From Oscillospiraceae bacterium (GTDB lineage: Bacteria; Bacillota; Clostridia; Oscillospirales; CAG-382): 64,000 nucleotides of DNA. The notes beneath the pieces were generated by a model, which was not told where the DNA came from, did no database searches, and worked only from the letters and a program-made list of their open reading frames with translations. Within the stretch, counting starts at the first letter, position 1. The number at the start of each line of letters is the position of its first letter. Positions 1 to 64,000 of this stretch are shown here, piece after piece. The position numbers and the translations under genes were made by a program. The DNA is taken from the NCBI GenBank assembly GCA_015064895.1, contig SVRI01000001.1, positions 202,787 to 266,786 of the forward strand, written 5' to 3'.

Positions 1-1125
1 GGAAGCTTCAACCTTTTCAGCCTTTACGATTTCATCGATAGCAAGCTGCTTCTTAACGTTGACAACAGCCTGATCCTTGTATCTTTCCTTGATATCGCTG
101 GCCTTCATGCCTGTGTACTTTGTGAGCATTTCAAGACTGAGACCCTGTGCGCGGAGGTTGTAGTCATATTCTCTTACAAGCATATCCTGTTCCTTGTCAA
201 CAAGAACATCGGGAATGTCAGCTTCAACATTTGCAATGAGTGCCTTTGTAAGTTCTTCTGCAAGTCTTACGTCAGCTTCTGCTGCATGTCTCTTTTCTAT
301 GTTTGCCTTAATGTCAGCTTTGTATTCAGCGAGTGTGTCAAATTCAGAAGCATCTTTTGCAAATTCGTCGTCAAGTGTGGGAAGTTCTTCAAATTCGATG
401 CCGTTAAGCTTGCACTTGAATGTTGCTTCCTTGCCGGCGAGTTCTTCTGCACCGTAGTCTTCGGGGAATGTAACAACAACGTCGAATTCAGAGCCTGTTT
501 CCTTGCCAACGATCTGGTCTTCGAAACCGGGAATGAATGCACCGCTGCCGAGCTTAAGCTTGTGACCCTCAGCCTTGCCGCCTTCAAATGCCTTATCGCC
601 GATGAAACCTTCATAGTTGATGTCAACTGTGTCGCCGTTCTGTGCTGCTCTGTCTGTAACTGCAATAGTTCTGGAGTATCTCTGTCTTACTCTTTCAAGT
701 TCAGCATCAACTTCAGCATCTGTTGTTTCAACAGTTACCTTTTGAACTTTAAGTCCCTTGTAAGCACTGAGCTTAACGTCGGGGTATCTTACGAATGTAA
801 CAACACAAACTACACCTTCTTCGTTTTCGAAGTCAACGTCTGTAACTTCGGGCATACCTGCAATCTTGAAGGGAGTTTCCTTAGCTGCAGAATCAATTTC
901 AGAGGGGAGAAGATCGTTGATAGCATCTTCATAGAAAACTGTCTTGCCGTAGAACTTTTCAACAAGACCACGTGTAGCCTTACCTTTTCTGAAGCCGGGA
1001 ATGGAAATGTGCTTTGCGTTCTTTCTGAAAACATTGTTTACTGCTGTTTCAAAAACATCCTTTGCAATAACGATGTTCATTTCCACCTTGTTTGTGTCAA
1101 TTTCCTTGTAGTTCTTTAAACTCAT
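1..1125 (-). CDS. tig: trigger factor, partial (C-terminus lies beyond window start)
   Basis: Hand translation of minus strand from ATG 1125: MSLKNYKEIDTNKVEMNIVIAKDVFETAVNNVFRKNAKHISIPGFRKGKATRGLVEKFYG..., later FKBP-type GAFIPGFEDQIVGK; frame open to position 1; GGAGG at 1133-1137. Absent from ORF track because no stop lies in the window. Confidence 0.93.
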   Translation of the reverse strand, partial: MSLKNYKEIDTNKVEMNIVIAKDVFETAVNNVFRKNAKHISIPGFRKGKATRGLVEKFYGKTVFYEDAINDLLPSEIDSAAKETPFKIAGMPEVTDVDFENEEGVVCVVTFVRYPDVKLSAYKGLKVQKVTVETTDAEVDAELERVRQRYSRTIAVTDRAAQNGDTVDINYEGFIGDKAFEGGKAEGHKLKLGSGAFIPGFEDQIVGKETGSEFDVVVTFPEDYGAEELAGKEATFKCKLNGIEFEELPTLDDEFAKDASEFDTLAEYKADIKANIEKRHAAEADVRLAEELTKALIANVEADIPDVLVDKEQDMLVREYDYNLRAQGLSLEMLTKYTGMKASDIKERYKDQAVVNVKKQLAIDEIVKAEKVEAS

Positions 1126-1189
1126 TTTTGTTCCTCCATGTTGTCCCTTATGGTTTTAGGGGACAAAACGTTAAAATTTATACTATTAT

Positions 1190-1217
1190 ATTCTATATGA
1201 TATTTATGAATTGTCAA
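1190..1217 (-). promoter_or_regulatory. candidate sigma-A promoter for tig
   Basis: Minus strand TTGACA (1217-1212), 16-nt spacer, TAGAAT (1195-1190). Confidence 0.4.
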
Positions 1218-1323
1218 GGCTTTTTTTGAAAAAAATTACCCCAAAGCCTTAAAAAGGGCGGTTTGGATGATTTTGCCTTACTTTTCCACTTTTTTTTAGC
1301 TATTTTTACAATATAATTTATGG

Positions 1324-1356
1324 AAAAACAAAAGAGAACGCAATCGCGTTCTCTTT
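1324..1356 (-). terminator. intrinsic terminator after tRNA-Lys
   Basis: 11-bp stem AAAGAGAACGC/GCGTTCTCTTT with 4-nt loop, followed on minus strand by TGTTTTT. Confidence 0.7.
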
Positions 1357-1358
1357 CA

Positions 1359-1434
1359 TGGTGCTCCTGCGGAGAATCGAACTCCGGACACCTAGATTAA
1401 AAGTCTAGTGCTCTACCGGCTGAGCTACAGGGGC
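1359..1434 (-). tRNA. tRNA-Lys (anticodon UUU)
   Basis: Minus strand GCCCCTGTAGCTCAGCCGGTAGAGCACTAGACTTTTAATCTAGGTGTCCGGAGTTCGATTCTCCGCAGGAGCACCA; cloverleaf with CTTTTAA anticodon loop, GTTCGATTC T-loop, encoded CCA; one C-A mismatch at 3:70 in the acceptor stem. Confidence 0.9.
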
Positions 1435-1476
1435 ATTTGGCTTGTAAATGTGTACGCACACAAAGTCAGCTTAACT

Positions 1477-1505
1477 AATATACCACAAACAAAATGGTTT
1501 GTCAA
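1477..1505 (-). promoter_or_regulatory. sigma-A promoter for tRNA-Lys
   Basis: Minus strand TTGACA-AACCATTTTGTTTGTGG-TATATT (17-nt spacer), about 42 nt upstream of the tRNA 5' end; near-identical to the tRNA-Val promoter at 34198-34226. Confidence 0.6.
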
Positions 1506-1563
1506 GAACTTTTTTCTATTTTTTGAAATGCATAGTTATTATGCCGCTTTTTTTGAAAAAATA

Positions 1564-1597
1564 CACAAAAAACAACGGGCGGTTGTTTTCCGCCCGT
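1564..1597 (-). terminator. intrinsic terminator after nrdR
   Basis: Stem ACGGGCGG/CCGCCCGT, loop TTGTTTT, T-run TTGTTTTTTGT on minus strand. Confidence 0.75.
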
Positions 1598-1610
1598 AAA
1601 GTGATTGTGT

Positions 1611-2069
1611 TTACTTGTTGCTGTCAAGCAGTTTATTGAGTTCATCTCTGAAGGTCGTGATATCCTTAAACTGTCTGTATACAGACGCAAAACGGACATA
1701 TGCAACCTCGTCGAGGTCCTTTAATTTGTCCATTACAAGCTCACCGACTTCTGTTGAGGGGATTTCACTTCTCATGGATGCAAGAAGCTGCTGTTCAATT
1801 TCAGAAACGGCATTTTCAATCTGATCCATGGTAACAGGTCTTTTTTCACACGCACGTACAATACCCTTTTTTACCTTGCTTCTGTCAAAGAGCTCACGTG
1901 TCTTATCCTTCTTGACAACCATGAAGGACATAATTTCTATAGTTTCAAATGTTGTAAATCTTTTCTGGCAGGCAAGACATTCTCTTCTTCTTCTGATGCT
2001 TGCACCTTCGTTGGAGGGGCGTGAATCGAGAACCTTACTTTCGGGATGTGCACAAATGGGACATTTCAT
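1611..2069 (-). CDS. nrdR: transcriptional repressor NrdR
   Basis: MKCPICAHPESKVLDSRPSNEGASIRRRRECLACQKRFTTFETIE zinc ribbon plus ATP-cone; ATG at 2069 has GAGGAG 8 nt upstream, and the ORF-track start at 2075 is too close to the SD. Confidence 0.93.
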   Translation of the reverse strand: MKCPICAHPESKVLDSRPSNEGASIRRRRECLACQKRFTTFETIEIMSFMVVKKDKTRELFDRSKVKKGIVRACEKRPVTMDQIENAVSEIEQQLLASMRSEIPSTEVGELVMDKLKDLDEVAYVRFASVYRQFKDITTFRDELNKLLDSNK

Positions 2070-2160
2070 GAGCATTGTCTCCTCTTAATAGTAGTTATAT
2101 TGTATTATACCACAACATTTTGTATATTGCAAGGATTTTTGAAAAAATTGTCTTTTGATA

Positions 2161-2194
2161 AAAAAAAACACCCCGAAGCAATAGAACTTCGGGG
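2161..2194 (-). terminator. intrinsic terminator after the GH20-like gene
   Basis: Stem CCCCGAAG/CTTCGGGG followed on minus strand by T8. Confidence 0.7.
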
Positions 2195-2209
2195 ATGGGG
2201 TGTGTTTTA

Positions 2210-3247
2210 TTATTCTTCTTCGTGAATGGGAGTGGGATCAAACTTTTCGGGTCTGAATAACCAGTTGTAGCAACGTCTTATGTGACGCATTCCGTCTTTG
2301 TGCCATGTACCGTCGTCCTCAACATCCTTTTCCTCCATACCGTCCATAAAGCTTCTTGCGGGAACCCATGTCGTCTCCATAACACCTAAGATGTTGTCGG
2401 AGCCGTGTTCTTTAGCATAGTCAAGGAAAAGCTTTGCATTTTCTGCAATGTTGAAGGGACACAGCCACATCTTAAAGCCCTTCTCTGCAAATACTTCAAC
2501 CGAACGGAAGTGACTCCAGTTGTGATAGTGCCAGTCGGTGATGATGAAGTCTTTGTCGAGAAGGTCAATTGCCGTCCATGTCTCGTTCTGGCTGGCATCC
2601 CAGGGGCCGTAGCCGAAATCAAAGGAGTTGAGAAGTCTGTCGCCCCACATCATGGGTACAGCTCCCTTTTCTTTGATATGCTTTGCAAGAGCATTGCACC
2701 ATTCGGCAAGAAGTTCTCCGTTGGTTTTGCCTGTTGCCTTGCATCTGTCGCACATGCCTATGTAGAATACTTCGTCAATGCCTATGTGCATGTACTTTGC
2801 TTCAAATGCATCCATAATTTCGTCCATAAGGTCAAGAACGATGGGCATAGCGTCGGGATGTGTGGGACACAAGCTGTAGCAGTATTCGGGCTTTTCTTCA
2901 ATGGGTGTTTCGGAAAGCTCGGGATGACCTTTTAAGAGCCCGTCGGGACGGGAATATTCCTGCACTGTCTGGTGACCGAGAAGATTCATGTCGGGGATAA
3001 GCTCGATGTTATGCTTGCGGCAAACAGAGAGCATCTTCTTGATGTCCTCTTTTGTAAGAGGAGCTTCGCCGCGGCATTCGGGGTGGCTCTCGAACATGTA
3101 GTTATATCTTATGATGAGAAGAATCGTGTCGATTCCGTCGGGAACAAGTTCTTTTTCGATAAAGTTGCAGAATCTGTCAACATCTTCGGGAATTGGTGCG
3201 AAAATGTTGAGACCTCTCTGCTTCCAAGGGTAGTTTGCAAGGCTCAT
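2210..3247 (-). CDS. glycoside hydrolase family 20-like (beta-N-acetylhexosaminidase catalytic domain), no signal peptide
   Basis: 345 aa; LLGHQ and MHIGIDEV (H-x-G-x-D-E type catalytic pair) recalled from GH20; AGGAGA RBS. Confidence 0.5.
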   Translation of the reverse strand: MSLANYPWKQRGLNIFAPIPEDVDRFCNFIEKELVPDGIDTILLIIRYNYMFESHPECRGEAPLTKEDIKKMLSVCRKHNIELIPDMNLLGHQTVQEYSRPDGLLKGHPELSETPIEEKPEYCYSLCPTHPDAMPIVLDLMDEIMDAFEAKYMHIGIDEVFYIGMCDRCKATGKTNGELLAEWCNALAKHIKEKGAVPMMWGDRLLNSFDFGYGPWDASQNETWTAIDLLDKDFIITDWHYHNWSHFRSVEVFAEKGFKMWLCPFNIAENAKLFLDYAKEHGSDNILGVMETTWVPARSFMDGMEEKDVEDDGTWHKDGMRHIRRCYNWLFRPEKFDPTPIHEEE

Positions 3248-3378
3248 AGTGAGTTCTCCTTTCGGATATTTAATTTACACAGCTATTATAACAAAGCCTT
3301 GCATTTTTTTCAATAGAAAACAGAAAACTCCTAAAAAGAAGTATAAATTTTTTCACATTAAGTGCTATTTTGCACTTT

Positions 3379-3936
3379 TTATTCCATCGCCTTCCATAGC
3401 TTTAAAAATAAGTCATCTGCATATTTGTACTGACTGAGATATTGCATTGTTGCTTCTTCAAAGCCGCATTTGTTTCTGACGTTTTCAGCTGCAATTTCGG
3501 GTGTTATGAGTGATGCGTCATATGTGCCGATTTCATTGGGAATCCCGGTAAAATCACATATGTCGAGACTTTCTTTACTCGTACCCGGCACTCTTATTTC
3601 AAGATGTGTATGTGCACCAGTACTGCTTCCTGTGGAACCCATAACACCCAGCTTGTCGCCTTTTTTTATGTACTGACCTTTCTTTACCGTGAAGCTTCCT
3701 GTTTTCATGTGTCCGTAATAAATACGTCTGCCGTCGTCAAGCTTTTGCCTTACATAGTAGCCAAAGCCGTTTTTTTCGTAAGGGGTTGCATCAACAATGC
3801 CGTCGGCAATGGCATAGATGTTTTTGTCCTCAAGTGCCACAAGGTCAAGACCTGCGTGATACTCGTTTTTGCCTCCCAGTGTGCGGTAGGAACGTGTGCT
3901 TGTCACTTTGAATTTTCCTTTAAAGCATGATATCAT
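3379..3936 (-). CDS. M23 family metallopeptidase, signal-less (endolysin-like)
   Basis: HAGLD (HxxxD) and GAHTHLE (HxH) motifs. The ORF-track GTG at 3945 is part of the SD GAGGTG, and the ATG at 3936 sits 6 nt after it. Confidence 0.85.
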   Translation of the reverse strand: MISCFKGKFKVTSTRSYRTLGGKNEYHAGLDLVALEDKNIYAIADGIVDATPYEKNGFGYYVRQKLDDGRRIYYGHMKTGSFTVKKGQYIKKGDKLGVMGSTGSSTGAHTHLEIRVPGTSKESLDICDFTGIPNEIGTYDASLITPEIAAENVRNKCGFEEATMQYLSQYKYADDLFLKLWKAME

Positions 3937-3957
3937 ATATTTCACCTCATTAATCAG

Positions 3958-4152
3958 CTATTCATTAAGATTCTTTTCTATGTCATTTTTCAGCTTTTTT
4001 GAATCGACATATCCTTCCGAAATACAGTATGCGATAACCGCCGATGCAACTGTTGTGGCACCTTCTGTGATATTGCCTTCAATTATGAGAAAAATGCCCG
4101 TAATAAGTCCTGCAAGCGCCGTTAAAAACTTTCTTGATGTAAATTTCTTCAT
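3958..4152 (-). CDS. small membrane protein, holin-like
   Basis: 64 aa, hydrophobic core LTALAGLITGIFLIIEG...VASAVIAYCI, charged C-terminal tail; sits immediately upstream of the signal-less peptidase; AGGAGA 6 nt before ATG 4152. Confidence 0.5.
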   Translation of the reverse strand: MKKFTSRKFLTALAGLITGIFLIIEGNITEGATTVASAVIAYCISEGYVDSKKLKNDIEKNLNE

Positions 4153-4154
4153 TG

Positions 4155-4469
4155 TCATTCTCCTTTTTGTTTGTGTGCTTTATTGTTTATATGCTTCTGC
4201 AGCTTTCCGTGTGCTTCGGCAACATTTCCGCCATAGCCTCTTTGTATAAGTGCGTCGAGTGATGCAAGAACAGCATAATTGACTACGCAAAGCTCTTCCT
4301 GAACACTTTTCAGATCCTCGTCATGGCATTTGTGCAGTTTTTCAATGTCAAGACTTTGCTTTTCCTGCTTCGACAACCATTTTATAAATGCGGCAATAAC
4401 ACCGAGGATTATGCCTGCCGCACCTATTATTTTCGACAAAGTAATAATTGTTTCGACTGTGATATTCAT
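4155..4469 (-). CDS. N-terminally membrane-anchored protein of unknown function (lysis-cassette partner)
   Basis: 104 aa; TM IIGAAGIILGVIAAFI followed by a helical/charged domain; AGGAGA RBS; its stop abuts the holin-like start. Confidence 0.55.
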   Translation of the reverse strand: MNITVETIITLSKIIGAAGIILGVIAAFIKWLSKQEKQSLDIEKLHKCHDEDLKSVQEELCVVNYAVLASLDALIQRGYGGNVAEAHGKLQKHINNKAHKQKGE

Positions 4470-4495
4470 CTGTTTCTCCTTTCTTTTTTCTGAAT

Positions 4496-4533
4496 AAAAA
4501 AAGGTACACCGATTCCGTGAAAATCAATGTACC
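4496..4533 (-). terminator. intrinsic terminator inside the leader of the lysis-type cassette
   Basis: Minus strand GGTACATTGATT-TTCACGG-AATCGGTGTACC (12 bp including 2 G-U) followed by T7; ends 26 nt before the start codon at 4469. Confidence 0.7.
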
Positions 4534-4590
4534 GTCTTAAAACGTATATACCGATAATTTCTGTACGCAGCCGTAAATTACCGTAATTAT

Positions 4591-4619
4591 ATTATAGCAC
4601 AAATGTTCCCAAAAGTCAA
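4591..4619 (-). promoter_or_regulatory. strong sigma-A-type promoter upstream of the leader terminator
   Basis: Minus strand TTGACT-17 nt-TATAAT with TGC extended -10. Confidence 0.65.
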
Positions 4620-4674
4620 GAAGAAAAGCGTTTTTGCAGAATTAAATGTTGACTGTCAATCGGTGTTTACTACA

Positions 4675-4872
4675 TTACAGATCGTCCGCATCCTGAACAG
4701 GTGTGTCAAAGGGGTCTTCGGGAACACCGGTGTACATACCCAAGGGATCGGTGTTCGATTTGCCGTCATAATTAATGCCGTCAATAATGTTGACATAAAC
4801 CTTCTGCTTTTTCTTTTTAAAGCTGTATTTTGTGTCCTCTGAGTTATTGTAAGGTGTGTTGCCGTGTGACAT
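4675..4872 (-). CDS. small hypothetical protein (65 aa)
   Basis: ATG with AAAGGAAG RBS; acidic C-terminus DPLGMYTGVPEDPFDTPVQDADDL; family not recognised. Confidence 0.5.
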   Translation of the reverse strand: MSHGNTPYNNSEDTKYSFKKKKQKVYVNIIDGINYDGKSNTDPLGMYTGVPEDPFDTPVQDADDL

Positions 4873-4960
4873 AATAATCTTCCTTTCGCATGATACTGTG
4901 TTAGTATCCTATGCAAAAGAAATCGCTTCAATACCTGTAAATAATTAGGAGTTTTGGTCG

Positions 4961-4990
4961 GAAAAAAGGCAGGCGTTTATGCCTGCCTTT
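4961..4990 (-). terminator. terminator after the esterase gene
   Basis: Stem AAAGGCAGGC/GCCTGCCTTT flanked by an A-run and a T-run (bidirectional shape). Confidence 0.7.
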
Positions 4991-4997
4991 AAATGTC

Positions 4998-5861
4998 TTA
5001 CTGCTTGTATATAATGTAGTCTGCGTTTTCCGCCTTTTCTTCAATCCAGTCAGCCGACATATCAATCCAGCGTCTTGTACGAAGGGGATAGTTCATGGGA
5101 GTTGTAACCTTGTCGGCAGTGGAAATGCCGTGGGGACCGTTCTCGAAAATATGCATTTCAAAGGGAATGTTCTGCTTTCTGAGAGAGTCGGCAAAGAGCA
5201 TTGTGTTTTCGCAGGGAACAGCCTTGTCGCCGAAAGTAGACCAAATGAATGTCGTAGGCGTATGCTCATCAACCTGCTTTTCAAGGCTGAGATAATCGAG
5301 CCACTTTTCATCGGGATACTTATCGCCGAGCACTGCTCTGAAGGAGCCTACATGGGCATGACATCCGCTGGTTATTACGGGATAGCAGAGCACAAGTCCG
5401 TTGGGCTTTACACTTTCAACATCTCCGAAATATTCAGCGCTTTCCTGTCTGTGCCAGTGTGTGCCGCAGCATGCCGCAAGATGTCCGCCTGCCGAGAAGC
5501 CGCACAGATAAATTCTGTCGGGGTCGCCGAAGTACTTGTCGGCTGTTTCTCTTACGTATTTAACCGCAGAAAGTGCCTCAAGCAATGCCACGGGATAAAC
5601 CGAGGGCATACAGGAATAGTAGAGAATACCAACGTTAAAGCCTCTTGCAAGATATTTGAGTGCAATGGGGTCTGCTTCACGTGAGCTTGTCATTGCGTAT
5701 CCTCCGCCGGGAAGTACTATGACGGTAGGTCTTTTGGGTGTGTAAACGCTGACGTGTTCATGCTCGTTGGGTATGTACAGCTTGAAGATTGTTTCATGTC
5801 CCTCGTCGGGTGCGTCGATTTTTGTAAAGTCAAGTTTTATTGTTTCTTCAATGTAAAGCAT
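4998..5861 (-). CDS. alpha/beta hydrolase, esterase/lipase type
   Basis: 287 aa; PGGGY oxyanion-type motif and GFSAGGH nucleophile elbow; the GGAGG RBS lies inside the heptamer repeat. Confidence 0.75.
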   Translation of the reverse strand: MLYIEETIKLDFTKIDAPDEGHETIFKLYIPNEHEHVSVYTPKRPTVIVLPGGGYAMTSSREADPIALKYLARGFNVGILYYSCMPSVYPVALLEALSAVKYVRETADKYFGDPDRIYLCGFSAGGHLAACCGTHWHRQESAEYFGDVESVKPNGLVLCYPVITSGCHAHVGSFRAVLGDKYPDEKWLDYLSLEKQVDEHTPTTFIWSTFGDKAVPCENTMLFADSLRKQNIPFEMHIFENGPHGISTADKVTTPMNYPLRTRRWIDMSADWIEEKAENADYIIYKQ

Positions 5862-6027
5862 TGTCGTTCCTCCTAACTTCTAACTCCTAAGCGGCGAGCC
5901 GCCGCAGGCAATTCACGGCATATGTTTGCAACAAACAAACCTTTGGTGTCGCGCAAACAACCCCGTTTGGTCGGCATAAACCCGACCGACCAAACTCTCT
6001 CCTAACTCCTAACTTCTAACTCCTAAC
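5862..6027. repeat. family-1 mosaic element (H7-D-linker-B-H7), fills the smpB-esterase spacer
   Basis: CTAACTY heptamers at 5872-5890 and 6001-6027; hairpin GCGGCGAGCCGCCGC (5891-5905); AATTCACGG (5910-5918); hairpin GTTTGGTCGG..CCGACCAAAC (5965-5996). An inverted, near-identical copy lies at 56814-57042. Confidence 0.9.
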
Positions 6028-6498
6028 TTACCTGTTTCTCTCTCTCATGGCACGTTCTATATCGCGGGCTGCCTGTTTCTTTGCCTCGGTATCGCGTTTG
6101 TCGTAGTTCTTTTTACCCTTGCAAAGACCAAGTTCAACCTTAACCTTGGAGCCTGAAAAGTACATTTTGAGGGGAATAAGCGTGTAACCCTCTTTACCGC
6201 ATAGACCGAAAAGCTTCATTATCTCCTTTTTGTGAAGCAGAAGTTTTCTTTCACGTCTCGGGTCTTTGTTGAAAATGTTGCCCTTTTCGTAGGGGCTGAT
6301 ATGTACGCCGTACATAATCATCTCGCCCTTTTCAACATGGCAGTAGGAGTCCTTCATGTTGACAGCACCCTGACGTATGCTCTTTACTTCAGTACCCGAT
6401 AGGGCAATGCCCGCTTCATATGTGTCCTCGACGAAATAGTCGTGGTATGCCTTTTTGTTCTGGGCTGCAATTTTTATGTTTTCGTTCTTGTCTGCCAC
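6028..6498 (-). CDS. smpB: SsrA-binding protein
   Basis: [33 protein letters not shown]... typical SmpB; GTG start. Confidence 0.95.
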
Positions 6499-6667
6499 GA
6501 TTATTTCAATCCTTTCTTGAAGTGTGTGCTTTCTTTACTATTATAACATAAAAAAACATTATTTCAATAGTAAAATAAATTGTAAACTTAATTTTCTTCT
6601 CTTTATTTTGACAAAATAATGTTGTATAATATTCACGTAGATTTATCTCAATGAAGGACTGAATTAA

Positions 6668-7744
6668 ATGAATAATAATCCAAAACGTCCCGATATGTCA
6701 AAAAACGGAAAGACTGAACAACCGTCGGGCAACAAAAAGCGTCCTGCGGATAACCGTTCATTAAAGGACACCTCTGTTTCGGTGTCAACTTTGTTATGTG
6801 TTGTTGCCGTTGCCGCTCTGGCAGTGTCCGTGATTGTATTATTCTCAAAAATAATAACAAAGCACCCGGAAAAGGTGATTACAAAGGATTCTTTTGTTGC
6901 GGTAAATCCCATTACCGCCGAAGCCGAAAAAAACATAAAGGCGATTGAAACCGACATGAAAAACAACTTTGATAAAATCAAGGTTTCAAACGAAGATACA
7001 AAGGCAGGCAATCTCATACTGGTAAACAATGACTTAGCATACACCTTTGATCCGTCGCCCATGCGTGTTGCAAAGGCGGAGCAGGTAAACTTCAGCGGAT
7101 ACACCGACGGCAATTACGTTGTTTCTTACCCTGCATATGAAACGCTGACAACCGAGGCAATGAATGCACTCAATGACATGACGGCAGCCTTTGCACAGGA
7201 AACGGGAATAAGAGATTTATATCTTCTTGATTCATACCGTTCGTATGAAGACCAAGAGAGGGTTTATGAAGAAAAAGGCCCTGAAATTGCCACCGTTCCC
7301 GGTCACAGCGAGCATCATACGGGTCTTGCCTTTGACTTTGAAATCTACAGAAATAGTGTTATCTACGATTTTGACGGTACGGGAGATTATGCGTGGGTTC
7401 ACCAGAATTGCTACAAATACGGTTATATTCTTCGCTATCCCGAGGACAAAACTCAGATAACCGATATTTCATATGAGCCGTGGCACTTCAGATACGTGGG
7501 TAAAGAGCATGCATATTATATGTACACCAACAAGCTTTGCCTTGAAGAATACCTTGAGATGCTAAAAGGCTATCCGCCCGAAAGTGCACGTCTTAATTTC
7601 ACAACCGACTCGGGAGAAAGCTATATGATTTACTCCCAAGCCGTCAGCGGCAATGAAGCCGAGATTTATGTGCCCAAGAATTACCCTTACACCTTGAGCG
7701 GAGGCAATAACGGATACATTATTGTTTCGTGTAAGACAAACTGA
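6668..7744 (+). CDS. M15B (VanY-type) D-alanyl-D-alanine carboxypeptidase, membrane anchored
   Basis: N-terminal TM; SYRSYEDQ, GHSEHHTGLAFD and EPWHFRYVG motifs. Confidence 0.8.
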   Translation: MNNNPKRPDMSKNGKTEQPSGNKKRPADNRSLKDTSVSVSTLLCVVAVAALAVSVIVLFSKIITKHPEKVITKDSFVAVNPITAEAEKNIKAIETDMKNNFDKIKVSNEDTKAGNLILVNNDLAYTFDPSPMRVAKAEQVNFSGYTDGNYVVSYPAYETLTTEAMNALNDMTAAFAQETGIRDLYLLDSYRSYEDQERVYEEKGPEIATVPGHSEHHTGLAFDFEIYRNSVIYDFDGTGDYAWVHQNCYKYGYILRYPEDKTQITDISYEPWHFRYVGKEHAYYMYTNKLCLEEYLEMLKGYPPESARLNFTTDSGESYMIYSQAVSGNEAEIYVPKNYPYTLSGGNNGYIIVSCKTN

Positions 7745-7752
7745 TTGCTGAT

Positions 7753-8103
7753 TTATCCCTCCAGTCCAAAGCTTACGCTTATGGCGCTGTTTACTTTATT
7801 CATTACGGCTTCGTCGAGATGTCCCATTTTCTCACGGAGCCTTTTTTTGTCAAGCGTGCGTATCTGTTCAAGCAGAATTACGGAGTTCTTTTCGAGTCCG
7901 AATTCATCTGCAAGTACGTCAATGTGGGTGGGCATTTTGTTTTTATCGGTTCTAGAGGTAATGGCGGCGGCAATAACAGTAGGGCTGTACCTGTTGCCCA
8001 CATCGTTCTGAACTATAAGTACCGGACGTATGCCGCCTTGCTCCGAACCGATAACGGGAGAAAGGTCTGCGTAATAAATATCTCCTCGTTTGATTGCTTC
8101 CAT
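7753..8103 (-). CDS. mazF: MazF/PemK (EndoA-like) endoribonuclease toxin
   Basis: [50 protein letters not shown]...[14 protein letters not shown], colinear with B. subtilis NdoA as I recall it; ATG 8103 with GGAGTG RBS. Confidence 0.9.
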
Positions 8104-8312
8104 GTTTATCACTCCGTTTTGTTTTCTTGTGGTTATTATTGACATGCCGGATTGAGTTTATTCGCGTCGGCTTACAATAATCACATTCCACTGTATTCAC
8201 AAAAAAGAGCACTTGACATAGCAATTTATATATAAATATAAGTAGTTTTTTGCCTAAATGTTAAAAAAGTCACTTTATTACGCTAAATTAATAAATTTTC
8301 TTTCAAAACCTC

Positions 8313-8341
8313 TTGACAAATTTTTTTTTGTGTGTTAGCAT
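8313..8341 (+). promoter_or_regulatory. candidate sigma-A promoter of the ilv leader
   Basis: TTGACA (8313-8318), 17 nt, TAGCAT (8336-8341) preceded by TGT. Confidence 0.5.
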
Positions 8342-8369
8342 AGGGTACAATGAAAAAATATTTCGAAAA

Positions 8370-8636
8370 AAGACTTTGACGGGAAAGAGTAGTAAAGAAA
8401 ACTGCCCACAGAGAGGATGCCGCAGGTGAAAGGCACCGCAAGAGCTTTATGAAAGTCATCCCCGAGTTTCTGCCCGAAGGTAACAAAGATTATTGTGTAG
8501 GCGCAGACGGTTTGTTACCGTTAAAAACAGAACCTTTTTACAAGGTAAGCGGTCGGTTTTTCCGGCAATCAGAGTGGTACCGCAGAGTGTTTTTATGACC
8601 TTTGTCTCTATTTGTTTGAGACAAAGGCTTTTACTA
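8370..8636 (+). promoter_or_regulatory. T-box riboswitch leader, probable Val (GUC) specifier
   Basis: AGTA box (8386-8393), AGAGA box (8408-8416), GGTGAAAG distal loop (8425-8433), GAAA-GTC-A specifier context (8451-8458), T-box AATCAGAGTGGTACCGCAG (8567-8585), terminator CCTTTGTCTC/GAGACAAAGG plus CTTTT (8599-8635). Confidence 0.85.
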
Positions 8637-8654
8637 TATTTGGAGGTATAAATT

Positions 8655-10316
8655 ATGCTTCTTACAGGCGCAGAAATAATCACAAGAGTTCTTATGGAAC
8701 AGGGTGTAGACAGAGTTTTCGGCTATCCGGGAGGTGCCGCACTCAATGTTTACGATGCACTATACAAGTGCAGTGATAAAATTACACATTATTTGACAGC
8801 CCACGAACAGGGTGCCTGCCATGCGGCAGACGGATACGCAAGAGCTACAGGCAAGACAGGTGTTGTTTTCGCAACAAGCGGTCCCGGCGCCACAAACCTT
8901 GTTACGGGTATTGCAACGGCATACATGGATTCAGTTCCTCTTGTTGCAATTACATGTAATGTTCCTACCGGCCTTATCGGTTGTGACTCCTTCCAGGAGG
9001 TCTATATTGCAGGTGTAACTCTTCCGATTACAAAGCACAATTTTACAGTACAGAGAGTTGAAGACCTTGCCGATATTTTAAGACAGGCATTCAGAATTGC
9101 TTCATCGGGAAGACCCGGCCCTGTACTTATTGACATTCCTAAGGATATTACAGCCAATAGTTGTGAATATGCAGAAGAACCGGCACAGCAGAAAATCATG
9201 CCTCCTACGGTACAGAATGACTGGTGGAGTATTGCCAACATCATAAACGAATCCGAATGTCCTCTCATTTATTTTGGAGGCGGTGTTCGTCTTTCGGGTG
9301 CAGGTGAAGAACTCAGAGAACTCATCTCCAAGGCTGACATTCCTGCGGCACACACACTTATGGCGGCGGGTATTCTCGGCTACGGTGAAAAGAATAATCT
9401 CGGTCTTATCGGTATGCATGGTTGCTTTACGGCAAACAAAGCGGCTTCCAAGTGCGATGTAATGCTTGCAATCGGAACACGTTTTTCCGACAGAGTTGCA
9501 CTTAACACCTCCAAATTCGGAGGCGGTGCAAAGATTATTCACATTGATATTGATGCTTCCGAAATGAACAAGAATGTAAACGTTTACACTCCCGTAATCG
9601 GTGACGTAAAAGACGTTCTCAAAAAGCTTCTTCCTCTTATAAAGAAGAAGACACATCCCGAATGGCAGGCAAGAATTGAGGAATGGAAGACACACGATTA
9701 CATCCCCGTAGACAGCGATGAGGTACTTCGTCCTCATCAGATTATGCATGCTATGTGCGACATTGCAGGCAAAGAAGCAATCTTTGCTACCGACGTCGGT
9801 CAGCATCAGATGTGGGCGGCTCAGTTCTTAAAGCACGTTGACGCAAACAGCTTCCTCACAAGCGGCGGTCTTGGTACCATGGGCTACGGCTACGGTGCGG
9901 CAATCGGTGCGTGTGTGGGTACTGACAAAAAGAGACCCGTAATTCACATCACAAGCGACGGTTCCTTCCACATGAACATGAACGAAGTCTGCACGGCAGT
10001 TTCCTACGAGCTTCCCATCGTTACCGTAATCTTCAATAATAAGGTTCTCGGTATGGTGCATCAGTGGCAGGGCGTATTCTACGGCAAGAGATACTCGGCA
10101 TCCGAGCCTCAGAGAAAGACAGACTATGTTGCAGTTGCCGAGGGCTTCGGTGCCTGCGGATTCAATGTTTCAAACATTGCAGAATTTGAAGAAGCTTTCA
10201 AAAAGGCTCTCACAATAAAAGGTCCCGTATGGATTGTATGCGATATCGACTCTGACGAGTGCGTATATCCCATGATTCCTGCAGGCGGCACATACAAAGA
10301 CACCATCATCGGCTAG
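8655..10316 (+). CDS. ilvB: acetolactate synthase, large (catalytic) subunit
   Basis: 553 aa; ThDP-enzyme motifs throughout (GYPGGA, GPGATN, GGLGTMGYG). Confidence 0.95.
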   Translation: MLLTGAEIITRVLMEQGVDRVFGYPGGAALNVYDALYKCSDKITHYLTAHEQGACHAADGYARATGKTGVVFATSGPGATNLVTGIATAYMDSVPLVAITCNVPTGLIGCDSFQEVYIAGVTLPITKHNFTVQRVEDLADILRQAFRIASSGRPGPVLIDIPKDITANSCEYAEEPAQQKIMPPTVQNDWWSIANIINESECPLIYFGGGVRLSGAGEELRELISKADIPAAHTLMAAGILGYGEKNNLGLIGMHGCFTANKAASKCDVMLAIGTRFSDRVALNTSKFGGGAKIIHIDIDASEMNKNVNVYTPVIGDVKDVLKKLLPLIKKKTHPEWQARIEEWKTHDYIPVDSDEVLRPHQIMHAMCDIAGKEAIFATDVGQHQMWAAQFLKHVDANSFLTSGGLGTMGYGYGAAIGACVGTDKKRPVIHITSDGSFHMNMNEVCTAVSYELPIVTVIFNNKVLGMVHQWQGVFYGKRYSASEPQRKTDYVAVAEGFGACGFNVSNIAEFEEAFKKALTIKGPVWIVCDIDSDECVYPMIPAGGTYKDTIIG

Positions 10317-10611
10317 CGGGGAGCCCCCGCGGGGAGCCCCCGCAGGCGTATCACGGGCAAGTTTCGCAATAAGCAAGCCCTCGTGGTCGCTTAAGTAACC
10401 CCGTTTGGTCGGCATAAATCCGACCGACCAAACTCAAACAGAATTTTAATCAGACAGTTCAAAAGTGGAATAGGGCTCGGCTATATAATAAAGAATATTT
10501 GCCCTCGGCAAATCCCCCCTAACACCTAACTCCTAACTTCTAACTTCTAACTTCTAACTTCTAACTTCTAACTCCTAACTCCTAACTCTTTTTCCCGGAG
10601 GTGAAAACACA
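10317..10611. repeat. family-1 mosaic element (D x2 - linker - B - spacer - H7 x10) between ilvB and ilvN
   Basis: GCGGGGAGCCCCCGC duplicated directly after the TAG stop; ATCACGG; hairpin GTTTGGTCGG..CCGACCAAAC (10403-10433); ten heptamers CTAACAC, CTAACTC, CTAACTT x5, CTAACTC x3 (10519-10588). Confidence 0.9.
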
Positions 10612-11115
10612 GTGGATGAAAAACAGTATTTAATATTACTTGTTGAAAACAACTCGGGTGTTCTCAGTAGAATCACATCTCTGTTTTGCCAGAGAGGCTT
10701 CAACATTGATTCCCTTAATGTTTCAACAACAGATAACCCCAAAATATCAAGAATAACAATCGTTACCCACGGTGACGAAAGAAAGTTCAGACAGATTATA
10801 CGTCAGACAGACAAGCTCATTGAGTCAAAGATGATTTTTGCCGTTGAGCCTTCCTTCAGCCTTCTTCGTGAATTGCTTCTTTTAAAGCTTGAAATGAACA
10901 GTGCCGAGGAAATTGCGGCGGCTGAGGCAGTATCAAGAAAATACGGCTGCAACATCATCGACCATTCCGTCGGAACTCTCGTACTTGAGTTTACAGGTAC
11001 GCCCGAAGAAATTGACGCACTTCTTGAGGATTGTAAGCAGTTCGGTATTCTCGAACTTTGCAGAACAGGTGTGACGGCACTTGAAAGAGGCAAGGTTTCT
11101 TATACACTTGACTAA
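10612..11115 (+). CDS. ilvN: acetolactate synthase, small (regulatory) subunit
   Basis: ACT domain LLVENNSGVLSRITSLFCQRGFNIDSLNVS; GTG start with GGAGGTG RBS. Confidence 0.9.
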   Translation: MDEKQYLILLVENNSGVLSRITSLFCQRGFNIDSLNVSTTDNPKISRITIVTHGDERKFRQIIRQTDKLIESKMIFAVEPSFSLLRELLLLKLEMNSAEEIAAAEAVSRKYGCNIIDHSVGTLVLEFTGTPEEIDALLEDCKQFGILELCRTGVTALERGKVSYTLD

Positions 11116-11157
11116 GTAAATAATAAATTTGATATATACAAAAGGAGAAAAAACAAA

Positions 11158-12168
11158 ATGATTACAAAGTATTATGATTCAGACTGTAACCTCGGTCTTC
11201 TTGACGGCAAGACAGTAAGTATTATCGGCTTCGGAAGCCAGGGACATGCACATTCCATGAACCTCGCTGAAAGCGGCGTTAATGTAGTAGTAGGTCTCAG
11301 ACCCGGCAGCGGTCACTGGGAAAAGGCAGCAGCATTTGCGGCAGACCACCCCAACTTCAAGGTTATGGACATTGAAGATGCTGCAAAAGCAGGCGACCTT
11401 GTTATGATGCTCGTTCCCGACGAACTTGCAGCAGACATCTACAACGAAAAGGTTGCTCCCAACATGAAGGAAGGCGACGTTCTTATGTTTGCTCACGGCT
11501 TCAACATTCACTTCAACTTCATTAAGCCCGCGGCAAACGTTGACGTTATCATGGTAGCTCCCAAGGGCCCCGGCCATACAGTTAGAACTCAGTATCAGCA
11601 GGGTAGAGGTGTTCCCTCTCTTATCGCTGTATATCAGGATTACTCAGGCAGAGCTAAGGACTACGCACTTGCATACGCTTCCGGTATCGGCGCAGGCAGA
11701 GCAGGTATTCTCGAAACAAGCTTCAGAGAAGAAACAGAAACAGACCTCTTCGGTGAACAGGCAGTTCTTTGCGGCGGTGTAACAGAACTCATGAAGGCAG
11801 GCTTTGACACACTCGTTGAAGCAGGCTACGAACCCGAAATGGCTTACTTTGAATGTATCCACGAAATGAAGCTTATCGTTGACCTTATCAATGAAGGCGG
11901 CTTTGCTAAGATGAGATACTCCATCTCCAACACAGCTGAATACGGCGATTACAGAACAGGTAAGAGACTCATTACCGAAGATACAAGAAAAGAAATGAAG
12001 AAGGTTCTTTCTGAAATCCAGAACGGTACATTCGCTTCTGAATTCATGACAGAATTCTCCAGCGGCAGACGCGGCAAGTTCCTTGCAACAAGACGCGTTG
12101 AAAGTGAACATCCCCTCGAAAAGGTCGGTGCATCACTCAGAAAGATGATGAGCTGGTTAAAGAAATAG
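11158..12168 (+). CDS. ilvC: ketol-acid reductoisomerase
   Basis: 336 aa class I KARI: [31 protein letters not shown]. Confidence 0.97.
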
Positions 12169-12380
12169 TCAGCGTTGCTTGAATTGAAATTATGCCTTCC
12201 CCTATCTCAGGGGAAGGTGTCAAAATCAAAGATTTTGACGGATGAGGTCTTGACAGACCAGGTGAAAGCAACCATCCATCTACCTCCTCAGTCACCTTGC
12301 GGTGACAGCTCCCCCTATGTATAGGGGAAGCCTGTATTGAATCTATTCAAAAATTTACAAGGGGGACTGTATGTTCCCCA
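12169..12380. repeat. family-2 element (Y then X) between ilvC and ilvD
   Basis: Y: GCCTTCCCC..GGGGAAGG (12194-12217), GTCAAAATC..GATTTTGAC (12219-12239), GGATGAGGT (12240-12248). X: ACCTCCTCAGTCACC-TTGC-GGTGACAGCTCCCCC-TATGTATA-GGGGAAGCC (12282-12332). Extra hairpin GGGGGA..TTCCCC (12361-12379). Confidence 0.9.
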
Positions 12381-12419
12381 AATTTTGTTTGAAAACCTTT
12401 TTCAGAAAGGAAAATGTTT

Positions 12420-14081
12420 ATGCGTAGTGATAACGTATTAAAGGGTGCAGAACGTGCCCCTAACAGAAGTTTATTCTATGCTATGGGCTACACAAAAGAA
12501 GAACTTGAAAGACCTCTTATCGGTGTAGTCTGTGCACACAGCGAAATAGTTCCCGGTCATATCCACCTTGACAAGATTGCAGACGCAGTCAAGGCAGGCA
12601 TAAGAATGGCAGGCGGTACACCCGTACTCGTTCCCGCTATAGGCGTATGCGACGGTATTGCCATGGGACACATCGGCATGAAATACAGCCTTGCCAGCCG
12701 TGAACTCATTGCCGACAGCGTTGAAACAATGGCTATGGCACACGGATTTGACGGTCTTGTGCTTATCCCCAACTGCGACAAAATCGTTCCCGGCATGGTT
12801 ATGGCAGCAGTAAGAATGGATATTCCTGCAGTAGTATGCTCAGGCGGTCCCATGATGCCCGGTACATATAACGGACACAACGCATCCCTTTCACAGATGT
12901 TTGAAGCAGTGGGTGCTTATAAAGCAGGCATGATTGACGAGTGCAATCTTGAAGAATGCGAAAAGAATATCTGCCCCGGTTGCGGAAGCTGTGCAGGTAT
13001 GTATACGGCAAATTCCATGAACTGTCTCTGTGAAGCAATAGGTATTGCCCTTCCCGGCAACGGTACCGTTCCTGCGGTATCTTCGAGAAGAATTATGCTT
13101 GCAAAGCACGCAGGTATGGCAATTATGAACCTTGTTGAAAAGGGAATTACGGCTCGTCAGATAGTCAACAAAAAGAGTCTTCTCAATGCCCTTGCCTGCG
13201 ATATGGCACTCGGATGCAGCTCCAACAGCGTACTTCATCTTCTTGCCATTGCAAACGAAGCAGGTGTTGATTTTGACCTTGAGCTTTTCAACAAGACAAG
13301 CGACAGAGTGCCCAATCTCTGTCACCTTGCTCCTGCAGGTCACACACACATCTCCGACCTTGATGCGGCAGGCGGTATTCCTGCAGTCCAGGCAGAGCTT
13401 GTAAAGAAGAATTTACTTGACACTTCAGCTCTCACCGTAACAGGCAAGACTGTGGGTGAAAACATCGAGGGTGCATACATCAAGGATGAAGAAAACATCC
13501 GTCCCATCACCAATCCTTACAGCGAAACAGGCGGCATTCAGATTCTCTGGGGCAACATTGCACCTAAAGGCTGTGTTGTAAAGAGAAGTGCAGTTGCTCC
13601 CGAAATGCTAAAGCATTCAGGCCCTGCAAGAGTCTTCAACAGCGAAGACGAAGCAATCGCGGCAATTTACGGCGGTAAGATTGTAGACGGTGACGTTGTA
13701 GTAATCAGATACGAAGGTCCTGTAGGCGGCCCCGGTATGAGAGAAATGTTAAATCCCACCTCTGCCCTTGCAGGTATGAAGCTTGACAAGACGGTAGCTC
13801 TCATTACTGACGGACGTTTCTCGGGTGCATCCCGCGGTGCTTCCATCGGTCACGTATCTCCCGAAGCTGCTTGCGATGGTCCAATCGGTCTTATCTGTGA
13901 GGGTGATATAATCAATATTGATATACCGGGTGCTTCAATCAATGCGGATATTTCGGAAGAAGAGTTTGCAAAGAGAAAAGCGGCTTATGTAAAGCCCGAA
14001 CCCAACATCAAGAGCGGCTGGCTTTCAAGATATGCAAAGCTTGTTGACAGTGCCGACAAGGGTGCGGTCATGAAGCAGTGA
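12420..14081 (+). CDS. ilvD: dihydroxy-acid dehydratase
   Basis: [23 protein letters not shown]..., CDKIVPGM, Fe-S Cys ligands; ATG 12420 is better spaced from the RBS than 12414. Confidence 0.96.
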
Positions 14082-14114
14082 GACGCACAAAGTGTATATG
14101 TTAAACACATCCAT

Positions 14115-14150
14115 CCCTTGCATCGAAAAACGGTGCAAGGGGTTATTTTT
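14115..14150 (+). terminator. intrinsic terminator after ilvD
   Basis: Stem CCCTTGCA/TGCAAGGG followed by GTTATTTTT. Confidence 0.65.
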
Positions 14151-14152
14151 AT

Positions 14153-14190
14153 GCAAAAAAAGCACGGCCGTCTTTATCTTGACGGTCGTG
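14153..14190 (-). terminator. intrinsic terminator after the HTH-ARH gene
   Basis: Stem CACGACCGTC/GACGGCCGTG followed on minus strand by CTTTTTTT. Confidence 0.65.
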
Positions 14191-14208
14191 TTATTTGATA
14201 ATTGATAT

Positions 14209-15789
14209 TTAAAGCTTTACATGTTCCATTGTCTTCTTTGCACACTCGGAAATCTTAACCCTTTCATATCCGAAAATACTTGTTTCAAGTGTGTCGCAAA
14301 GGTGAGCCTTCCATTCTTCGGGGACATAATCGTAGCCGCCTGCCATGCCGAGTATTGAGCCTACCGTTGCACCGTTACAGTCGGTGTCAAAGCCCGTCTG
14401 CACAGAAAGACAGATGGACTTGCCGAAGTCTCCATTACCGTAAAGAAGGGATGCGACAACAACCATTGCGTTGGAGATTGTATGGCACCAGCCGTGGCCT
14501 GTGTATTCGTCCCATACAGAGTGTATATAATCAAATGCTTCTTCGCTGCTCTTGCCCGATTTGTACATGTCAATAACTGTCATTACAGACTCGTAAAGAC
14601 GGGAAGTTTCGGGGATTTCGCCGAGACCTGCAAGGATGATTTTTTCAACGTCATCTGTAAGAGCCGCCGCCGCAATCATGGCACTTGCGAACATTTCGCC
14701 GTAGATACCGTTCTTTACGTGGGAAATACAAGCATCACGCCAGCCCATTTCGGCAGCCATTTCGGTGTTACCCGGATTTATGTAGCCGAAGTAGTCGCCT
14801 CTTATCTGTGCGCCTATCCATTCACGGTAGGGGTTCTTGTATGACGCGGAATGAGGAGGTCTGAAGCCTGCCACGAAGTTGATGAAAGCACGTCTTTCGG
14901 CTGTGCAGTAGGCGTCTTTAGGCTGATATTTCAACCATATTTCCATCATGTTTTCGGGTGTGAAATCCCTGCCGTAGTTTTCAACTACAAGCTGACCGAT
15001 AACCATATAGTTTGTGTCGTCATCGGTGGGCATATAATCGAGTGTATCGGGAAAGACATTTCTCGGACCTATGCGGTAATTCATGCCCTCACAGTTTTCG
15101 TCTGTGCAGTCTGTCGAAAGAATATATCTGTGCATGGGGTAGTTATTTGTCTTTTTGAGGAATGGCACAAACTCGTTTGTTCTGATGCCTTCAACTGCTT
15201 TGCCGAGGAAGCAGCCTGCGATTCTGCCCACCCATGCACCGTGGATTTTATCGTAGAGTGTCTTTTCGTCCACCTTGCCCGAAAGGGGATAAGGCTTTCT
15301 GAGTGCCTTTATGGATTCGAGGTCACTTGGTTCATTGTATTTATAGCCTTCAACCTGCTTTGCGTTTGAGACAATATCAAAAATAACGTCGCCCAGCTTC
15401 TGACGGACTTCGTTTCTGGGAAGAGCCGCAACTGCTTTAAAAAGCTCGCTGTATACCTCTATGTCGAGACCTTCTTCGATACTGTGTTTGTATTCGTCCA
15501 TCACGTCAAAGGCATAGTCCTCCCAGACGTGGATTTTTTCGTATTCGGGTTTAACCTGCTTGTTTTCCTTAATGATTTCAACGACTCTTGCGTCGCGGGA
15601 AAGTAGCATATCGTCAAGCGATGTGCCGAAATATTGTGCGATTTTTATGAGCTTTGCAGTTTCGGGAAGGCTCTGGCCGTTTTCCCACTTCTGCACCGAC
15701 TGACCCGACACGCCGAAAATGTTTCCGAACTGTTCTCTTGTCATGTTTTTATCCTTACGGAGTTTTTTGATGTATTCGCCTGTATTCAT
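14209..15789 (-). CDS. XRE-family HTH domain fused to an ADP-ribosylglycohydrolase (ARH/DraG-like) domain
   Basis: N-terminus MNTGEYIKKLRKDKNMTREQFGNIFGVSGQSVQKWENGQSLP (HTH_XRE); C-terminal roughly 340 aa with GAWVGRIAGCFLGKAVEG, DDDTNY and GFDTDCNGATVGSILG motifs. The ORF-track GTG at 15798 is part of the SD GGGGTGA, so I use ATG 15789. Confidence 0.8.
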   Translation of the reverse strand: MNTGEYIKKLRKDKNMTREQFGNIFGVSGQSVQKWENGQSLPETAKLIKIAQYFGTSLDDMLLSRDARVVEIIKENKQVKPEYEKIHVWEDYAFDVMDEYKHSIEEGLDIEVYSELFKAVAALPRNEVRQKLGDVIFDIVSNAKQVEGYKYNEPSDLESIKALRKPYPLSGKVDEKTLYDKIHGAWVGRIAGCFLGKAVEGIRTNEFVPFLKKTNNYPMHRYILSTDCTDENCEGMNYRIGPRNVFPDTLDYMPTDDDTNYMVIGQLVVENYGRDFTPENMMEIWLKYQPKDAYCTAERRAFINFVAGFRPPHSASYKNPYREWIGAQIRGDYFGYINPGNTEMAAEMGWRDACISHVKNGIYGEMFASAMIAAAALTDDVEKIILAGLGEIPETSRLYESVMTVIDMYKSGKSSEEAFDYIHSVWDEYTGHGWCHTISNAMVVVASLLYGNGDFGKSICLSVQTGFDTDCNGATVGSILGMAGGYDYVPEEWKAHLCDTLETSIFGYERVKISECAKKTMEHVKL

Positions 15790-15890
15790 ACTTTTCACCC
15801 CATGGTTGTTTTTTTCTTATTTTATCACCTTTCGGGACGCTTTTCAAGATACTTTGGGTTGTATTTTTTGCAACTTGAAGTATCATCACA

Positions 15891-15921
15891 TAAAAAACTG
15901 CACCGTTGTTATACGGTGCAG
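15891..15921 (-). terminator. intrinsic terminator after the LytM-domain gene
   Basis: Stem CTGCACCG/CGGTGCAG followed by T6 on minus strand. Confidence 0.7.
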
Positions 15922-15935
15922 TACTATGTTTAAAA

Positions 15936-17654
15936 TCACTTGATGAATATGCCGTTGAATACAGATCTCGGAGCAACAAACACACCGTTCATTGATACTG
16001 CATAATGGCACATTGTCTTGGTTGTTCCCGAAACGCCCGTGTCGGCACACGCAAAGCCTGTTGAACCTGCAATACCGATTATGGAGTTTTTCTTTTCAAC
16101 CATATCTCCTGCTTTTACATTGATGGAGCTTAAGTTGCCGTAGTAGCTGAGGATGCCGTAGCCGTGGTCGATAATGACAGTTTTTCCGAAAAGTGTTGTA
16201 TCTGCGGCAAATACAACCTTACCGTTGTTTGCGGCAACAATGTTCTGGTCGGTCATGCATTCAAGGTCGTGACCCATACTGATGTAGGATTCCTGTGCAC
16301 TGTTTATGCTGAATACAGTACGTGTTGTGCCGTAGGAAGCACCGCCGTCAACTACCCTTGAAGAACCTGTGGGGTAGGCAAATGCACCGTCATAAAGCAT
16401 CTCATTTGTACTTTCGCTTGTGTACTTCTGAACAAGCTCATCAATTTCGGTAAGAGCTGCCTTACTGAATGCCGCACTGAGATTGCTGTCTGTTTCTTCA
16501 TTGATAAGGAGCATCTGAGAACCGTATGCGGTGTCAGGCTCTTTCGTTGATACGGAAATATCAAATTCCTGTCCAAGGTCAGTCTTTAAAGTAAGCTTGT
16601 GTGTGGCAGTTCCGAGGGTTGAGCCCAAAGGAATAAATGTTATTTTCACATCGCTGTCTGCAAGGCTGTATACATTTACTTTTTCGGGAATGCCCATGCT
16701 GTTGACAATCGTAAGAAGCTCGCCGTCATTGAAGTCTGTTATTCTGAGAACTGTAAAGTCACCTGTAGGAAGTGCCTTTGTGTCAACAACTCTGTATGTG
16801 GGTGCCACATCAAACAGAAGGTCAAAATTGTAGGTTGACTTGCCAAAGAATTCTGCACCTTCAAGCTCAAACCATTCAGCGACCAGGGTTGCTTTGAGCT
16901 TTGCATCGTGAGTGTATGTGAGACGGTTTGAATTTTTGATGTCTTCAACGGTTCCTTCATATATGGGTTCGTTTGAGTCTTCGGGTAAAATTGTGATGGT
17001 AACCTTGTCGGGCTTTTTGTCGGAATTAAATTTGGGAAGACCGTTTTCGGTAAGGTCGAATTTAACTACGGGATTGGTCTTTCCGCCTGACGGAACAGAA
17101 ATAGACGCCTTTGATCCGTCTTCCTGAGTGTAAGTCCATTCACAACTGTCAGCCGCAAGGTTTGTTGTTACACCGAAGGCGGACATGCTCACAACGGGAA
17201 GAACCTCTGACAGGTCGGTTTTTTTACTGAATTCCTGCCGCGATATAAGCTTTGATGCAACCTGCTGTGAAAGAAGAAAATGCTGATTTTCGGGAATTAT
17301 ACACACATAGTCGGTTGTTTTTTCATGGGTGTAAAGCTTATATTCAACAGGATCGCTGTTTTTTTCGAAAAATGTGATTATATACGGAGTTTCCTTTGTA
17401 AGATCGCGGAAGTCGGCTGAAATGTCCGTAGCATCAACTGTCAGCGATGTATAGAAATCAATCGACTCTTTGTCGGTTATGTTGAATTTCGAACCTTCGG
17501 GTGTGGTAACCGTTACTTTTTCGAGGTTTCCGGGTGTTACCGAAAGGGGATCGACGTTAAGTCCGTATATGATTGCTATTATAAGAGGTATAAAAAGCAG
17601 CAGACATACTGCTATGCGAAGGGAGATGTTGCTTTTGAAGAAATTCTGTTTCAA
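15936..17654 (-). CDS. membrane-anchored protein with C-terminal LytM/M23-like domain (catalytic motifs look degenerate)
   Basis: 572 aa; N-terminal TM; C-terminus GKTVIIDHGYGILSYYGNLSSINVKAGDMV...IAGSTG...CHYAVSMNG resembles M23 but lacks clear HxxxD and HxH; TTG start. Confidence 0.65.
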   Translation of the reverse strand: MKQNFFKSNISLRIAVCLLLFIPLIIAIIYGLNVDPLSVTPGNLEKVTVTTPEGSKFNITDKESIDFYTSLTVDATDISADFRDLTKETPYIITFFEKNSDPVEYKLYTHEKTTDYVCIIPENQHFLLSQQVASKLISRQEFSKKTDLSEVLPVVSMSAFGVTTNLAADSCEWTYTQEDGSKASISVPSGGKTNPVVKFDLTENGLPKFNSDKKPDKVTITILPEDSNEPIYEGTVEDIKNSNRLTYTHDAKLKATLVAEWFELEGAEFFGKSTYNFDLLFDVAPTYRVVDTKALPTGDFTVLRITDFNDGELLTIVNSMGIPEKVNVYSLADSDVKITFIPLGSTLGTATHKLTLKTDLGQEFDISVSTKEPDTAYGSQMLLINEETDSNLSAAFSKAALTEIDELVQKYTSESTNEMLYDGAFAYPTGSSRVVDGGASYGTTRTVFSINSAQESYISMGHDLECMTDQNIVAANNGKVVFAADTTLFGKTVIIDHGYGILSYYGNLSSINVKAGDMVEKKNSIIGIAGSTGFACADTGVSGTTKTMCHYAVSMNGVFVAPRSVFNGIFIK

Positions 17655-17977
17655 ATCTGCATCAATTCCTTTCTGTGATTGTAATGGGGATGCATAGATA
17701 AAAGTTTGTAAATATACAACCTAATTATACATTTTTTGACTTGTTAAGTCAACATGTTTTTTGGCAATTTAATCAAAATATCAAAATCCATTAAAGGCTT
17801 GTTAAACAGTAGCTCCTTTTACCGTTCTGAAATGTAAAAGATGTATTAATAAATAAAAATATAGTAGAAACAAGTGTTGATTTATCATATAATCGGTGTT
17901 ATAATATAAATGTATAACTATGATAGTTGGGGAATTTTCCGTAAATACCCCGTATCGGAAAAGGAGGAAAGCAAAAA

Positions 17978-18673
17978 ATGTTTTATGCCATAGACATAAT
18001 TGTTATTTTGATTATGGCTTTGTCGGTATTTCTTGGCTTCAAAAGAGGCTTTGTCAAGACATTTTTTTCATGTTTTTCTCTTTTCATTGCACTTTTTCTG
18101 GCATCGGCATTGGGTCCGCATGTCGGTACACTTTTGAAACAGACACCGATATATGATGCGGTCGAAAAAAAGGTTGGCAATGAAATCACGGAATATGTTG
18201 ATGGGGTGCTGAGTGAAGGTGCCGCTTCATCGGCACTTTCAATAACACTTGACAGATTCGGCTTTGACAAAGAAGAAATAAAGGGCGGCTACGGCAAGGC
18301 GGTTGAAGAAGGAGTCGAGAATCCAAAGGAGCAGATTTGTGAAAAAATAACCGACAAAGCGGCAAGCTGTCTTGTCAATGCTTTGGGTGTTGTTATTGTG
18401 TTTGTTGCGGCATTTATACTGCTTGAAATAGCCGAAATAATTCTCTGTAAAATCGCAAAGCTGCCTGTTTTGAACATAATCAACAGAGTATGCGGACTTG
18501 CCGCGGGATTTGTGCTTGGTATTTTCGGTGTGTTTGTACTGTGCATGATATTGGAAGTTTTGCTTCCGTTTATTCCGCCAAACCCGATACTTTATATGGG
18601 CATTTACAAAAAAACGACCTTATATCAGTTGTTTCTTAATCTTAACCCTGTTATCTCAATGCTTTTTTCGTAG
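17978..18673 (+). CDS. CvpA family membrane protein
   Basis: MFYAIDIIVILIMALSVFLGFKRGFVKTFF... typical CvpA N-terminus; multiple TMs; AAGGAGG RBS. Confidence 0.6.
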   Translation: MFYAIDIIVILIMALSVFLGFKRGFVKTFFSCFSLFIALFLASALGPHVGTLLKQTPIYDAVEKKVGNEITEYVDGVLSEGAASSALSITLDRFGFDKEEIKGGYGKAVEEGVENPKEQICEKITDKAASCLVNALGVVIVFVAAFILLEIAEIILCKIAKLPVLNIINRVCGLAAGFVLGIFGVFVLCMILEVLLPFIPPNPILYMGIYKKTTLYQLFLNLNPVISMLFS

Positions 18674-18771
18674 AATAAAAAAGCAGGTAACAGCGTGGTG
18701 TCGGTAAAAAAGTGCCGACAAATGTTTCTCCGCAAAGCTTTCTTCCGAAAGCAATCAGAAAGGATATATTA

Positions 18772-21162
18772 ATGGCAACACTTTGTTCTAGATGTAAAAA
18801 AAGGCCTGCCATGGTTTTTGTCCAGCGAATGGACCCCGACGGCAGCAATGTACAAAACGAGGGCTTTTGCATTATCTGTGCAAAGGAACTCGGAATCAAA
18901 CCCGTTACGGATATGCTTGAAAAGATGGGCATAGACGACGAGCAGATGGAGCTGATGAGTCAGGAAATGGAAAACATTCTTGAATCAGGCGACTTTTCTG
19001 CCCTCATGAATCCCGACGGCTTTGATATGAAGGATGACGACGATTACGAAGATGATGAAGAGGACGATTCGGAAGAAGGACGAGCACCTTCAATCAATCT
19101 CGGCTCCATTTTCGGCAATCTAAATAATTTCCGCAAGAATGAAACAGACGGTGTAAAGGCTGACGGTGACACTAAGGGTGACACGAAAAAAAAGGAAAAA
19201 AAGAAAAAGGTCGATAAGCACCGCAAGAATCTTGAGGCATTTTGTCAGGACCTTACCGCAAAAGCAAGAGAGGGTAAGATTGACAAGGTTATAGGCCGTG
19301 AAAGAGAAATTGACAGAGTCACACAGATTCTTTCAAGACGTCAGAAAAACAACCCTTGTCTTATAGGTGAGCCCGGCGTGGGTAAAACTGCAATTGCCGA
19401 AGCACTTGCCATGAGAATTGCCGCAGGCGAAGTTCCTTACAAGCTGAGAAACCATGAAGTGCATCTTCTTGATATGACAAGCATGGTGGCAGGTACCCAG
19501 TTCAGAGGTCAGTTTGAAAACAGGATGAAATCGCTGATTGAGGAAATCAAACGCCTTGGCAATATCATTCTTGTTATAGATGAAATACACACCATCGCAG
19601 GTGCGGGAGATGCCGAGGGCGGTATGAATGCCGCAAACATTTTGAAGCCGGCACTTTCACGCGGCGAGGTTCAGATTATCGGTGCAACAACCCTTTCGGA
19701 ATACAGAAAGTATATCGAAAAGGATTCGGCACTTGAAAGAAGATTCCAGCCCGTTGTGGTTGCCGAGCCTTCGGTTAAGGATTCAATCGAAATTTTAAAG
19801 GGTATAAAGGGTTACTACGAAGAATTCCACGGCATAGTGATTCCTGATGAAACTGTCGAAAAGGCGGTTATATTCTCGGAAAGATACATTACCGACAGAT
19901 TTCTTCCCGACAAGGCAATAGACCTTCTTGATGAAGCATCAAGTTATCTTACCCTGAATGACGAAAATGTTCAGAACTGCGACATGTATAAGGCAAAGTA
20001 CGAGGAAGCTAAAAAGATCAGGGAAATGACCGAAGAGGATGCACCCGAGACGGATGATGAAGCCGAAAAGGAAAAGTACTTTGAAAAGGTTGCGGCGGCA
20101 AAGAGAAACGAGCTTGTATACGATTCGCTTTATCTTGAGGCTGCCGACTACCGCAAAAACGTTGTGCTGACACCGGCACATCTTGCGTCTGTTGTGGAAA
20201 TCTGGACAGGTATTCCTGCAAGCAACATAAATGAAAACGAATTTGTCCGCATAGACGGACTGGAAAAGAGACTTAAGGACAGAATCATAGGTCAGGACAA
20301 GGCGATAAGTGCTGTCACGAGGGCAATAAAGCGTTCAAGGGCAGGCATTTACACCAAGATAAAGCCTGTATCTTTCATCTTTGCAGGACCGACGGGCGTC
20401 GGAAAGACAGAGCTTGTAAAAACCCTTTCAAACGACCTTTTTGATTCACCCGAAGCTCTTATCCGTCTTGATATGTCCGAGTTTATGGAAAAGCATGCGG
20501 TGTCCAGAATTATCGGTGCACCTCCCGGATATGTGGGTTATGACGAAGCGGGACAGCTTACCGAAAAGATCAGAAGAAGACCCTACAGCGTGGTTCTCTT
20601 TGACGAGATTGAAAAGGCACATCCCGATGTACTCAACGTTCTTCTTCAGATACTCGACGACGGCAAGGTTACGGATGCCCACGGTAAGGAAGTAAACTTC
20701 TGCAACACAATTATTGTCATGACGACAAACGCAGGCTCTCAGAATACTTCAAATACCGCAGGTTTTTCAAAGACCGAAAATGAAGCCAACGAGGACAAGA
20801 CAAACAAGGCACTGTCCTCATTCCTGCGTCCCGAGTTCATGAACAGAATCGATGAGATTATCACATTCAATTCACTGACTAAGGAAGACTTTATCAGAAT
20901 TGCAAAGATAATGCTTGGAGAACTTTCGGCATCTCTCGCTGAAAAGGGCATTGCTCTTGAATATACAGACGAAATACCCTCCATTCTTGCCGACAAGTCC
21001 TACTCGGTAAAGTACGGTGCGAGAAATTTAAGACGCACCATTCAGACCGAAATCGAGGACAAGGCGTCCGAACTTATAATTTCAAGCTACGACAGCAAGA
21101 TGAGCGGAATCAGTATTTATGCTGAGAATGGTGAAATCAAGATTATCGTTACAAAGGCGTAG
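18772..21162 (+). CDS. Clp/Hsp100 double-AAA+ ATPase with N-terminal zinc-ribbon (ClpE/ClpC-like)
   Basis: CSRCKK...[10 protein letters not shown]-terminus; two Walker A sites ([18 protein letters not shown]); short coiled-coil M region; ATG 18772 with AAAGGA RBS. Confidence 0.88.
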
Positions 21163-21360
21163 GATGAACTAATTTAAGCCTTCCTCCCGGAGGAAGCCTT
21201 AGAGTAACACAATCTAACTAAGCCTTCCCCGTTGGGGAAGGTGGGTTGCGTCAGCAACTCGGATGAGGTTTGACGGATGAGGTTGAAATAATACACGGAT
21301 TGACCTCCTCAGTCACCTTTCGGTGACAGCTCCCCCTTCCCGAAGGGGAAGCCAAAAGCA
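21163..21360. repeat. family-2 element (hairpin, Y, then X) after the clp gene
   Basis: CTTCC..GGAAG (21180-21196); Y GCCTTCCCC-GTT-GGGGAAGGTGGGTTGCGTCAGCAACTCGGATGAGGT (21222-21269), with GGATGAGGT duplicated; X ACCTCCTCAGTCACC-TTTC-GGTGACAGCTCCCCC-TTCCCGAA-GGGGAAGCC (21303-21353). Confidence 0.9.
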
Positions 21361-21410
21361 GCATTCAATTTGAAATAAAAAAATACACACATAAAAAGGA
21401 GCAGATTATT

Positions 21411-22259
21411 ATGGCAAACAACATGACACTTCTCGTAATGGCAGCAGGTATGGGCAGCCGTTTCGGCGGTCTCAAGCAGATCGAACCCGTAGGTCCCGAC
21501 GGACAGGTTATTCTCGAATACTCTGTTTACGACGCACTTGAAGCAGGCTTCGACAAGGCTGTATTTATCATTAAGAAGGAAATCGAAACAGATTTCAGAA
21601 ACATCATAGGCAAGCGTATCGAAAAGATGATTGATGTAGAATATGCATTCCAGGAAATCGACAAGATTCCTGCACCCTTTACAGTTCCCGAAGGAAGAAT
21701 TAAGCCCTGGGGTACAGGCCACGCAGTTCTCTGTGCAAGAGAATTTGTAAACTCACCTTTTGCAGTTATCAACGCCGATGACTACTACGGCAAGGGCGGT
21801 TACAAGGTAGTTAAGGACCACTTCGATAACAGCAACGAATTCTGTATCGTAGGTTTCAAGCTCGCAAATACAGTTACAGAAAACGGCACAGTATCCAGAG
21901 GTATCTGCGAAATCGAAAACGGCTACCTCAAGAGTGTTGTTGAAACACACGAAATTCCTGCAAAGAACGACTATCCCGAAGACACAGTATGCTCCATGAA
22001 CATGTGGGGCTGCACACCCAAGCTCTTTGACGAGCTTGAAGTGGGCTTTGTTGACTTCCTCAAGGAAAGAGGAACAGAAATGAAGAGCGAATACCTCCTT
22101 CCCACAATCATTGACGGCATGATCAAGAACAAGGGCGAAAAGGTTAAGGCTCTTACTACAGATGCTAAGTGGTACGGTGTTACATACAAGGAAGACAAGC
22201 AGTCTGTTGTTGATGCGCTTGCGGCTTACACTGCACAGGGTCTCTACAAGAAGTTCTAG
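21411..22259 (+). CDS. sugar-phosphate nucleotidyltransferase family protein
   Basis: LLVMAAGMGSRFGGLKQIEPVG signature of the NTP_transferase fold. Confidence 0.75.
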   Translation: MANNMTLLVMAAGMGSRFGGLKQIEPVGPDGQVILEYSVYDALEAGFDKAVFIIKKEIETDFRNIIGKRIEKMIDVEYAFQEIDKIPAPFTVPEGRIKPWGTGHAVLCAREFVNSPFAVINADDYYGKGGYKVVKDHFDNSNEFCIVGFKLANTVTENGTVSRGICEIENGYLKSVVETHEIPAKNDYPEDTVCSMNMWGCTPKLFDELEVGFVDFLKERGTEMKSEYLLPTIIDGMIKNKGEKVKALTTDAKWYGVTYKEDKQSVVDALAAYTAQGLYKKF

Positions 22260-22455
22260 CGGGTAGCACCCGCAGGCAAATTCGCGGGTGATTTCTCGAC
22301 ACGCAGACTATCGGTGTCGCACAACGAACCTTTTGTTGCCGCCTATAAGGCACGCGGCAACAAAATTGCAACACCAATGAAGCATTATAAAACACTTAGG
22401 TTTCAATGCTCGATTGACCAATCACGACCACCGGGGCACGGCGGTCGTGATTTAC
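22260..22455. repeat. family-1 element (D-linker-B plus extra hairpin) starting at the stop codon
   Basis: TAG-CGGGTAGCACCCG-CAGGCAAATTCGCGGG; TCGGTGTCGCACAACGAACC; hairpin TTTTGTTGCCGC..GCGGCAACAAAA (22331-22364); hairpin ATCACGACCACC..GCGGTCGTGAT (22421-22451). Colinear with 63617-63810. Confidence 0.85.
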
Positions 22456-22499
22456 GTTTGTTAATTACAAAAATATGCTGAAAAATTATCCAAAACCCC

Positions 22500-22528
22500 T
22501 TGACATACGAGAAATTATATGCTAATAT
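22500..22528 (+). promoter_or_regulatory. sigma-A promoter of the his cluster
   Basis: TTGACA (22500-22505), 17 nt, TAATAT (22523-22528). Confidence 0.65.
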
Positions 22529-22631
22529 TTTAATGCTTTATCACTTTATCACACTAAAGCAACATAAAAACTCGTGAAAATGTGAAAATACAGTAAAATC
22601 TTGGCACAAGTCCATTCAAACGGAGGAAACC

Positions 22632-23849
22632 GTGAGTATAAGAAGAAAGAATATCCCCGACGGCATGAGGGATATGATATTTGGTGAAAACAAAACCGAA
22701 AAAAAACTCGGCGAGAGAATCTCGGCTCTTTATGAAAAGAGAGGCTACGGCAGTGTTGCAACACCTGCCCTTGAGTACTACGACGTATTCAACTTCGACA
22801 GCCAGACCATCGCCGAAGAAAACATGTTTAAACTTACCGACAAAAGCGGACGTCTTGTAGTTATCCGTCCCGACAACACCACCCCCATGGCGCGTATTGC
22901 GGCAACCAGACTTAAGAACGCTCCCCGCCCTTTAAAGATGTACTACAATCAGAACGTCTTCAGAATTTCAGGCGACTATTCGGGAAAGAGAAGCGAGTTT
23001 TCACAGGCAGGTATTGAAATTATCGGCGGAGAGTACGGCAAGGCTGACCTTGAAGCAATAGTAACGGCTCTAAGAACCCTTCGTGAAATGGGAGATTTCT
23101 ACGGCGGCGGCATCAATTACAAGCTTGAGCTTGGTCATGCCCGCTTCTGCCGTGCCCTTATCGACTCCTTCGGTCTCGATGAGGATAAAAAGGAGACGGT
23201 CAAGAAATATATCGGTGCCAAAAATTCTTCATCCCTCGAGGTTCTTTTCGGTGAGGATGAGGACGCAAGCGGTATAATGGAAACAATCCGCAGAATTCCG
23301 AGGCTCTACGGCGGTAAGAGTGTTATCGCTAAGGCAAGGGAATTATGCCGCGGCGTTGCTGATGCCGAGGATGCACTCGACTATCTTGAAAAGGTCTACG
23401 ACATTCTTGACATGAACGGATTTTCCGAGAATATATCCATCGACCTTGCCACCGTCAACGACATGGACTACTACACAGGCATTGTGTTCAGAGGCTATCT
23501 TGATTACACGGGCGACGTTATCCTCGGCGGCGGAAGATACGACAATCTTATGTCAAACTTCGGTGAGGGTGAGGGTGCGACAGGCTTTGGTGTAAATCTT
23601 TCGCTTGTTGCCGACAAGCTTTCAAGGGCAGTAGGAATGGGTGAAGAATCAGTAAGAAAGATACTTGTACACTACAGCGATATGAGTCTTCTTTCAAAGG
23701 CTATGAATTACATTGAAAACAGCGGTGATGTATGCGTGCTTTCCTGCTTCGACAATGTGAAGGACGCAATAGAAAACGCAAAGCAGAGCGGCATTTCAAG
23801 GGTTGTTGAAATTACCGACGACGGAATAAGCGAGGTGTGGTCGGAATGA
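22632..23849 (+). CDS. hisZ: ATP phosphoribosyltransferase regulatory subunit (HisRS paralogue)
   Basis: 405 aa class-II aaRS-like core; sits directly before and overlaps a short-form hisG; GTG start with GGAGG RBS. Confidence 0.85.
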   Translation: MSIRRKNIPDGMRDMIFGENKTEKKLGERISALYEKRGYGSVATPALEYYDVFNFDSQTIAEENMFKLTDKSGRLVVIRPDNTTPMARIAATRLKNAPRPLKMYYNQNVFRISGDYSGKRSEFSQAGIEIIGGEYGKADLEAIVTALRTLREMGDFYGGGINYKLELGHARFCRALIDSFGLDEDKKETVKKYIGAKNSSSLEVLFGEDEDASGIMETIRRIPRLYGGKSVIAKARELCRGVADAEDALDYLEKVYDILDMNGFSENISIDLATVNDMDYYTGIVFRGYLDYTGDVILGGGRYDNLMSNFGEGEGATGFGVNLSLVADKLSRAVGMGEESVRKILVHYSDMSLLSKAMNYIENSGDVCVLSCFDNVKDAIENAKQSGISRVVEITDDGISEVWSE

Positions 23850-24463
23850 TAAGAATTGCACTTACAAAGGGAAGAATCGAACAGAAGGCTGTCGAAATCT
23901 TCGAGAAAATCGGCTACGACTGCACAGAGCTTCACAATAAAGGAAGAAAATTATTCTTTGACATCGGAGACGGTGTTGAAGTGGTGCTTGCCAAGGCAAA
24001 CGATGTTGTTACCTACGTCGACCACGGTGTATGCGACATGGGTGTTGTGGGCAAGGATACAATAATGGAAATGGGAAGAAATCTTTATGAGTGTCTCGAC
24101 CTCGGCTTCGGCAAGTGCAGATTTGCTCTTGCATGCAAAAAGGATTTCGATTTCTTTGACGGCTACGGTCATAGAATTGTTGCTTCAAAGTATCCCAATG
24201 TCACAAAGGAATATTTCAGAAGCCGCGGACTTGACGTTGAGGTGGTAAAAATTGACGGCTCGGTTGAGCTTGCACCGCTCCTTGGTCTTTCCGACGGTAT
24301 TGTGGACATCGTTGAAACAGGCTCGACTCTCAAGGAAAACGGACTTGAGGTTGTCTGTGATGTCGCACCCATCAGCGCAAGGCTTATTGTCAATCCTGCA
24401 AGCCTTAAGCTCAAGAAGAACGGCATTGATAAGATAATTGACAGCATTGCGGAAACTTTATAA
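23846..24463 (+). CDS. hisG: ATP phosphoribosyltransferase, short form
   Basis: MIRIALTKGRIEQKAVEIFEKIGY...; ATGA overlap with the hisZ stop. Confidence 0.92.
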   Translation: MIRIALTKGRIEQKAVEIFEKIGYDCTELHNKGRKLFFDIGDGVEVVLAKANDVVTYVDHGVCDMGVVGKDTIMEMGRNLYECLDLGFGKCRFALACKKDFDFFDGYGHRIVASKYPNVTKEYFRSRGLDVEVVKIDGSVELAPLLGLSDGIVDIVETGSTLKENGLEVVCDVAPISARLIVNPASLKLKKNGIDKIIDSIAETL

Positions 24464-24491
24464 AAAAAACGGAAATTAGGAATTGAGGAAA

Positions 24492-25787
24492 ATGCTTAAC
24501 ATATACAAACTCGGAACAGCCGAATGCGACTCGTTCCTCTCAAAATTACAAAAGAGAGCCGCAAGCCCCGAAAAGTGGGTTATTGACACGGTAAATGAAA
24601 TACTCGACAATGTAAGAACCGGCGGCGACAAGGCGGTACTCGAATACACGGAAAAGTTCGACAAAGTAAAACTTACTTCAGACACGCTTGAAATGTCAAA
24701 GGAAGATTTACAAAAGGCGGCGGAGGGTATCGACAAGGACCTTTACGACACCATGGTAAAGGCGGCTGAAAACATAAGAAAGTACCATGAAAAACAGCTT
24801 CGCAAATCCTTCTTTTTGGACGAAGATGCCGACAAGACAATCGGTATGAGAATAACGCCCATGAGAAGAGCAGGTATCTACGTTCCCGGCGGCAGTGCGG
24901 CATATCCTTCAAGCGTGCTTATGAACTGCATTCCCGCAAAGGTTGCGGGTGTGTCCGAAATCATTATGACAACACCTCTCAGAGACGGTAAGATTCCTGC
25001 ACCCGTTGCGGCGGCGGCACTCATTTCGGGAGTTGACAGGGTATTCCTCTGCGGCGGTGCACAGGCAGTTGCGGCGCTTGCTTACGGTACAGAGACTATT
25101 CCGCAGGTTGACGTTATTGCAGGCCCCGGAAATGTTTTTGTTGCAACGGCAAAGAGACTTGTGTACGGCACGGTTGACATTGACATGATTGCAGGACCGA
25201 GTGAGGTTTTGGTTGTGGCGGACGAGAGTGCAAACCCGACCTACGTTGCGGCAGACCTTCTTTCACAGGCTGAACACGATGCTTTGGCTTCCAGTGTTCT
25301 TGTAACAAATTCATACGAACTTGCAGAAAAGGTTTCGGCTGAGATTGACAGACAGCTTTCATATTTAGAGCGAACCGAAATTGCAGGAAAATCCATTGAC
25401 GCTTTCGGTGCGGCAATTGTATGTGAAAATATGGACGATGCCTTCGAAATGGCAAACGAAATTGCACCCGAGCATCTTGAAGTTTTAACAAAAGACCCCA
25501 TGGGCGACCTTGACAAGGTGAGAAACGCAGGCTCTATTTTCCTCGGAGAAAACTCCCCCGAACCCTTGGGCGACTACTTTGCAGGTACAAACCACGTGCT
25601 TCCCACAAACGGAACGGCGAGATTTGCTTCACCTCTTTCGGTTGACACATTTATAAAGAAGTCGGGCGTAATATTCTACTCACGACAGGGACTTGAAAGC
25701 TATAAAGACGACATTATCCGTTTTGCTGAGTCCGAGGGACTTACGGCACATGCCAATTCGGTTAAAGTTCGCTTTGAAAACAACTAA
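24492..25787 (+). CDS. hisD: histidinol dehydrogenase
   Basis: Roughly 431 aa; AGPSEVLVVAD and SQAEHD motifs. Confidence 0.95.
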   Translation: MLNIYKLGTAECDSFLSKLQKRAASPEKWVIDTVNEILDNVRTGGDKAVLEYTEKFDKVKLTSDTLEMSKEDLQKAAEGIDKDLYDTMVKAAENIRKYHEKQLRKSFFLDEDADKTIGMRITPMRRAGIYVPGGSAAYPSSVLMNCIPAKVAGVSEIIMTTPLRDGKIPAPVAAAALISGVDRVFLCGGAQAVAALAYGTETIPQVDVIAGPGNVFVATAKRLVYGTVDIDMIAGPSEVLVVADESANPTYVAADLLSQAEHDALASSVLVTNSYELAEKVSAEIDRQLSYLERTEIAGKSIDAFGAAIVCENMDDAFEMANEIAPEHLEVLTKDPMGDLDKVRNAGSIFLGENSPEPLGDYFAGTNHVLPTNGTARFASPLSVDTFIKKSGVIFYSRQGLESYKDDIIRFAESEGLTAHANSVKVRFENN

Positions 25788-25925
25788 ATTGGCTCCCTTG
25801 TGTAAAGGGAGCTGTCAGCCTTGTGCTGACTGAGGGATTGTGAATGGAACGGCAATTGCCAATCCCTCCGAGTTTTGCCATTTGGCAAAACCCACCTCCC
25901 TTTGCACAAGGGAGGCAAAGAGACA
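25788..25925. repeat. family-2 element, inverted orientation and GGGAGG variant, between hisD and hisC
   Basis: GGCTCCC..GGGAGC, TGTCAGC-CTTGT-GCTGAC, TGAGGGATTG..CAATCCCTC, GTTTTGCC-ATTT-GGCAAAAC, CCACCTCCC..GGGAGG; the reverse complement is colinear with Y-X copies. Confidence 0.85.
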
Positions 25926-25951
25926 AATTGCAACTAAAAAAGGTAAAATTT

Positions 25952-27016
25952 ATGTTCAAAAAAAACTTATTTGCAAAAAAATTATCATCAGTCGAACCCT
26001 ATGCCGTGGACACGGGTATTTACAAGGCTCGCCTTGATGCCAACGAGAGCTTTATTGCTCTTCCCGAATATATAAGAGAAAAAATAGGCGCGGCACTGTC
26101 CTCTTTCGATTACAACCGCTATCCCGACCCCAATGCGGGCAGGCTTAAAGAAGCGTTTTGCGACTACTACGGCTTAAAGGCTGAAAACGTGGGTGTGGGC
26201 AACGGTTCTGACGAGGTAATCAGTCTTCTTATGAACTGTTTTCTCGATGTGGGAAGCAGTGTACTCACCTTTACTCCTGATTTTTCAATGTATGCGTTCT
26301 ATGCGAATCTTGCGGGAATGAAGGTTGTGAGCTGTCCAAAGAAATCTGATTTTTCCATTGACTTTGATGCGGCTCTGAAGGCTGTCAAGGAAAACGACGT
26401 TAAAATGGTTATTTTCTCAAATCCCTGCAATCCCACGGGAAGAATCGAGAAAAAGGCTGACATACAGAAGCTCGCAAATGCTTGTCCCGACACGATTTTT
26501 GTGGTGGACGAAGCCTACATGGACTTTGCGAGCATAAAGAACACAGAAAGCTTCCTTAAAGAGACCGAAAACTACCCCAACATTGTGGTATTGAAGACGC
26601 TTTCAAAGGCTCTGGGTGCGGCATCCCTTCGACTCGGTTTTATAGTAGCCGACAAGACTTTTGCTGACATGTTCTTTGCAGTCAAGAGTCCCTACAACAT
26701 CAATGGTGTAAGTCAGGTAATAGGCGAGATACTGCTTCGTGAAAAGGCTTTTCTTGACGAATGTACAGAGAAGCTGACATGTTCTGCGCAGAAATTAAGA
26801 CAGGAAATAATCGAAAAGGGACTCGGAAGTCCTTACGAAACATACACAAACTTTGTTTTCTATACTGATAAGGATGCTGAAAACAAGCAGAAGTACCTTC
26901 GAGATAACGGCGTGCTGATAAGAAAGTTCGGCATTGACGGCGGCGCTCTCAGAATCACGGCGGGTAATGAGGAAGAAAACAGGGCGGTTGTTGATTTGTT
27001 GAAGCAGTTCACTTAA
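25952..27016 (+). CDS. hisC: histidinol-phosphate aminotransferase
   Basis: Class-II aminotransferase with the PLP lysine in the TLSKALG context. The upstream 36 codons of the ORF-track call translate the repeat, so I use ATG 25952. Confidence 0.9.
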   Translation: MFKKNLFAKKLSSVEPYAVDTGIYKARLDANESFIALPEYIREKIGAALSSFDYNRYPDPNAGRLKEAFCDYYGLKAENVGVGNGSDEVISLLMNCFLDVGSSVLTFTPDFSMYAFYANLAGMKVVSCPKKSDFSIDFDAALKAVKENDVKMVIFSNPCNPTGRIEKKADIQKLANACPDTIFVVDEAYMDFASIKNTESFLKETENYPNIVVLKTLSKALGAASLRLGFIVADKTFADMFFAVKSPYNINGVSQVIGEILLREKAFLDECTEKLTCSAQKLRQEIIEKGLGSPYETYTNFVFYTDKDAENKQKYLRDNGVLIRKFGIDGGALRITAGNEEENRAVVDLLKQFT

Positions 27017-27045
27017 ATGGCTCCCTTTATACAAGGGAGGCTTGG
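27017..27045. repeat. solo family-2 hairpin after hisC
   Basis: TAAATGGCTCCC-TTTATACAA-GGGAGGC; same opening as 25785-25815. Confidence 0.7.
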
Positions 27046-27089
27046 CGTTGTGCAGACAGTGCTAAAAATACAAAAACGGTGGTGTAATT

Positions 27090-27677
27090 ATGAGAAACGC
27101 AACTATCAAGAGAAAGACAAAAGAAACAGACATTGAGCTTAGTCTCACAATTCTTGACTACGGCAAGAAGGGAAGCCTCAAGGGCAGCAGCGGCATTGGA
27201 TTTTTCGACCATATGCTTAATTCTTTCTGCTCCCACGGCGGTTTTGATGTAGAACTCAAGTGTGACGGCGACCTTTTTGTTGACGGTCATCATACTGTCG
27301 AGGACATAGGCATTGTTCTCGGTATGGCACTCAAAGAGGCGGCAGGGACGCTGCGTGGAATCAAGCGTTTTTCCGACATTCTTATGCCCATGGACGAGGC
27401 TCTTATCATGTGTGCCCTTGACTATTCGGGACGAAGCTATCTTTACTTTGAATCCGATTTTGCCTCTCCCATGATTGGCGACTACGACACACAGTTGACT
27501 GTGGAATTTATGCGTGCTTTAGCTTTCAACGCAGGAATTACACTTCACCTTAAGAAGATGTACGGTGCCAACGACCACCACGTGACAGAGGCACTTTACA
27601 AGTCAGCAGGAAAGTGCATAGGTGATGCATTGAAAATAGTTTCCGATGAAATAATGTCGACTAAAGGAAGCCTTTAA
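27090..27677 (+). CDS. hisB: imidazoleglycerol-phosphate dehydratase
   Basis: IGFFDHML and DGHHTVEDIGIVLG motifs. Confidence 0.95.
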   Translation: MRNATIKRKTKETDIELSLTILDYGKKGSLKGSSGIGFFDHMLNSFCSHGGFDVELKCDGDLFVDGHHTVEDIGIVLGMALKEAAGTLRGIKRFSDILMPMDEALIMCALDYSGRSYLYFESDFASPMIGDYDTQLTVEFMRALAFNAGITLHLKKMYGANDHHVTEALYKSAGKCIGDALKIVSDEIMSTKGSL

Positions 27678-27707
27678 CAGAGATTAGTAAGAAGAATTAA
27701 AAATCCA

Positions 27708-27736
27708 TTGACAACGCAAAAAGCAAATGCTAGAAT
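27708..27736 (+). promoter_or_regulatory. own sigma-A promoter of the GH78-like gene
   Basis: TTGACA (27708-27713), 17 nt, TAGAAT (27731-27736). Confidence 0.6.
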
Positions 27737-27768
27737 TAAGAAAAATTATAACCAAGGTGGATGCGAAT

Positions 27769-30030
27769 ATGTGGATTAATACCGAAAAACCGAGACTTGT
27801 ATGGATTGGCAACAAGAGACCTCTCAGCGAGGACGAACATATTACATATACAAAGAAAATAAATGCCGATAAAAAGGTAAAAAGTGTAGTTGTGCGTTTT
27901 GAAAACGACTCCTCCTGTGCCCTTTATGTCAACGGAAATTTCGTTATAAGCGGTAACGGCAGAACTCCCGAAAGAGTTAACTGCCATGAAATTACATCCC
28001 TTTTTACTGTGGGCGAAAATGAAATTAAAGTAACTCTTGACTCAGGTTATTTTCAGGGCAGAACAGAGGATATTTCACAGTTCAGAGGCTTCCGTTTCTC
28101 ATGCTTTGCCATGGAATTTGATATTGAATTCCAAGACGGCACAAAATTGGTTGTGCCCACAGATGCTACATGGATGACAGAGGTTGAGGGAAAGAATGTT
28201 CCTGCAGATGAGGCAATGGCTGTAACCGACGGTGAGTATAATAACTTCTGGAAGTATGCGACGGTATGGCTTGAAAAGAAGCTCCACAAGGCAGAAATTC
28301 CCGAGGCCGTAACAAAGACTGTCGGAGAAGAATACAAGACGTATGCAGAAAAGGATGTTCCGAAGTACGCGTATCCCGAAAAGGTAGTAAAAACAAACAT
28401 GATTCTTGTCGGCGACAAGTATGTTTCCGACGAAAATTGCGATGAAGCACCCTATATCATCTACGATTTTGTGACAACAAGAGTGGGCTTTACCGAATTT
28501 GAATATAAGACAGAAAATGATACCATCGCTACTCTTGGTTTTGACTTCAAGGAAAACATTGTTGACTTTGACCATGACCCCGACTGCGAGTGGACATATA
28601 TAATAAAGGCACTTGTAATCAAGCAGAAACTGCATGGGGGCGAACATAAGGATTTCAACATAAGACGCCGTGCTTTCAGACTTTTGAAGGTGGAATTTGA
28701 AAAGGGTGCGAGGGTTGAAATCGGAAATGTAAGAATTCTCCAGTGCCTGTACCCCAACATGAAGGAAGGCTGGTTTGACTGCTCAGACGACAGGCTAAAC
28801 AAGTTTTGGGAAATGGGCAAGTACACACTTCATGTAAACAAGCAGCAGGAATACGAAAGCTGTCCCAGAAACGAAATGCTCTTTTTCTCGGGCGACGGTC
28901 TTCTTGACATGGTTGTTGACCTTTATGCCTTCGGCGAAGAAAAGCTTATGGAAAGCTCGCTTAGTCTCAATCATTCCGAGGCGGCAAGCGGCATTGCAAG
29001 CTCTGAGGACTTCAACAGAATCCGCCATCAGTGGGACTACTACGCATGGCGTGTTGTCTGCGTTGAATATTATTACAAAACAACCGGTAATAAGGAATTT
29101 TTGAAGAAATTTTTTGCACAGACAGAATCCGTCCTCAAGTGGCAGATTAACAGAATGGGCTACAACAACCTTATTTTCCAGCCCATGTGCATGATTTCTA
29201 CATATACCTTCGGCTATGCTCAGGTTGACTGGGCGTGCGGTATAGGCAGACTCGGCGACAAGCCGTATCTAAACGCACTTCTTTACAAGAGCCTGACGGC
29301 AATGTCTTATCTTGCAAAGGAACTCGGTGAAGATGCAAAGGCAAAAGAATGGGACGAGCTTGCAGAAAAGGTAAAGGATGCTATTAACAATGAACTCTGG
29401 AGTGAGGAAAAGCAGTCATATGTAGACAAGATGGCTGACTACATCTCCCACGACGGAAATCTTATACCTCTCTACTTCGGCGTTGCAGACGAAAAGAGAA
29501 CCAAAGCGGCTCTCGACACAATAAAGCGTGAGCTGTGGACACCTGCAGGTGCTGCAATTCTTAACAAGCCCATGAAGGACGTAAGAGGCGGAAATGTTGC
29601 GGTTTCTCCCTTTATGAGCTGTTTTGAATCGGAACTGAGATTTTTGAACGGTGATGAAGAAGGCGGTCTTGAAGTAATAAGACGTGTATGGGGTGCAATG
29701 CTCGACAGAGGTGCACACACCTGCTGGGAATATGTTCCCGTAGAAGAAGGCAAGTGGTGGGATGCTCTTTGCCACGCATGGGCAACAGGCTGTACATATC
29801 TTCTTTCGGCATATGTTCTGGGTATCAGAATGACAAAGCCTAACTTTACGGGAATTGTATTTGAACCTAAGCTCTGCGGACTTGAATATGCAAGAGGCGT
29901 TGTTCCCTGCGAAGGCGGATTTATTGCGGCTAAGTGTGAAAACGGAAAGTATACTCTCAGTGTGCCCAAAGGAACTGAGGTTGAAGTTAAGGTTCCCGAT
30001 GGCAGTGAAGTTGAAATTATAAGATACTGA
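27769..30030 (+). CDS. alpha-L-rhamnosidase-like (GH78-type, six-hairpin) glycosidase, cytoplasmic
   Basis: N-terminal region resembles the rhamnosidase N domain (ALYVNGNFVISG...GENEIKVTLDSGYF); C-terminal (alpha/alpha)6-like ...AVSPFMSCFESELRFLNGDEEGGLEVIRRVWGAMLDRGAHTCWEY; AAGGTGGA RBS before ATG 27769. Confidence 0.6.
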   Translation: MWINTEKPRLVWIGNKRPLSEDEHITYTKKINADKKVKSVVVRFENDSSCALYVNGNFVISGNGRTPERVNCHEITSLFTVGENEIKVTLDSGYFQGRTEDISQFRGFRFSCFAMEFDIEFQDGTKLVVPTDATWMTEVEGKNVPADEAMAVTDGEYNNFWKYATVWLEKKLHKAEIPEAVTKTVGEEYKTYAEKDVPKYAYPEKVVKTNMILVGDKYVSDENCDEAPYIIYDFVTTRVGFTEFEYKTENDTIATLGFDFKENIVDFDHDPDCEWTYIIKALVIKQKLHGGEHKDFNIRRRAFRLLKVEFEKGARVEIGNVRILQCLYPNMKEGWFDCSDDRLNKFWEMGKYTLHVNKQQEYESCPRNEMLFFSGDGLLDMVVDLYAFGEEKLMESSLSLNHSEAASGIASSEDFNRIRHQWDYYAWRVVCVEYYYKTTGNKEFLKKFFAQTESVLKWQINRMGYNNLIFQPMCMISTYTFGYAQVDWACGIGRLGDKPYLNALLYKSLTAMSYLAKELGEDAKAKEWDELAEKVKDAINNELWSEEKQSYVDKMADYISHDGNLIPLYFGVADEKRTKAALDTIKRELWTPAGAAILNKPMKDVRGGNVAVSPFMSCFESELRFLNGDEEGGLEVIRRVWGAMLDRGAHTCWEYVPVEEGKWWDALCHAWATGCTYLLSAYVLGIRMTKPNFTGIVFEPKLCGLEYARGVVPCEGGFIAAKCENGKYTLSVPKGTEVEVKVPDGSEVEIIRY

Positions 30031-30032
30031 TA

Positions 30033-30595
30033 AAAAAACGAGTTTGCACCGTTGCGTTTATGCGGTGCAAACGGAACACTAATCGAGAAACAAAGATTTA
30101 AAAACAAGGAAAAGCAGAAAAGGTGACAAATGCGAGTTCTTTTCCTACTTTTCTGCGAAAGGCGGCGGGTCGCCGCTGACAATTCACGGGGTGTTAAAAG
30201 ATAGAATTACCGCCACGGATGTCGCATAACAAATATGTAAAAAAACTTCTTGAGTTTGCACCGTTGCGTTTATGCGGTGCAAACGGAGTATCAATCGAGA
30301 AACAAAGATTTAAAAACAAGGAAAAGCAGAAAAGGTGACAAATGCGAGTTCTTTTGCCTACTTTTCTGCGAAAGGCGGCGGGTCGCCGCTGACAATTCAC
30401 GGGGTGTTAAAAGATAGAATTACCGCCACGGATGTCGCATAACAAATATGTAAAAAACTTCTTGAGTTTGCACCGTTGCGTTTATGCGGTGCAAACGGAG
30501 TATCAATCGAGAAACAAAGATTTAAAAACAAGGAAAAGCAGAAAAGGTGACAAGTGCGAGTTCTTTTGCCTACTTTTCTGCGAAAGAAAAGTAGG
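30033..30595 (+). repeat. tandem array, 212-bp unit x about 2.6 (family-1 modules B-C-D-linker)
   Basis: GAGTTTGCACCG starts at 30040, 30252 and 30464 (period 212). Units differ by a few substitutions and 1-nt indels. The last unit ends in a hairpin abutting the hisH ATG. Confidence 0.95.
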
Positions 30596-31228
30596 ATGAA
30601 AACACTTATTATTGACTACGGGATGGGAAATCTCCATTCTGTTAAAAATGCATTTGACTTTATCGGCGAGGAGGCGTACATTTCCTCTGACATAAATGAA
30701 ATGGAAAAGGCGGATGCACTGCTTCTTCCCGGTGTCGGTGCATTTCCCGATGCTTCGGATATGCTCTGTAAAAGCGGCATTGCTGACAAGATAATCGAAC
30801 TTTGCGGAAAAGGGGACAAGCCCCTCCTTGGCATTTGTCTCGGTATGCAGTTGTTACTTGACGAAAGTGACGAGGTTCGTCTTTCAAAGGGACTCGGACT
30901 TGTACACGGAAGATGCGAAAAGATAACCGACACAGGTCTTAAAATTCCACACATGGGCTGGAACGACCTTGTACTTGATGACAAAAACTGCCCTCTCTTT
31001 ACCGACACAAAGGACGGCGACTACGTTTATTTTGTACATTCCTTCAAGGCGGTACTCGAGGACAGAAAAAATCTTCTTGCACACACATTTTACGGCGAGG
31101 AAATCCCTGCTGTAATAGGCAACGGAAAGAATGTTTTTGGTTGTCAGTTCCATCCTGAAAAGAGTGAGAAGGTCGGACTTTCCATGTTAAAAGCATTTTG
31201 CGAATTTGCGAAACGGAAGTGTTTGTGA
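30596..31228 (+). CDS. hisH: imidazole glycerol phosphate synthase, glutamine amidotransferase subunit
   Basis: MKTLIIDYGMGNLHSV..., GICLGMQ, HSF, QFHPEKS. The ORF-track N-terminal extension translates the repeat. Confidence 0.93.
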   Translation: MKTLIIDYGMGNLHSVKNAFDFIGEEAYISSDINEMEKADALLLPGVGAFPDASDMLCKSGIADKIIELCGKGDKPLLGICLGMQLLLDESDEVRLSKGLGLVHGRCEKITDTGLKIPHMGWNDLVLDDKNCPLFTDTKDGDYVYFVHSFKAVLEDRKNLLAHTFYGEEIPAVIGNGKNVFGCQFHPEKSEKVGLSMLKAFCEFAKRKCL

Positions 31229-31240
31229 ATAAAGGACAAA

Positions 31241-31361
31241 ACCTCCTCAGTCAGCTTTCGCTGACAGCTCCCCCTGAAAGCAGGGGAAGCCTTAGTAACA
31301 ATGACTAACAAAAGCCTTCCCTTTTGGGGAAGGTGGGTTGCGTTAGCAACTCGGATGAGGT
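31241..31361 (+). repeat. family-2 element (X then Y), 121 bp, between hisH and hisA
   Basis: ACCTCCTCAGTCAGC-TTTC-GCTGACAGCTCCCCC-TGAAAGCA-GGGGAAGCC-TTAGTAACAATGACTAACAAAA-GCCTTCCC..GGGGAAGGTGGGTTGC-GTTA-GCAACTCGGATGAGGT; twin of 33619-33743. Confidence 0.95.
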
Positions 31362-31411
31362 CTGACGTATGATGAAAAAATCACTGTTGAAACAGAAAAA
31401 AGGTGAAAAAT

Positions 31412-32128
31412 ATGATTATACTTCCTGCAATAGATATTCTCGGCGGCGAATGTGTCCGTCTTTTTAAAGGTGAATACGGTACGGCACGAAAGGTAGCTTC
31501 CAGTGCAATTGAGACGGTCAAGGATTTTGAAAGCTGCGGTGCAGAGTACATCCACATGGTAGACCTTGACGGTGCAAAAGAGGGAAAAACCGTCAACCGT
31601 GATTTGTTTTATTCTCTTGCGAAGATGACAAATGTACCCATTGAGCTTGGCGGCGGCATAAGAAACATGGAGACTGTTGATGCCTACATCGGCGGCGGTA
31701 TTTCGAGGGTAATCCTTGGCTCTGCGGCACTTCGCGACAGAGAATTTTTAAAGAGAGCCGTTGATAAGTACGGCGAAAGGATAGCCGTCGGCATTGATGC
31801 TAAGAATGGCAAGGTTAGTGTTGCGGGCTGGCTCGACGACTCCGACGTCGACTACATCGAATTTGCAAAAGAGATGGAAAAAGAGGGTGTCAAGAACATC
31901 ATCTTTACCGACATTTCAAAGGACGGCACACTGGCAGGTCCCAACCTTGAACAGCTTGCGGCATTGTCAAAAGCGGTAAAGTGCGACATTACGGCATCGG
32001 GCGGTGTTCACAACATTGAGGATATAAAGAATCTCAAGGAAATGAACCTCTACGGTGCGATTGCAGGGCGTGCAATTTATGACGGTACTTTGAATCTGGC
32101 AGAGGCAATTGAGTTAACAAGGAAATAG
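31412..32128 (+). CDS. hisA: ProFAR isomerase
   Basis: MIILPAIDILGGECVRL...; AGGTGA RBS 6 nt before ATG 31412. Confidence 0.93.
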   Translation: MIILPAIDILGGECVRLFKGEYGTARKVASSAIETVKDFESCGAEYIHMVDLDGAKEGKTVNRDLFYSLAKMTNVPIELGGGIRNMETVDAYIGGGISRVILGSAALRDREFLKRAVDKYGERIAVGIDAKNGKVSVAGWLDDSDVDYIEFAKEMEKEGVKNIIFTDISKDGTLAGPNLEQLAALSKAVKCDITASGGVHNIEDIKNLKEMNLYGAIAGRAIYDGTLNLAEAIELTRK

Positions 32129-32529
32129 AGTGCAGAAAGTTATGTAAGGAGAATCTTGCACTCTTCGAAGTACGTTTTCCGTACTTTTGTCCCGAAACAA
32201 AAGTACCAAAAATTCTCCACTCAACAAGAGGAGATGGGCGGCAAGTTGCCGCTGACAAACCGTCATTTTGACGGCATACCGAAAACCGTCAAAATGACAA
32301 ATACTGCTGTCGGGCTATCCCGACTCTGCGCTGACTTCCCCTCTTTTGCCGTGGAGGCTTAACTCCCCTCACTGGGTGTAGTGCAAGTTTGAAGCGATGA
32401 GTTTGGTCGGTTGCGTTTATGCCGACCAAACGGAATAAAAATCGAGTGATATAATATAGATAAACAAGGAGAGCGAGAAAGGTGACAAATGCGAGTTCTT
32501 TTGCTTACTTTTCTCCGAAAGAAAAGTAA
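32129..32529. repeat. 400-bp composite of family-1 modules (C-like hairpin, D, extra hairpins, B, C) between hisA and hisF
   Basis: GTACTTTTG-TCCCGAAA-CAAAAGTAC (32181-32206); GGCGGCAAGTTGCCGC (32237-32252); GTCATTTTGACGG..CCGTCAAAATGAC (32261-32298); GTCGGG..CCCGAC; B GAGTTTGGTCGG..CCGACCAAACGG (32399-32432); C ending CTTACTTTTC-TCCGAAA-GAAAAGTAAG (32504-32530). Confidence 0.9.
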
Positions 32530-33285
32530 GTGTTAGCAAAGCGTATTATCCCCTGTCTTGACGTAAAGGACGGCAGGGTAGTAAAGGGTGTAAATTTTGT
32601 GGGGCTGAGGGACGCAGGCGACCCTGTTGAAACGGCTCAGTTTTACAATACACAAGGTGCAGACGAGATAGTTTTCCTCGACATAACTGCATCCCACGAA
32701 CAGAGAAAGACGATAGTTGACGTCGTTGAAAGAACGGCAAGATGCGTATTTATGCCTCTTACCGTCGGAGGCGGCATTTCCTCGGTTGAGGACTTCAGAA
32801 CGCTTCTGAGTGTCGGTGCGGACAAGGTTTCAATTAACTCTGCGGCGGTGAAGGATAAGTACCTGATTTCCCGTGCGGCAGAGAAGTTCGGTTCGCAGTG
32901 CGTAGTGGTTGCCATTGATGCGAAACTCACTGACGACGGGTACCACGTTTTCATCCACGGCGGAAGAACAGACACGGGCATTGATGCTATAGAATGGGCA
33001 AAGGAAGTAGAAGCTCTCGGCTGCGGTGAAATTCTGCTTACAAGCATGGACGCCGACGGCACAAAGGCGGGCTTTGACATTCCTCTTACCGACATTATTT
33101 CAAAGACGGTGAACATTCCCGTAATCGCATCGGGAGGCTGCGGAAAGCTCGAACACTTTTCCGAGGTGTTTGAAAAAACAAATGCAGATGCAGCACTTGC
33201 GGCAACGCTTTTCCATTTCAGAGAGCTGACAATCGGCGAGGTTAAAGACTATCTCAGGAGCAAAAATATATGGGTAAGACATTAA
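32530..33285 (+). CDS. hisF: imidazole glycerol phosphate synthase, cyclase subunit
   Basis: [23 protein letters not shown] matches the canonical HisF N-terminus from residue 1; GTG start. Confidence 0.96.
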
Positions 33286-33617
33286 TTGATACAAACAATT
33301 TAGACAAATATTTCGTGAAAGCGGAGCTTGTGCCTGCCATTGTCCAGGATGCGGAAAACGGTGAGGTGCTTATGCTTGCGTACATGAATAAGGAGTCATT
33401 GAAGCTGACTCTGGAAACAGGCTACACCTGGTTTTATTCACGTTCGAGAAACGAACTTTGGAATAAGGGTGCAACCAGCGGTCATGTGCAGAAGATTGTT
33501 GAGATGTACTCGGATTGTGACGATGATACATTTTTGATTAAGGTTATCCAAACCGGTCCTGCATGTCATACGGGATCGAGGAGTTGTTTTTTTAATAAGA
33601 TGGTCGGTGAGGAATAG
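33270..33617 (+). CDS. hisI: phosphoribosyl-AMP cyclohydrolase
   Basis: [21 protein letters not shown]...[12 protein letters not shown]; overlaps hisF by 16 nt. Confidence 0.93.
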
Positions 33618-33618
33618 A

Positions 33619-33743
33619 ACCTCCTCAGTCAGCTTTCGCTGACAGCTCCCCCTTTGTGAAAGGGGAAGCCTTAGTAACAATGACTAACAAAAGCCTTCCC
33701 ATTTTAAGGGGAAGGTGGGTTGCGTCAGCAACTCGGATGAGGT
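33619..33743 (+). repeat. family-2 element (X then Y), 125 bp, between hisI and hisE
   Basis: Same stems and linker as 31241-31361; begins 1 nt after the hisI TAG. Confidence 0.95.
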
Positions 33744-33764
33744 AAAAAAGAAAGGTTGAAAGAT

Positions 33765-34115
33765 ATGAACGACAATGTACTTAAAATGGTAGAAGAAGTA
33801 ATAGAATCAAGAAAGCATGAGGATGCGGAGGGCTCATACACCTGCTATCTTTTCAAAAGCGGTCTTGATAAGATTTTAAAGAAGGTAGGGGAAGAATGTA
33901 CCGAAACGGTTATTGCCGCAAAGAACCTCAAAAATGACGGCGGTGACAAGGAAAAGGAAGAGCTTATCGGCGAGGTTGCCGACCTTTTCTATCATATCCA
34001 GGTAATGCTTTCTGACCTTGATTTGTCGATTGACGATGTTCTGGCTGAACACGAAAAGAGAAATCTTAAGGTTAATAACAAGAAGCAGTTTAAGGTTGTG
34101 GATAAAAACTCTTAG
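33765..34115 (+). CDS. hisE: phosphoribosyl-ATP pyrophosphohydrolase
   Basis: SYTCYLFKSGLDKILKKVGEECTETVIAAKN...EVADLFYHIQVML; stand-alone, not fused to hisI. Confidence 0.88.
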   Translation: MNDNVLKMVEEVIESRKHEDAEGSYTCYLFKSGLDKILKKVGEECTETVIAAKNLKNDGGDKEKEELIGEVADLFYHIQVMLSDLDLSIDDVLAEHEKRNLKVNNKKQFKVVDKNS

Positions 34116-34197
34116 CGGAGAGACACCGAATTTGACTGTCATTAAGGAAAACGGTCAAACTCTGAAATAACTTTTTTCGGAAAATTTGAAAAAGTTC

Positions 34198-34226
34198 TTG
34201 ACAAACGATTTTGTTTGTGATAATAT
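34198..34226 (+). promoter_or_regulatory. sigma-A promoter for tRNA-Val
   Basis: TTGACA-AACGATTTTGTTTGTGA-TAATAT. Confidence 0.6.
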
Positions 34227-34259
34227 AGTCACGTTGTCGGGAAAACCCGATGGCGTCCC

Positions 34260-34335
34260 GGGGGGTTAGCTCAGCTGGGAGAGCATCTGCCTTACAAGCA
34301 GAGGGTCACAGGTTCGAGCCCTGTACCCCCCACCA
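34260..34335 (+). tRNA. tRNA-Val (anticodon UAC)
   Basis: GGGGGGTTAGCTCAGCTGGGAGAGCATCTGCCTTACAAGCAGAGGGTCACAGGTTCGAGCCCTGTACCCCCCACCA; perfect 7-bp acceptor stem, CTTACAA anticodon loop, encoded CCA. Confidence 0.93.
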
Positions 34336-34340
34336 AAGAA

Positions 34341-34370
34341 AGCAAGTCGAGAGACTTGCTTTTTTCTTTT
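34341..34370 (+). terminator. intrinsic terminator after tRNA-Val
   Basis: AGCAAGTC-GAGA-GACTTGCT followed by TTTTTCTTTT. Confidence 0.8.
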
Positions 34371-34416
34371 GCATAGAAGGGCTCGAACCTTGAGAAGGCA
34401 CGAAGCAAAAATATAA

Positions 34417-34444
34417 AAAATCCTGCACACGAGTGCAGGATTTT
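34417..34444. terminator. bidirectional-looking terminator (serves the minus-strand ABC operon)
   Basis: A-run, TCCTGCAC-ACGA-GTGCAGGA, T-run. Confidence 0.7.
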
Positions 34445-34451
34445 CATTTTA

Positions 34452-35432
34452 TCAAATAAGCAAAACCAAAAATACAACGGCAACAATAATCCACAAGCCT
34501 GCAGAAATCGAAAGGGCGTACCAGTATTTTGGTTTTCCGAACTTTTTAACATGCGGGAACACAAGTCCTATTACAAGGAAAACGAGCGGAAAAACAAATC
34601 CGAGGACAATGATTCCTATGTAGAATACCGGCGTAAGAGAAAGTGCTTTTTCCTCGTCATAGTAAATGCCGCTGTCTTCCCATGAGTAGACTGGTTGTAT
34701 TGTTTCGGCTTTGTCGAGACATGCTTGAATATACTCTGTTGTATCGCTGTCAAGCTCCAGCATGTCTACATATCCTTTTCTGTACGAAAAGTTTCCGCCA
34801 GCATCAAAATACTGATTTCCGAGACTGTCGTAGTCGATATAGAACAACTTGCCTGTTGAAGGATTTTTATATATTCCGCCCATGGTATAGGTGAAGAAAT
34901 ACAGTTCGTCATGCTTGGTTATCTCGTGGAATTGCCAGGTAACAAGCTCCTGCACATTGATGCTTACGGATTCTTTTGTATGTGCATAGTCATCCTGAAG
35001 TGCAGATAATATATCCTCGTCAAAGTCACCGGCGTTGTAGTATTCGTCCCAAAGTAAGTACTTTACGTTATTGCCGTTTATAAAACCGTCAAGCACTTTT
35101 TTACCTTGCTCGGTAACATATACTTTTTCGGGATTGAAATAATCGTCGAGAAGGACAATATGTCCGCCTTTTTCATAAGAACGCACTTCATATCTCGTAT
35201 CGTCAATTATTAAACGATTTTGGTATTGAAAGGTATTTGCCACGCGTTCTGTATGATAATTGAAATTTGTCATATAGAATTCGTATGTGTTCTCACCGTC
35301 GGACAGGGTGTTGCCGTCCTCTGAAAGAGTCCATTCCACAAATTCGGTGCCGGCAAATACAGGGATGCATATAAATATCGATGTAAGTACTGTTATGACA
35401 GCAATTGACAAAAGCTTAGAAAATTTCTTCAT
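34452..35432 (-). CDS. hypothetical exported/membrane protein (last gene of the GntR-ABC operon)
   Basis: 326 aa; signal/anchor MKKFSKLLSIAVITVLTSIFICIPVFA, two or three C-terminal TMs; AAGGAGG RBS; no family recognised. Confidence 0.6.
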   Translation of the reverse strand: MKKFSKLLSIAVITVLTSIFICIPVFAGTEFVEWTLSEDGNTLSDGENTYEFYMTNFNYHTERVANTFQYQNRLIIDDTRYEVRSYEKGGHIVLLDDYFNPEKVYVTEQGKKVLDGFINGNNVKYLLWDEYYNAGDFDEDILSALQDDYAHTKESVSINVQELVTWQFHEITKHDELYFFTYTMGGIYKNPSTGKLFYIDYDSLGNQYFDAGGNFSYRKGYVDMLELDSDTTEYIQACLDKAETIQPVYSWEDSGIYYDEEKALSLTPVFYIGIIVLGFVFPLVFLVIGLVFPHVKKFGKPKYWYALSISAGLWIIVAVVFLVLLI

Positions 35433-35447
35433 AATATATGCACCTCC

Positions 35448-36317
35448 TTATGCAAGATTGAGCTTTCGCTCGAGAAGATTACGTGTTGCAAAGTAAACTG
35501 TAAGACTCATTGTGATAACTGCAATAATCAAACCGAACAACACAAGGGCAAGCAGCACCTGTGAACGTTCCAGCGACAGGTTCTGAAGAACTTCGATGGT
35601 TCCACCGCTGAAGAATATCTGTATACAAAGAGTGAGAAGACGGGTAAGAACAGAAAGTGCCGTGTTTATTCCGAAATAGATACCCAATGATGCAAGAACC
35701 TTGAGTCTTTTTGCAATAACAGATCCCATGGTAATACAGAATTGAACCAACACCAAGTTAAAGAACCATATGGCAGCCAGGAACAAAACACCTTCAACGA
35801 GATAGAGGATAATCCATCCCAGCCAGCCTTCCTCTTTTAAATCGCCTATTATTCTTATGATAGTTTCGTATACAACAGGATTTATTATCTGTCCCGATTC
35901 TTCGGAAGGCGGGACAACAAGTGCAAGAAGTGCAAGACATATTGCAATGACGGCAAAGTACATTAAGCTGAAAAGAGATACGCTGACAGTCTTTGATAAA
36001 AGTATTGTCGAACGCTTGGCGGGAAGCGTAAAGGTAAGATATCCTTCGTCTGTGTACAGATGCTTGTAGAATCTTATAAATAAAGGAATCAGAAGCCCGT
36101 ACATGGAGTATGCAATAAGCATAATATAAAGAAATGCCACAAAAAACAGAATTGTTGAGTATATCGGGAAAACACTGCGATTGTCTCTTTCTATGTATTC
36201 AACACAGAATCTCATCAGAAATGCTGCTATAACCGTTGCCGCCGAAATTATAATCGACACTATCCACCACGTGCGGCGGCCGGCTTTCATATCATATTTT
36301 AATAATTTTGAGTACAT
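35448..36317 (-). CDS. ABC transporter permease-like membrane protein
   Basis: 289 aa, about 6 hydrophobic segments; overlaps the upstream ATPase gene by 19 nt. Confidence 0.6.
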   Translation of the reverse strand: MYSKLLKYDMKAGRRTWWIVSIIISAATVIAAFLMRFCVEYIERDNRSVFPIYSTILFFVAFLYIMLIAYSMYGLLIPLFIRFYKHLYTDEGYLTFTLPAKRSTILLSKTVSVSLFSLMYFAVIAICLALLALVVPPSEESGQIINPVVYETIIRIIGDLKEEGWLGWIILYLVEGVLFLAAIWFFNLVLVQFCITMGSVIAKRLKVLASLGIYFGINTALSVLTRLLTLCIQIFFSGGTIEVLQNLSLERSQVLLALVLFGLIIAVITMSLTVYFATRNLLERKLNLA

Positions 36318-37018
36318 TTGAACACCTCCTTGAATATTTCATCAAGCGACTTGCCGTATTCCTCACGGACTTCATCCGCAACACCCGAAAGCTTAATTTC
36401 ACCGTTATATCCCATAAAGAAGAAGTTGTCGAGTATGGGCTCTATGTCATAAAGAAGATGTGTTGTTATGACAACGGTGGCTTCGGGGTTGTAGTTTCCG
36501 ATAATTGTCTGAAGAATGTAGTCTCTTGCCGCGGGATCTACACCTGCAATGGGCTCGTCAAGAAAATATATTTTTGCCCGTCTTGCCATTACCATTACAA
36601 GCTGTACCTTTTCCTTTGTACCCTTTGAAAGAGCTCGGAGCTTTGCATCGGGGTCTATGCCAAGATCTGCAAGCATCTTTCTTGCAAGGGCCTCGTCAAA
36701 GTCGGAGTAAAAGTCCGAGAAATATGATAAAAGCTCGTTTACCTTCATCCAGGAGCTGAAATAAGTTCTTTCGGGAAGATAGGAAATAAGTGAATTTGAT
36801 TCTTCACTTCTTTCTTTGCCGCAGATGTAAATTTTACCGCTGTCGGCTGAAAGAAGACCGCACGCAAGCTTTATAAGAGTGGATTTCCCGCATCCGTTCG
36901 GTCCGAGAAGTCCCACGATTTTTCCCGCAGGAAATTCAATGTTCAGATCTTTAAGCACAAGAACACCTTTTTTGTAGCTTTTGCATAGGTCTGTACATTT
37001 AAAAACTATGTCATTCAT
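36299..37018 (-). CDS. ABC transporter ATP-binding protein
   Basis: Walker A GPNGCGKST, signature LSKGTKEKV, Walker B IYFLDEP. Confidence 0.9.
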   Translation of the reverse strand: MNDIVFKCTDLCKSYKKGVLVLKDLNIEFPAGKIVGLLGPNGCGKSTLIKLACGLLSADSGKIYICGKERSEESNSLISYLPERTYFSSWMKVNELLSYFSDFYSDFDEALARKMLADLGIDPDAKLRALSKGTKEKVQLVMVMARRAKIYFLDEPIAGVDPAARDYILQTIIGNYNPEATVVITTHLLYDIEPILDNFFFMGYNGEIKLSGVADEVREEYGKSLDEIFKEVFKCTQNY

Positions 37019-37377
37019 ATGTTGTCCGCCTTTCTGATGTAGTTTATGAGTTCATCTTTTGATATGCCCGATTCCTTTGCCCTTGCAATAAGGTCATCCA
37101 TACAGCTTTTTTTCATCTTTTCTCTTGCTTCTTTCAAAATTTCACCGTCGGATGTTACAAATCTTCCGATTGTACCCTTGGAGTACAAAAGACCTTCGTC
37201 TTCGAGAAACGACAGAGATTTCTGCATGGTATTGGGGTTTACCGATGCTTCAAAGGCAAGCTGACGTACAGCGGGTATTTGTTCGTCGGGCTTGTATTTG
37301 CCGTTCAGAATGTCGCACCGCAGACGGTTTGCTATCTGCAAAAACACCGGCTCTCTCGAGTTAAAGTTCCACGCCAT
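37015..37377 (-). CDS. GntR family transcriptional regulator, YtrA subfamily
   Basis: MAWNFNSREPVFLQIANRLRCDILNGKYKPDEQIPAVRQLAFEASVNPNTMQKSLSFLEDEGLL; short C-terminal domain; AAGGAGG 7 nt before ATG 37377. Confidence 0.85.
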   Translation of the reverse strand: MAWNFNSREPVFLQIANRLRCDILNGKYKPDEQIPAVRQLAFEASVNPNTMQKSLSFLEDEGLLYSKGTIGRFVTSDGEILKEAREKMKKSCMDDLIARAKESGISKDELINYIRKADNI

Positions 37378-37390
37378 TTGCATCCTCCTT

Positions 37391-37439
37391 TGTATTATTG
37401 TACTAACACAATGATACAACATCGTGTTGCATTTGTCAA
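37391..37439 (-). promoter_or_regulatory. promoter of the GntR-ABC operon with an overlapping inverted-repeat operator
   Basis: Minus strand TTGACA (37439-37434), 17 nt, TATCAT (37416-37411). Inverted repeat TGTATCATTGT-N6-ACAATAATACA (37418-37391) overlaps the -10. Confidence 0.55.
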
Positions 37440-37652
37440 TACCTTTATAAAAAAATATGGAATTTTCTTTATACGATGCCAAAAAATATTTATGACAAAA
37501 TCTGTCTCATTTTCTTTTATTCCTGTCGGGAATGTTTTATGAACATTTGATATAATGATGAACTCCGGTGAAATCTGCCGAAAAACGGCAGGTGAAATCA
37601 CTACGTGGTGAAATATTGCTTCGCAATATGAAATATCCGCTTAAAGCGAAAG

Positions 37653-37691
37653 ACGGAATCCGTTCCTGAAGGAACGGATTCCGTTTTGTTT
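37653..37691 (+). terminator. orphan plus-strand intrinsic terminator in a gene-free region
   Basis: Perfect 14-bp stem ACGGAATCCGTTCC-TGAA-GGAACGGATTCCGT followed by TTTGTTT; no plus-strand gene upstream. Confidence 0.6.
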
Positions 37692-37753
37692 AAACTTATT
37701 TTATCATTTGCCAAAGGCGAATATTTCATCCATTCTTGGGAATGGATTTCATT

Positions 37754-37788
37754 GCGTGTTATCCCTATGGATAGCACGCTTTTGGTTT
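37754..37788 (+). terminator. second orphan plus-strand terminator-like hairpin
   Basis: GCGTGTTATCC-CTAT-GGATAGCACGC followed by TTTTGGTTT. Confidence 0.5.
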
Positions 37789-37797
37789 GCCTTTTTG

Positions 37798-39015
37798 TTA
37801 TTCTTTTTCCAATGTGAATACATCCTTGACAGGAGGTATATACGAGTGTGTTCTTCCCTGGATAAAGTCAATCTTTTTCGGAGAGTTTACATTGTTGTAA
37901 AGTGCCGTAATACCGGAAGGCGGACAGGTGTAGTCACCGAGACCTGCTTCTATGTAAACGGGACACTTCAGGTGCTTTGCGGCAATTGCAGTGTCAAAAT
38001 AACGAAGTCCTGCATCAGGCTCGGGTCTCCAGCCTCTGATTCTCTTTTCTTTTTCTATGGCAAACAAATCGCAGAACCAGGGAACTATTAACTCGCACTT
38101 TGAATTTGCGGCATAGTCGGTGTGAACTGCCATATTGCACGCCTGGAATGCACCCTGACTGCCGCCGGCAAAGATAAATTGACCGTTGGATTTTTCGTGA
38201 TTCTTGAAGTAGTTGAAAATCTGAAAATCTCTTATATACATCTTTTTATAGTATGTAGTGTCAGGGTTTTGATTTTCTTCTCTGCTGAATCCGTGGTCCT
38301 TGTATTTCGGAGAAGCAAGAAGCTCATCATAATAGCTCTGCTCTCTGAAGTTTTCAATATCGTGAGCATTTGCAAAAACGAGTATTCTGTCGGGAAAATG
38401 CTCAAGCCATACCGAGGTTACTGCATATCCGATGTAATGGAACTGAATGGGAAGACTTTTGTCCTTTGCGTTTTCGGGACATATTACAATACACGAAGCA
38501 TAGTCGCCTGCGGTGGATTTTAAGTGATATTCCTTGCCGATAAAGCCTTCATTTACTTTGAGCTCTTTTTCAAATATGATTTCGGGCTTTATTTCGGCGG
38601 CCTCTTTCTTAACTCTGTCCCAAAATTCAAAATAGTCGTCGGGTTCGTCTGTCTCACACTTTATTCTGTCAATGTCAGCACCAGCACCGCCTTCAAAAAG
38701 GGGCATATCTTCAATAATATTCTTTTCTTCATCGCAAGGTGATGCCACAACCCTTAAATAACCGTCACGGGAAAGACTTGTTTCAAAGGTGAATACACCG
38801 TCTTTGTCGGGTTCAAGGAAGAAGCTGTCATTTCTTCCGTCATCGCCTTCAACCGATACTTTTGCATAAGGAAGCGATACCGCCTTGCCGTCTGCAAAGA
38901 AAGTCAGCGTAAAAATCATTGTTTCATTTACAGCGTAGGTGAGGGGATTTTTGTCTGTTTTTCCTTGAAAGAAGAATTCCTTCTTATCTTTGAGAGATTC
39001 TTTTATGTTTTTCAT
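37798..39015 (-). CDS. acetyl xylan esterase / cephalosporin-C deacetylase-like (CE7) protein
   Basis: 405 aa; GGSQGA nucleophile motif in an alpha/beta-hydrolase context with an N-terminal beta-rich extension. Confidence 0.6.
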   Translation of the reverse strand: MKNIKESLKDKKEFFFQGKTDKNPLTYAVNETMIFTLTFFADGKAVSLPYAKVSVEGDDGRNDSFFLEPDKDGVFTFETSLSRDGYLRVVASPCDEEKNIIEDMPLFEGGAGADIDRIKCETDEPDDYFEFWDRVKKEAAEIKPEIIFEKELKVNEGFIGKEYHLKSTAGDYASCIVICPENAKDKSLPIQFHYIGYAVTSVWLEHFPDRILVFANAHDIENFREQSYYDELLASPKYKDHGFSREENQNPDTTYYKKMYIRDFQIFNYFKNHEKSNGQFIFAGGSQGAFQACNMAVHTDYAANSKCELIVPWFCDLFAIEKEKRIRGWRPEPDAGLRYFDTAIAAKHLKCPVYIEAGLGDYTCPPSGITALYNNVNSPKKIDFIQGRTHSYIPPVKDVFTLEKE

Positions 39016-39075
39016 GTTTTTATTCCTTATTAATTCGTTGAAGCTTCTTGTGATATAGGTGAATTTACTACTCGG

Positions 39076-40242
39076 TTAAATATCAGCACCGTTCTGTCTT
39101 AAATGGTCAAGCAGTTCGTTGTAGTCAAGCTCCATAAGCCCAACCTTTTCATCGGCGGCACCGTAGGATAGGAAAAGCTTGTTTCCGAGTTTTACCATGC
39201 CCGTTACAAATACGCAAGGAATTGTAAAGCTGCCCGGCATTTCCCAGTCTTCGGCAACTGTTATGAGTCTTTCGTCTACGTGGTATATAAGCTCGGGAAA
39301 ATCGTTTTCTCTGTCACGGAACACTAAAAAGTTCTGAGTGTATCCCACTTCATCATTCTGCTTTCCATGGTAGCATACCAACCAGTGCTTATCGTCAATC
39401 TTAAGCGGCGGAGCACTTGCGCCGATTCGGTCTGCTTCCCATTCAAATTGGGGCTCCAAAATAAGCACCTTCTTGTTTTCGGGCTTTGCAAATTCATAGA
39501 AGGTCTCGGCCGCGGAAAATACCATTGAGGGCTTTTTTGCAGTAAGGAAGGGATTTCTGAAGGGTTCAACGGGTCTTTCCATCATAACATACTGAAGCTT
39601 TCCGTCAATCATCTTTCTTTCGGGCAGGAACACAATATCTCTGTTCTGACCGAAGTCGGGATTTGAAAGGTGTGTAAGATAGAAAAACGCATTTTCGTAG
39701 TCACGTCTTATAAGTGCTTCGAGGTCAACCTCATAAAGCACCGTAACAGTGGGATTATCCTTTGCGGATTTGCCGAAGGGGTTGTTTTCATTGTGTGCCC
39801 ATTCGGGAACCATTCTTACAAGGCTGTTGTCCCACCAAAGGTTACCCATGGGGAAAAGTCTGCATGCAACCGTAAGGTAGCACTTGTCCTCTATCATAAA
39901 GAGTCTCGGGTCTTCGATACTTCCGTTTGCAAAGTTTGCAACCTTTTCGCCGTATTTGTTTGTGATGTAAACCTTGTCAATATCAAGCTCGCATTCGGGA
40001 TAAAGTGCAGGTCGGGAATAGTCAAACTCCCAGGTTTCACCACCGTCTGTGCTGAAGCCATAGCCGAGTGCAATGGGATAAATTGCATCGGGGTCGTCCC
40101 ATGCCTTGCCTTCACTTCCGTTTGAACGGAAAAGCATAATCATTTTATCCTTGTACTCGAGAATTGCAGGGTTAAGGGCTGCAATATCCATCCAGGGTGC
40201 ATTTTTTGTAGGGCCTAAAAGCTGTCTTCTTCTGATGTTCAT
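39076..40242 (-). CDS. GH130 family glycosidase/phosphorylase-like protein
   Basis: NPAILEY, IEDPRLF, YHG and SYGAADEKVG motifs recalled from GH130. The ORF-track GTG 40251 lies in the SD AGGAGTG, so I use ATG 40242. Confidence 0.65.
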   Translation of the reverse strand: MNIRRRQLLGPTKNAPWMDIAALNPAILEYKDKMIMLFRSNGSEGKAWDDPDAIYPIALGYGFSTDGGETWEFDYSRPALYPECELDIDKVYITNKYGEKVANFANGSIEDPRLFMIEDKCYLTVACRLFPMGNLWWDNSLVRMVPEWAHNENNPFGKSAKDNPTVTVLYEVDLEALIRRDYENAFFYLTHLSNPDFGQNRDIVFLPERKMIDGKLQYVMMERPVEPFRNPFLTAKKPSMVFSAAETFYEFAKPENKKVLILEPQFEWEADRIGASAPPLKIDDKHWLVCYHGKQNDEVGYTQNFLVFRDRENDFPELIYHVDERLITVAEDWEMPGSFTIPCVFVTGMVKLGNKLFLSYGAADEKVGLMELDYNELLDHLRQNGADI

Positions 40243-40474
40243 TCGGGTCACTCCTTATACTTTTATATGTCAATTATACTTATAACAGCAAATTTCAACA
40301 GACATAAATTTATTCCTTTGCGACATTTTTTTCTGTTTTCTGTATAATCTGAAAAGCCGTGAAGTATGAATCTACCCAAGTTTACGTCTTTTATCCTTAT
40401 GCTCCTGTCTTGTGTTTTTTGAAAAAATAACATAATGGTATCAAAGGTCGCCTGCTTTTTCTGTCAAAATCCCC

Positions 40475-40503
40475 TTGTATTTTTCCTTTCCCTGTGGTAA
40501 AAT
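40475..40503 (+). promoter_or_regulatory. candidate sigma-A promoter of mfd
   Basis: TTGTAT, 17 nt, TAAAAT with TGG extended -10. Confidence 0.5.
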
Positions 40504-40520
40504 AAATACTGAAGATGCGT

Positions 40521-40620
40521 GAGTGAAATACCTATTCACTCTTACCTCTTACTTCTTACCTGCAAAGGCTCTGCCTTTGCCCATACCCCCACGGACACCA
40601 AAAGTGTCCGCAATTTCACG
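40521..40620. repeat. family-1-like modules inside the mfd leader
   Basis: GAGTGAA..TTCACTC hairpin; heptamers CTCTTAC, CTCTTAC, TTCTTAC (40539-40559); GCAAAGGC-TCT-GCCTTTGC (40562-40580); CGGACAC-CAAAA-GTGTCCG (40592-40610); CAATTTCACG (40611-40620). Confidence 0.7.
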
Positions 40621-40635
40621 TGCAGGAGAATCTTT

Positions 40636-43600
40636 ATGAAAACACCCATTCAGATGGTAAAATCCTTAAACGAATACAAAGAAATACATTCACTCCTTTC
40701 GAGATTCAAAAGGATGGGCGACAGATACAGTCAGGGTGTCTGCTACCTTACGGGGCTTTCCGAGGGACTTCGTGACGTGCTGTGTGCTTCGCTGATTTAC
40801 GACAGGGAGGACTTCTCAAAAGAACGTGAGTGTGCTCTTGTTATCTGCCCTGAGGAAAAAACGGCGTATTCGGCAAAGTCTGCCTTTTGTGCAATGGGAC
40901 TTGCCACAGAGGTTTTCCCCATACGAGACTACAATTTTTACAACATAAACGCCACAAGCCACGAGTGGGAATATGAGAGGCTGAGGGTGCTGAGACTTGT
41001 AATGTCGGGCTCGCTCGACGCAGTTATTGCCGTACCCGAAGCGGCACTCGGCGTGCTTTCGCCTGCCGACGGAATGACGTGCGGAAAAACACTTAAAACA
41101 GGCGACGAAATGAGTATGGACAGCCTTTGCGAAACCCTTATGTCCTACGGCTATTCAAGGTGCGATGCCGTTGAAGGTCAGGGGCAGTTTGCAAGCAGGG
41201 GAGATATTCTCGATGTGTTTGTGCCCGACTATGAAAACCCCGTTAGACTTGAATTTTTCGGCGACGAAATTGATGCCATGGGCTATTTTGACGTTATGAC
41301 ACAAAGACGGGTGGAAAATGCTGCCGCCATTTCGGTAACTCCCATACGTGAGCAGATGCCCGATTCCGAGGCTCTTACGAGAATATCCGAGAGAATTGAA
41401 AAACTGCTTTCTTTGGCAAAGAAAAAGAAAAATACCGAGGCACTTGAACGTCTTGAAAAGGAAAAAAGAGACCTTGAAAACGGTACTTTGTCAAATCTGG
41501 ACAAATATCTGCCATTGATGTATAACTCCTTTTCCTGTCTTTTTGACTATGCAAAAGGACCGTGTTTTGTCTGCGACTACCCGAGGGTAAAGGACAGGCT
41601 TAATGCGTATCTCTGGCAACTTAATGAAGACCTTGTTGCCCTTGCGGAAAGCGGTGATGCCGACATTAAGGATGCCGTATTCTGCCTTGATACCGAGGGA
41701 CTTAAAACCAAGCTTATGTCACGTCCATGTGTAGCGACAGACAACTTTTCATCAACCCCCGATATTGACCTTTCGGGCTACTTTGAGATTGCGTCAAAGC
41801 ATACCTCAATGCTTGTTACAAATCCTGAGGTCCTAAGTGAGGACCTGCAAGGGTATGTAAAGGCGGGCTACAGAATCTTAATGGCTGTGGGCGGTGTTAT
41901 GCAGGGTGCCGACATTGAAAATATACTGCGTGACAGAAACGTGCCCTGCGTTGTTGCCGAAAGAATAGTTTTTGACGAAATGCAAAAGGGTTTTGTCTAC
42001 ATCACGCCTTTTGAAAAGGCGGAAAACTTGCGCGGCTTTGACTGTCCCAAGGCGAGATTTGTGCTTTTGTGCGACGGACAGAGTGACGAGGGCAGAAGCA
42101 AAAAGGCGAGTGTCGGAAAATTAAAGACAAGCAAAAGCGGGGCAAAAAACAGGCTGACAAGCTATCTCGATTTGACGGTCGGCGACTTTGTTGTTCACGA
42201 TGTTCACGGCATAGGCATATATGAGGGCATAAAAACTCTGACTGTCGGCGGCATAACAAGGGATTATATAACCCTTAAATATCAGGGAAGCGACTCTTTG
42301 TATGTTCCCTGTGACCAGCTTGACAAGGTGTCAAAGTTCTCGGGAAAAAGTGAGGGCGTCAGGGTATCAAAGCTGGGTTCGGGTGACTGGACAAAGACCA
42401 AGGCAAGGGTAAAGAAGGCGGCGAAGGACATAGCAAAAGAGCTTATCTCGCTTTATGCCGAAAGAACAAGACGCCCCGGATATGCTTTCGGTGTTGATAC
42501 CGACTGGCAGAGGGAATTTGAGGAGCGTTTTGAGTACGAGGAGACTGACGGTCAGCTTGAGGCAATAAAAGAGATTAAAGAGGATATGGAAAGGCCGTGT
42601 CCCATGGACAGACTTCTTTGCGGCGACGTAGGCTTTGGAAAGACAGAGGTTGCCCTCAGAGCTGCATTCAAGGCGGTAATGGACGGCAAGCAGGTGGCAA
42701 TTCTCGTTCCCACCACCGTTCTTTGCTGGCAGCATTACAGAACAATTATTTCCCGTATGCACGGTTATCCCATAAAGATTGAAATGCTCTCACGCTACAC
42801 CCAGAGCAAGGCAAAGAAGATTTGCGAAAGGTTGAAAATAGGTGACGTTGATATTGTTGTCGGCACACACAAATTACTTGCCAAGGGTGTTGAATTTAAG
42901 GATCTGGGACTTTTAATTGTCGACGAAGAGCAACGCTTTGGCGTTACCCACAAGGAACGCCTTAAAGAAATGTCAAAGCAGGTGGACGTTCTGACGCTGT
43001 CTGCAACACCCATTCCCAGAACCTTCAATATGGCACTTGTGGGCATACGTGACATGTCTGTCCTTGAGGAAGCACCTGTTGACAGGCATCCTGTTCAGAC
43101 ATATGTGCTTGAGCATGATATGTCGGTAATCGGCGAGGCTATAAAGAAAGAACTGAGACGTGCAGGTCAGGTATTCTATCTTCACAACAAGGTGGAGGAC
43201 ATTGACGAGGTGGCGGCAAAAATTCACGCCATTGTCCCGGATGCTGTCGTTGCCGTTGCCCACGGAAAAATGAGTCAGGAGCAGTTATCCGAAGCCTGGA
43301 AGGATGTTGTTGAGGGCAAGACGGACGTGCTTGTCTGCACCACCATCATCGAAACGGGTGTTGATGTTCCCAATGCCAATACCCTTATTATAGAAGATGC
43401 CGACAGACTCGGTCTTTCCCAGCTTCATCAGCTAAGGGGACGTGTGGGACGTTCATCCCGACGTGCCTATGCATATTTTACATGGAGACGTGACAGAAGC
43501 ATAAACGAAACGGCTGTAAAACGTCTTACGGCAATACGTGAATTTACCGAATTTGGCTCGGGTTTCAAAATTGCCATGCGTGATTTGGAAATCAGAGGTG

Positions 43601-44163
43601 CGGGAAACCTCCTGGGTGCCGAACAGTCGGGACACATGGAAAGTGTCGGCTACGACATGTTTATAAAAATTCTTGAGCAGGCAGTCCTTGAGGAAAAGGG
43701 CGAGGCTTTACCGGAAATCACCGAATGTACGGTGGATTTGAAGGTTAATGCCTTCATTCCCGAAAAGTACATTAAACGTCCCTCCGACAGAATTGAAATG
43801 TACAAGAGAATTGCGGCAATAAAGGACAGCGAGGATGCCGACGATGTAAAGGATGAGCTTCTTGACCGTTACGGCGACATACCTAAGGAGACAAATGCTC
43901 TTATCAACATTGCTCTCATACGCCGAAGATGCGAAAAAATCGGTATAGTCAAGATTGAAGAAAGACAGGGCGTTCTTGCCATTTACCCGAAAGAAGCACC
44001 GACAAGGGAAATTGCAACGGGATTTGTGTCAAAGTTTGCAGGACGTGTGCTTATTTCGATGGGCAAAGACCCTTGCTTCAACATTAAAATGAAGGCAGGA
44101 GAAAGTGTAACTCCGCTTCTTGCCGAAATATTTAAGATTTATTCATACAACCAAGGTGAATGA
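40636..44163 (+). CDS. mfd: transcription-repair coupling factor
   Basis: Roughly 1175 aa; CarD/RID region, DEEQRFGV helicase motif II, TRCF C-terminal domain; AGGAGA RBS before ATG 40636. The ORF-track extension translates the repeat. Confidence 0.95.
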   Translation: MKTPIQMVKSLNEYKEIHSLLSRFKRMGDRYSQGVCYLTGLSEGLRDVLCASLIYDREDFSKERECALVICPEEKTAYSAKSAFCAMGLATEVFPIRDYNFYNINATSHEWEYERLRVLRLVMSGSLDAVIAVPEAALGVLSPADGMTCGKTLKTGDEMSMDSLCETLMSYGYSRCDAVEGQGQFASRGDILDVFVPDYENPVRLEFFGDEIDAMGYFDVMTQRRVENAAAISVTPIREQMPDSEALTRISERIEKLLSLAKKKKNTEALERLEKEKRDLENGTLSNLDKYLPLMYNSFSCLFDYAKGPCFVCDYPRVKDRLNAYLWQLNEDLVALAESGDADIKDAVFCLDTEGLKTKLMSRPCVATDNFSSTPDIDLSGYFEIASKHTSMLVTNPEVLSEDLQGYVKAGYRILMAVGGVMQGADIENILRDRNVPCVVAERIVFDEMQKGFVYITPFEKAENLRGFDCPKARFVLLCDGQSDEGRSKKASVGKLKTSKSGAKNRLTSYLDLTVGDFVVHDVHGIGIYEGIKTLTVGGITRDYITLKYQGSDSLYVPCDQLDKVSKFSGKSEGVRVSKLGSGDWTKTKARVKKAAKDIAKELISLYAERTRRPGYAFGVDTDWQREFEERFEYEETDGQLEAIKEIKEDMERPCPMDRLLCGDVGFGKTEVALRAAFKAVMDGKQVAILVPTTVLCWQHYRTIISRMHGYPIKIEMLSRYTQSKAKKICERLKIGDVDIVVGTHKLLAKGVEFKDLGLLIVDEEQRFGVTHKERLKEMSKQVDVLTLSATPIPRTFNMALVGIRDMSVLEEAPVDRHPVQTYVLEHDMSVIGEAIKKELRRAGQVFYLHNKVEDIDEVAAKIHAIVPDAVVAVAHGKMSQEQLSEAWKDVVEGKTDVLVCTTIIETGVDVPNANTLIIEDADRLGLSQLHQLRGRVGRSSRRAYAYFTWRRDRSINETAVKRLTAIREFTEFGSGFKIAMRDLEIRGAGNLLGAEQSGHMESVGYDMFIKILEQAVLEEKGEALPEITECTVDLKVNAFIPEKYIKRPSDRIEMYKRIAAIKDSEDADDVKDELLDRYGDIPKETNALINIALIRRRCEKIGIVKIEERQGVLAIYPKEAPTREIATGFVSKFAGRVLISMGKDPCFNIKMKAGESVTPLLAEIFKIYSYNQGE

Positions 44164-44220
44164 GTGATATAATAAATTGATATTTTATGAAGTCTTTGTC
44201 TTTTTTTGGAGGAGCTTTTG

Positions 44221-45378
44221 ATGAAAAGCGTTGAAAATAACGATAAACAGATATCAAATAAATCAAACAACAAGCTTTTTTACGGCATTATTGCCGCAAT
44301 TCTGCTTATATTTGTTGTGGTTATAACAATCTTTGCCGTAAAGGGCTGCAAGGCTGACGGCTCAGACATTGCCATGGACTACAAAGACCCCAACGGCAAT
44401 GTTACGGCAAGTGTTGACCGAAGCTTTATGTGTCTCATGGTTGCCATGAGTAATCATGAAAACGGTACTGTTGCCATTACCGATAAGACACTTTGGGACC
44501 AGTCGATACCCGGTACGGAAATCACATACAGAGATGTAATCCGTGCCGACGCCACGGCAAAGGCAGAGGCACTTTTGAAGGCGGAATTCCTTCATGACTG
44601 CGTCTATAACATTGATTTTAATGACGAACAGAAAAAATCGGTTGAGGACACAATAAAAGCAATAACAAACAAGTTCGGTTCAAAAAAAGACCTTGAAGCG
44701 GAGCTTTCGAAATACGAAACCGACATAGAGGCACTTGAACGCTTTATTGTGCTTTATCTTAAGGAACAGACGCTTAACCAAACACTGTATTCCGAGGGAA
44801 GCATTCTTGAGATAACCGATGCCGATGTAAAAAACTTTTTCTCTGAAAATTACTGCATAGCAGATTATATTTTCATCAACCTTACCGGCGGTCAGAAGGA
44901 TACCGGAGAGTATATTCCTCTTTCTGATGAAGAATATTCGGCAAAGAAGGAACTTGCAACAACCGCTTACAATCAGGTGATAAGCGGTGCTATGGATTTT
45001 AAAGCAGCAATGGCAGAATACAGCGAGGCTGATTACAGCAGCATTTTCCCCGAAGGCTATTTTGTTCCGTATAACGGTACGGCTCAGGGGCTTCATCCCG
45101 ATGTTGCTTCAAAAGTACAGGCTATGGCGGTTGACAGTGTTGAAATGATTCAGACAAAACAACCGGAAAGTATATATATTGTCAAAAAGCATCCCATGAA
45201 TGCCGAGCTGTACAAAACAAGGGAAGGCTTTGGAGAAAACCTCAAGTATGCTCTGAGATATGACAATTATTTAAAACAGCTGGAAACGGCAGACGGTGTT
45301 GAAATATACGAAGATGTAATTAATACCATTGATCCGTCTGTTATTCCGGCTTTCAATATTGACACTTATTTGGGATGA
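44221..45378 (+). CDS. membrane-anchored SurA/PrsA-like protein (parvulin-like region looks degenerate)
   Basis: N-terminal TM; position after mfd as in many Firmicutes; weak parvulin-like stretch ...YSEADYSSIFPEGYFVPYNG...IYIVKKHP. Confidence 0.4.
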   Translation: MKSVENNDKQISNKSNNKLFYGIIAAILLIFVVVITIFAVKGCKADGSDIAMDYKDPNGNVTASVDRSFMCLMVAMSNHENGTVAITDKTLWDQSIPGTEITYRDVIRADATAKAEALLKAEFLHDCVYNIDFNDEQKKSVEDTIKAITNKFGSKKDLEAELSKYETDIEALERFIVLYLKEQTLNQTLYSEGSILEITDADVKNFFSENYCIADYIFINLTGGQKDTGEYIPLSDEEYSAKKELATTAYNQVISGAMDFKAAMAEYSEADYSSIFPEGYFVPYNGTAQGLHPDVASKVQAMAVDSVEMIQTKQPESIYIVKKHPMNAELYKTREGFGENLKYALRYDNYLKQLETADGVEIYEDVINTIDPSVIPAFNIDTYLG

Positions 45379-45932
45379 GGTTGGAATTGATGGCTTTGAA
45401 ATACGGTAAAATAAACAGTGACGGCAAGAAAAATGTCAGACTCTATGTGTTTTTCGGCATTATGGGACTTTTACTTTTTCTGCTGATGGCATCGGTTCTT
45501 TCGTTTCTTTCTGATAAAAAGGGCATGCCGGATGCGGATCTTTTGCTTTGTCTTGTGTGTGCTGCATGTGCGTTCATGCCCGAAAAAAAAGCTTGTATAT
45601 ATGCGCTGGTATTCGGGCTGTTTGCCGACTTGTTCCTGTTTGCTCCCACTGCCTTTTCACCTGTTGTTTATGTTGTTGCGGTGCTTGTCACCTCAAGGCT
45701 GTACAAAGGTTTTTCAAGACTCGGAAGCATTATTATGGCAGTGTGCTCCATGCCTGCGGCAGCAATCAGGGGGACGGTTGATGCGGTGGTGACAATGACA
45801 CTTTTCAAGGATGCATCACCGGGAAGTATTCTTCTTGAAAAGAGTCTTCCGTTTATGCTGATTGGTTTTGCATGGTCGATTGTTATTTGTTTTATCTGCA
45901 GAAGAATTGTAATGTGGATGAGACTCGATTAA
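45375..45932 (+). CDS. hypothetical integral membrane protein
   Basis: 185 aa with about 5 hydrophobic segments; ATGA overlap with the upstream gene. Confidence 0.5.
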   Translation: MRLELMALKYGKINSDGKKNVRLYVFFGIMGLLLFLLMASVLSFLSDKKGMPDADLLLCLVCAACAFMPEKKACIYALVFGLFADLFLFAPTAFSPVVYVVAVLVTSRLYKGFSRLGSIIMAVCSMPAAAIRGTVDAVVTMTLFKDASPGSILLEKSLPFMLIGFAWSIVICFICRRIVMWMRLD

Positions 45933-45957
45933 ATTACAAGTACGGAGGTACGTTATT

Positions 45958-47196
45958 ATGCCTTTTGAAAAAATGAATGCGGTTGTCGGACAGTCCGGCG
46001 GACCTACTGCGGCGATAAATGCAACGCTTGCGGGTGTAATCAAGGGATGTCTCGAAAGTGACAGAATTGATGAAATATACGGTATGAAGAACGGAATTGA
46101 AGGCTTTGAAAAGGAAGACCTTGTTTCGCTGGGAAAATATTTTGAAAAGGATATAAGACAGCTTGATCTTCTTGCGTTAACGCCTGCTGCGGCACTCGGC
46201 TCATGCAGAAAAAAAGTGGGCGGCGACGAAGAAATAGAAAAAATCTATGAGCTTCTTGACAAATACAACATCGGATATTTCTTTTACATAGGCGGCAATG
46301 ACAGTATGGATACCATTGCGAAACTGTCGGATTATGCCGAGAGAAATGCAGATAAAGGTCTTCGTGACGTGAAGTTTATCGGTATACCCAAGACCATCGA
46401 CAACGACCTTGGCGTTACAGACCACACACCCGGATACGGCTCTGCGGCAAAGTTTGTAGCGACAACAATGCAGGAAATCTGCAGAGACTGTGCCGTGTAT
46501 ACAAAGAAGGCAGTAACGATTGTCGAAATAATGGGCAGAGATGCCGGCTGGCTTACTGCGGCGGCGGCTCTTTCAAAGTACCTTACGGGTATGGGTGCAG
46601 ATCTTATTTATCTTCCCGAAAAGCCCTTTGACGAAGAATGCTTTATCAAGGATGTTGAAAAGAAGCTTTCGGGCACAAAGCCTTATGTTGTAATTGCGGT
46701 TTCCGAAGGTATAAAGTTTGCCGACGGCAGCTATGTCGGAGCAAAGAAGCTTACAAATTATGACGACCCCTTCGGGCATACAATGCTTACCGGCGTAGGA
46801 AAAGTGCTTGAGTCGCTTGTCAGCGAAAAAATCGGCTGCAAGTGCCGTTCGGTTGAACTGAATGTGCTTCAGAGATGTGCATCACACGTTGCTTCAAAAT
46901 GCGATATTGACGAATCAAGAAAAATCGGTGAAGCGGGTGTAAAGTACGCTCTTAAGGGTGAAACGGGTAAGATGATGTGCTTCAGAAGACTTAAAAATTC
47001 CGACGTATACAGAGTTGAAATTTTCTCCGAAAGTGTAAAGTCTGTTGCAAATATCGTAAGAGCTATTCCGGCAAACTTTCTTTCGTCGGATTCAAGCGGC
47101 GTTAACGATAAATGCATCGACTACATGCTTCCGCTTATCAAAGGAGAAAATGCGGTAATTTATGAAGACGGAATACCCGTTCATTTTGAACTTTAA
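45958..47196 (+). CDS. phosphofructokinase family protein (PfkA/Pfp; phosphoryl donor not assignable here)
   Basis: GQSGGPTAAINA, IGGNDSMDT, PKTIDNDL and MGRDAGW motifs. Confidence 0.85.
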   Translation: MPFEKMNAVVGQSGGPTAAINATLAGVIKGCLESDRIDEIYGMKNGIEGFEKEDLVSLGKYFEKDIRQLDLLALTPAAALGSCRKKVGGDEEIEKIYELLDKYNIGYFFYIGGNDSMDTIAKLSDYAERNADKGLRDVKFIGIPKTIDNDLGVTDHTPGYGSAAKFVATTMQEICRDCAVYTKKAVTIVEIMGRDAGWLTAAAALSKYLTGMGADLIYLPEKPFDEECFIKDVEKKLSGTKPYVVIAVSEGIKFADGSYVGAKKLTNYDDPFGHTMLTGVGKVLESLVSEKIGCKCRSVELNVLQRCASHVASKCDIDESRKIGEAGVKYALKGETGKMMCFRRLKNSDVYRVEIFSESVKSVANIVRAIPANFLSSDSSGVNDKCIDYMLPLIKGENAVIYEDGIPVHFEL

Positions 47197-47268
47197 AGTT
47201 GTATACTGTGCAAAATGCGTATATATTCATGCGTTTGATGTGCAGTATTAACAAAAAAAATATTTCAC

Positions 47269-47297
47269 TTGACACTGACCTGTTTTTGGTGTAGAAT
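47269..47297 (+). promoter_or_regulatory. sigma-A promoter of the lipoprotein gene
   Basis: TTGACA, 17 nt, TAGAAT. Confidence 0.6.
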
Positions 47298-47385
47298 ATA
47301 ATAGTTAAGATAGGTTGAATATATGTGCGTGTCCATCAGGCAATGTTATGAGACGCACAAATCAGATTGGGAGGATCCACAAAGC

Positions 47386-49197
47386 ATGAAACTAAACAGA
47401 CTTCTTTCAATTATTCTTGCGTTGCTTATGGTTGTTTCAACAATAGCCTTTTCGGGTTGTTCTGTAGCTTCTGACGAAGAAGGCGGCGAAGCTGCCGAAG
47501 GCGCAACTAACACCAGCACCAGGGGTATTGTTACTCTTAATATGTATATCATTACAAACGAGACAACAACTGCCGATTCAGCAAATAAGGTGCAAAAAGA
47601 AATAAATAAGATTTTGCTGCCTAACTATAAAACAATTCTTAAGCTTAACTGTCTTACTGAAGACGAGTATTGGAAGACTGTTGATGACATGCTCGAAAAA
47701 ACAGAGGTGCCTTCCATGACAAGCGCCACAGTCAAGGGAACCGAAAAGATGGATTTCCCTCAGATGATTGAGTACCTGTATAAGGATTCAACCACCGATA
47801 TCGAGCTTACTCAGGATCAAATTGACATCTTTGTTATAAATGATTACGATAAGTATACAGAGTACGCAGAAGACGGCAAACTCAAGGGCCTCAACGAATA
47901 TATCGCATATGACAGCAAAAAGCTTTCTTCGTATATTTATCCCACAATCATGACTGCTGCAAAAATCGGTAACGAAACATACGGTATTCCTACAAACATC
48001 GGTATGGAACACGGTGAATACACATACCTCGTTTATAATGCAGATCTTCTCGAGCAGCATGGCTACGAAGTAAAGCAGGTAACTGAATTTTCAAAGAATA
48101 ACTTTGCAAACTATCTTAAGGCTGTAAAGGAAAACAATCCCGAAGTATGGCCTCTTTCCGAACCCTTCGGTGTTGCAGGTCTTGAATTTTACAATGATGA
48201 ACCTGCGTTTATGACAAGAGCAATCCAGTTCAACTATCCTGCTAACGGTTGTACTCCCGCACTTCTTGAACAGGAATATACGAATAACCTTCTTAAGAGA
48301 GTTGAATATAAGGAACTCGGCTATTATCCCGGTGAAGGCGAAGCGGATGAAAATGCCAAGTATGCAATCAGAGTTGAAAAGTCCCACGAACTTCTTACAG
48401 ACGAAAGCGATAAGAAGTGGGTGGATGAAGACGGCACAACTTATGTAAGATACCTCTTCGATATTCCCAGAGTTTCTATTGAGGATGCGTTCACAAGTGC
48501 AATGTGCGTAAGTGCAACTTCTCCCGTTCCCGAAAGAGCAATGGAAATTGTTACACTCTTCCAGACCAACTCCGAGCTTGCAAATCTCCTTCAGTACGGT
48601 GTTGAAAATGTTCACTACCAGATTGACGAACGTGACGGCACACTTGTAATGCTTGATGATACTTATTCCATGAATAACATTATCACAGGTAATACATACA
48701 TCAAGTACCCTGAAAACAATGACGCAACATACTTTGACAGATGCAGAGAAATGAACCTCGGTGCGGCTCCCAGCTGGCTTATCGGTGTTAATTATGATTT
48801 CGAATCTGCAAATGACCGTACCCAGTATGAAACTGCAAGGGTTATTCTTCTTGGTGCACAGGCACAGATTGATGCAGGTGCAGATGTAAAGGAAGTTATC
48901 GCCGTTGCTACTGCAGAACTTGTAAACCTTGGTTGTGTACGTGAATCGGCTGTAAGTGATTACGGCGGAATTTTCGGTACTATCCAGTCTACTCAGAGAA
49001 ATCAGGCAGCGGTAGTTGATAAGAATTTTGAAATTTCCGATGATATTCTTGAATATAACGAAGTATACGGTATTGTAATCAAGGGTTCAAGAGTTGTTGC
49101 CGAAGAAAACGACGAAGAAACAGACGGTGAAGAAACCGAACAGGCAGAAGATGGCGGCGAAGAAGCAGAAGCAGAAGCTGAAACACCTGCCGAATAA
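47386..49197 (+). CDS. lipoprotein, extracellular solute-binding-protein-like (large LplA-type), acidic C-terminal tail
   Basis: Lipobox AFSGC after MKLNRLLSIILALLMVVSTI; roughly 600 aa; GGGAGGA RBS; tail EENDEETDGEETEQAEDGGEEAEAEAETPAE. Confidence 0.65.
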   Translation: MKLNRLLSIILALLMVVSTIAFSGCSVASDEEGGEAAEGATNTSTRGIVTLNMYIITNETTTADSANKVQKEINKILLPNYKTILKLNCLTEDEYWKTVDDMLEKTEVPSMTSATVKGTEKMDFPQMIEYLYKDSTTDIELTQDQIDIFVINDYDKYTEYAEDGKLKGLNEYIAYDSKKLSSYIYPTIMTAAKIGNETYGIPTNIGMEHGEYTYLVYNADLLEQHGYEVKQVTEFSKNNFANYLKAVKENNPEVWPLSEPFGVAGLEFYNDEPAFMTRAIQFNYPANGCTPALLEQEYTNNLLKRVEYKELGYYPGEGEADENAKYAIRVEKSHELLTDESDKKWVDEDGTTYVRYLFDIPRVSIEDAFTSAMCVSATSPVPERAMEIVTLFQTNSELANLLQYGVENVHYQIDERDGTLVMLDDTYSMNNIITGNTYIKYPENNDATYFDRCREMNLGAAPSWLIGVNYDFESANDRTQYETARVILLGAQAQIDAGADVKEVIAVATAELVNLGCVRESAVSDYGGIFGTIQSTQRNQAAVVDKNFEISDDILEYNEVYGIVIKGSRVVAEENDEETDGEETEQAEDGGEEAEAEAETPAE

Positions 49198-49217
49198 ACC
49201 TTGACTTTATAACCTTG

Positions 49218-49247
49218 GAGCCCGGCTTTTTGCCGGGCTCTTTTTTG
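49218..49247 (+). terminator. intrinsic terminator
   Basis: GAGCCCGGC-TTTTT-GCCGGGCTC followed by T6. Confidence 0.85.
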
Positions 49248-49349
49248 TGTCTGTTACGGCTGAAGATGTAAGAATTAAGTGTGATACCGGATAGAGTGTG
49301 CAATTGAATAATATTTTTAAAACTATCCGTTAAATTTGTAAAAAAACAC

Positions 49350-49379
49350 TTGTAAAAGTATCGAGCATAGTGTATTATA
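49350..49379 (+). promoter_or_regulatory. candidate promoter of the SLH protein gene
   Basis: TTGTAA, 17 nt, TATTAT. Confidence 0.45.
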
Positions 49380-49442
49380 TAAATGGATGTTTGTAGGAAA
49401 ACAAAAAGTTTTCACTATTGATTCGGAAAGGATGTATGAACG

Positions 49443-52400
49443 ATGAAGAAAAACACAAAATCCGCAATTGTTTTTGCAGTAACTCTTTGTATGACTTTGT
49501 TTGTTGCAACAGCTTCGTATGCTGCAAATCTTACAGATATTGCGGGACATTGGGCTGAAAGCTACATTGAATACGGTGTAGAAGCAGGTTACATAAGCGG
49601 CTATGAAGACGGCACATTTTTGCCCGATAAAACAGTAAGCCGTGCGGAATTTTCAAAAATGATAAACAATGCCGTAAAACTTACGTCAACAGGCGATGCC
49701 AAGGCAGAATTTGCGGATGTTGCATCCAAGGACTGGTTCTTTAACGAGGTGAAGAAGGCTGAAAACGCCGGCTACATAAGCGGTTATGAAGACAGCACAT
49801 TCAGACCCAACAATACCGTTTCCCGTCAGGAAGCTGCTGTTATGCTTTCGAGAATTGTTCTTCCTGTAACAGAAAGAGCGAATGCTGACTCCTTCAATGA
49901 CAGCAATTTGATTGATTCTTGGGCAAAAGACTCTGTTTCCATGATTGCTGCCAAGGGCTATATCAAGGGCGATGAAAACAAGAATTTTAACCCCAAGGGT
50001 GCTCTTACACGTTCTCAGGCAGCAAAGCTTATCTGCGAATTTGTAAAGAATGAAAACATTGTAAACAGAAACCAGAATGCTGTTGCAACCGAGGATGAGG
50101 TTGTTTATTCCGAAACACTTTTCACAGACGACGTTATTATAGAGGTTGAAGACGCAATTGCACTCAAAGTTGTTTTTAAGAATTGCCGAGTTTTAGGTAA
50201 TGTTTATGTAAAGACAGAAGGTGCTGTTGTAGAGCTTGAAAATGCAAAGATTAAGAATCTTTACGTTGAAGCTGAAGATGCTTTTATTGATGTTGATAAC
50301 AATAGCGAAGTAAAGAACACATATGTTGAAGAACCCGCAACGCTCAAGGGTGACGGTTTTAAGAAAGTTGTTCTTTCCGGTGAAGATCTTTCACAGAGCC
50401 TTGTTGACCTCGAAGGTAATTTTGACAAGGTAGAGGTTGCCGGTGATGCTCTTATTACAATAACAAAGGTTAAGGAACTTACTGTTTCAAAGAAGGTAAG
50501 CCTTGTAATTCACTCGGGTAAGGTTGAAAACCTTTACGTTGAAGAAGCAGCAAAGGATTCCACAATCAATCTTTCCAAGAACGCGGTTGTTGATAATGCA
50601 CACAATAAGGAAGCTGTTTCCTATGTTGGCAGCGGTACGATTGAAGTTGCAAACAACAACGTGACAGGTGTATCCTTCAACGGTGTAACGGTTAATAAGA
50701 TAGTAGGCAAGAAGGGCGACGGCGACAGTGTCGGTTCCAAGACTGACTCCGACTTCTTCAAGGATGTTACTGTAACTCCCGAAAACAAGAAGTCGAGTGT
50801 TGCTATTTCTTCAAGCGTATCTCTTACATTCCTTTCCGAGGTTTATGACAAGAACGGCGACAAGCTCACATCGGCTTATGTTGAAGATAACTTCAAGTTT
50901 ACAAGGTCTTCCACAAGCGGTACAAGCACTGCTTTCACGGCGACTGTTGCTTCCAGCAATAAGAAGATTACAATTAAGCCTGAAGATAATTATAAGAACT
51001 CTACAAAGTATTATCTTGTAATTCCCGCAGGTGTTCTCACATATGAAGACGGCACCGAAAATGATGAATTTGTAACATACTTCACAACGATTGCCGCACC
51101 AAATGATAAAGATGATGACAGTTCTTCGAATGAAGATGATGAAAACGCATCCGTAACCATGTCTCCCAAGAGCGGCTCCGAGGATGTTTCCGTAAACTCT
51201 TCTATCAAGCTCACATTCTCGGGTACACTTAAGGCATATTCCGGCACACTTGACGAAGACTATATCGAAGAAGAAGCAATCGAAATCCGCGAAGGCTCAA
51301 AGACCGGTGATACAGTAAGCTTCTCTGCTTCCGTAAGCGGCAAGACAATAACACTTGTTCCTTCAAGACTTCTCGGCAGCACAGATTACTACGTAATTAT
51401 TCTCGGTAATAAGCTCAAGGTTGGCGGCGATACTCTTTCCAAGACTACACTTTCCTTTACAACAGAGGAAGGTACAGCTATTTCGATTTCACCTGCAAGC
51501 GGTGCGACAAATGTTTCCACCACACCCGAAATCACGGTTTCATTTGCTGAGCCTATGCTCAATTATAAGGGAGACGAACTTGATGAAGATTACATCATCG
51601 ATGAAGTAATCCTCTTCAGAAAGAGCTCTGCCACAAAGACTGACGATGAGTATCAGGTATCCTTCAGTGTTAAGGAAATCGCAGAAAACGGCAGAAAGTT
51701 CGTGATCGTTCCGGATGTAGAACTTGAATCCGGTGTGACATATTACATTATCGTCGTTGAAGAAAGCCTTGTAGGCGAAACAACCGAAACTGAAAACGCA
51801 AAGGTTACATCTTCTTTCAAGACAGCCTCTGCAATGGCGCCTATGTTCACTCCTTACGACGAACAGGAAAACGTTGCTGTAGGTACAGAAATCAAGATTT
51901 CCTTCTCTGACGTTCTTATGACAAACGATTCCAAGAAGGATGACAGAAGAGAAGCTGACGATGAATATCTTGAAGAGCTTATCGATGACGGTTATATCAC
52001 ACTCAAGCGCGGCTCCAAGAACATTAAGTTTACCGCAACAATAGACGGCGACGGCAAGGCAGTTATCATCACTCCCGACGATGCACTTGATGCAGAAAAG
52101 ACATATACAGTTTCTATCAAGGCAAAGTCCTTCTATTCTCAGGCTTCCACAAGCAAGTCGAATGCGGCAGGCTCTGCAACCTTCAATACAAATGTTGCAA
52201 TGTCTCCCACAATCACTCCCAAGGACGAAGCTGAGGATGTTTCTCTTACAGTAAATCCCACAATCAAGTTCAACGAAAAGATTCTCAATGATGAGGGCAA
52301 GGAACTCAAGAGCCTGTATCTCAAGAGATCTATCACATTTGTTGACCAGTACGGCGAAGAGGTTGACTTCACAGCCTCCATCGAAGGAAGCGTTATTACG

Positions 52401-53162
52401 GTTGAACCCGAGGAAGACCTCGAAGGAAACGTTGCATATACCCTTACTCTCCTTGCAGGTACAATCCAGAACCAAGACGGCATTTTCAACGAGGAAGTGG
52501 CAGTAACATTCACAACAAAGATTTCCAACACACTCGAAGTTACACCCGCAAGCGGCAACAAGACTGCTTCTCCTCTCGTTAATCCCACAGTCAAGTTCGG
52601 TACAGAATTGTACACACTCACCGGCGATCCCGTTGACGAGGAATACGCAAGCGAGTACATCTTCCTTACAGAAGGCACAAAGAGCACTGATGTTGCCGAT
52701 GCTATCCCTGCGGCAATTTCAATGAGCGAAGACGGCAGAACATTCACAATTGTTCCCGAATACGAACTTGATTTTGGTACAAAGTATTACATCAACGTTG
52801 TTGAAAAGAAGTTCCTTTACGCTGATGAAGAAACAAAGAACAAGGGCAACAGCACTTACTTTACAGTAATTAATGAGCCTGAGTTCAAAGTTGAACCCGT
52901 AAGTGCTCCCAACACCAAAACTTCTGTAAAGATTACATTTACTTCTAAGGTCGCAGACAGTAGTGACGATGAGCTTGTTCAGATTGTTGTTGAAGATGAA
53001 AACGGTGAAGTTCTCAAGACTCAGGCTATCACTTCGACATCTAAATCGACAGTTACGGTTTCGGGTCTTGAAACAGGCGAGCACACGCTCTACGTATACA
53101 TTCTTATCGACGGAGAGTTCAGCTCTGACGTAGTAGAGGTTTCTGCCGAGACAAAGGCATAA
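49443..53162 (+). CDS. S-layer-homology (SLH) domain cell-surface protein with tandem Ig-like modules
   Basis: Signal peptide; three SLH repeats (...GYISGYEDGTFLPDKTVSRAEF..., ...GYISGYEDSTFRPNNTVSRQEA..., ...GYIKGDENKNFNPKGALTRSQA...); a V-x-N-L-Y-V-E periodic region; six modules of about 105-115 aa, each beginning (T/S)P and ending F(T/K)T. Confidence 0.85.
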   Translation: MKKNTKSAIVFAVTLCMTLFVATASYAANLTDIAGHWAESYIEYGVEAGYISGYEDGTFLPDKTVSRAEFSKMINNAVKLTSTGDAKAEFADVASKDWFFNEVKKAENAGYISGYEDSTFRPNNTVSRQEAAVMLSRIVLPVTERANADSFNDSNLIDSWAKDSVSMIAAKGYIKGDENKNFNPKGALTRSQAAKLICEFVKNENIVNRNQNAVATEDEVVYSETLFTDDVIIEVEDAIALKVVFKNCRVLGNVYVKTEGAVVELENAKIKNLYVEAEDAFIDVDNNSEVKNTYVEEPATLKGDGFKKVVLSGEDLSQSLVDLEGNFDKVEVAGDALITITKVKELTVSKKVSLVIHSGKVENLYVEEAAKDSTINLSKNAVVDNAHNKEAVSYVGSGTIEVANNNVTGVSFNGVTVNKIVGKKGDGDSVGSKTDSDFFKDVTVTPENKKSSVAISSSVSLTFLSEVYDKNGDKLTSAYVEDNFKFTRSSTSGTSTAFTATVASSNKKITIKPEDNYKNSTKYYLVIPAGVLTYEDGTENDEFVTYFTTIAAPNDKDDDSSSNEDDENASVTMSPKSGSEDVSVNSSIKLTFSGTLKAYSGTLDEDYIEEEAIEIREGSKTGDTVSFSASVSGKTITLVPSRLLGSTDYYVIILGNKLKVGGDTLSKTTLSFTTEEGTAISISPASGATNVSTTPEITVSFAEPMLNYKGDELDEDYIIDEVILFRKSSATKTDDEYQVSFSVKEIAENGRKFVIVPDVELESGVTYYIIVVEESLVGETTETENAKVTSSFKTASAMAPMFTPYDEQENVAVGTEIKISFSDVLMTNDSKKDDRREADDEYLEELIDDGYITLKRGSKNIKFTATIDGDGKAVIITPDDALDAEKTYTVSIKAKSFYSQASTSKSNAAGSATFNTNVAMSPTITPKDEAEDVSLTVNPTIKFNEKILNDEGKELKSLYLKRSITFVDQYGEEVDFTASIEGSVITVEPEEDLEGNVAYTLTLLAGTIQNQDGIFNEEVAVTFTTKISNTLEVTPASGNKTASPLVNPTVKFGTELYTLTGDPVDEEYASEYIFLTEGTKSTDVADAIPAAISMSEDGRTFTIVPEYELDFGTKYYINVVEKKFLYADEETKNKGNSTYFTVINEPEFKVEPVSAPNTKTSVKITFTSKVADSSDDELVQIVVEDENGEVLKTQAITSTSKSTVTVSGLETGEHTLYVYILIDGEFSSDVVEVSAETKA

Positions 53163-53183
53163 ACAAACCGGTTACAGTAATTC

Positions 53184-53214
53184 AAATCCCCGTGCTTTGG
53201 CACGGGGATTTTTG
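53184..53214. terminator. bidirectional terminator between the SLH gene and spoIVA
   Basis: AAATCCCCGTGC-TTTG-GCACGGGGATTT. Confidence 0.85.
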
Positions 53215-53221
53215 TATACAT

Positions 53222-54700
53222 TTACAGCAGAATGCAAATAAGTCCGCCTGCACCATCATTGATGATTTTCCCGAGGGTGTCGCACAGCTTGCTTCTAGCT
53301 TCAACAGGCATGTGGTTCAGCTTTGCACCGATGCTTTCGCCCATAAGGTCGTGCAGGCTCTTGCCGAAAAGATTTGATTCCCAAATTTGAGTCGGGTCTT
53401 CCTCAAATTCATGCAATAAATACTTGACAATGTCCTCTGACTGCTTTTCCGAACCGACAATGGGGCTGACTTCTGCCTTGATGTCGGCACGCATAAGATG
53501 TATGGAAGGTGCCGATGCTCTTAATTTCACACCGTATGAGCCTGCCTGCTTTACAATTTCGGGCTCTTCCAAAGTCATGTCCTCAATGCATGGAGTAACA
53601 ATACCGTAGCCTGTTTCCTCGACCTGCTTCAAGGCATCCTCAAACTTTGCGTATCTCTGCTTTGATGCCGAAAGTGATGTGACAATTTCAATCAAATCCT
53701 CGTCTGACGAAATCTCAAGTCCCGTTTCATCACCTAAAATCTTGTAGAACAGCTCTCTCGGAACGCTTATGTCAAGCTTTGCCGTGCCGTCAGCAAGATT
53801 GATTGAATCAAAGTGTATGCCTGTACCGAATTTGTCGTCAAACACATCTGAAAATGCGTCTTGTACCTCAGACAGCCTTGATATGGTGTCTGCCATTTCA
53901 CATATTCCTTCTGTTATTCTCATGCGAAGGGGATGCTCCGAAGAAAGAGTTCGTACCCATGAGGGAATTGAAAATACAAGCTCGGTTATGGGAAATTCGT
54001 AAAGAATGCCTTCAAGTACCTTGATTATGTCATCTTCCGTCATGTCGAGACAGTTAAGTCGTACCACGGGTATGCCGTGCTTTTGGCTCAGTGACTCGGC
54101 TATTGCCTTTGCTTCGTCGGAGTCCGGGGTTTGGCTGTTGAGAACAATCGTAAAGGGCTTTCCTGCACTTTTCATTTCGTTTATAACGCTTTCCTCTGAA
54201 AGCTCGTATGCGGCTCTGTCAAGCTCAGAAAAGCTTGCATCGGTGGTAATAACTACGCCTACCGTCGAGTGCTCGCGTATTACCTTGTCCGTTCCTATTT
54301 TTGCCGCTTCTTCAAAAGGAATCGGCTCATCCGACCATGCTGTTTTTACCATTCGCGGCTTTTCGTCTTCGTAAAGTCCCAAAGCACCGGGTACGATGTA
54401 GCCCACACAGTCTATCATTTTCACATTGAAGGATGTGCCCGACGGCAGAACAACGTGTGCGGCATCGTTAGGCACAAATTTGGGCTCTGTGGTCATAACG
54501 GTTTTACCTGCGGCAGATTGAGGAAGCTCGTCAAGTGTTCTTGTTTTTGCAAATTCGTTTTCCATGTTGGGTATTACCAGTTTATCGAGAAAATTCTTGA
54601 TAAAGGTGGATTTTCCCGTTCTTACGGGCCCCACAACTCCTATGTAAATTTCACCGCCCGTTCGGTTTGCAATGTCGTTGTATATGGATGTGTCTGTCAT
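53222..54700 (-). CDS. spoIVA: stage IV sporulation protein A
   Basis: IYIGVVGPVRTGKSTFIKNFLDKLVIPNMENEFAKTRTLDELPQSAAGKTVMTTEPKFVP; 492 aa. Confidence 0.95.
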   Translation of the reverse strand: MTDTSIYNDIANRTGGEIYIGVVGPVRTGKSTFIKNFLDKLVIPNMENEFAKTRTLDELPQSAAGKTVMTTEPKFVPNDAAHVVLPSGTSFNVKMIDCVGYIVPGALGLYEDEKPRMVKTAWSDEPIPFEEAAKIGTDKVIREHSTVGVVITTDASFSELDRAAYELSEESVINEMKSAGKPFTIVLNSQTPDSDEAKAIAESLSQKHGIPVVRLNCLDMTEDDIIKVLEGILYEFPITELVFSIPSWVRTLSSEHPLRMRITEGICEMADTISRLSEVQDAFSDVFDDKFGTGIHFDSINLADGTAKLDISVPRELFYKILGDETGLEISSDEDLIEIVTSLSASKQRYAKFEDALKQVEETGYGIVTPCIEDMTLEEPEIVKQAGSYGVKLRASAPSIHLMRADIKAEVSPIVGSEKQSEDIVKYLLHEFEEDPTQIWESNLFGKSLHDLMGESIGAKLNHMPVEARSKLCDTLGKIINDGAGGLICILL

Positions 54701-54740
54701 GCTTTTACCTCCGTTTTGAAAAGATGGTTTTGTTTATATA

Positions 54741-54768
54741 TGCATATGAAAAAAAGGGCAAAAATAGA
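54741..54768 (-). promoter_or_regulatory. possible sigma-E-type promoter of spoIVA
   Basis: Minus strand TCTATTT-13 nt-CATATGCA, compared with my recalled consensus kmATATT-N14-CATACAnT. Confidence 0.3.
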
Positions 54769-54810
54769 CGTAAATTTTTGAAAAAAATGCGTAAAAAATC
54801 ACTATAGCTC

Positions 54811-54839
54811 TTTACATCCTACTTGAAATGTGGTATAAT
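54811..54839 (+). promoter_or_regulatory. candidate sigma-A promoter of tagA-recF
   Basis: TTTACA, 17 nt, TATAAT with TGG extended -10. Confidence 0.5.
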
Positions 54840-54879
54840 AATTGCGTATAATTGTGCACATTTTCACGGGGGACATGAT

Positions 54880-55641
54880 ATGAACGAAAAAATCAATATC
54901 AGAGGCGTGTATTTTGACAACGTAAATATGGATGAAGCCATGGAAAAGGCAAAGGAAATGGTCAAGTCCGACGGTTTTTCGTATATGGTTACTCCAAATT
55001 CCGAAATCGTGCAGAATTGTATTGAAAACAGAGAACTTTATGATGTTATAAATTCGGCAGAGCTTATTATACCCGACGGCATAGGTGTTGTGTATGCCTC
55101 GAAGATTCTAAAGACTCCCTTGAAGGCAAAGGTTCCGGGATGTGAAGTGGCGGAAAAGCTTATGGAATATGCTGCGACCACGGGCGACGGTGTTTTCTTC
55201 TTCGGAGGCGGTAAAAAGACCGAGGAAAGAGAAGCCGTATCAACTCTTGCGGCAAATAGAATGTGTGAAAAATATCCCGGTCTCAATATTGTCGGTACGC
55301 GTGACGGCTATTTTACGGATGCCGATGTTCCCGACATAATTGAGAAAATAAACAATTCGGGTGCAAAGATACTCTTTGTGTGCCTCGGTGCACCCAAGCA
55401 GGAAAAGTGGATTTACGATAACAGAGATGCTTTGAAAGTCAATTTTGCGGCAGGTCTCGGCGGAACGCTTGATGTCTTTGCTTGTACCGTAAAAAGAGCT
55501 CCCAAGTTTTTCATAAAGACAAATCTCGAATGGTTTTACAGACTCATCTGCATGCCCTCAAGAATCGGCAGAATGATGAAATTGCCAAAGTTCCTGTTTG
55601 GAACAATGATTCATAAAAACAAGGGTTTTGAAAATAAATGA
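54880..55641 (+). CDS. WecB/TagA/CpsF family glycosyltransferase
   Basis: INIRGVYFDNVNMDEAMEK..., PDGIGVVYASK, LGAPKQEKW. Confidence 0.85.
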   Translation: MNEKINIRGVYFDNVNMDEAMEKAKEMVKSDGFSYMVTPNSEIVQNCIENRELYDVINSAELIIPDGIGVVYASKILKTPLKAKVPGCEVAEKLMEYAATTGDGVFFFGGGKKTEEREAVSTLAANRMCEKYPGLNIVGTRDGYFTDADVPDIIEKINNSGAKILFVCLGAPKQEKWIYDNRDALKVNFAAGLGGTLDVFACTVKRAPKFFIKTNLEWFYRLICMPSRIGRMMKLPKFLFGTMIHKNKGFENK

Positions 55642-56816
55642 TATTAAGAACTCTTAAAACTTGGAATTTCAGAAATCTTATTGATAATCCGCCCGAATTT
55701 CATGACGGCATAAACGTACTGTTCGGTGATAATGCGGCGGGCAAGACCAATACTCTTGAAGCAATATATCTTTTTGCCACCGGCAAGAGCTTCCGCACAC
55801 GCAGTGAAAAGGATTTTATCCGACACGGCGAAAGCTTTGCAAGGGCGGAAATCGGATATGAAAATTCGCTTCTTTGCCGAAGTATGTCCGTGACATATAT
55901 GGCAAGCGGTGCAAAGGCACTCAAGGGCATGCAGGTTGAAGGGGCACAGGTTGACAAGGTGTCGGAGTTTTTAGGTAATTTCAGAGCTGTACTCTTTACA
56001 CCCGACCACTTAGAGCTTGTAAAGGGTGCACCCGAAGAAAGAAGAAGACTTATTGACATGGCACTCTGCCAGATACAGCCGAGATTTGTTAAGAGCCTTA
56101 ATGATTATATGAAGGTTCTTGCACAGAGGAACAATTACCTCAAATCCATAAAGTTTTCGGGCAAAGAGGCAGACCTTGATTACTTGGGCGTTTTGAATAT
56201 GCAGCTTTCAAAATCGGGTGCCGTTATAACAAAGCAAAGAGGACTTTACAGTCAAAAACTGTCACTTCTTTCGGGCAATGCTTATGAAAGCCTTACATCG
56301 GGAAGTGAATGCCTTTATGCAAGATATATTTCAAGGGCGTGTAAGGGAGCTCTTTCCGATGAAAAGGAAATAGCAGAAAACCTTTATGCCATGTATGAAA
56401 AGGACACAAAGCACGATATTGAGCTTGGCAAAACAAGTCACGGTCCCCACCACGATGAGCTGATGATTTATGTGGCAAAAAAAGGAGAAGGCGAAGCCTT
56501 TGCAAACAAGGCGTTTGAAATGCCGGAAGAAAACCTTTCGGAATATGCCGCAAGAAGCTTTGGCAGTCAGGGACAGCAGAGAAGTGCGGTGTTATCCATT
56601 AAGATAGCAGAAGGGGAAATTGTAAAGGAAAAATGCGGTGAATATCCCGTGTTTCTTCTGGACGACCTTTTCAGTGAGCTTGATGACAAAAGAAGACAGA
56701 AGCTGTCGGAAATGTTTATCGACAAGCAGTGCATTATTACCTGCTGTGACAGAGCTGCACTGCCTAAAGGGGCGGACATGTTTGTTATAAATGTGAGCGA
56801 AGGCAAGTACTTTTAG
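55638..56816 (+). CDS. recF: DNA replication and repair protein RecF
   Basis: LKTWNFRNL...GINVLFGDNAAGKTNTLEAIYLFATGKSFRT; SMC-type signature; ATGA overlap with the upstream gene. Confidence 0.93.
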   Translation: MILRTLKTWNFRNLIDNPPEFHDGINVLFGDNAAGKTNTLEAIYLFATGKSFRTRSEKDFIRHGESFARAEIGYENSLLCRSMSVTYMASGAKALKGMQVEGAQVDKVSEFLGNFRAVLFTPDHLELVKGAPEERRRLIDMALCQIQPRFVKSLNDYMKVLAQRNNYLKSIKFSGKEADLDYLGVLNMQLSKSGAVITKQRGLYSQKLSLLSGNAYESLTSGSECLYARYISRACKGALSDEKEIAENLYAMYEKDTKHDIELGKTSHGPHHDELMIYVAKKGEGEAFANKAFEMPEENLSEYAARSFGSQGQQRSAVLSIKIAEGEIVKEKCGEYPVFLLDDLFSELDDKRRQKLSEMFIDKQCIITCCDRAALPKGADMFVINVSEGKYF

Positions 56817-57042
56817 GAGTTAGGAGTTAGAAGTTAGGAGTTATGAGTTAAATGCAAAATGCGGAATGCAAAATGCAAAATGCGGAATGAGTTTGACCGC
56901 CCTCCTTATGGCGGGCAAACGGGGTTGTTTGTGCGACACCAATGGTTTGTTAAGCACAAGGATATAACGTGAATTGTCAGCGCGGACTCCGCGCCGTGAA
57001 TTGCCGGCGGCGGCTCGCCGCTTAGGAGTTAGGAGTTAGGAA
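56814..57042. repeat. family-1 mosaic element (H7, second H7, B, linker, D x2, H7) between recF and remB
   Basis: TAGGAGT-type heptamers x5 (56814-56848; the first TAG is the recF stop); AATGCAA/AATGCGG x5.5 (56851-56889); B GAGTTTGACCGCC..GGCGGGCAAACGG (56889-56923); CGTGAATTG plus GCGCGGACTCCGCGC; CGTGAATTG plus GCGGCGGCTCGCCGC (57007-57021); TTAGGAG x3 (57022-57042). Confidence 0.93.
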
Positions 57043-57052
57043 CCTGAGATTT

Positions 57053-57328
57053 ATGAAAACAAATCCTTATATCAATGTCGGCGGTACGCAGATACTTGCA
57101 AAGAGCGACATACTCGGAATATTTGACCTTGACACGGCAAGTACAAAAACAGATACAAAGCGTTTTCTTTCCAAATGCGAAAGCGAAGGACATCTTATTA
57201 TGGTGGGCAACGATATCCCCAAGTCCTTTGTGCTGACCGCAAGCGGAAGGAAAGAGCACGTTTATATGACTCAGCTTTCGGTGTCCTCCATTGAAGGCAG
57301 ATGGAAACGCAAGAATGCACATCTGTAG
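57053..57328 (+). CDS. remB: DUF370 / RemB-like protein
   Basis: 91 aa; YINVGGTQILAKSDILGIFDLD...; conserved position between recF and gyrB, as for B. subtilis yaaB/remB. Confidence 0.8.
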   Translation: MKTNPYINVGGTQILAKSDILGIFDLDTASTKTDTKRFLSKCESEGHLIMVGNDIPKSFVLTASGRKEHVYMTQLSVSSIEGRWKRKNAHL

Positions 57329-57431
57329 GGAAAGCCCTGCGGCAAATTCACGGTATATTTTCGCGAAAACATAGGCGTTTAGTGTCGCTTGACGAACACC
57401 GTTTAACCGCCATAAATGCAAGCGGTTAAAC
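57325..57431. repeat. family-1 element (D-linker-B) starting on the remB stop codon
   Basis: GTAGGG-AAAG-CCCTGC includes TAG 57326-57328; GGCAAATTCACGG; GTTTAGTGTCGC; B hairpin GTTTAACCGC-CATAAATGCA-GCGGTTAAAC (57401-57431). Confidence 0.85.
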
Positions 57432-57456
57432 TAAATACTGAAAAAATTTTCTTTAG

Positions 57457-59601
<2,145 letters not shown>

Positions 59602-59640
59602 TACGTTAAAAGAAAATTCACAAAAAACTTTGCATAAATG

Positions 59641-59669
59641 TTGACAAACGGAAAAAGTTAGTATATAAT
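59641..59669 (+). promoter_or_regulatory. sigma-A promoter of yceD-rpmF
   Basis: TTGACA, 17 nt, TATAAT. Confidence 0.6.
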
Positions 59670-59710
59670 ATCATTTGTGACTGCAAATGGGCGGTCAGAT
59701 CGGAGGCGTG

Positions 59711-60262
59711 ATGAAAAATCACGTATACACTTCAAAAAACACGGTTGTTGATGTTACAAAAATCTACAACGGTGCAGTAAATGAAATAAATCTCGACTTC
59801 AGTCTTGACATTGAAGAAGGCTCTACAGACGACTATGTGTTTGAAAATGCACCGGATGTTTGTGCAAGAATCTTTGAAAAGGCAAGGGGACGGGATGAAA
59901 ACGAAAGCTATGTTGCCCTGCAAATCAAGGTGACAGGCAGGTACAACTGTCTTTGCGGCAGATGTGCAAAAGAACTGACAAAAGATCTTTGTGTAAGTGC
60001 CGAATACGGTGTAACAAGAAAGCTGAGCGAAGATTCCGATGAATATGTAGAAGCTCCCGAGGGGCTTTTGGATGTCGGAGAACTTGCAAGAACGCTCTTT
60101 TATCTTGAACTTCCGCAAAGAGTTTTGTGCAAGGACGACTGTCAAGGACTCTGTCCCGTGTGCGGCGTCGATCTTAACCTCTCCACATGCTCCTGTAAGC
60201 AGGTTAAGAAAGGCAAAGGACTCGAGGGACTTAAAAAACTACTTGACAATTACGAAGAATAG
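59711..60262 (+). CDS. YceD/DUF177 family protein
   Basis: C-terminal CKDDCQGLCPVCGVDLNLSTCSC; located upstream of rpmF as usual; alternative start at 59687. Confidence 0.8.
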   Translation: MKNHVYTSKNTVVDVTKIYNGAVNEINLDFSLDIEEGSTDDYVFENAPDVCARIFEKARGRDENESYVALQIKVTGRYNCLCGRCAKELTKDLCVSAEYGVTRKLSEDSDEYVEAPEGLLDVGELARTLFYLELPQRVLCKDDCQGLCPVCGVDLNLSTCSCKQVKKGKGLEGLKKLLDNYEE

Positions 60263-60331
60263 TAGTAGAATAGTCTTTGCGATAAATTAAGTTTATAAAA
60301 AACATATCAAAATACAGGAGGTGCCCTACAA

Positions 60332-60523
60332 ATGGCAGTACCAAAGAGAAAGGTCTCCAAGGCGAGACGTGACAAGAGACGCAGCAATGTTTGGAAGCTC
60401 GGTCTTCCCGGCATGACAAAGTGCCCCAAGTGTGGAACATTCATCCTTTCACACAGAGTTTGCAAGAACTGCGGAACATATGCCGGCAAGGAATACATTT
60501 CCACAGAAGCAAAGGAAGCATAA
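60332..60523 (+). CDS. rpmF: 50S ribosomal protein L32
   Basis: [23 protein letters not shown]...[20 protein letters not shown]. Confidence 0.97.
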
Positions 60524-60559
60524 GTTAGTTTGTGCTTTGCTGACAATCTAAAGCGTAAC

Positions 60560-60801
60560 AAGGGAAGGTTTGCCGAAAGAAGCAAGTCTTCCTTTTTGCG
60601 TCGGGAAAGCCCGACAGCAAATTCACGGGCGCGACGCGTTAAGAAAACAACCCTGTGTGGTTGTTTTTAGCCAAAGCGGTGAGCAAGCTTGCTTGCGAGC
60701 AGGGCAAAATATTGTGATTGGCAAATTTTGATTGTCGCATAACCAAATATGACAGTAGGGACAGGCGTCCCCGACTGTCCGTTTTGAGTTTGGAGTTAAT
60801 A
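60560..60801. repeat. family-1 composite between rpmF and the DUF512 gene
   Basis: GGGAAG..CTTCCTTTTT hairpin; D GTCGGG-AAAG-CCCGAC (60600-60615) plus AGCAAATTCACGGG; AAAACAACC..GGTTGTTTT; TGATTGTCGCATAACCAAATATG linker; GACAGTAGGG..CCCCGACTGTC; ends GAGTTTGGAG, which supplies the RBS. Confidence 0.8.
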
Positions 60802-62115
60802 ATGGTAAAAATATCGGGAATTGAAAGAAAATCCCTTGCCGAAAAGGCGGGGATACTTTCGGGAGACGAGCTTGTCTCCATAAATGACAATGAAATAAAT
60901 GATGTTCTCGACTACAGATTTTACCTGACCGAGAAGAAACTCAGGCTGCTTATTCACAGAGACGGCGACGAGCTTGTTTTTGACATAAAGAAGCCCCAGT
61001 ATGACGACATAGGTCTCGAATTTGAGACTTATCTCATGGACGAAAAGCACACCTGCACAAACAAGTGCGTGTTCTGCTTCATCGACCAGAACCCCGAAGG
61101 CATGCGAAAGATGTGCTACTTCAAGGACGACGACTCGAGAATGTCCTTCTTCTACGGAAACTACGTTACCCTTACCAATATGAAAGAGTCTGAGGTCGAA
61201 AGGCTTATCAAAATGAGAATTTCGCCCATCAACATTTCGGTGCATACAACAAATCCCGACCTCAGGTGCAAGATGTTAAACAACCGTTTTGCAGGGGATG
61301 TACTGCGTTACATGGACAAATTCCGCGAGGGCGGCATTGCCATGAACTGTCAGATTGTACTGTGCAAGGGTCTCAATGACGGAAAAGAGCTTGAAAGAAC
61401 ACTTGACGATTTGGTACAGCTTTTCCCGAGTGTTGAAAGCATTGCCGTAGTACCCTCGGGACTTACAAAGTACCGCGAGGGACTTTATCCCTTGGAGGAT
61501 TTTTCTAAGGAGGATGCAAGAGAGGTTATTCATCTTGTTAACTCCAAAAGACGAGAGTTTGAAGAAAAGACGGGTCACACCATTGTGCAATGCTCTGACG
61601 AGTGGTACTTAAAGGCGGGAATTGAGCTTCCCGACGAGGACTACTACGACGGATATCCCCAGCTTGACAACGGAGTGGGACTTATAAAAAGCATGGAAAA
61701 TGAGATTCTCATGCGAATCGGGGAGCTCAAGGAAGAAGGCTTTAAATTAGAAAAGCCGAGATGCCTTTCATCCGTGACAGGCACGGCAGCATACCCTTTT
61801 ATTTCTGCCATGGCAAAAATGCTGATGGAGGAATTTGAGGGGCTTACCTTTAACGTATACGAATGTAAAAACGAATTTTTCGGTCACTCGGTAAATGTTG
61901 CAGGGCTTCTTGTGGGTGAGGACCTGTACAACCGTCTGAAGAATGAGAACCTTGGCGAAGAACTGCTTATTCCCCACGTAATGCTTCGTCACGAGGGGGA
62001 TTTATTCCTCGACAACACGGACGTTGACGAGCTTGCCGAAAGGCTGAATATAAGCATATATCCCATTCCTGCATCCGACGGATTCTGTTTTGTGGATGCG
62101 GTGCTTGGTATATAG
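60802..62115 (+). CDS. DUF512-type radical SAM protein with N-terminal PDZ-like domain
   Basis: CTNKCVFCF (CxxxCxxC) cluster motif; PDZ-like N-terminus; ATG 60802. The upstream ORF-track extension translates the repeat. Confidence 0.78.
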   Translation: MVKISGIERKSLAEKAGILSGDELVSINDNEINDVLDYRFYLTEKKLRLLIHRDGDELVFDIKKPQYDDIGLEFETYLMDEKHTCTNKCVFCFIDQNPEGMRKMCYFKDDDSRMSFFYGNYVTLTNMKESEVERLIKMRISPINISVHTTNPDLRCKMLNNRFAGDVLRYMDKFREGGIAMNCQIVLCKGLNDGKELERTLDDLVQLFPSVESIAVVPSGLTKYREGLYPLEDFSKEDAREVIHLVNSKRREFEEKTGHTIVQCSDEWYLKAGIELPDEDYYDGYPQLDNGVGLIKSMENEILMRIGELKEEGFKLEKPRCLSSVTGTAAYPFISAMAKMLMEEFEGLTFNVYECKNEFFGHSVNVAGLLVGEDLYNRLKNENLGEELLIPHVMLRHEGDLFLDNTDVDELAERLNISIYPIPASDGFCFVDAVLGI

Positions 62116-62272
62116 GAATTAGGAATTAGGAATTAGGAATGAGTTTGGTCGGTGGCGTTTATGCCGACCAAACGGTATAATAATCGAGAAATAAAAACGG
62201 AAGAAAAATAGGAAAATTAGGTGCTCGGTGCGAGTTCTTTTTGCCTACTTTTTCTCCGAAAGAAAAAGTAGG
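62113..62272 (+). repeat. family-1 element (H7 x4 - B - C) spanning exactly from the DUF512 stop to the der RBS
   Basis: TAGGAAT x4 (62113-62140; the first TAG is the stop codon); B GAGTTTGGTCGG..CCGACCAAACGG (62141-62175); AATCGAG plus purine tract; hairpin CCTACTTTTTC-TCCGAAA-GAAAAAGTAGG (62244-62272). Confidence 0.93.
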
Positions 62273-62280
62273 TGGAAAAT

Positions 62281-63624
62281 ATGTCCAAACCCATAGTTGC
62301 CATTGTAGGTAGACCTAATGTAGGTAAAAGTACATTTTTTAATAAAATAGTCGGCAAGCGTATTGCCATTGTCGAGGACATTCCCGGTGTTACACGTGAC
62401 AGACTTTACTTTGAAGTCGAATGGTGCGGCAGAAAGATGATGTTCATTGACACGGGCGGTATTGAGCCTGACACAAACGACATGATTATGACGCACATCA
62501 AGACTCAGGCTGAGATTGCCATTGAATCTGCCGATGCCATTGTTTTTATGACAGACATCCGCGCAGGCGTTACTGCCGACGACAGAGAAATCGCGTCAAT
62601 GCTCAGAAAGAGCCAAAAGCCTGTTGTTCTCTGCGTAAACAAGGTGGACTCTGTGGGTGCGCTTCCCATGGAATTCTACGAATTCTATGAACTTGGACTC
62701 GGCGATCCCTTTGCCGTATCCTCGGTACATGGCAGCGGTACAGGCGATATCTTAGAGCAGCTGTGCGAGTATCTTCCCGAAGAAATCGAGGAGGAAGAAG
62801 ACGAAGACAGAATTAAGGTTGCGGTTATAGGACGTCCAAATGCCGGTAAATCCAGCCTTGTCAACCATATTCTCGGCAAGGAACGCATGATTGTATCAAA
62901 TGTGGCAGGTACAACCCGTGACGCCATTGACTCGGATGTTGAAAACGACCACGGAAAGTACGTCTTTATTGATACGGCAGGCATAAGAAAGACGGGCAAA
63001 ATCGGTGACAGCATAGAAAAGTACAGCATCCTTCGTGCCGAAATGGCGGTGGACAGAGCCGATGTATGTTTAATTGTTGTTGATGCAACAGAGGGCATTA
63101 CCGCCCAGGACGAAAGGGTTGCGGGCATTGCCCACGAAAGCGGCAAGGCGTGCATTATCATCATAAACAAGTGGGACCTTGTTGAAAAGGAAACGGGTAC
63201 ATTAGAGAACTACCGCAAGGAAGTTTACGAAAAGCTGTCATATATGACATACGCTCCCGTACTCTTTATCTCGGCAAAGACAGGTCAGAGGGTTGACAAG
63301 ATTTACGAGCTTATCAACTATGTTCACGACCAGAGCTGTATGAGAATTTCTACGGGTATGCTCAACGACGTTCTTAACGAAGCTACAAACCGTGTGCCTC
63401 CGCCAACAGACAAGGGCAGACGCTTAAAGATTTACTACATGACACAGACGGGCATCAAGGCGCCTACCTTTGTCATGTTCGTAAACGACGCAGAGCTTTT
63501 CCACTTCTCCTATCAGAGATATATCGAAAACAAGCTTCGCGAGGTCTTCGGCTTTGAAGGCACGCCCATAAAGCTTGTTATACGTCAGAAGGGCGAAGAC
63601 GAGCTCGAAAACCCCGGCAGGTAG
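62281..63624 (+). CDS. der: ribosome-associated GTPase Der (EngA)
   Basis: MSKPIVAIVGRPNVGKSTFFN..., second G domain VAVIGRPNAGKSSLVN, KH-like C-terminus. Confidence 0.96.
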   Translation: MSKPIVAIVGRPNVGKSTFFNKIVGKRIAIVEDIPGVTRDRLYFEVEWCGRKMMFIDTGGIEPDTNDMIMTHIKTQAEIAIESADAIVFMTDIRAGVTADDREIASMLRKSQKPVVLCVNKVDSVGALPMEFYEFYELGLGDPFAVSSVHGSGTGDILEQLCEYLPEEIEEEEDEDRIKVAVIGRPNAGKSSLVNHILGKERMIVSNVAGTTRDAIDSDVENDHGKYVFIDTAGIRKTGKIGDSIEKYSILRAEMAVDRADVCLIVVDATEGITAQDERVAGIAHESGKACIIIINKWDLVEKETGTLENYRKEVYEKLSYMTYAPVLFISAKTGQRVDKIYELINYVHDQSCMRISTGMLNDVLNEATNRVPPPTDKGRRLKIYYMTQTGIKAPTFVMFVNDAELFHFSYQRYIENKLREVFGFEGTPIKLVIRQKGEDELENPGR

Positions 63625-63810
63625 CACCTGCGGGCATATTCGCGGGCTATGTTTGATTTAAAACATGCCTTTGGTGTCACGTAATCAACCTTTTGCGGCT
63701 ATCAGACAACGACAGCCGCAAAATCAAGACACCGACAGAATGCAATCCAATAAATCGTGGCGGATAGCACGGTTATCCATTCCCGACCACCAAACACCGG
63801 CGGTCGGGAA
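63617..63810. repeat. family-1 element (D-linker-B plus extra hairpins) overlapping the der stop codon
   Basis: GCAGGT-AGC-ACCTGC (63617-63631) contains TAG 63622-63624; GGGCATATTCGCGGG; CTTTGGTGTCAC; TTTTGCGGCT..AGCCGCAAAA (63691-63723); TTCCCGACCACC..GGCGGTCGGGAA (63780-63810). Confidence 0.85.
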
Positions 63811-63851
63811 TTGCGTTTATTATAATAAAAATATGAGGAGTAGAACGAAAT

Positions 63852-64000
63852 ATGAACTTTACTGACAACCAAAAAAATGCAATAAATGTCCGTGACTGCT
63901 CCCTCATTGTATCTGCAGGTGCAGGAAGCGGTAAAACCGCCGTTCTTACAGAAAGAATACTTGAACGTATCTGTGACGAGAACGACGATTGCAACATTGA
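63852..64000 (+). CDS. addA: UvrD/AddA-type helicase, N-terminal fragment (runs off the window)
   Basis: MNFTDNQKNAINVRDCSLIVSAGAGSGKTAVLTERILERI: Q-motif plus Walker A, typical of AddA/RexA; only 49 codons visible. Confidence 0.7.
   Translation, partial: MNFTDNQKNAINVRDCSLIVSAGAGSGKTAVLTERILERICDENDDCNI

What the first reader, a model, noticed from the sequence alone, without database searches (positions are those of the whole stretch)
5862..6027. Archetype of a modular, structured intergenic repeat (family 1) that fills a spacer and donates an RBS
The whole smpB-esterase spacer is one element: heptamer run, hairpin GCGGCGAGCCGCCGC, AATTCACGG, linker ..TTTGGTGTCGCGCAAACAA.., hairpin GTTTGGTCGG..CCGACCAAAC, heptamer run.
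- An inverted copy at 56814-57042 shares long identical stretches (GTGAATTGCC.GCGGCGGCTCGCCGCTTAGGAGTTAG; CAAACGGGGTTGTTTG.GCGACACCAA.GGTTTGTT).
- Related module sets occur at 10317, 22260, 30033, 32129, 40521, 57325, 60560, 62113 and 63617.
- The B hairpin stem covaries: TTTGGTCGG/CCGACCAAA, TTTGCACCG/CGGTGCAAA, TTTGACCGCC/GGCGGGCAAA, GTTTAACCGC/GCGGTTAAAC, TTTTGCGGCT/AGCCGCAAAA.
- The loop 3' end (T)TTATG and the flanks GAGTTTG/CAAACGG are kept.
- D stems also vary freely, while the adjacent GCAAATTCACGG is kept in about 9 copies.
- The esterase SD (GGAGG, 5873-5869) is part of the heptamer run.
Compensatory stem changes together with conserved single-stranded motifs point to selection on an RNA or ssDNA structure, as with REP/BIME, BOX or Correia elements. 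I do not recognise this particular module set. A hairpin next to a fixed motif is also what HUH (RAYT / IS200-IS605-like) enzymes recognise.
Basis: partly seen in the sequence, partly recalled or inferred. Interest (0 to 1): 0.72.

Follow-up and report, generated by a model that had tools for sequence, protein, structure and literature searches.

The report
Two-hairpin intergenic repeat in gut Clostridia
The smpB-esterase spacer holds one copy of a roughly 107-base, two-hairpin repeat that litters the intergenic DNA of a clade of uncultured gut Clostridia and usually sits against a gene's stop codon; it resembles the REP/BIME and BOX repeats of other bacteria but matches no described family.

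Summary
Window 5891-5997 is a 107-nt unit made of three parts:
- a GC-rich D hairpin with the box GGCAATTCACGG;
- a 57-nt linker with the box TTTGGTGTCGC;
- a 35-nt B hairpin.

It is flanked on both sides by a (GTTAGGA)n heptamer run.

The spacer is composite, not one element. Two near-identical strains carry the same spacer as a pure heptamer run without the core. The esterase ribosome-binding site comes from that run.

A covariance model finds 6 full copies in the window and 92 in about 740 kb from at least 10 related metagenome-assembled genomes (MAGs). All 17 stem pairs covary, and 96.9% of pair cells are paired. Nothing matches in Rfam.

B is shared by at least 4 subfamilies. T1, the subfamily in this finding, is strongly polar. 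In same-direction gene contexts, 35 of 43 copies read D-to-B on the mRNA. The D hairpin abuts or contains the upstream stop codon in about 21 copies.

Copies are replaced, duplicated or lost between strains.

Best reading: a new REP/BIME- or BOX-like mosaic repeat that turns over at the DNA level and acts as a stem-loop at cistron ends. It fails the membership tests for REP, MITE, attC and terminators. No transposase was found.

The parts
5862..5890 (-). Proximal heptamer run, TTAGGA GTTAGAA GTTAGGA on the gene strand, followed by GGAACGACA and the ATG. It supplies the esterase Shine-Dalgarno sequence GGAGG (5873-5869).
   Evidence: The same end of the spacer is present in the core-less alleles L004 and L005.
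5891..5905 (-). D hairpin GCGGCG-GCT-CGCCGC, the variable GC-rich terminal hairpin of T1.
   Evidence: Helix 2 of the model: 6 of 6 pairs show changes on both sides.
5906..5918 (-). Conserved unpaired box, CCGTGAATTGCCT on the gene strand (AGGCAATTCACGG on +).
   Evidence: Alignments; 17 matches against 7.2 expected.
5919..5962 (-). Linker of conserved length with the box GCGACACCAAA (TTTGGTGTCGC on +, 5942-5952). The rest of the linker is poorly conserved.
   Evidence: Median linker identity between copies is 52% at a constant length of 57 +/- 2 nt.
5963..5997 (-). B hairpin, GAGTTTG-GTCGG-TCGGGTTTATG-CCGAC-CAAACGG, the module shared by all subfamilies.
5998..6027 (-). Distal heptamer run, (GTTAGGA/GTTAGAA) x4, directly after the smpB TAA. 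It puts TAG in all three frames.
   Evidence: Copy number varies between strains: 5 and 9 units in L005 and L004.
10316..10435 (-). T1 copy with a duplicated D hairpin. The ilvB stop TAG overlaps the first D hairpin.
   Evidence: Different T1 variants occupy this site in L085 and L099.
22259..22367 (-). Divergent T1 copy. The upstream gene's TAG shares its G with the D hairpin.
   Evidence: 57 bits. The orthologue in L027 ends with TAA and has no T1 there.
56889..57021 (+). T1 copy in the opposite absolute orientation with an extra tandem D module (56995-57021). It is flanked by TTAGGAG runs (56813-56850, 57022-57041) and an AAATGCR run (56850-56889).
57325..57433 (-). T1 copy between the 91-aa gene and gyrB.
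   Evidence: 89 bits.
63617..63725 (-). T1 copy whose D hairpin loop holds the upstream gene's TAG.
30040..30596 (+). 212-bp tandem array (2.6 copies) of B, T3 body and a B-less T1. The last unit ends in the AT-rich hairpin just before the hisH ATG.
32399..32529 (+). T3 relative (B, body, AT-rich hairpin) ending at the hisF start codon.
62113..62271 (+). (TAGGAAT)x4 run followed by a T3 relative, ending at the start codon of gene 62272.
60600..60659 (-). Solitary D module: GTCGGGAAAGCCCGAC followed by GCAAATTCACGG.
10518..10588 (+). Ten-unit CCTAACT heptamer run (antisense of TTAGGAG) upstream of ilvN. Copy number is polymorphic between strains.

Best explanation
Window 5891-5997 is one copy of a lineage-specific interspersed repeat of about 107 nt, called T1 here. 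It consists of a 35-nt B hairpin, a 57-nt linker with two conserved boxes, and a short GC-rich D hairpin. It lies inside a variable-number (GTTAGGA)n run.

T1 is one of at least four subfamilies that share the B hairpin.

I read it as a non-autonomous, REP/BIME- or BOX-like mosaic repeat that works at two levels.

DNA level: whole units and single modules are gained, lost, duplicated in tandem and swapped between copies. Complementarity of the stems is restored each time. The agent is unknown. It could be a hairpin-recognising enzyme, or template switching and gene conversion between copies.

RNA level: the units lie inside operons without promoter or terminator signals, so they are co-transcribed. 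Their variable hairpin end is anchored at a gene boundary. The D hairpin sits at or on the upstream stop codon in the common orientation, and just before the next ribosome-binding site in the rare one. They therefore most likely persist as cistron-end stem-loops. Such stem-loops could protect the upstream message from 3' exonucleases or modulate termination-proximal ribosomes, as E. coli REPs within 15 nt of a stop codon do.

The heptamer run, not T1, provides stop codons in all three frames and the esterase Shine-Dalgarno sequence.

Shown: anatomy, covariation, distribution, polarity, stop-codon abutment and strain polymorphism. Inferred: mobility mechanism, transcription and RNA function.
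For: Anatomy and copy counts.

Hairpins:
- In an unbiased test, 94 of 106 pattern hits have 5 of 5 Watson-Crick pairs at unconstrained stem positions, with at least 10 stem variants.
- 96.9% of pair cells are paired, 17 of 17 pairs change on both sides, and 0 of 500 shuffles reach this.

Distribution:
- More than 86 stretches in at least 14 species-level MAGs of uncultured gut Clostridia.
- No Rfam hit.

DNA-level turnover:
- L004 and L005, which are 98.8-98.9% identical to the window, lack the core. L003, only 92% identical, has it.
- The ilvB/ilvN site carries different T1 variants or arrangements in the window, L085, L099, L075 and L098.
- The T1 in L099 is 99% identical to a T1 at another locus, L037.
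- Tandem arrays occur in L055, L088, L081 and at window 30040.
- At 63617 the D hairpin shows three compensatory pair changes in an otherwise ~97% identical spacer.

Polarity:
- 35 versus 8 copies in same-direction contexts.
- A gene reads into the D end in 57 cases and away from it in 20.
- The stop codon lies within -4 to +8 nt of the D end in 21 cases, with a peak at -1/0. There is no such peak at the B end.
- T2 behaves like T1, and T3 is the mirror image at start codons.

Other:
- No promoter-like site lies in the spacer. The one terminator-like match (6064-6076, + strand) lies inside smpB, outside the spacer.
- Real terminators in the window carry T-runs; D hairpins do not.
- Precedent for hairpins next to stop codons: PMC12306157.
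Against: - No enzyme was found. A crude HUH/Y1 motif scan of 2,044 reading frames was negative, and no autonomous element with B and D ends was seen.
- There are no terminal inverted repeats, no detectable target duplication and no conserved flanking target.
- Linkers of different copies are only about 52% identical. That fits old copies under constraint better than a recently bursting parasite.
- The core-less smpB alleles can be explained by ordinary slippage between the flanking direct heptamers, without any transposition.
- B is equally conserved in both orientations relative to transcription (T1/T2 versus T3). This argues that B itself is read as DNA, not RNA.
- No expression data are available.
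- Gene calls for the polarity statistics are simple long reading frames.
Confidence: 0.55

Rival explanations
1. T1 is a family of cis-acting RNA elements in 3' UTRs or between cistrons, kept by purifying selection at each site. It is not a mobile element. Its spread reflects ancient duplication plus gene conversion.
For: Conserved length and boxes despite about 52% linker identity. Strong covariation. Orientation bias and stop-codon abutment. Subfamily-specific placement at stop or start codons. The 63617 spacer is more conserved than the flanking coding DNA.
Against: Presence/absence and replacement of copies between near-identical strains. 99% identical copies at different loci. Tandem arrays. 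B is conserved in both transcriptional orientations. About a fifth of copies are in the other orientation. There is no Rfam relative.
Confidence: 0.2
2. T1 is the non-autonomous derivative of an IS200/IS605-type element or a REP-like substrate of a Y1 HUH enzyme (RAYT/TnpA). The enzyme binds the hairpins on single-stranded DNA and uses the adjacent boxes as guide or cleavage sequences.
For: Each hairpin lies next to a fixed unpaired motif. There is no target duplication and there are no terminal inverted repeats. The core-less smpB allele is consistent with precise excision. Five of six window copies share one absolute orientation, including the one among minus-strand genes, as expected for insertion biased by replication strand.
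Against: No GT[AG]G or CGTC tag at either hairpin foot (definitions in PMC6006769 and PMC3733652). No conserved tetra- or pentanucleotide flank. No Y1-like reading frame in about 740 kb (crude). The two hairpins are unrelated and are not arranged as inverted REP pairs.
Confidence: 0.15
3. The units are small RNA genes or intrinsic terminators.
For: Stable predicted folds (z = -2.5 to -3.9).
Against: No promoter-like site, and no terminator-like site inside the spacer. D hairpins lack T-runs, whereas the genuine terminators at 4968, 49218 and 53188 have them. Units lie inside the ilv and his operons.
Confidence: 0.03
4. The units are integron attC-like recombination sites that bound gene cassettes.
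For: The sequence is variable but the structure is conserved. The position directly after the stop codon and the fixed polarity resemble attC. The heptamer GTTAGGA resembles GTTRRRY at 6 of 7 positions.
Against: T1 has two separate hairpins instead of one long R''-L''/L'-R' stem. The flanking genes are syntenic housekeeping operons (ilv, his, smpB, recF-gyrB). No integrase was seen.
Confidence: 0.03

Closest known systems
REP / BIME elements of Enterobacteria and Pseudomonas (RAYT-associated)
   Same: Short extragenic hairpins in high copy. Mosaic combinations with fixed linkers. Location after coding regions between same-direction or convergent genes. Co-transcription. Some lie within 15 nt of stop codons (PMC3733652, PMC12306157).
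   Different: No GT[AG]G or CGTC tag. The unit is two unrelated hairpins in a fixed polarity, not inverted REP pairs. The linker is 57 nt with its own boxes. No RAYT was found. The host is Clostridia, where REP families have not been catalogued.
BOX elements of Streptococcus pneumoniae (boxA-boxB(n)-boxC)
   Same: Modular repeat of a Firmicute. Variable module number. Strongly folding. Co-transcribed with flanking genes. No transposase of its own. Slow turnover between strains (PMC3049150).
   Different: No shared sequence modules by inspection (not tested by alignment). BOX shows no reported anchoring to stop codons and no association with heptamer runs.
Intergenic heptamer direct repeats (TAACTGA arrays of Beggiatoaceae, Cyanobacteria and Bacteroidetes; long simple sequence repeats)
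   Same: Tandem heptamers in intergenic DNA, often just upstream of start codons, variable in number (PMC4679880). This applies to the flanks of the finding, not to the core.
   Different: The units here are TTAGGAG, AATGCGG and TAGGAAT. Here they also serve as the bed, and sometimes as inverted ends, of hairpin elements.
IS200/IS605-derived palindrome-associated elements (PATEs)
   Same: Hairpins at both ends, no terminal inverted repeats, no target duplication, and possibly precise loss.
   Different: No conserved target at the flank and no cognate TnpA was seen.

Membership tests
REP/BIME (RAYT-associated) | Short, high-copy, extragenic palindromic hairpin | tested here: met
   B hairpin 35 nt and D hairpin 15-16 nt. 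There are 12 B hairpins in 64 kb, all intergenic.
REP/BIME (RAYT-associated) | Unpaired GT[AG]G (or CGTC) tag at the foot of the hairpin | tested here: not met
   The feet are GA/GTTTG..CAAAC/GG for B and ..TTGCC(N)/GCGG for D. No tag appears in 42- and 92-copy alignments. Definitions are from PMC6006769 and PMC3733652.
REP/BIME (RAYT-associated) | Units arranged as inverted pairs of the same REP (REPIN/BIME) | tested here: not met
   Each unit holds two unrelated hairpins in one polarity. Clusters are head-to-tail tandems.
REP/BIME (RAYT-associated) | Cognate Y1 transposase gene flanked by the repeats | tested here: inconclusive
   A regex scan for HUH/Y motifs in 2,044 reading frames of about 740 kb found none. 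Whole genomes were not available.
MITE | Terminal inverted repeats and a target-site duplication | tested here: not met
   The ends (B versus D) are unrelated. Flank profiles show no duplication. The smpB filled and empty alleles show only the heptamer phase kept.
IS200/IS605-derived PATE | Conserved tetra- or pentanucleotide target abutting one end | tested here: not met
   There is only a T (70%) before B and a C or T after D.
IS200/IS605-derived PATE | TnpA(Y1) in the same genome acting on the end hairpins | not testable with these tools
   This needs complete genomes or biochemistry.
Any Rfam family | Covariance-model match at the gathering score | tested here: not met
   The window and 18 loci give only T-box, tRNA and Gut-1 hits elsewhere. 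An E-value scan of 5800-6100 gave chance-level hits only.
Intrinsic terminator | GC hairpin followed by a T-run | tested here: not met
   No terminator-like site lies inside the spacer. D hairpins are followed by AGGCAA.. or TTAGGAG, while true terminators in the window have T-runs.
Integron attC | Single imperfect R''-L''/L'-R' hairpin with RYYYAAC/GTTRRRY cores, in cassette arrays next to intI | tested here: not met
   T1 has two separate hairpins. In B the order of the core-like motifs is reversed (GTTTGRY..RYCAAAC). The flanking genes are syntenic housekeeping genes.
Pneumococcal BOX | boxA, boxB and boxC sequence modules | not tested
   No BOX sequences were compared. Only the modular architecture is analogous (PMC3049150).
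Heptamer long simple sequence repeats | Tandem 7-nt units, intergenic, variable in number | tested here: met
   This applies to the flanks only. The smpB site has 5, 9 or 4+3 units in different strains, and there are 60 period-7 arrays in 674 kb.

The most novel reading that the evidence does not exclude
The B-hairpin subfamilies form a genome-wide system of cassettes anchored to gene boundaries. T1 and T2 modules attach to stop codons and T3 modules attach to start codons. The shared B hairpin is the DNA-level joint at which a lineage-specific enzyme, acting on single-stranded DNA or hairpins, cuts and rejoins. Untranslated-region modules, and sometimes whole genes or operon segments, would then be exchanged. 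This would explain three observations: the in-situ swapping of modules, different T1 variants at one site, and rearrangement breakpoints in or next to B.
Probability: 0.12. Interest if true: 0.85.

Novelty: new variant of a known kind. Interest (0 to 1): 0.55.

Why it matters
Small structured repeats are well studied in Proteobacteria and pneumococci but hardly at all in the uncultured Clostridia that dominate herbivore guts.

This family is unusually regular. Its length is fixed, it has two covarying hairpins, and one end is pinned to the stop or start codon. Subfamilies share a hinge hairpin. Yet it changes between strains.

That gives three uses:
- a natural system for asking how hairpins at cistron ends shape operon expression in Firmicutes;
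- a source of strain-level markers and of assembly breaks in MAGs;
- a test of whether REP-like repeats can spread without a RAYT.

The heptamer runs that host the core also offer a tunable array of stop codons and ribosome-binding sites.

Tried and rejected
- Rfam at gathering and E-value thresholds found nothing.
- RNAalifold on both strands found no conserved pairing in the linker, only the B and D hairpins.
- I tried to infer the functional strand from G-T versus A-C mismatches. The apparent 32:6 excess in D was an alignment artefact, caused by GTCGGG-N4-CCCGAC hairpins being forced into a 3-nt loop register, so I dropped it. In B the counts are too small.
- A search for an autonomous element as B...D pairs 0.2-3.5 kb apart found only ordinary genes flanked by repeats.
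- An HUH/Y1 motif scan was negative but crude.
- GC skew follows gene orientation, so the replication direction could not be separated from transcription.
- My first heptamer-run finder was too strict, and I replaced it with TRF.
- Look-ups of recF and the NTP-transferase returned only alleles identical to the window.
- A TA-target (IS630-like) model for the stop-codon abutment was rejected by the flank profile.
- A look-up of L32 failed because of a coordinate error and was not repeated.

Full report
**What is there**

On the strand of the genes (minus), the 166-nt spacer between smpB (6028-6498) and an esterase (4998-5861) reads as follows:
- TAA, the smpB stop;
- four GTTAGGA/GTTAGAA units, then GA;
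- the hairpin GAGTTTG-GTCGG-TCGGGTTTATG-CCGAC-CAAACGG (B);
- GGTTGTTTGCGCGACACCAAAGG..., the linker;
- CCGTGAATTGCCT, a conserved box;
- the hairpin GCGGCG-GCT-CGCCGC (D);
- TTAGGA GTTAGAA GTTAGGA GGAACGACA, then the esterase ATG.

The GGAGG of the esterase ribosome-binding site is formed by the last heptamer.

No promoter-like site lies in the spacer, and the one terminator-like match (6064-6076) lies inside smpB, outside it. The two genes are therefore probably co-transcribed across the spacer (inference).

**More than chance**

- The B pattern occurs 7 times in the window against 0 expected.
- The D-side box occurs 17 times with up to 2 mismatches against 7.2 expected.
- A covariance model built from 42 copies and run without filters finds six full units in the window: 5891, 10329, 22259, 56889, 57325 and 63617. 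Site 40521 is not a hit.

**The spacer is composite**

Exact-protein look-up of SmpB returned contigs from other samples.
- L004 and L005 are 98.8-98.9% identical to the window. They have the same genes, but their spacers consist only of 9 or 5 heptamers followed by the same GGAACGACAATG.
- L003 is only 92% identical, yet it carries the core at the same place.

So the 107-nt core is a discrete unit lying in a variable-number heptamer run. The ribosome-binding site belongs to the run.

Because the more distant relative has the core, its absence in L004 and L005 is most simply a loss. Slippage between the flanking direct heptamers or a precise excision would both give this result, and no target duplication can be read.

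(GTTAGGA)n puts TAG in all three frames and repeats AGGAG. This follows directly from the sequence.

**Family and distribution**

These came from at least 14 metagenome-assembled genomes (MAGs), all uncultured Clostridia or Eubacteriales from ruminant and other animal guts. Some are labelled Oscillospiraceae or Feifaniaceae. The window is 90-93% identical to two of them.

B is followed by at least four alternative bodies:
- T1, the subfamily of this finding;
- T2 and T3, which end in an AT-rich hairpin;
- T4.

T1 has a tightly fixed length of 107-110 nt. The model finds 92 T1 copies with E below 1e-12 in the window plus 86 loci. No Rfam family matches in the window or in 130 kb of loci. I found no paper describing such repeats in this clade.

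**Structure**

The scan pattern left five stem positions free on each arm. In 94 of 106 hits these are perfectly complementary, in at least 10 different variants.

On the 92-copy alignment:
- 96.9% of pair cells are standard pairs;
- all 17 pairs show changes on both sides;
- no shuffle and no slid register comes close.

That alignment was fitted to the structure, so the pattern-based count is the cleaner evidence for B.

The linker has no conserved pairing on either strand. It keeps its length and two boxes, while the rest is only about 52% identical between copies.

An apparent excess of G-T over A-C mismatches in D proved to be a register artefact. The strand on which the structure matters cannot be read from the sequences.

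**Polarity and gene boundaries**

- Where both neighbours run the same way, 35 copies are antisense to my B-to-D convention and 8 are sense.
- A gene reads into the D end in 57 cases and away from it in 20.
- In 21 of those 57 cases the stop codon lies within -4 to +8 nt of the hairpin, with a sharp peak at -1/0. The stop codons are TAG in 12, TAA in 6 and TGA in 3. There is no such peak at the B end.
- In some copies the stop codon is in the D loop: 63617 in the window, and ilvD in L048.
- T2 behaves like T1.
- T3 is the mirror image. It is sense-oriented in 8 of 9 same-direction gene contexts (8 versus 1), and its terminal hairpin and Shine-Dalgarno sequence end at the next start codon, as at hisH, hisF and gene 62272.

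So the variable hairpin end is always next to a gene and B always faces the interior of the spacer. The archetype copy belongs to the minority orientation. There its D end lies 29 nt before the esterase start, directly ahead of the heptamer that carries the ribosome-binding site.

**Turnover**

The ilvB-ilvN spacer differs in every strain or species examined:
- window: two D hairpins, a linker, B, 83 nt of other sequence, then 10 heptamers;
- L099: a B-less T1, a full T1 with another linker, then two short heptamer runs;
- L085: different D and B variants;
- L075: only a D-like hairpin;
- L098: a rearrangement whose breakpoint lies in the B loop.

Further evidence of turnover:
- The full T1 in L099 is 99% identical to a T1 at a different locus of a sister genome.
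- At 63617 the D hairpin differs from its orthologue by three compensatory pair changes inside an otherwise ~97% identical spacer.
- Tandem arrays are common.
- Spacers at 62115 and 60520 carry quite different elements in the sister species.

**Interpretation**

The data fit a REP/BIME- or BOX-like mosaic repeat:
- many copies;
- hairpins kept by paired changes;
- mixing of modules;
- co-transcription;
- slow but real turnover.

It fails the defining tests of REPs (no GT[AG]G or CGTC tag, no inverted pairs), MITEs, attC sites and terminators. The HUH idea remains untested, because whole genomes were out of reach.

The gene-boundary anchoring and the diverged but length-constant linkers suggest that copies persist because they act as stem-loops at cistron ends. 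The closest precedent is ribosome stalling by REPs within 15 nt of a stop codon, cited in PMC12306157. This is an inference. Deletional compaction against the stop codon could also produce the peak.

**Verdict**

This is a new variant of a known kind of element, of moderate interest.

Noticed in passing
window 12263-12332, 21220-21353, 31222-31381, 33619-33763: A second, unrelated structured repeat family: ACCTCCTCAGTCAC..GTGACAGCTCCCCC..GGGGAAGCC..AAGCCTTCCCC..GGGGAAGGTGGGTTGCGTCAGCAACTCGGATGAGGT. It lies in spacers of the ilv, clp and his regions.
   Followed up: no
window 30040-30596, 32399-32529, 62141-62271: T3 subfamily: B hairpin, body, then an AT-rich hairpin (CCTACTTTTCT..AGAAAAGTAGG) that ends 0-10 nt before the start codons of hisH, hisF and gene 62272. 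It appears to carry the Shine-Dalgarno sequence in or just after its 3' arm. It is sense-oriented in 8 of 9 same-direction gene contexts (8 versus 1).
   Followed up: partly
L018 697-884 and 2230-2431; L027 1557-1735: Cores of about 130 nt flanked by inverted heptamer runs, (AATGCGG)n ... (CCGCATT)n. They occupy spacers that hold T3 or D modules in the window, and look like another small element whose terminal repeats are heptamer arrays.
   Followed up: no
window 1-1316 / 14082 versus L048; window 14207 / 3265 versus L033; L098 930-1186: Rearrangement of a ~12-kb segment between the window lineage and sister species. T1 copies sit at the junctions, and in L098 the breakpoint is inside the B hairpin loop.
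   Followed up: partly
window 63617-63631 versus L018 ~3790: The D hairpin GCAGGTAGCACCTGC holds the gene's TAG in its loop. The orthologue has GCGGTGAGCCACCGC with an in-frame TGA. That is three compensatory pair changes in a spacer that is otherwise about 97% identical. In L048 the ilvD stop also lies in a D hairpin, and the last codon differs from the window.
   Followed up: partly
window 10518-10588 and strains L099, L100, L101: The heptamer run before ilvN varies from about 3 to 10 units between strains that share an identical IlvN protein. Some strains add a TTTTGCA run.
   Followed up: partly
window 8367-8612; 37566-37639: A T-box leader lies upstream of ilvB, and there is a Gut-1 RNA match (65.8 bits). 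Both are unrelated to the repeat.
   Followed up: no
L102 9700-10090 (IMGVR_UViG_3300031555_010637): A predicted viral contig carries one T1 and two T2-like units in tandem. They lie next to a small membrane reading frame similar to window 3958-4158, so B-family repeats also occur in a putative prophage of this clade.
   Followed up: no

Follow-up and report, generated by a model that had tools for sequence, protein, structure and literature searches.

A palindromic DNA repeat family of Clostridia, built from one two-hairpin unit and probably partnered by a DUF559 nuclease

Elements rich in hairpins recur between the genes of the 64-kb stretch of DNA analyzed here (the window), and the question they raise is what kind of element they are. 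A sequence-only reading had described them as a repeat family with covarying stems, assembled from two modules, X and Y, and had proposed that the four hairpins form one discrete RNA, structured or processed. Both X and Y exist as discrete types, and the arrangements X-Y and Y-X both occur, but they are not two modules: alignment identifies X and the reverse complement of Y as homologous copies of one unit of ~50 nt in opposite orientations. Each unit of this family (family 1) combines the tail (c)ACCTCATC with a variable hairpin A, of which 82 distinct stems were counted in the family, and a conserved hairpin B (CTTCCCC-loop-GGGGAAG). The pairing of ACCTCCTCA with GGATGAGGT, which had been taken to close the whole element or to bridge modules, follows from the inverted orientation of the units.

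The pattern ACCTCMTC-N10-35-CYYCCCC-N3-12-GGGAAGSC picks out eight units in the window, four on the plus strand (X) and four on the minus strand (Y), and none is expected on the basis of 100 shuffles. A covariance model, R1, for which all 14 source units were taken from other genomes, was run over the 64 kb with filters off and returns the same eight family-1 units at E 1e-10 to 1.5e-6. It also recovers an inverted variant at 25789-25842 (E 5e-5) and nothing else in the 64 kb; the original list of copies, every string of which is present at the position given for it, is therefore complete. In total the window holds 10 units and two solo hairpins, all of them intergenic.

The first doublet pairs a Y-type unit on the minus strand (12194-12248; R1 42.7 bits, E 2.6e-10) with an X-type unit on the plus strand (12282-12332; 42.4 bits). 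Read on the plus strand, the former comprises hairpin B (12194-12217), hairpin A (GTCAAAATC/GATTTTGAC, 12219-12239) and the tail GGATGAGGT (12240-12248), and the latter the tail ACCTCCTCA, hairpin A GTCACC/GGTGAC and hairpin B GCTCCCCC/GGGGAAGC, with one C.A mismatch. The spacer between their inward-facing tails (12249-12281) lies where full cassettes of other genomes carry a DUF559 gene. A second tails-in doublet joins a Y-type unit at 21222-21283 (minus strand, 32.2 bits), with hairpin A GTTGC/GCAAC and the tail GACGGATGAGGT present twice (21257-21269 and 21271-21283), to an X-type unit at 21303-21353 (plus strand, 40.7 bits). It is preceded, at 21178-21221 on the plus strand, by a solo hairpin-B-like remnant (GCCTTCCTCC/GGAGGAAGCC, 21178-21198; weak partial R1 match at 21180-21196) and a linker hairpin. 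Two further doublets face tails-out: X-type units on the plus strand at 31241-31291 (44.1 bits) and 33619-33670 (41.8 bits) are connected through identical linkers (31292-31313 and 33671-33692) to Y-type units on the minus strand at 31314-31361 and 33693-33743 (30.6 bits). This X-Y linker of 22 nt forms a fifth small hairpin of its own, TTAGT/ACTAA, for which the linker at 21199-21221 has the compensatory TTAGA/TCTAA. The copy at 25788-25925 (the GGGAGG variant) and the hairpin at 27017-27045 had been counted with the same elements; both exist, but they belong to a sister family 2, with the tail AATCCCTC and hairpin B CTCCCTT..AAGGGAG. The former is a tails-in doublet of an X-type unit at 25791-25839 (minus strand; AATCCCTCA, hairpin A GTCAGC/GCTGAC, hairpin B GCTCCCTT/AAGGGAGC; R1 23.8 bits, E 5e-5) and a Y-type unit at 25861-25916 (plus strand; AATCCCTCCG, hairpin A GTTTTGCC/GGCAAAAC, hairpin B CCTCCCTT/AAGGGAGG). 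The latter, at 27019-27041, is a solo family-2 hairpin B, GGCTCCCTT tatac AAGGGAGGC.

The covariation in the stems is strong and of a particular kind. Across 145 distinct members, in an alignment fitted to the structure of the model, 97.5% of cells are paired and double changes occur at 11 of the 14 pairs; double-change cells number 280, where shuffling gives 77 +/- 10 and sliding of the partners no more than 25, and one-sided (wobble) cells number 4 of 1935. Near-exclusive Watson-Crick covariation of this sort is what a DNA palindrome gives and would be unusual for an RNA. The triloops of hairpin A are TNC in 79 of 124 cases and GNA in five, so that cGNAg loops fall on the complementary strand; of 198 hairpins, 177 close with a C-G pair. 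Relative to flanking genes the units lack any orientation bias (39 same, 33 anti). The near-purity of the covariation, the presence of both orientations and the preference for cGNAg loops on one strand together point to DNA palindromes of the REP/BIME or MITE kind and not to an RNA gene. The X/Y element is an inverted pair of one palindromic DNA repeat unit, and the interspersed intergenic family to which it belongs works like REP/BIME elements (REPINs) or MITEs.

Conservation beyond the genus, which the sequence-only reading had suspected, proved to be extensive: family 1 is very widespread in Clostridia, where it spans several families, and is also found in Negativicutes, Bifidobacterium and phage-like contigs. 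In other genomes units number in the hundreds, and at least 120 stretches of species-representative genomes carry family 1, those listed coming from Oscillospiraceae, Acutalibacteraceae, Lachnospiraceae, Christensenellales, Selenomonas/Schwartzia and Bifidobacterium. Sister family 2 is itself widespread, and viral contigs account for at least 120 stretches with family 1 and at least 120 with family 2. Among neighboring units no more than 400 nt apart in the genome loci there are 38 tails-in, 21 tails-out and 2 direct pairs, and viral contigs contain direct arrays of units on the same strand. Regular-expression scans missed divergent units in one relative, L204, that the covariance model detected. 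Many copies lie at contig ends, and database proteins carry repeat-encoded extensions (PSPQGEGG..DEVE and TSSVTSWQLPLKGKPL); the string that the sequence-only reading had given for spurious reading frames was exact, with L009 encoding PHQSASLTASPQGEA. No Rfam family falls on the elements, either in the window, at the gathering threshold and at E up to 10, or in 18 canonical loci at the gathering threshold, and Pfam assigns no family to the translations of the spurious reading frames. Exact 16-18-mers of hairpin B are absent from the searched literature, two tail 10-mers returned unrelated matches only, and the literature searched on REP/REPIN in Clostridia, on MITEs and on DUF559, Vsr-like proteins and ycjD contains no account of the family or of a link between DUF559 and repeats. 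The family is thus undescribed in both Rfam and the searched literature.

All copies in the window lie inside co-directional operons and must therefore be transcribed. Judged from the spacing of the same genes in relatives, they were evidently inserted into spacers of the ilv, clp and his operons. In L207, whose HisA is 84% identical, the clpC|NTP-transferase junction is 21 nt long, hisC and hisB overlap, and the hisH|hisA and hisI|hisE junctions measure 6 and 4 nt; conversely, one site unoccupied in the window carries a doublet in L204. From tail to tail no difference separates the copies at 31241-31361 and 33619-33743, which lie in unrelated flanks. Their homology runs from AACCTCCTC to GGATGAGGT and stops exactly at the tails, terminal inverted repeats thus bounding the copied segment, and comparison of the two reveals no flanking direct repeat that would mark a target-site duplication. 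In ilvC contigs of other samples the ilvC-ilvD spacer is identical, with no empty site among them, and in relatives at 84-91% HisA identity the junctions are compact or differently filled, with no alignable breakpoints and no target-site duplication. The same operon junctions are filled by different repeat families in related lineages, and the elements mark operon junctions in these genomes as insertion hot spots.

Elsewhere the unit keeps company with a gene. In other genomes, two units with their tails facing inward enclose a DUF559 gene of 121 aa (Pfam PF04480, E 4e-30), predicted to encode a Vsr-like PD-(D/E)XK nuclease, an arrangement confirmed in L208-L218. Gene and units are integrated: the reverse-complemented tail GATGAGGTG lies 4-11 nt 5' of the start codon, as a ribosome-binding site, and the reading frame usually stops inside the downstream unit. 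All 12 of the 12 DUF559 proteins read out carry the tail of the downstream unit in their C-terminus, and in six with N-terminal extensions the extension is the translated upstream unit, which is kept down to 48% protein identity. No other gene was found to fit snugly (349-447 nt) between tails that face inward, and clustering of 724 neighboring ORFs leaves DUF559 as the only specific neighbor; UvrA-like ABC ATPases were also considered, being recurrent, but are ordinary neighbors. The gene adjoins units in 8 of the 120 listed genome loci selected for units, and it is absent from 84 his-operon loci, from 120 listed family-1 viral loci (259 units) and, by tblastn, from the 64-kb window; plasmids yielded only distant homologues, below 60% identity. 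More than 120 clusters of DUF559 proteins lie at 86-93% identity. A dN/dS of 0.07-0.12, at dS 0.6-1.2, points to strong purifying selection on the gene, and the flanking X unit differs by at most one loop base. L106 is a deletion intermediate of the cassette, its two units enclosing no more of the gene than the initial 74 nt. L208, a match to the window in sample origin and GC content, was considered as the window organism's own cassette and rejected, its tetranucleotide correlation being 0.68, against 0.93-0.95 for true relatives. In a Foldseek search with an AlphaFold model of moderate quality (pLDDT 76), the closest functionally characterized fold was the catalytic domain of I-Bth0305I (3R3P; TM 0.78, E 4e-5); residues D51, E62, D64 and H68 are invariant in 33 DUF559 homologues.

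These comparisons enable us to propose a model, to which we give a probability of roughly 0.6, in which the X/Y doublets are gene-less relatives of the DUF559 cassette, whose copies would be spread or maintained by the nuclease acting in trans. The Y-spacer-X doublets would derive from the cassette through loss of the gene. The nuclease would then act in trans on the hairpin-plus-tail structure in DNA, and copying initiated by a nick or break would spread or keep the copies, in parallel with REPINs and their RAYT or with homing endonucleases and the sites they cut. Being co-transcribed inside operons, the copies are likely to influence mRNA folding or stability, but such influences would be side effects and not the reason for the element's existence. 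To our knowledge DUF559 is not a known transposase family. Most doublet spacers are without similarity to the ends of the DUF559 gene, and the direct same-strand arrays of viral contigs are a poor fit to a simple terminal-inverted-repeat model.

Other readings account for part of these observations. Hairpins closed by the tail helix could constitute a processed small RNA, or a site that stabilizes or processes mRNA within operons; transcription of every window copy, strong covariation and a strong predicted fold (-59.1 kcal/mol, z -6.4, with five hairpins and a closing helix) would all agree with this, and REP elements are known to stabilize upstream mRNA. However, neither the balance of orientations nor the scarcity of wobble cells nor the empty Rfam search is what such an RNA would lead one to expect, and the transcribed strand has a C.A mismatch in all four X copies of the window. 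The unit also occurs singly and in direct arrays as well as in inverted pairs, its copy number and insertion polymorphism fit a repeat and not a gene, and it is tied to a nuclease gene; the four-hairpin RNA originally proposed is not supported, and an RNA role as the element's basis is considered unlikely. A function as host terminator, insulator or protein-binding site, with the DUF559 association incidental, would suit the GC-rich stem of 8-9 bp in hairpin B, the predominance of T at two positions after it (68% and 61%) and the finding of at least four T in the next 6 nt in 25% of 152 units, against 8-10% in controls. The remaining 75% are without a T run, the window copies sit inside operons, and the conserved tail, the X/Y dichotomy and sequence identity across phyla would be left unaccounted for, which makes this account highly improbable; for the window copies an intrinsic terminator is rejected, as no T run follows the hairpins.

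The identity of the mobilizing enzyme may also be argued differently. A RAYT or an IS200/IS605-type Y1 HUH transposase might move the units as single-stranded hairpins, with DUF559 as a passenger or preferred neighbor. The build of the unit is REP-like, with a conserved 5' motif beside a hairpin and inverted doublets, CTAC/GTAG often adjoins the tail, the asymmetry of the cGNAg loops between strands hints at DNA in single-stranded form, and the same-strand arrays in phage-like contigs recall strand-specific insertion of single-stranded DNA. Against this, tblastn of an IS200 TnpA query over ~4 Mb of unit-rich loci gave no match at E up to 1, a search that is weak for distant RAYTs. A mere passenger would also be hard to reconcile with DUF559 as the sole gene snugly between units, with gene-unit integration that persists down to 48% protein identity, or with flanking units conserved though synonymous sites are near saturation, and we regard such an enzyme as rather unlikely. 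The doublets might alternatively be pre-existing targets, with DUF559 as a free-standing homing endonuclease gene that inserts where two tails meet, while the repeats spread by other means. The proximity of its fold to I-Bth0305I, the exact filling of the tail-to-tail space by the gene and a duplicated 3' gene fragment beside E. coli ycjD would be consistent with homing, but L106 is an internal deletion of the gene and not an empty site, P0108 keeps to one locus in all 22 contigs that carry it, drawn from many samples, which is unlike active homing, and the spread of the repeats is left unexplained. Homing is very unlikely, and descent of the doublets from the DUF559 cassette is the model that we prefer.

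Genomes of the Clostridia that dominate gut and rumen are strewn with these repeats, which break metagenome assemblies and yield thousands of spurious "hypothetical proteins"; a model like R1 would allow them to be masked. The repeat family also offers a function that can be tested for the nucleases of DUF559/YcjD, a large and widespread orphan family. More tentatively, and with doubt outweighing confidence, we suggest that DUF559 proteins, including E. coli YcjD, may serve in trans as the nucleases of a second kind of REPIN-like system, one whose mechanism differs from that of REPIN/RAYT and in which a Vsr-like PD-(D/E)XK enzyme would recognize tail-plus-hairpin DNA and maintain or spread the palindromic repeats of gut and rumen Firmicutes, perhaps also the boxC repeats of E. 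coli, which have long lacked an explanation. If true, this would be a second independent partnership of a protein with palindromic repeats besides RAYT/REPIN, and a small nuclease that recognizes a defined hairpin-plus-tail DNA could serve as a reagent.

Among characterized nucleases, I-Bth0305I (PDB 3R3P) is matched by the predicted DUF559 fold in its catalytic domain, and Vsr (1VSR/1CW0) less well; the D..ExD..H residues are those invariant in the DUF559 homologues. Unlike these enzymes, DUF559 is a stand-alone protein with no separate DNA-binding domain, encoded outside any intron or intein. In E. coli, ycjD (DUF559) ends inside a GC-rich pyrimidine/purine palindrome, 3' of which lies a dispersed repeat, a candidate boxC, at a median of 16 places per genome, and its start codon is overlain by a 16-bp hairpin with ACCTCAT/ATGAGGTG. 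BoxC was discovered upstream of envM/fabI. The comparison concerns a single locus, the sequences there are not homologous to the window unit, and R1 finds nothing in L339; boxC is listed among repeats in PMC2267715.

With MITEs such as pneumococcal BOX and RUP or the Neisseria Correia/NEMIS elements (PMC3049150, PMC2267715), the family shares a modular, hairpin-forming, intergenic build, co-transcription with neighbors, terminal inverted repeats at which the homology of two recent window copies stops, and a longer gene-carrying relative, the DUF559 cassette having the same units faced tails-in. It differs in that no target-site duplication is seen at those two copies, in that the gene-carrying relative encodes no known transposase, and in its single units and direct arrays. 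The REP/BIME elements and REPINs of Enterobacteria and Pseudomonas with their RAYT transposase (PMC3116915, PMC3337134) resemble it in being short GC-rich intergenic palindromes of high copy number, with two unit types that alternate in orientation and form inverted doublets. In both systems a single protein gene is flanked by two inverted units, the argument that identified the RAYTs, and this gene is under purifying selection at a fixed locus. In contrast to REPINs, the window family carries the motif (c)ACCTCATC and not GTAG, CTAC being only a frequent neighbor; it has two hairpins per unit; its flanked gene encodes a PD-(D/E)XK DUF559 protein and not a Y1 HUH transposase; and its hosts are Firmicutes and Actinobacteria. 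Whereas REPIN/RAYT systems are described as vertically inherited, the window family also occurs on phage-like contigs and is found across phyla.

The four-hairpin element of the window consists of two copies, in inverted orientation, of a dispersed palindromic DNA repeat. Every string in the list of copies drawn up by the sequence-only reading was found in its place, and all copies occupy intergenic spacers of co-directional, plus-strand housekeeping genes, namely ilvC|ilvD (12181-12332), clpC-like|NTP-transferase (21178-21353), hisD|hisC (25788-25925), hisC|hisB (27017-27045), hisH|hisA (31241-31361) and hisI|next gene (33619-33743), where they form G+C-rich islands (45-59%, window 44%). When Y was reverse-complemented and aligned to X, both showed the same architecture: a tail ACCTC(C/A)TC, a variable-stem hairpin A, 2-3 bases, and a hairpin B of the form C(T/C)TCCCC-loop-GGGGAAG. 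A single pattern matches four units on the plus strand and four on the minus strand of the window, against a chance expectation of 0. X and Y, previously proposed as separate modules, are therefore one unit, although the distinction between them is real at the level of two types. At position 9 the X type carries A and the Y type C, and hairpin B is closed by a G-C pair in X and by a C-G pair in Y. Recombinants are almost absent; this holds in both the first family and its sister family. Pairing between the tails, which had been proposed to close the element or bridge two modules, is present, but as X and Y are one unit in inverted orientation it is a trivial consequence of the inverted repeat. 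The linker between X and Y also forms a small hairpin (TTAGT/ACTAA; TTAGA/TCTAA at 21199-21221), and the predicted fold comprises five local hairpins as well as the helix between the tails (z -4.3 as DNA, -6.4 as RNA). At 21257-21283 the Y tail is present as a tandem duplicate (GACGGATGAGGT twice), which resembles a small scar left by slippage or repair at the end of the element.

The proposed covariation of the stems was borne out across 145 distinct units, with 280 double-change cells compared to 77 +/- 10 in shuffles and at most 25 when the partners were slid, changes on both sides of 11 of the 14 pairs and standard pairs in 97.5% of cells; since the alignment was fitted to the model, these counts lean towards structure. 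A structure-blind test agrees with them, the best stem in the hairpin-A region averaging 5.3 bp, compared with 3.6 bp for shuffled sequences, and hairpin A shows 82 distinct stems. One-sided, wobble changes account for 4 of 1935 cells; an almost exclusively Watson-Crick pattern of this kind would be expected of a DNA palindrome and is unusual for RNA. Moreover, the hairpin-A triloops are strand-asymmetric, 79 of 124 reading TNC, equivalent to GNA on the other strand, and 5 reading GNA, and the hairpin closing pair is C-G in 177 of 198. As cGNAg is a known hyperstable DNA mini-hairpin, this asymmetry suggests that the strand reading hairpin B-hairpin A-GGATGAGGT takes a single-stranded DNA form. 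With 39 units in the same orientation as the flanking genes and 33 in the opposite one, orientation is unbiased. Taken together, the wobble, loop and orientation data do not support the earlier suggestion of an RNA gene.

The repeat family is widespread and undescribed. In other genomes the canonical unit reads cACCTCATC(C/A)G-hairpin A-CA(C/G)C-TTCCCC-TCAA-GGGGAAG(G/C)C, and the unit pattern occurs in at least 120 stretches of a species-representative genome collection and in at least 120 stretches of viral contigs. Hosts among the matches listed are Oscillospiraceae, Acutalibacteraceae, Lachnospiraceae, Christensenellales, Eubacterium, Faecalibacterium, Selenomonas/Schwartzia and two Bifidobacterium species, so that the predicted cross-genus conservation extends over several Clostridia groups and beyond; a spurious-ORF string that the sequence-only reading had placed in other Oscillospiraceae genomes was likewise recovered, as exact DNA translating to PHQSASLTASPQGEA in one foreign locus (L009). 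A covariance model trained on 14 foreign units, and on none from the window, found all 8 window units plus a variant X at 25789-25842 and nothing else there, and gave 216 matches in 99 genome loci and the window. No Rfam family matched the element in the window or in canonical loci, and the hairpin-B 16-18-mers appear in no paper of the searched literature. A sister family, just as widespread, with tail AATCCCTC and hairpin B CTCCCTT..AAGGGAG, accounts for the copy at 25788-25925 and for the solo hairpin at 27019-27041. A third variant makes up both halves of a doublet in a relative (L204 581-751). Its tail is CCCTCATC and its hairpin B is CTTCTCC/GGAGAAG, a compensatory change with respect to CTTCCCC/GGGGAAG, so that particular tails seem to go with particular hairpin-B variants, as sub-families.

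In the window, the copies arose as lineage-specific insertions. In a relative with 84% HisA identity (L207), the clpC|NTP-transferase junction measures 21 nt (248 nt in the window), hisC and hisB overlap (73 nt), and hisH|hisA and hisI|hisE are separated by about 5 nt and about 3 nt (174 nt and about 140-170 nt, respectively). In closer relatives (L204-L206, HisA 88-91%) unrelated repeat families occupy the same junctions, and the site of the third-variant doublet is empty in the window. Between the copies at 31241-31361 and 33619-33743, tails, stems and linker match exactly from AACCTCCTC to GGATGAGGT; the flanks are unrelated, and no target-site duplication is visible. The two copies differ in three hairpin loops alone, in length and sequence, so the loops seem to evolve considerably faster than other parts of the element.

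Other repeats and RNAs also occur in the window. A separate family with a 212-nt unit has three tandem and two dispersed copies, each just upstream of a gene (30028-30586, 32387-32521 and 62138-62241); its hairpin covaries (GAGTTTGCACCG/CGGTGCAAAC versus GAGTTTGGTCGG/CCGACCAAAC), and it had no Rfam match in the searched part of the window at E up to 10. Heptamer arrays (CTAACTT/CTAACTC) lie directly upstream of ribosome-binding sites (window 5863-6029 and 10509-10595; L124 1-60; L204 500-530; L208 about 10630-10665), with other heptamers (AATTAGG, CCCTAAT) at similar positions in related genomes. The window also holds a T-box leader (8367-8612) and a Gut-1 RNA (RF01706; 37566-37639, plus strand, 65.8 bits), the latter also found at L075 3079-3153 (minus strand, 72.4 bits) and, to our knowledge, without known function.

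Clustering the ORFs of 120 genome loci selected for the unit identified one specific recurrent neighbor, a gene of about 121 aa encoding DUF559 (PF04480, E 4e-30), a small Vsr-like nuclease family; the gene forms a conserved cassette bounded by the same units as the window element. By tblastn, the gene is present in 8 of these 120 loci, in 0 of 84 his-operon loci and not in the window. In 7 of the 8, the gene is immediately preceded by a unit in reverse orientation, whose tail GATGAGGTG lies 4-11 nt before the ATG, and in three loci (L004, L043, L123) the ORF terminates within the downstream unit (..TSSVTS*). DUF559 alone was found fitted closely between tails that face inward (349-447 nt). 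At least 8000 homologues were retrieved by a database search, with more than 120 clusters at 86-93% identity and many entries on short contigs; mis-extended annotations translate the flanking units (N-terminal PSPQGEGGPLAVDEVE-M.., C-terminal ..TSSVTSWQLPLKGKPL), and contigs fetched from the protein side confirmed the Y-gene-X arrangement in two unrelated genomes. The gene is under strong purifying selection (dN/dS 0.07-0.12 with dS 0.6-1.2), and across that divergence the X unit at its flank is identical save one loop base, so the cassette flanks are constrained too. The best match to the predicted fold (pLDDT 76) is 3HRL, followed by the catalytic domain of the homing endonuclease I-Bth0305I (TM 0.78), with Vsr further down, and the catalytic residues D/E/D/H are invariant. 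L106, in which only the first 74 nt of the gene are left between two units, is a deletion intermediate. Neither the window organism nor the viral contigs yielded a cassette. A promoter-like module, TTGACA-N16-TATAyA framed by the inverted repeat ttttttgtccct / agggacaaaaaa, adjoins several cassettes (L004 590-640; L046 160-230 and about 640-680; L106 3080-3140; L218 10500-10540). Close relatives carry a 23S_rRNA_IVP (PF05635) gene (L204 9548-10000, L205 13401-13781, L206 3794-4174), which in L204 fills the hisH|hisA spacer with its own inverted repeats cggagtgcggagttcggaatg / cattccacattccgcactccgaattc at the flanks and may represent a second small-gene cassette with derived repeats.

An association of DUF559 with palindromes may be general, judging from the single locus of ycjD, the DUF559 gene of E. 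coli (L339, K-12 NC_000913.3, 1351000-1351840). A perfect 16-bp hairpin, CACCTCATTCTGACAA/TTGTCAGAATGAGGTG, which includes ACCTCAT/ATGAGGTG, precedes the gene and lies over its GTG start. A GC-rich palindrome marks the end of the gene, and a duplicated 3' gene fragment comes next. This one locus shares no sequence homology with the window unit. Beyond the fragment lies a dispersed repeat (median 16 places per E. coli genome), which is probably boxC, described in 22-32 copies (PMC2267715).

Neighboring units within 400 nt in genome loci are nearly always inverted (38 with tails inward, 21 outward, 2 direct); in viral contigs same-strand arrays are common too. In the phage-like contigs L296, L298, L318, L303 and L317, where no DUF559 gene was found, units often all lie on one strand, with occasional tight direct arrays (e.g. 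L298 12746-12973); inverted pairs dominate at chromosomal loci. A simple inverted-repeat transposon would not account for the direct arrays. Y-spacer-X doublets are probably gene-less relatives of the DUF559 cassette; the nuclease would act on the tail-plus-hairpin structure, and the repeats would be copied following a nick or break. Without the GTAG motif and the Y1 transposase, two defining features of REP/RAYT, the window element nevertheless works like REP/BIME/REPIN or MITE repeats, with a partner protein that, if confirmed, would be new for such a role.

Follow-up and report, generated by a model that had tools for sequence, protein, structure and literature searches.

A repeat-borne hairpin at the starts of hisH, hisF and der in a gut Clostridia genome, probably an inserted repeat module with an accidental initiation cassette

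Introduction

Small mobile elements such as Correia/CREE, BOX, RUP and ERIC are transcribed together with the genes that flank them and can alter the expression of their neighbors. REPs, recognized by a conserved unpaired GT[AG]G located 5' of an imperfect, usually GC-rich hairpin, affect the mRNA stability and translation of neighboring genes. A ribosome binding site (RBS) and an ATG are carried by two further repeats, Neisseria REP2 (CREN) and the IR repeats of Borrelia plasmids, which are located directly upstream of ORFs (PMC3184786). This report concerns a repeat with a similar position in the genome of an uncultured ruminant-gut Clostridia lineage, the terminal hairpin of which reaches the start codons of biosynthetic genes.

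Hairpins at Three Gene Starts

In the window, i.e., the whole 64-kb stretch of DNA analyzed, homologous segments of ~135 nt are found upstream of hisH, hisF and der, each with a perfect 11–12-bp hairpin at its 3' end. The distance from the end of the hairpin to the start codon is 0 nt for hisH, -1 nt for hisF and 8 nt for der. Both the segments and the hairpins had been described in a first-pass annotation, every sequence statement of which is borne out here by coordinates and alignment. The three hairpins are as follows.

30569-30595, plus strand: hisH hairpin, CCTACTTTTC-TGCGAAA-GAAAAGTAGG; the ATG is at 30596-30598
32504-32530, plus strand: hisF hairpin, CTTACTTTTC-TCCGAAA-GAAAAGTAAG; its final G (32530) also begins the GTG start codon
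62244-62272, plus strand: der hairpin, CCTACTTTTTC-TCCGAAA-GAAAAAGTAGG; the ATG is at 62281

The earlier reading of the hairpin holds, except that its stem is better taken as 11–12 bp closed by a 5-nt loop, NCGAA. The N-terminal 12 residues of the hisF ORF read from the GTG at 32530. At der, an AGGTGG sequence straddles the 3' foot of the hairpin and is partly outside the stem. As had been noticed, hisH and hisF possess no Shine-Dalgarno (SD) sequence outside the hairpin, so that the hairpin must shape their initiation region. The description of the hairpin as repeat-borne is likewise upheld, as the pre-start segments belong to repeat family D1/D2 (71–99% identity by repeat search and alignment of copies) and the hairpin, designated H3, ends the copies of this family. 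Chance is excluded by the counts in the window, where GCGAGTTCTTTTGC is matched 10 times with <=2 mismatches (0.79 expected), the hairpin pattern three times (0.19 expected) and the pattern of a second hairpin, H1, eight times (0.16 expected).

Anatomy of the Repeat

The repeat is modular, interspersed and directional, with a length of ~135 nt, and consists, from 5' to 3', of H1, AATCGAG, an A/G-rich linker, GGTG, RTGCGAGTTCTTTTG and H3, its terminal palindromic module. Three complete and two truncated copies of H3 are present in the window, and 57 distinct copies occur among the loci retrieved. Two copies upstream of hisH (30038-30162 and 30250-30374) were missed in the first reading; in both, the 3' arm of the hairpin is swapped for another module, which creates a 212-nt tandem unit. 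The copies and related elements in the window are listed below.

30038..30162, plus strand: copy c1 (family D1, 81% identity), containing H1, AATCGAG, a purine-rich linker, AGGTGA-caa-ATG and GCGAGTTCTTTT, with H3 represented by its 5' arm alone
30163..30249, plus strand: linker of the tandem unit (family D7), with a GC-rich hairpin module (GGCGGCGGGTCGCCGC TGACAATTCACGG)
30250..30374, plus strand: copy c2, the reference copy of family D1, with H3 truncated as in c1
30462..30595, plus strand: copy c3, complete by family D1/D2 alignment and fold, flush with the hisH ATG (30596)
30466-30496, plus strand: H1 of c3, followed by an SD-like AGGTGA (30545-30550) and an in-frame GTG (30554-30556)
30556-30568, plus strand: conserved flank of c3, GCGAGTTCTTTTG, followed by H3 (30569-30595)
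32181..32396, minus strand: degenerate element, identified by pattern matches, that forms a head-to-head pair with the hisF copy and turns its terminal hairpin, GTACTTTTG-TCCCGAAA-CAAAAGTAC (32181-32206), toward the hisA stop (32128); an H1-like hairpin at ~32268-32300 is read on the minus strand
32397..32530, plus strand: hisF copy, with H1 at 32401-32431, AGGTGA at 32480-32485, H3 at 32504-32530 and a mini-ORF from ATG 32489 to TAG 32534-32536
62115..62138, plus strand: run of GGAATTA heptamers between the stop of a DUF512 gene and the der element
62139..62272, plus strand: der copy, with H1 at 62143-62173, AGGTG at 62219-62223, H3 at 62244-62272 and an out-of-frame mini-ORF from GTG 62228 to TAG 62294-62296, which overlaps the der start
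5890..5990, minus strand: related element found by the H1 pattern, with the same H1 and another tail that ends in a GC hairpin
10329..10435, minus strand: related element with H1 and a GC-hairpin tail (family D8), located between ilvB and ilvN and antisense to their operon
57325..57420, minus strand: diverged element with H1 and a tail, found by the H1 pattern

The tail that follows H1 at 5890-5990(-) is found in reverse as the GC-rich hairpin module of the linker at 30163..30249; this module also comes after a truncated H3 in locus L017. The element at 5890..5990(-) is followed by heptamers that supply an AGGAGG before the ORF starting at 5861, and heptamer runs occupy the place equivalent to 62115..62138 in L091 and L092. 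The hairpin at 32181-32206, which the first-pass annotation counted as a fourth copy, is real, but it is the hairpin at the outward-facing end of another, degenerate element, which is arranged head-to-head with the hisF copy. This hairpin recurs with the same flank between convergent genes in L089/L090.

Structure, Conservation and Signals Within the Element

H3 is the sole consensus structure among 15 copies, and covariation analysis revealed compensatory changes at 3 of its pairs. Local predicted folds that include it reach -17 to -20 kcal/mol, compared with -4.4 for the empty hisH allele. Its AT-rich, perfect stem contains GTAG, GTAA or GTAC within the 3' arm, in paired form. Upstream, GGTG is invariant (15/15 copies) and is followed at a distance of 3–4 nt by ATG, GTG or TTG in 11/15; the copies in the window carry AGGTGA-N3-ATG/GTG. 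The most conserved single-stranded stretch is GTTCTTT, invariant in 15/15 copies. No U-run follows H3, which thus does not terminate transcription, and a scan for sigma-70-like promoters and intrinsic terminators found nothing inside the element. A TTGCGT...TATAAT-like pair around H1 is not conserved.

Several known element classes were considered and set aside. A riboswitch or other curated cis-regulatory RNA was rejected, as Rfam covariance models gave no family at the element, either at the gathering score or with E values of up to 10. A conserved leader peptide is incompatible with the 1-nt indels that shift the frame between copies. The ~78-nt periodic arrays of L061 and L076 invite a CRISPR-like reading, but their "spacers" are themselves repeated. 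A MITE with terminal inverted repeats was rejected because the left "repeat" is a separate, oppositely oriented element; all apparent inverted repeats (32181/32530, and those of L016, L029 and L047) are two separate elements placed head-to-head. We know of no fit beyond 5–8 nt to the group II intron 5' end (GTGCG), attC, dif/Xer, CIRCE or LexA boxes, and a search of a phage collection returned only chance matches to purine tracts. Terminal inverted repeats are absent from the element, which is directional from H1 to H3; no direct repeat indicative of a target-site duplication flanks any copy, the 3' flanks being heterogeneous; and no transposase was found by Pfam scan of ten less obvious window ORFs or beside any copy inspected. 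Given these three negative results, the element may have spread either by recombination between copies or by transposition.

Presence and Absence in Related Genomes

The repeat is not fixed, and related genomes are polymorphic for both its presence and its copy number. In L081, HisF is identical and the nucleotide identity is 96%, and homology runs upstream to base 2 of the start codon (32531) and no further; this repeat-free allele reads AAAGGA-N8-ATG, i.e., an ATG with a normal SD. Ordinary SD-start regions without the element are found for hisF in L081/L086, for hisH in L085/L086 and for der in L090. The operons of L086, L087 and L088 are compact, with spacers of 32 nt between a glycoside hydrolase (GH) gene and hisH and of 27 nt between hisH and hisA; in the window, GH and hisH are 565 nt apart. 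At hisH and hisF, the native spacer was replaced by the element, not interrupted. L080 carries 2 tandem units before hisH, compared with 3 in the window, the c2 unit being missing, and the hisF copy of L085 has decayed, with broken pairs.

The der copy has orthologs in L091 and L092, and its hairpin is retained, with stems that are altered yet paired, across relatives at 91–100% Der identity, a pattern that could reflect selection on the hairpin itself. In L091, the native der SD is kept downstream of the element. L090, at 98% Der identity, lacks H3 and has a native GGAGG-N8-ATG before der.

Distribution of the H3 Module

The H3 module is widespread in gut Clostridia, where copies form tandem arrays, abut stop codons in antisense orientation and lie between convergent genes. 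Its family-wide preference is for gene boundaries in general and not for start codons. In a GCGAG-anchored set of 10 Clostridia loci from other genomes (nine with a complete hairpin and one, L036, with one wobble pair), 7/10 lie <=17 nt upstream of a co-oriented start, but this placement does not hold for the wider H3 family. RTGCGAG is also present in tandem units of a human-gut subfamily. A near-identical H3 module was identified in repeats of Paraburkholderia, Solimonas and Patescibacteria, with at least 40 places per replicon in Paraburkholderia. The inner stem (ACTTTTCT/AGAAAAGT) and the flank GTTCTTTTG are conserved across these phyla. Nearly all of the 57 distinct copies are perfectly complementary though their outer pairs differ, and G-T pairs are rare.

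A Probable Repeat Insertion With an Accidental Initiation Cassette

The findings are probably best explained by H3 being the end module of a REP/BIME- or MITE-like repeat that has overwritten start regions and acts as an accidental initiation cassette, not as a signal-responsive regulator. The existence of close relatives without the hairpin at the same genes argues for repeat insertion with translational side effects instead of a dedicated switch. According to this explanation, a REP/BIME- or MITE-like family would have colonized the intergenic spacers of this Clostridia lineage, including spacers within operons. Comparison with relatives shows that the element has taken the place of short native spacers before hisH, hisF and der, extending as far as the start codon or into it, and that its last base has changed the hisF ATG to GTG. 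In the resulting polycistronic mRNA, a perfect 11–12-bp hairpin would abut the start, with the native SD gone at hisH and hisF. Translation is most likely kept up by the element's own AGGTGA-N3-RTG, located in an unstructured purine tract 42 nt upstream, from which initiating ribosomes would read through and melt H3.

The predicted outcome differs among the three genes. At hisH, initiation within the element would yield an in-frame product with 14 extra residues; the ORF 30554-31228 is in frame with hisH, and the alternative N-termini are MRVLLPTFLRKKSRMKT from the element start and MKT (MKTLI). At hisF, ribosomes would terminate at a UAG 2 nt after the GUG, allowing re-initiation. At der, they would pass 16 nt beyond the AUG, and the AGGTGG SD, partly outside the stem, would also be available. 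Automatic public gene calls report the extended, 224-aa HisH, and no database record was found for the exact 210-aa HisH. The other copy that directly abuts an ATG, in L039, is also in frame, although such cases number only two (chance about 0.11). We infer from these sequence features that an element-borne start rescues translation, a role that may explain the survival of this subfamily's copies directly upstream of genes. Rescue through the mini-ORF cannot be general, because the hisF-adjacent copy of L017 (RGIG8792) has ATA in place of ATG at the mini-ORF start and L029, L036 and L084 also have no start codon at that position. The conservation of RTGCGAG may be due only to its being part of the H3 flank.

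Alternative Explanations

The first-pass annotation proposed a shared cis-acting device for translational control, in which H3 would sequester the initiation regions of hisH, hisF and der, and so co-regulate them, until temperature, a protein, an sRNA or an upstream anti-hairpin sequence opens it. Such a dedicated regulator would account for a stable structure located at, or <=8 nt from, three start codons, for the compensatory changes in its stem, for the 7/10 GCGAG-anchored loci upstream of co-oriented starts and for the der hairpin, which is kept in relatives at 91–95% identity with different stem sequences. It is nevertheless improbable, since the same genes in close relatives have normal SDs and no hairpin, the L085 hisF copy has decayed, and the module is also found antisense near stop codons, between convergent genes and in tandem arrays. 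In addition, the target genes are functionally unlinked. The proposed anti-hairpin pairing does exist as a complementarity between GCAGAAAAG (30538-30546) and CTTTTCTGC (30573-30581), but it is unused in predicted folds and confined to the hisH copies, and the proposal of a dedicated device is not sustained. In fourU and ROSE RNA thermometers, the SD is paired within a hairpin whose stem contains mismatches or wobble pairs and is only marginally stable. The H3 stems, in contrast, are perfect Watson-Crick palindromes of 11–12 bp with no weak points, and a thermometer was rejected because the stem has 11–12 perfect pairs, with predicted folds of -17 to -20 kcal/mol, and at hisH and hisF contains no SD and has none close by.

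Two other explanations place the function of H3 elsewhere. One regards it as purely a DNA-level hairpin or cruciform site for a putative mobilization or recombination enzyme, e.g., an HUH/Y1 enzyme of the REP-RAYT or IS200/IS605 type, the RNA form being irrelevant and the genes being translated from weak residual signals. Near-universal perfect complementarity with rare G-T pairs is expected for palindromes maintained at the DNA level, and the cross-phylum conservation of inner stem and flank, the GTAG/CTAC at the hairpin foot, as in REPs, and the polymorphic copy number and occupancy fit as well. We consider this explanation unlikely, although less so than a dedicated regulator: no transposase was seen among the window ORFs scanned or beside inspected copies, GTAG is paired and not a free 5' tetranucleotide, target duplication was not found, and expression of the SD-less hisH and hisF is left unexplained; moreover, it is compatible with repeat insertion and not exclusive of it. 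The other explanation, to which we give little credence, regards H3 and its flank as an RNA module that makes operon insertions tolerable, either as a boxA-like antitermination site or as an RNase barrier. The boxA consensus is GCUCUUUAACAA, in Firmicutes GUUCUUUGAAAAC, and NusB-NusE binds it in transcripts that carry it in the sense orientation; GTTCTTT presumably resembles the Firmicutes/Mollicutes rrn boxA, GTTCTTTGAAAAC. GUUCUUU(U)G (GUUCUUUUG in RNA) would then be a putative NusB/NusE site beside a hairpin, nut-like, that suppresses Rho-dependent polarity in long untranslated spacers, while an RNase barrier would set segmental mRNA stability, like E. coli REPs. The invariance of GTTCTTT in 15/15 copies and its occurrence in several phyla, the sense orientation of elements within the his and ilv operons, the non-terminating H3 with no U-run and a transcribed Burkholderia counterpart between pdhB and lpdA, Bp1_Cand684 (PMC3521395), are consistent with such a module. 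On the other hand, the boxA match extends over only 7–8 nt, with a different 3' half, and many copies are antisense to flanking genes; no rRNA leader for comparison was present among the retrieved loci.

Novelty and Implications

The repeat family appears to be undescribed and is absent from Rfam; no prior description was found in the literature searched, including a full-text look-up of the hairpin and flank sequences, and a full-text look-up of the boxA string, which listed an occurrence in PMC3019172, returned no relevant paper. In essential biosynthetic genes, selfish intergenic repeats can overwrite the RBS regions, going as far as to supply the initial base of a start codon, and yet be tolerated. 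Gene-start annotation in metagenome-assembled genomes is affected, as the public calls for the longer HisH illustrate. If the element-borne SD and start codon are used, they constitute a natural portable initiation cassette. A core module shared by distant phyla is unusual for REP/MITE-type repeats and points to conserved, putative interacting machinery. A broader proposal, which we regard as doubtful, is that the 40-nt unit of GTTCTTTTG and an AT-rich perfect palindrome (NNNACTTTTCT-loop-AGAAAAGTNNN) represents an unrecognized functional module found from Clostridia to Burkholderiales, Nevskiales and Patescibacteria. It would be either the cis site of a mobilization system that places elements flush against coding boundaries or a boxA-like-plus-hairpin RNA module, joined in this lineage to an SD and start codon as a mobile initiation cassette that drives hisH and hisF via hairpin melting coupled to an upstream ORF.

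Comparison With Known Systems

The mode of action proposed for the three gene starts resembles translational coupling through a start-occluding hairpin in erm leaders, phage MS2 and coupled operon genes: ribosomes translating a short upstream frame would melt a hairpin at the following start or stop within a few nt of it. Here, however, no stalling or sensed signal is known, a repeat insertion created the arrangement, and some copies lack the start codon of the upstream frame. The Rfam model RF02421 (Bp1_684), based on the Burkholderia SIPHT sRNA candidate Bp1_Cand684, begins with AGAAAAGUGACC, corresponding to the 3' arm of H3 in its proteobacterial version. This candidate was reported to be RT-PCR positive and to occur in several phyla (PMC3521395). 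RF02421 scores 35–42 bits against the Paraburkholderia repeats, below its gathering threshold of 44 bits, and has no match in the window; the model covers a GC-rich part downstream of H3 that is absent there.

Like MITEs (Correia/CREE, BOX, RUP, ERIC), the element is a small, non-coding, strain-variable intergenic repeat, but it is directional and has neither detectable terminal inverted repeats nor a detectable target-site duplication, head-to-head pairs only mimicking inverted repeats. With the REP/BIME repeats of Enterobacteria and Pseudomonas (REP-RAYT, REPIN) it shares short multicopy extragenic palindromes with a GTAG/CTAC foot, which occur singly, as inverted pairs and in mosaics with other modules, both within operon spacers and immediately downstream of stop codons. 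REP palindromes are imperfect, rich in GC and restricted to a lineage, and their GTAG is unpaired, whereas H3 is AT-rich and perfect with its GTAG paired, is attached to a directional body of ~100 nt, and has a core common to Clostridia and Proteobacteria. RAYT (Y1 transposase) genes are flanked by REPs; no RAYT gene was identified here, and the window ORFs scanned contain no transposase domain.

The closest known analogs are Neisseria REP2/CREN and the Borrelia IR repeats, and the earlier remark that no described equivalent was known does not stand, as these are equivalents in kind (PMC3184786), with no known sequence similarity to the window repeat. Like the window repeat, they are dispersed repeats of ~120–150 nt without terminal inverted repeats and with internal stem-loops, located directly before unrelated ORFs. 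They supply an RBS and start codon able to fuse to the ORF, to which the AGGTGA-N3-RTG of the window repeat is a candidate counterpart. REP2 has a promoter and contact-dependent induction, whereas no sigma-70-like promoter was found in the window element. A further difference from REP2/CREN is the perfect palindrome at the end of the window repeat, which also occurs beside stop codons and in other phyla.

Gene setting and copies of the element

The window holds an ilv operon, a his operon (hisG, hisD, hisC, hisB, GH, hisH, hisA, hisF, hisI, hisE) and, further along, der. The first-pass annotation had described a hairpin before hisH, hisF and der and homology over ~130 nt upstream of the three starts. 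All of the sequence features that it described are present where it placed them, and alignment gives ~135 nt of homologous sequence (repeat families D1/D2), corresponding to one directional interspersed repeat with a first hairpin, H1, and a 3'-terminal hairpin, H3.

Features of the window (positions in nt)
8367-8612: T-box leader upstream of ilvB, ahead of the ilv operon (Rfam, 109 bits)
12263-12332, 21220-21353, 31222-31381, 33619-33763: second, unrelated repeat family with inverted ends (ACCTCCTCAGTCAGC...GGGGAAGCC ... GGGGAAGGTGGGTTGCGTCAGCAACTCGGATGAGGT), in the ilvC-ilvD, hisH-hisA and hisI-hisE spacers and one other place
27727-30030: rhamnosidase-like glycoside hydrolase gene (GH, 767 aa), a his operon member flanked by hisB and hisH
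30038-30162, 30250-30374: two extra element copies before hisH, with a GC-hairpin module in place of the H3 3' arm
30569-30595: H3 before hisH, followed directly by the hisH ATG at 30596
32181-32206: terminal hairpin of an additional, degenerate element
32504-32530: H3 before hisF, its final G doubling as the initial G of the hisF GTG
37566-37639: Gut-1 RNA (Rfam RF01706, 65.8 bits)
62244-62272: H3 before der, 8 nt ahead of the der ATG (62281)

Element motifs are much commoner in the window than in shuffled sequence. The truncated copies before hisH and the GC-hairpin module form a 212-nt tandem unit. A HisF start at the GTG gives a product with [12 protein letters not shown] as its N-terminus. 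What had been counted as a fourth copy of the hairpin is real, and belongs to the degenerate element, which is arranged head-to-head with the copy before hisF; pairs of this kind, with their H3 ends outward toward the flanking genes, also occur at loci L016, L029 and L047 from other genomes or metagenomes.

The Gut-1 RNA fits an origin of the window in gut Clostridia. The GH gene is also within the his operon of relative L086 and is missing in L085, where hisH directly follows hisB. Hairpin repeats are flanked by 7-nt tandem runs (TTAGGAG/TTAGAAG, GGAATTA, GCGGAAT, GTGAATA), sometimes inverted on both sides, at 5863-5893, 5999-6029, 10509-10595 and 62115-62138 of the window, at 9770-9990 of L090 and downstream of spoIVA in L091; the downstream hydrolase gene takes its AGGAGG SD from the run at 5863-5893(-). 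In relatives (L089/L090, 18976-21341; L092, 16467-21338), the helicase gene that lies downstream of der precedes a prophage-like block (small and large terminase, P22-type portal), in a region past the window end.

Anatomy and structure of the element

In an alignment of 15 copies, drawn from the window and from related genomes, H1 combines a variable yet perfectly paired stem with a conserved loop, TTGCGTTTATG, and is followed by AATCGAG and a purine-rich linker without conservation. GGTG, 3' of the linker, is invariant, usually with an ATG, GTG or TTG 3-4 nt past it, and the nearly invariant CGAGTTCTTTTG stands just before H3. RNAalifold predicted H3 as the sole consensus structure of the 15 copies, with compensatory changes at three pairs, the two outermost among them; broken pairs are all confined to one decayed copy, that of L085. 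Predicted folds give H3 at a start about -17 to -20 kcal/mol, and leave the empty allele unstructured (-4.4 kcal/mol). An upstream GCAGAAAAG that had been suggested to open the hisH hairpin is indeed present there; it occurs in hisH copies only and is unused in the predicted folds. Neither a sigma-70-type promoter nor an intrinsic terminator was found inside the element, and it matched no Rfam family at E up to 10.

Presence and absence among relatives

The comparison set consisted of public contigs whose proteins are identical or closely related to those of the window. L081 encodes an identical HisF (coding DNA 96% identical), and its homology with the window starts precisely with base 2 of the hisF start codon; upstream, a different repeat is followed by ACGCAAAGGATAATAGT-ATG, which makes up an ordinary SD and an ATG start. 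L086 is arranged in the same way. A repeat related to the inverted-end family stands upstream of hisF in both of these H3-free alleles. L085 (HisH 87% identical) has the element at the same hisF junction (AAG/TGTTAGC), with a decayed stem.

At hisH, the gene order is unchanged in L086, L087 and L088 (86% identity), which lack the repeat and have a GH-hisH spacer of 32 nt, the hisB-hisH spacer of L085 is 38 nt, and L084 (89%) has the H3 module 4 nt ahead of the ATG. L080 (1713-2066) carries two 212-nt units where the window (30028-30595) carries three, on a contig otherwise 99.9% identical. Before der, L090 (MAG RGIG8792, Der 98% identical) has no H3, and has instead a different heptamer-flanked repeat and the native CCCGGAGGTTTTAATATG; in L091 (95%) the element lies upstream of the native SD as in L090. 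This SD is lost in L092 (91%) and the window, where the hairpin foot now makes AGGTGA or AGGTGG.

Because occupancy and copy number differ among the hisF, hisH and der loci of relatives, the element is polymorphic and not a conserved leader. The comparisons show that it has been gained and lost, or swapped by recombination, at levels from within species to within genus, that at hisH and hisF it took the place of the native initiation regions, and that all three genes function in its absence. We hold the repeat-insertion account with high confidence.

Distribution of the H3 module

When GTDB representative genomes were scanned for GCGAGTTCTTTT-N(1-4)-TACTTTT, ten loci were found, all from uncultured ruminant or gut Clostridia. 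The hairpin is complete in nine, with one wobble pair in L036; at L017 the matched copy is truncated, and a second, complete copy downstream adjoins hisF. Seven loci are followed after 0-17 nt by the start of a gene in the same orientation (rqcH-like, argH, sugar kinase, BMC-domain bacterial microcompartment shell protein, EamA transporter, tpiA and hisF), and the other three point toward the 3' end of a convergent gene.

Scanning metagenome contigs for the hairpin alone gave 27 loci; most belong to a human-gut subfamily whose body differs, and H3 frequently stands in tandem arrays. Here, by crude ORF analysis, a convergent stop within 60 nt (~11 loci) was commoner than a co-oriented start (~6). 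H3 directly follows a stop codon in L056, L057, L046 and L016, and in L092 it stands straight after the spoIVA stop (TAA/CTTAC...), a position at which the window carries an ordinary terminator. Among 57 distinct H3 copies, stems are nearly always perfectly complementary while the outer 2-5 pairs differ, and the 3' flank has no consensus. Judged by its placement, the module is widespread and not start-codon specific. In L061 (188-377) and L076 (946-1060), 36-nt H3 modules alternate with ~42-nt segments at a ~78-nt period; the resemblance to CRISPR is superficial, as the segments between the modules are repeats too.

Repeats of other phyla carry a nearly identical core, GTTCTTTTG(C/G)(C/T)TACTTTTCT...AGAAAAGT(A/G)(A/G): it is present at 40 or more places per replicon in Paraburkholderia chromids, and in one Solimonas and one Patescibacteria MAG. 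In these loci (L051 923-1628, L052, L002, L005, L027, L028, L044, L006), GTTCTTTTG and the ACTTTTCT/AGAAAAGT hairpin core match those of the Clostridia element. This AT-rich core overlaps Bp1_684 and is set in GC-rich repeats that often form head-to-head pairs, an arrangement seen in Paraburkholderia and Solimonas. Paraburkholderia copies score just under threshold against this Rfam sRNA candidate, whose model begins at the H3 3' arm. Bp1_684 was reported to be RT-PCR positive, to lie between pdhB and lpdA and to be detectable in several phyla (PMC3521395). Such cross-phylum conservation of the core is unusual.

Possible roles of the element

The hairpin had been read as a shared device for translational control of hisH, hisF and der. 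A dedicated riboregulator of this kind is contradicted by the absence of the element in close relatives, by antisense and stop-adjacent H3 copies and by the fact that no alternative pairing is conserved. H3 may instead act at the DNA level only, as the site of a putative HUH/Y1-type or other enzyme; this role is compatible with repeat insertion and is supported by the perfect palindromes and the sequence conservation across phyla. No such enzyme was found among the window ORFs scanned, and neither a target duplication nor an inverted repeat was seen. Another candidate is a boxA-like, nut-like or mRNA-stability role of H3 and its flank, favored by the operon-internal location and the invariant GTTCTTT, which resembles the Firmicutes rrn boxA.

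Under the repeat-insertion account, something must sustain translation of hisH and hisF, because these genes are presumably needed. The best candidate signal would be the element's own AGGTGA-N3-RTG (RTG being ATG or GTG), which lies 42 nt upstream within an open purine tract. At hisH the frame from this RTG is fused to the gene and would add 14 residues, and public gene callers report HisH with this extension; L039, the only other copy directly abutting an ATG, is likewise in frame. At hisF the frame stops at UAG 32534-32536, 2 nt past the GUG, the classic spacing for termination-reinitiation, and at der it overlaps the start out of frame. Carriage of initiation signals may account for the survival of this subfamily directly 5' of genes, when other subfamilies are found mostly at 3' ends. 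Against such coupling, the start codon is missing in 4 of the 15 copies, the L017 copy beside hisF reads ATA at that position, and conservation of RTGCGAG may be due solely to its being the H3 flank. We therefore propose coupling only tentatively, and consider it less likely than not.

Relation to known repeats

The family appears to be undescribed so far. It has some features in common with REP/BIME mosaics but does not show their defining unpaired GTAG and imperfect GC hairpin, and the inverted repeats and target duplication of MITEs are likewise absent. REP2 of Neisseria differs in having a promoter, none being seen in the element. By analogy, the closest match in kind is with Neisseria REP2/CREN and the Borrelia IR repeats, which carry an RBS and ATG directly upstream of unrelated ORFs (PMC3184786).
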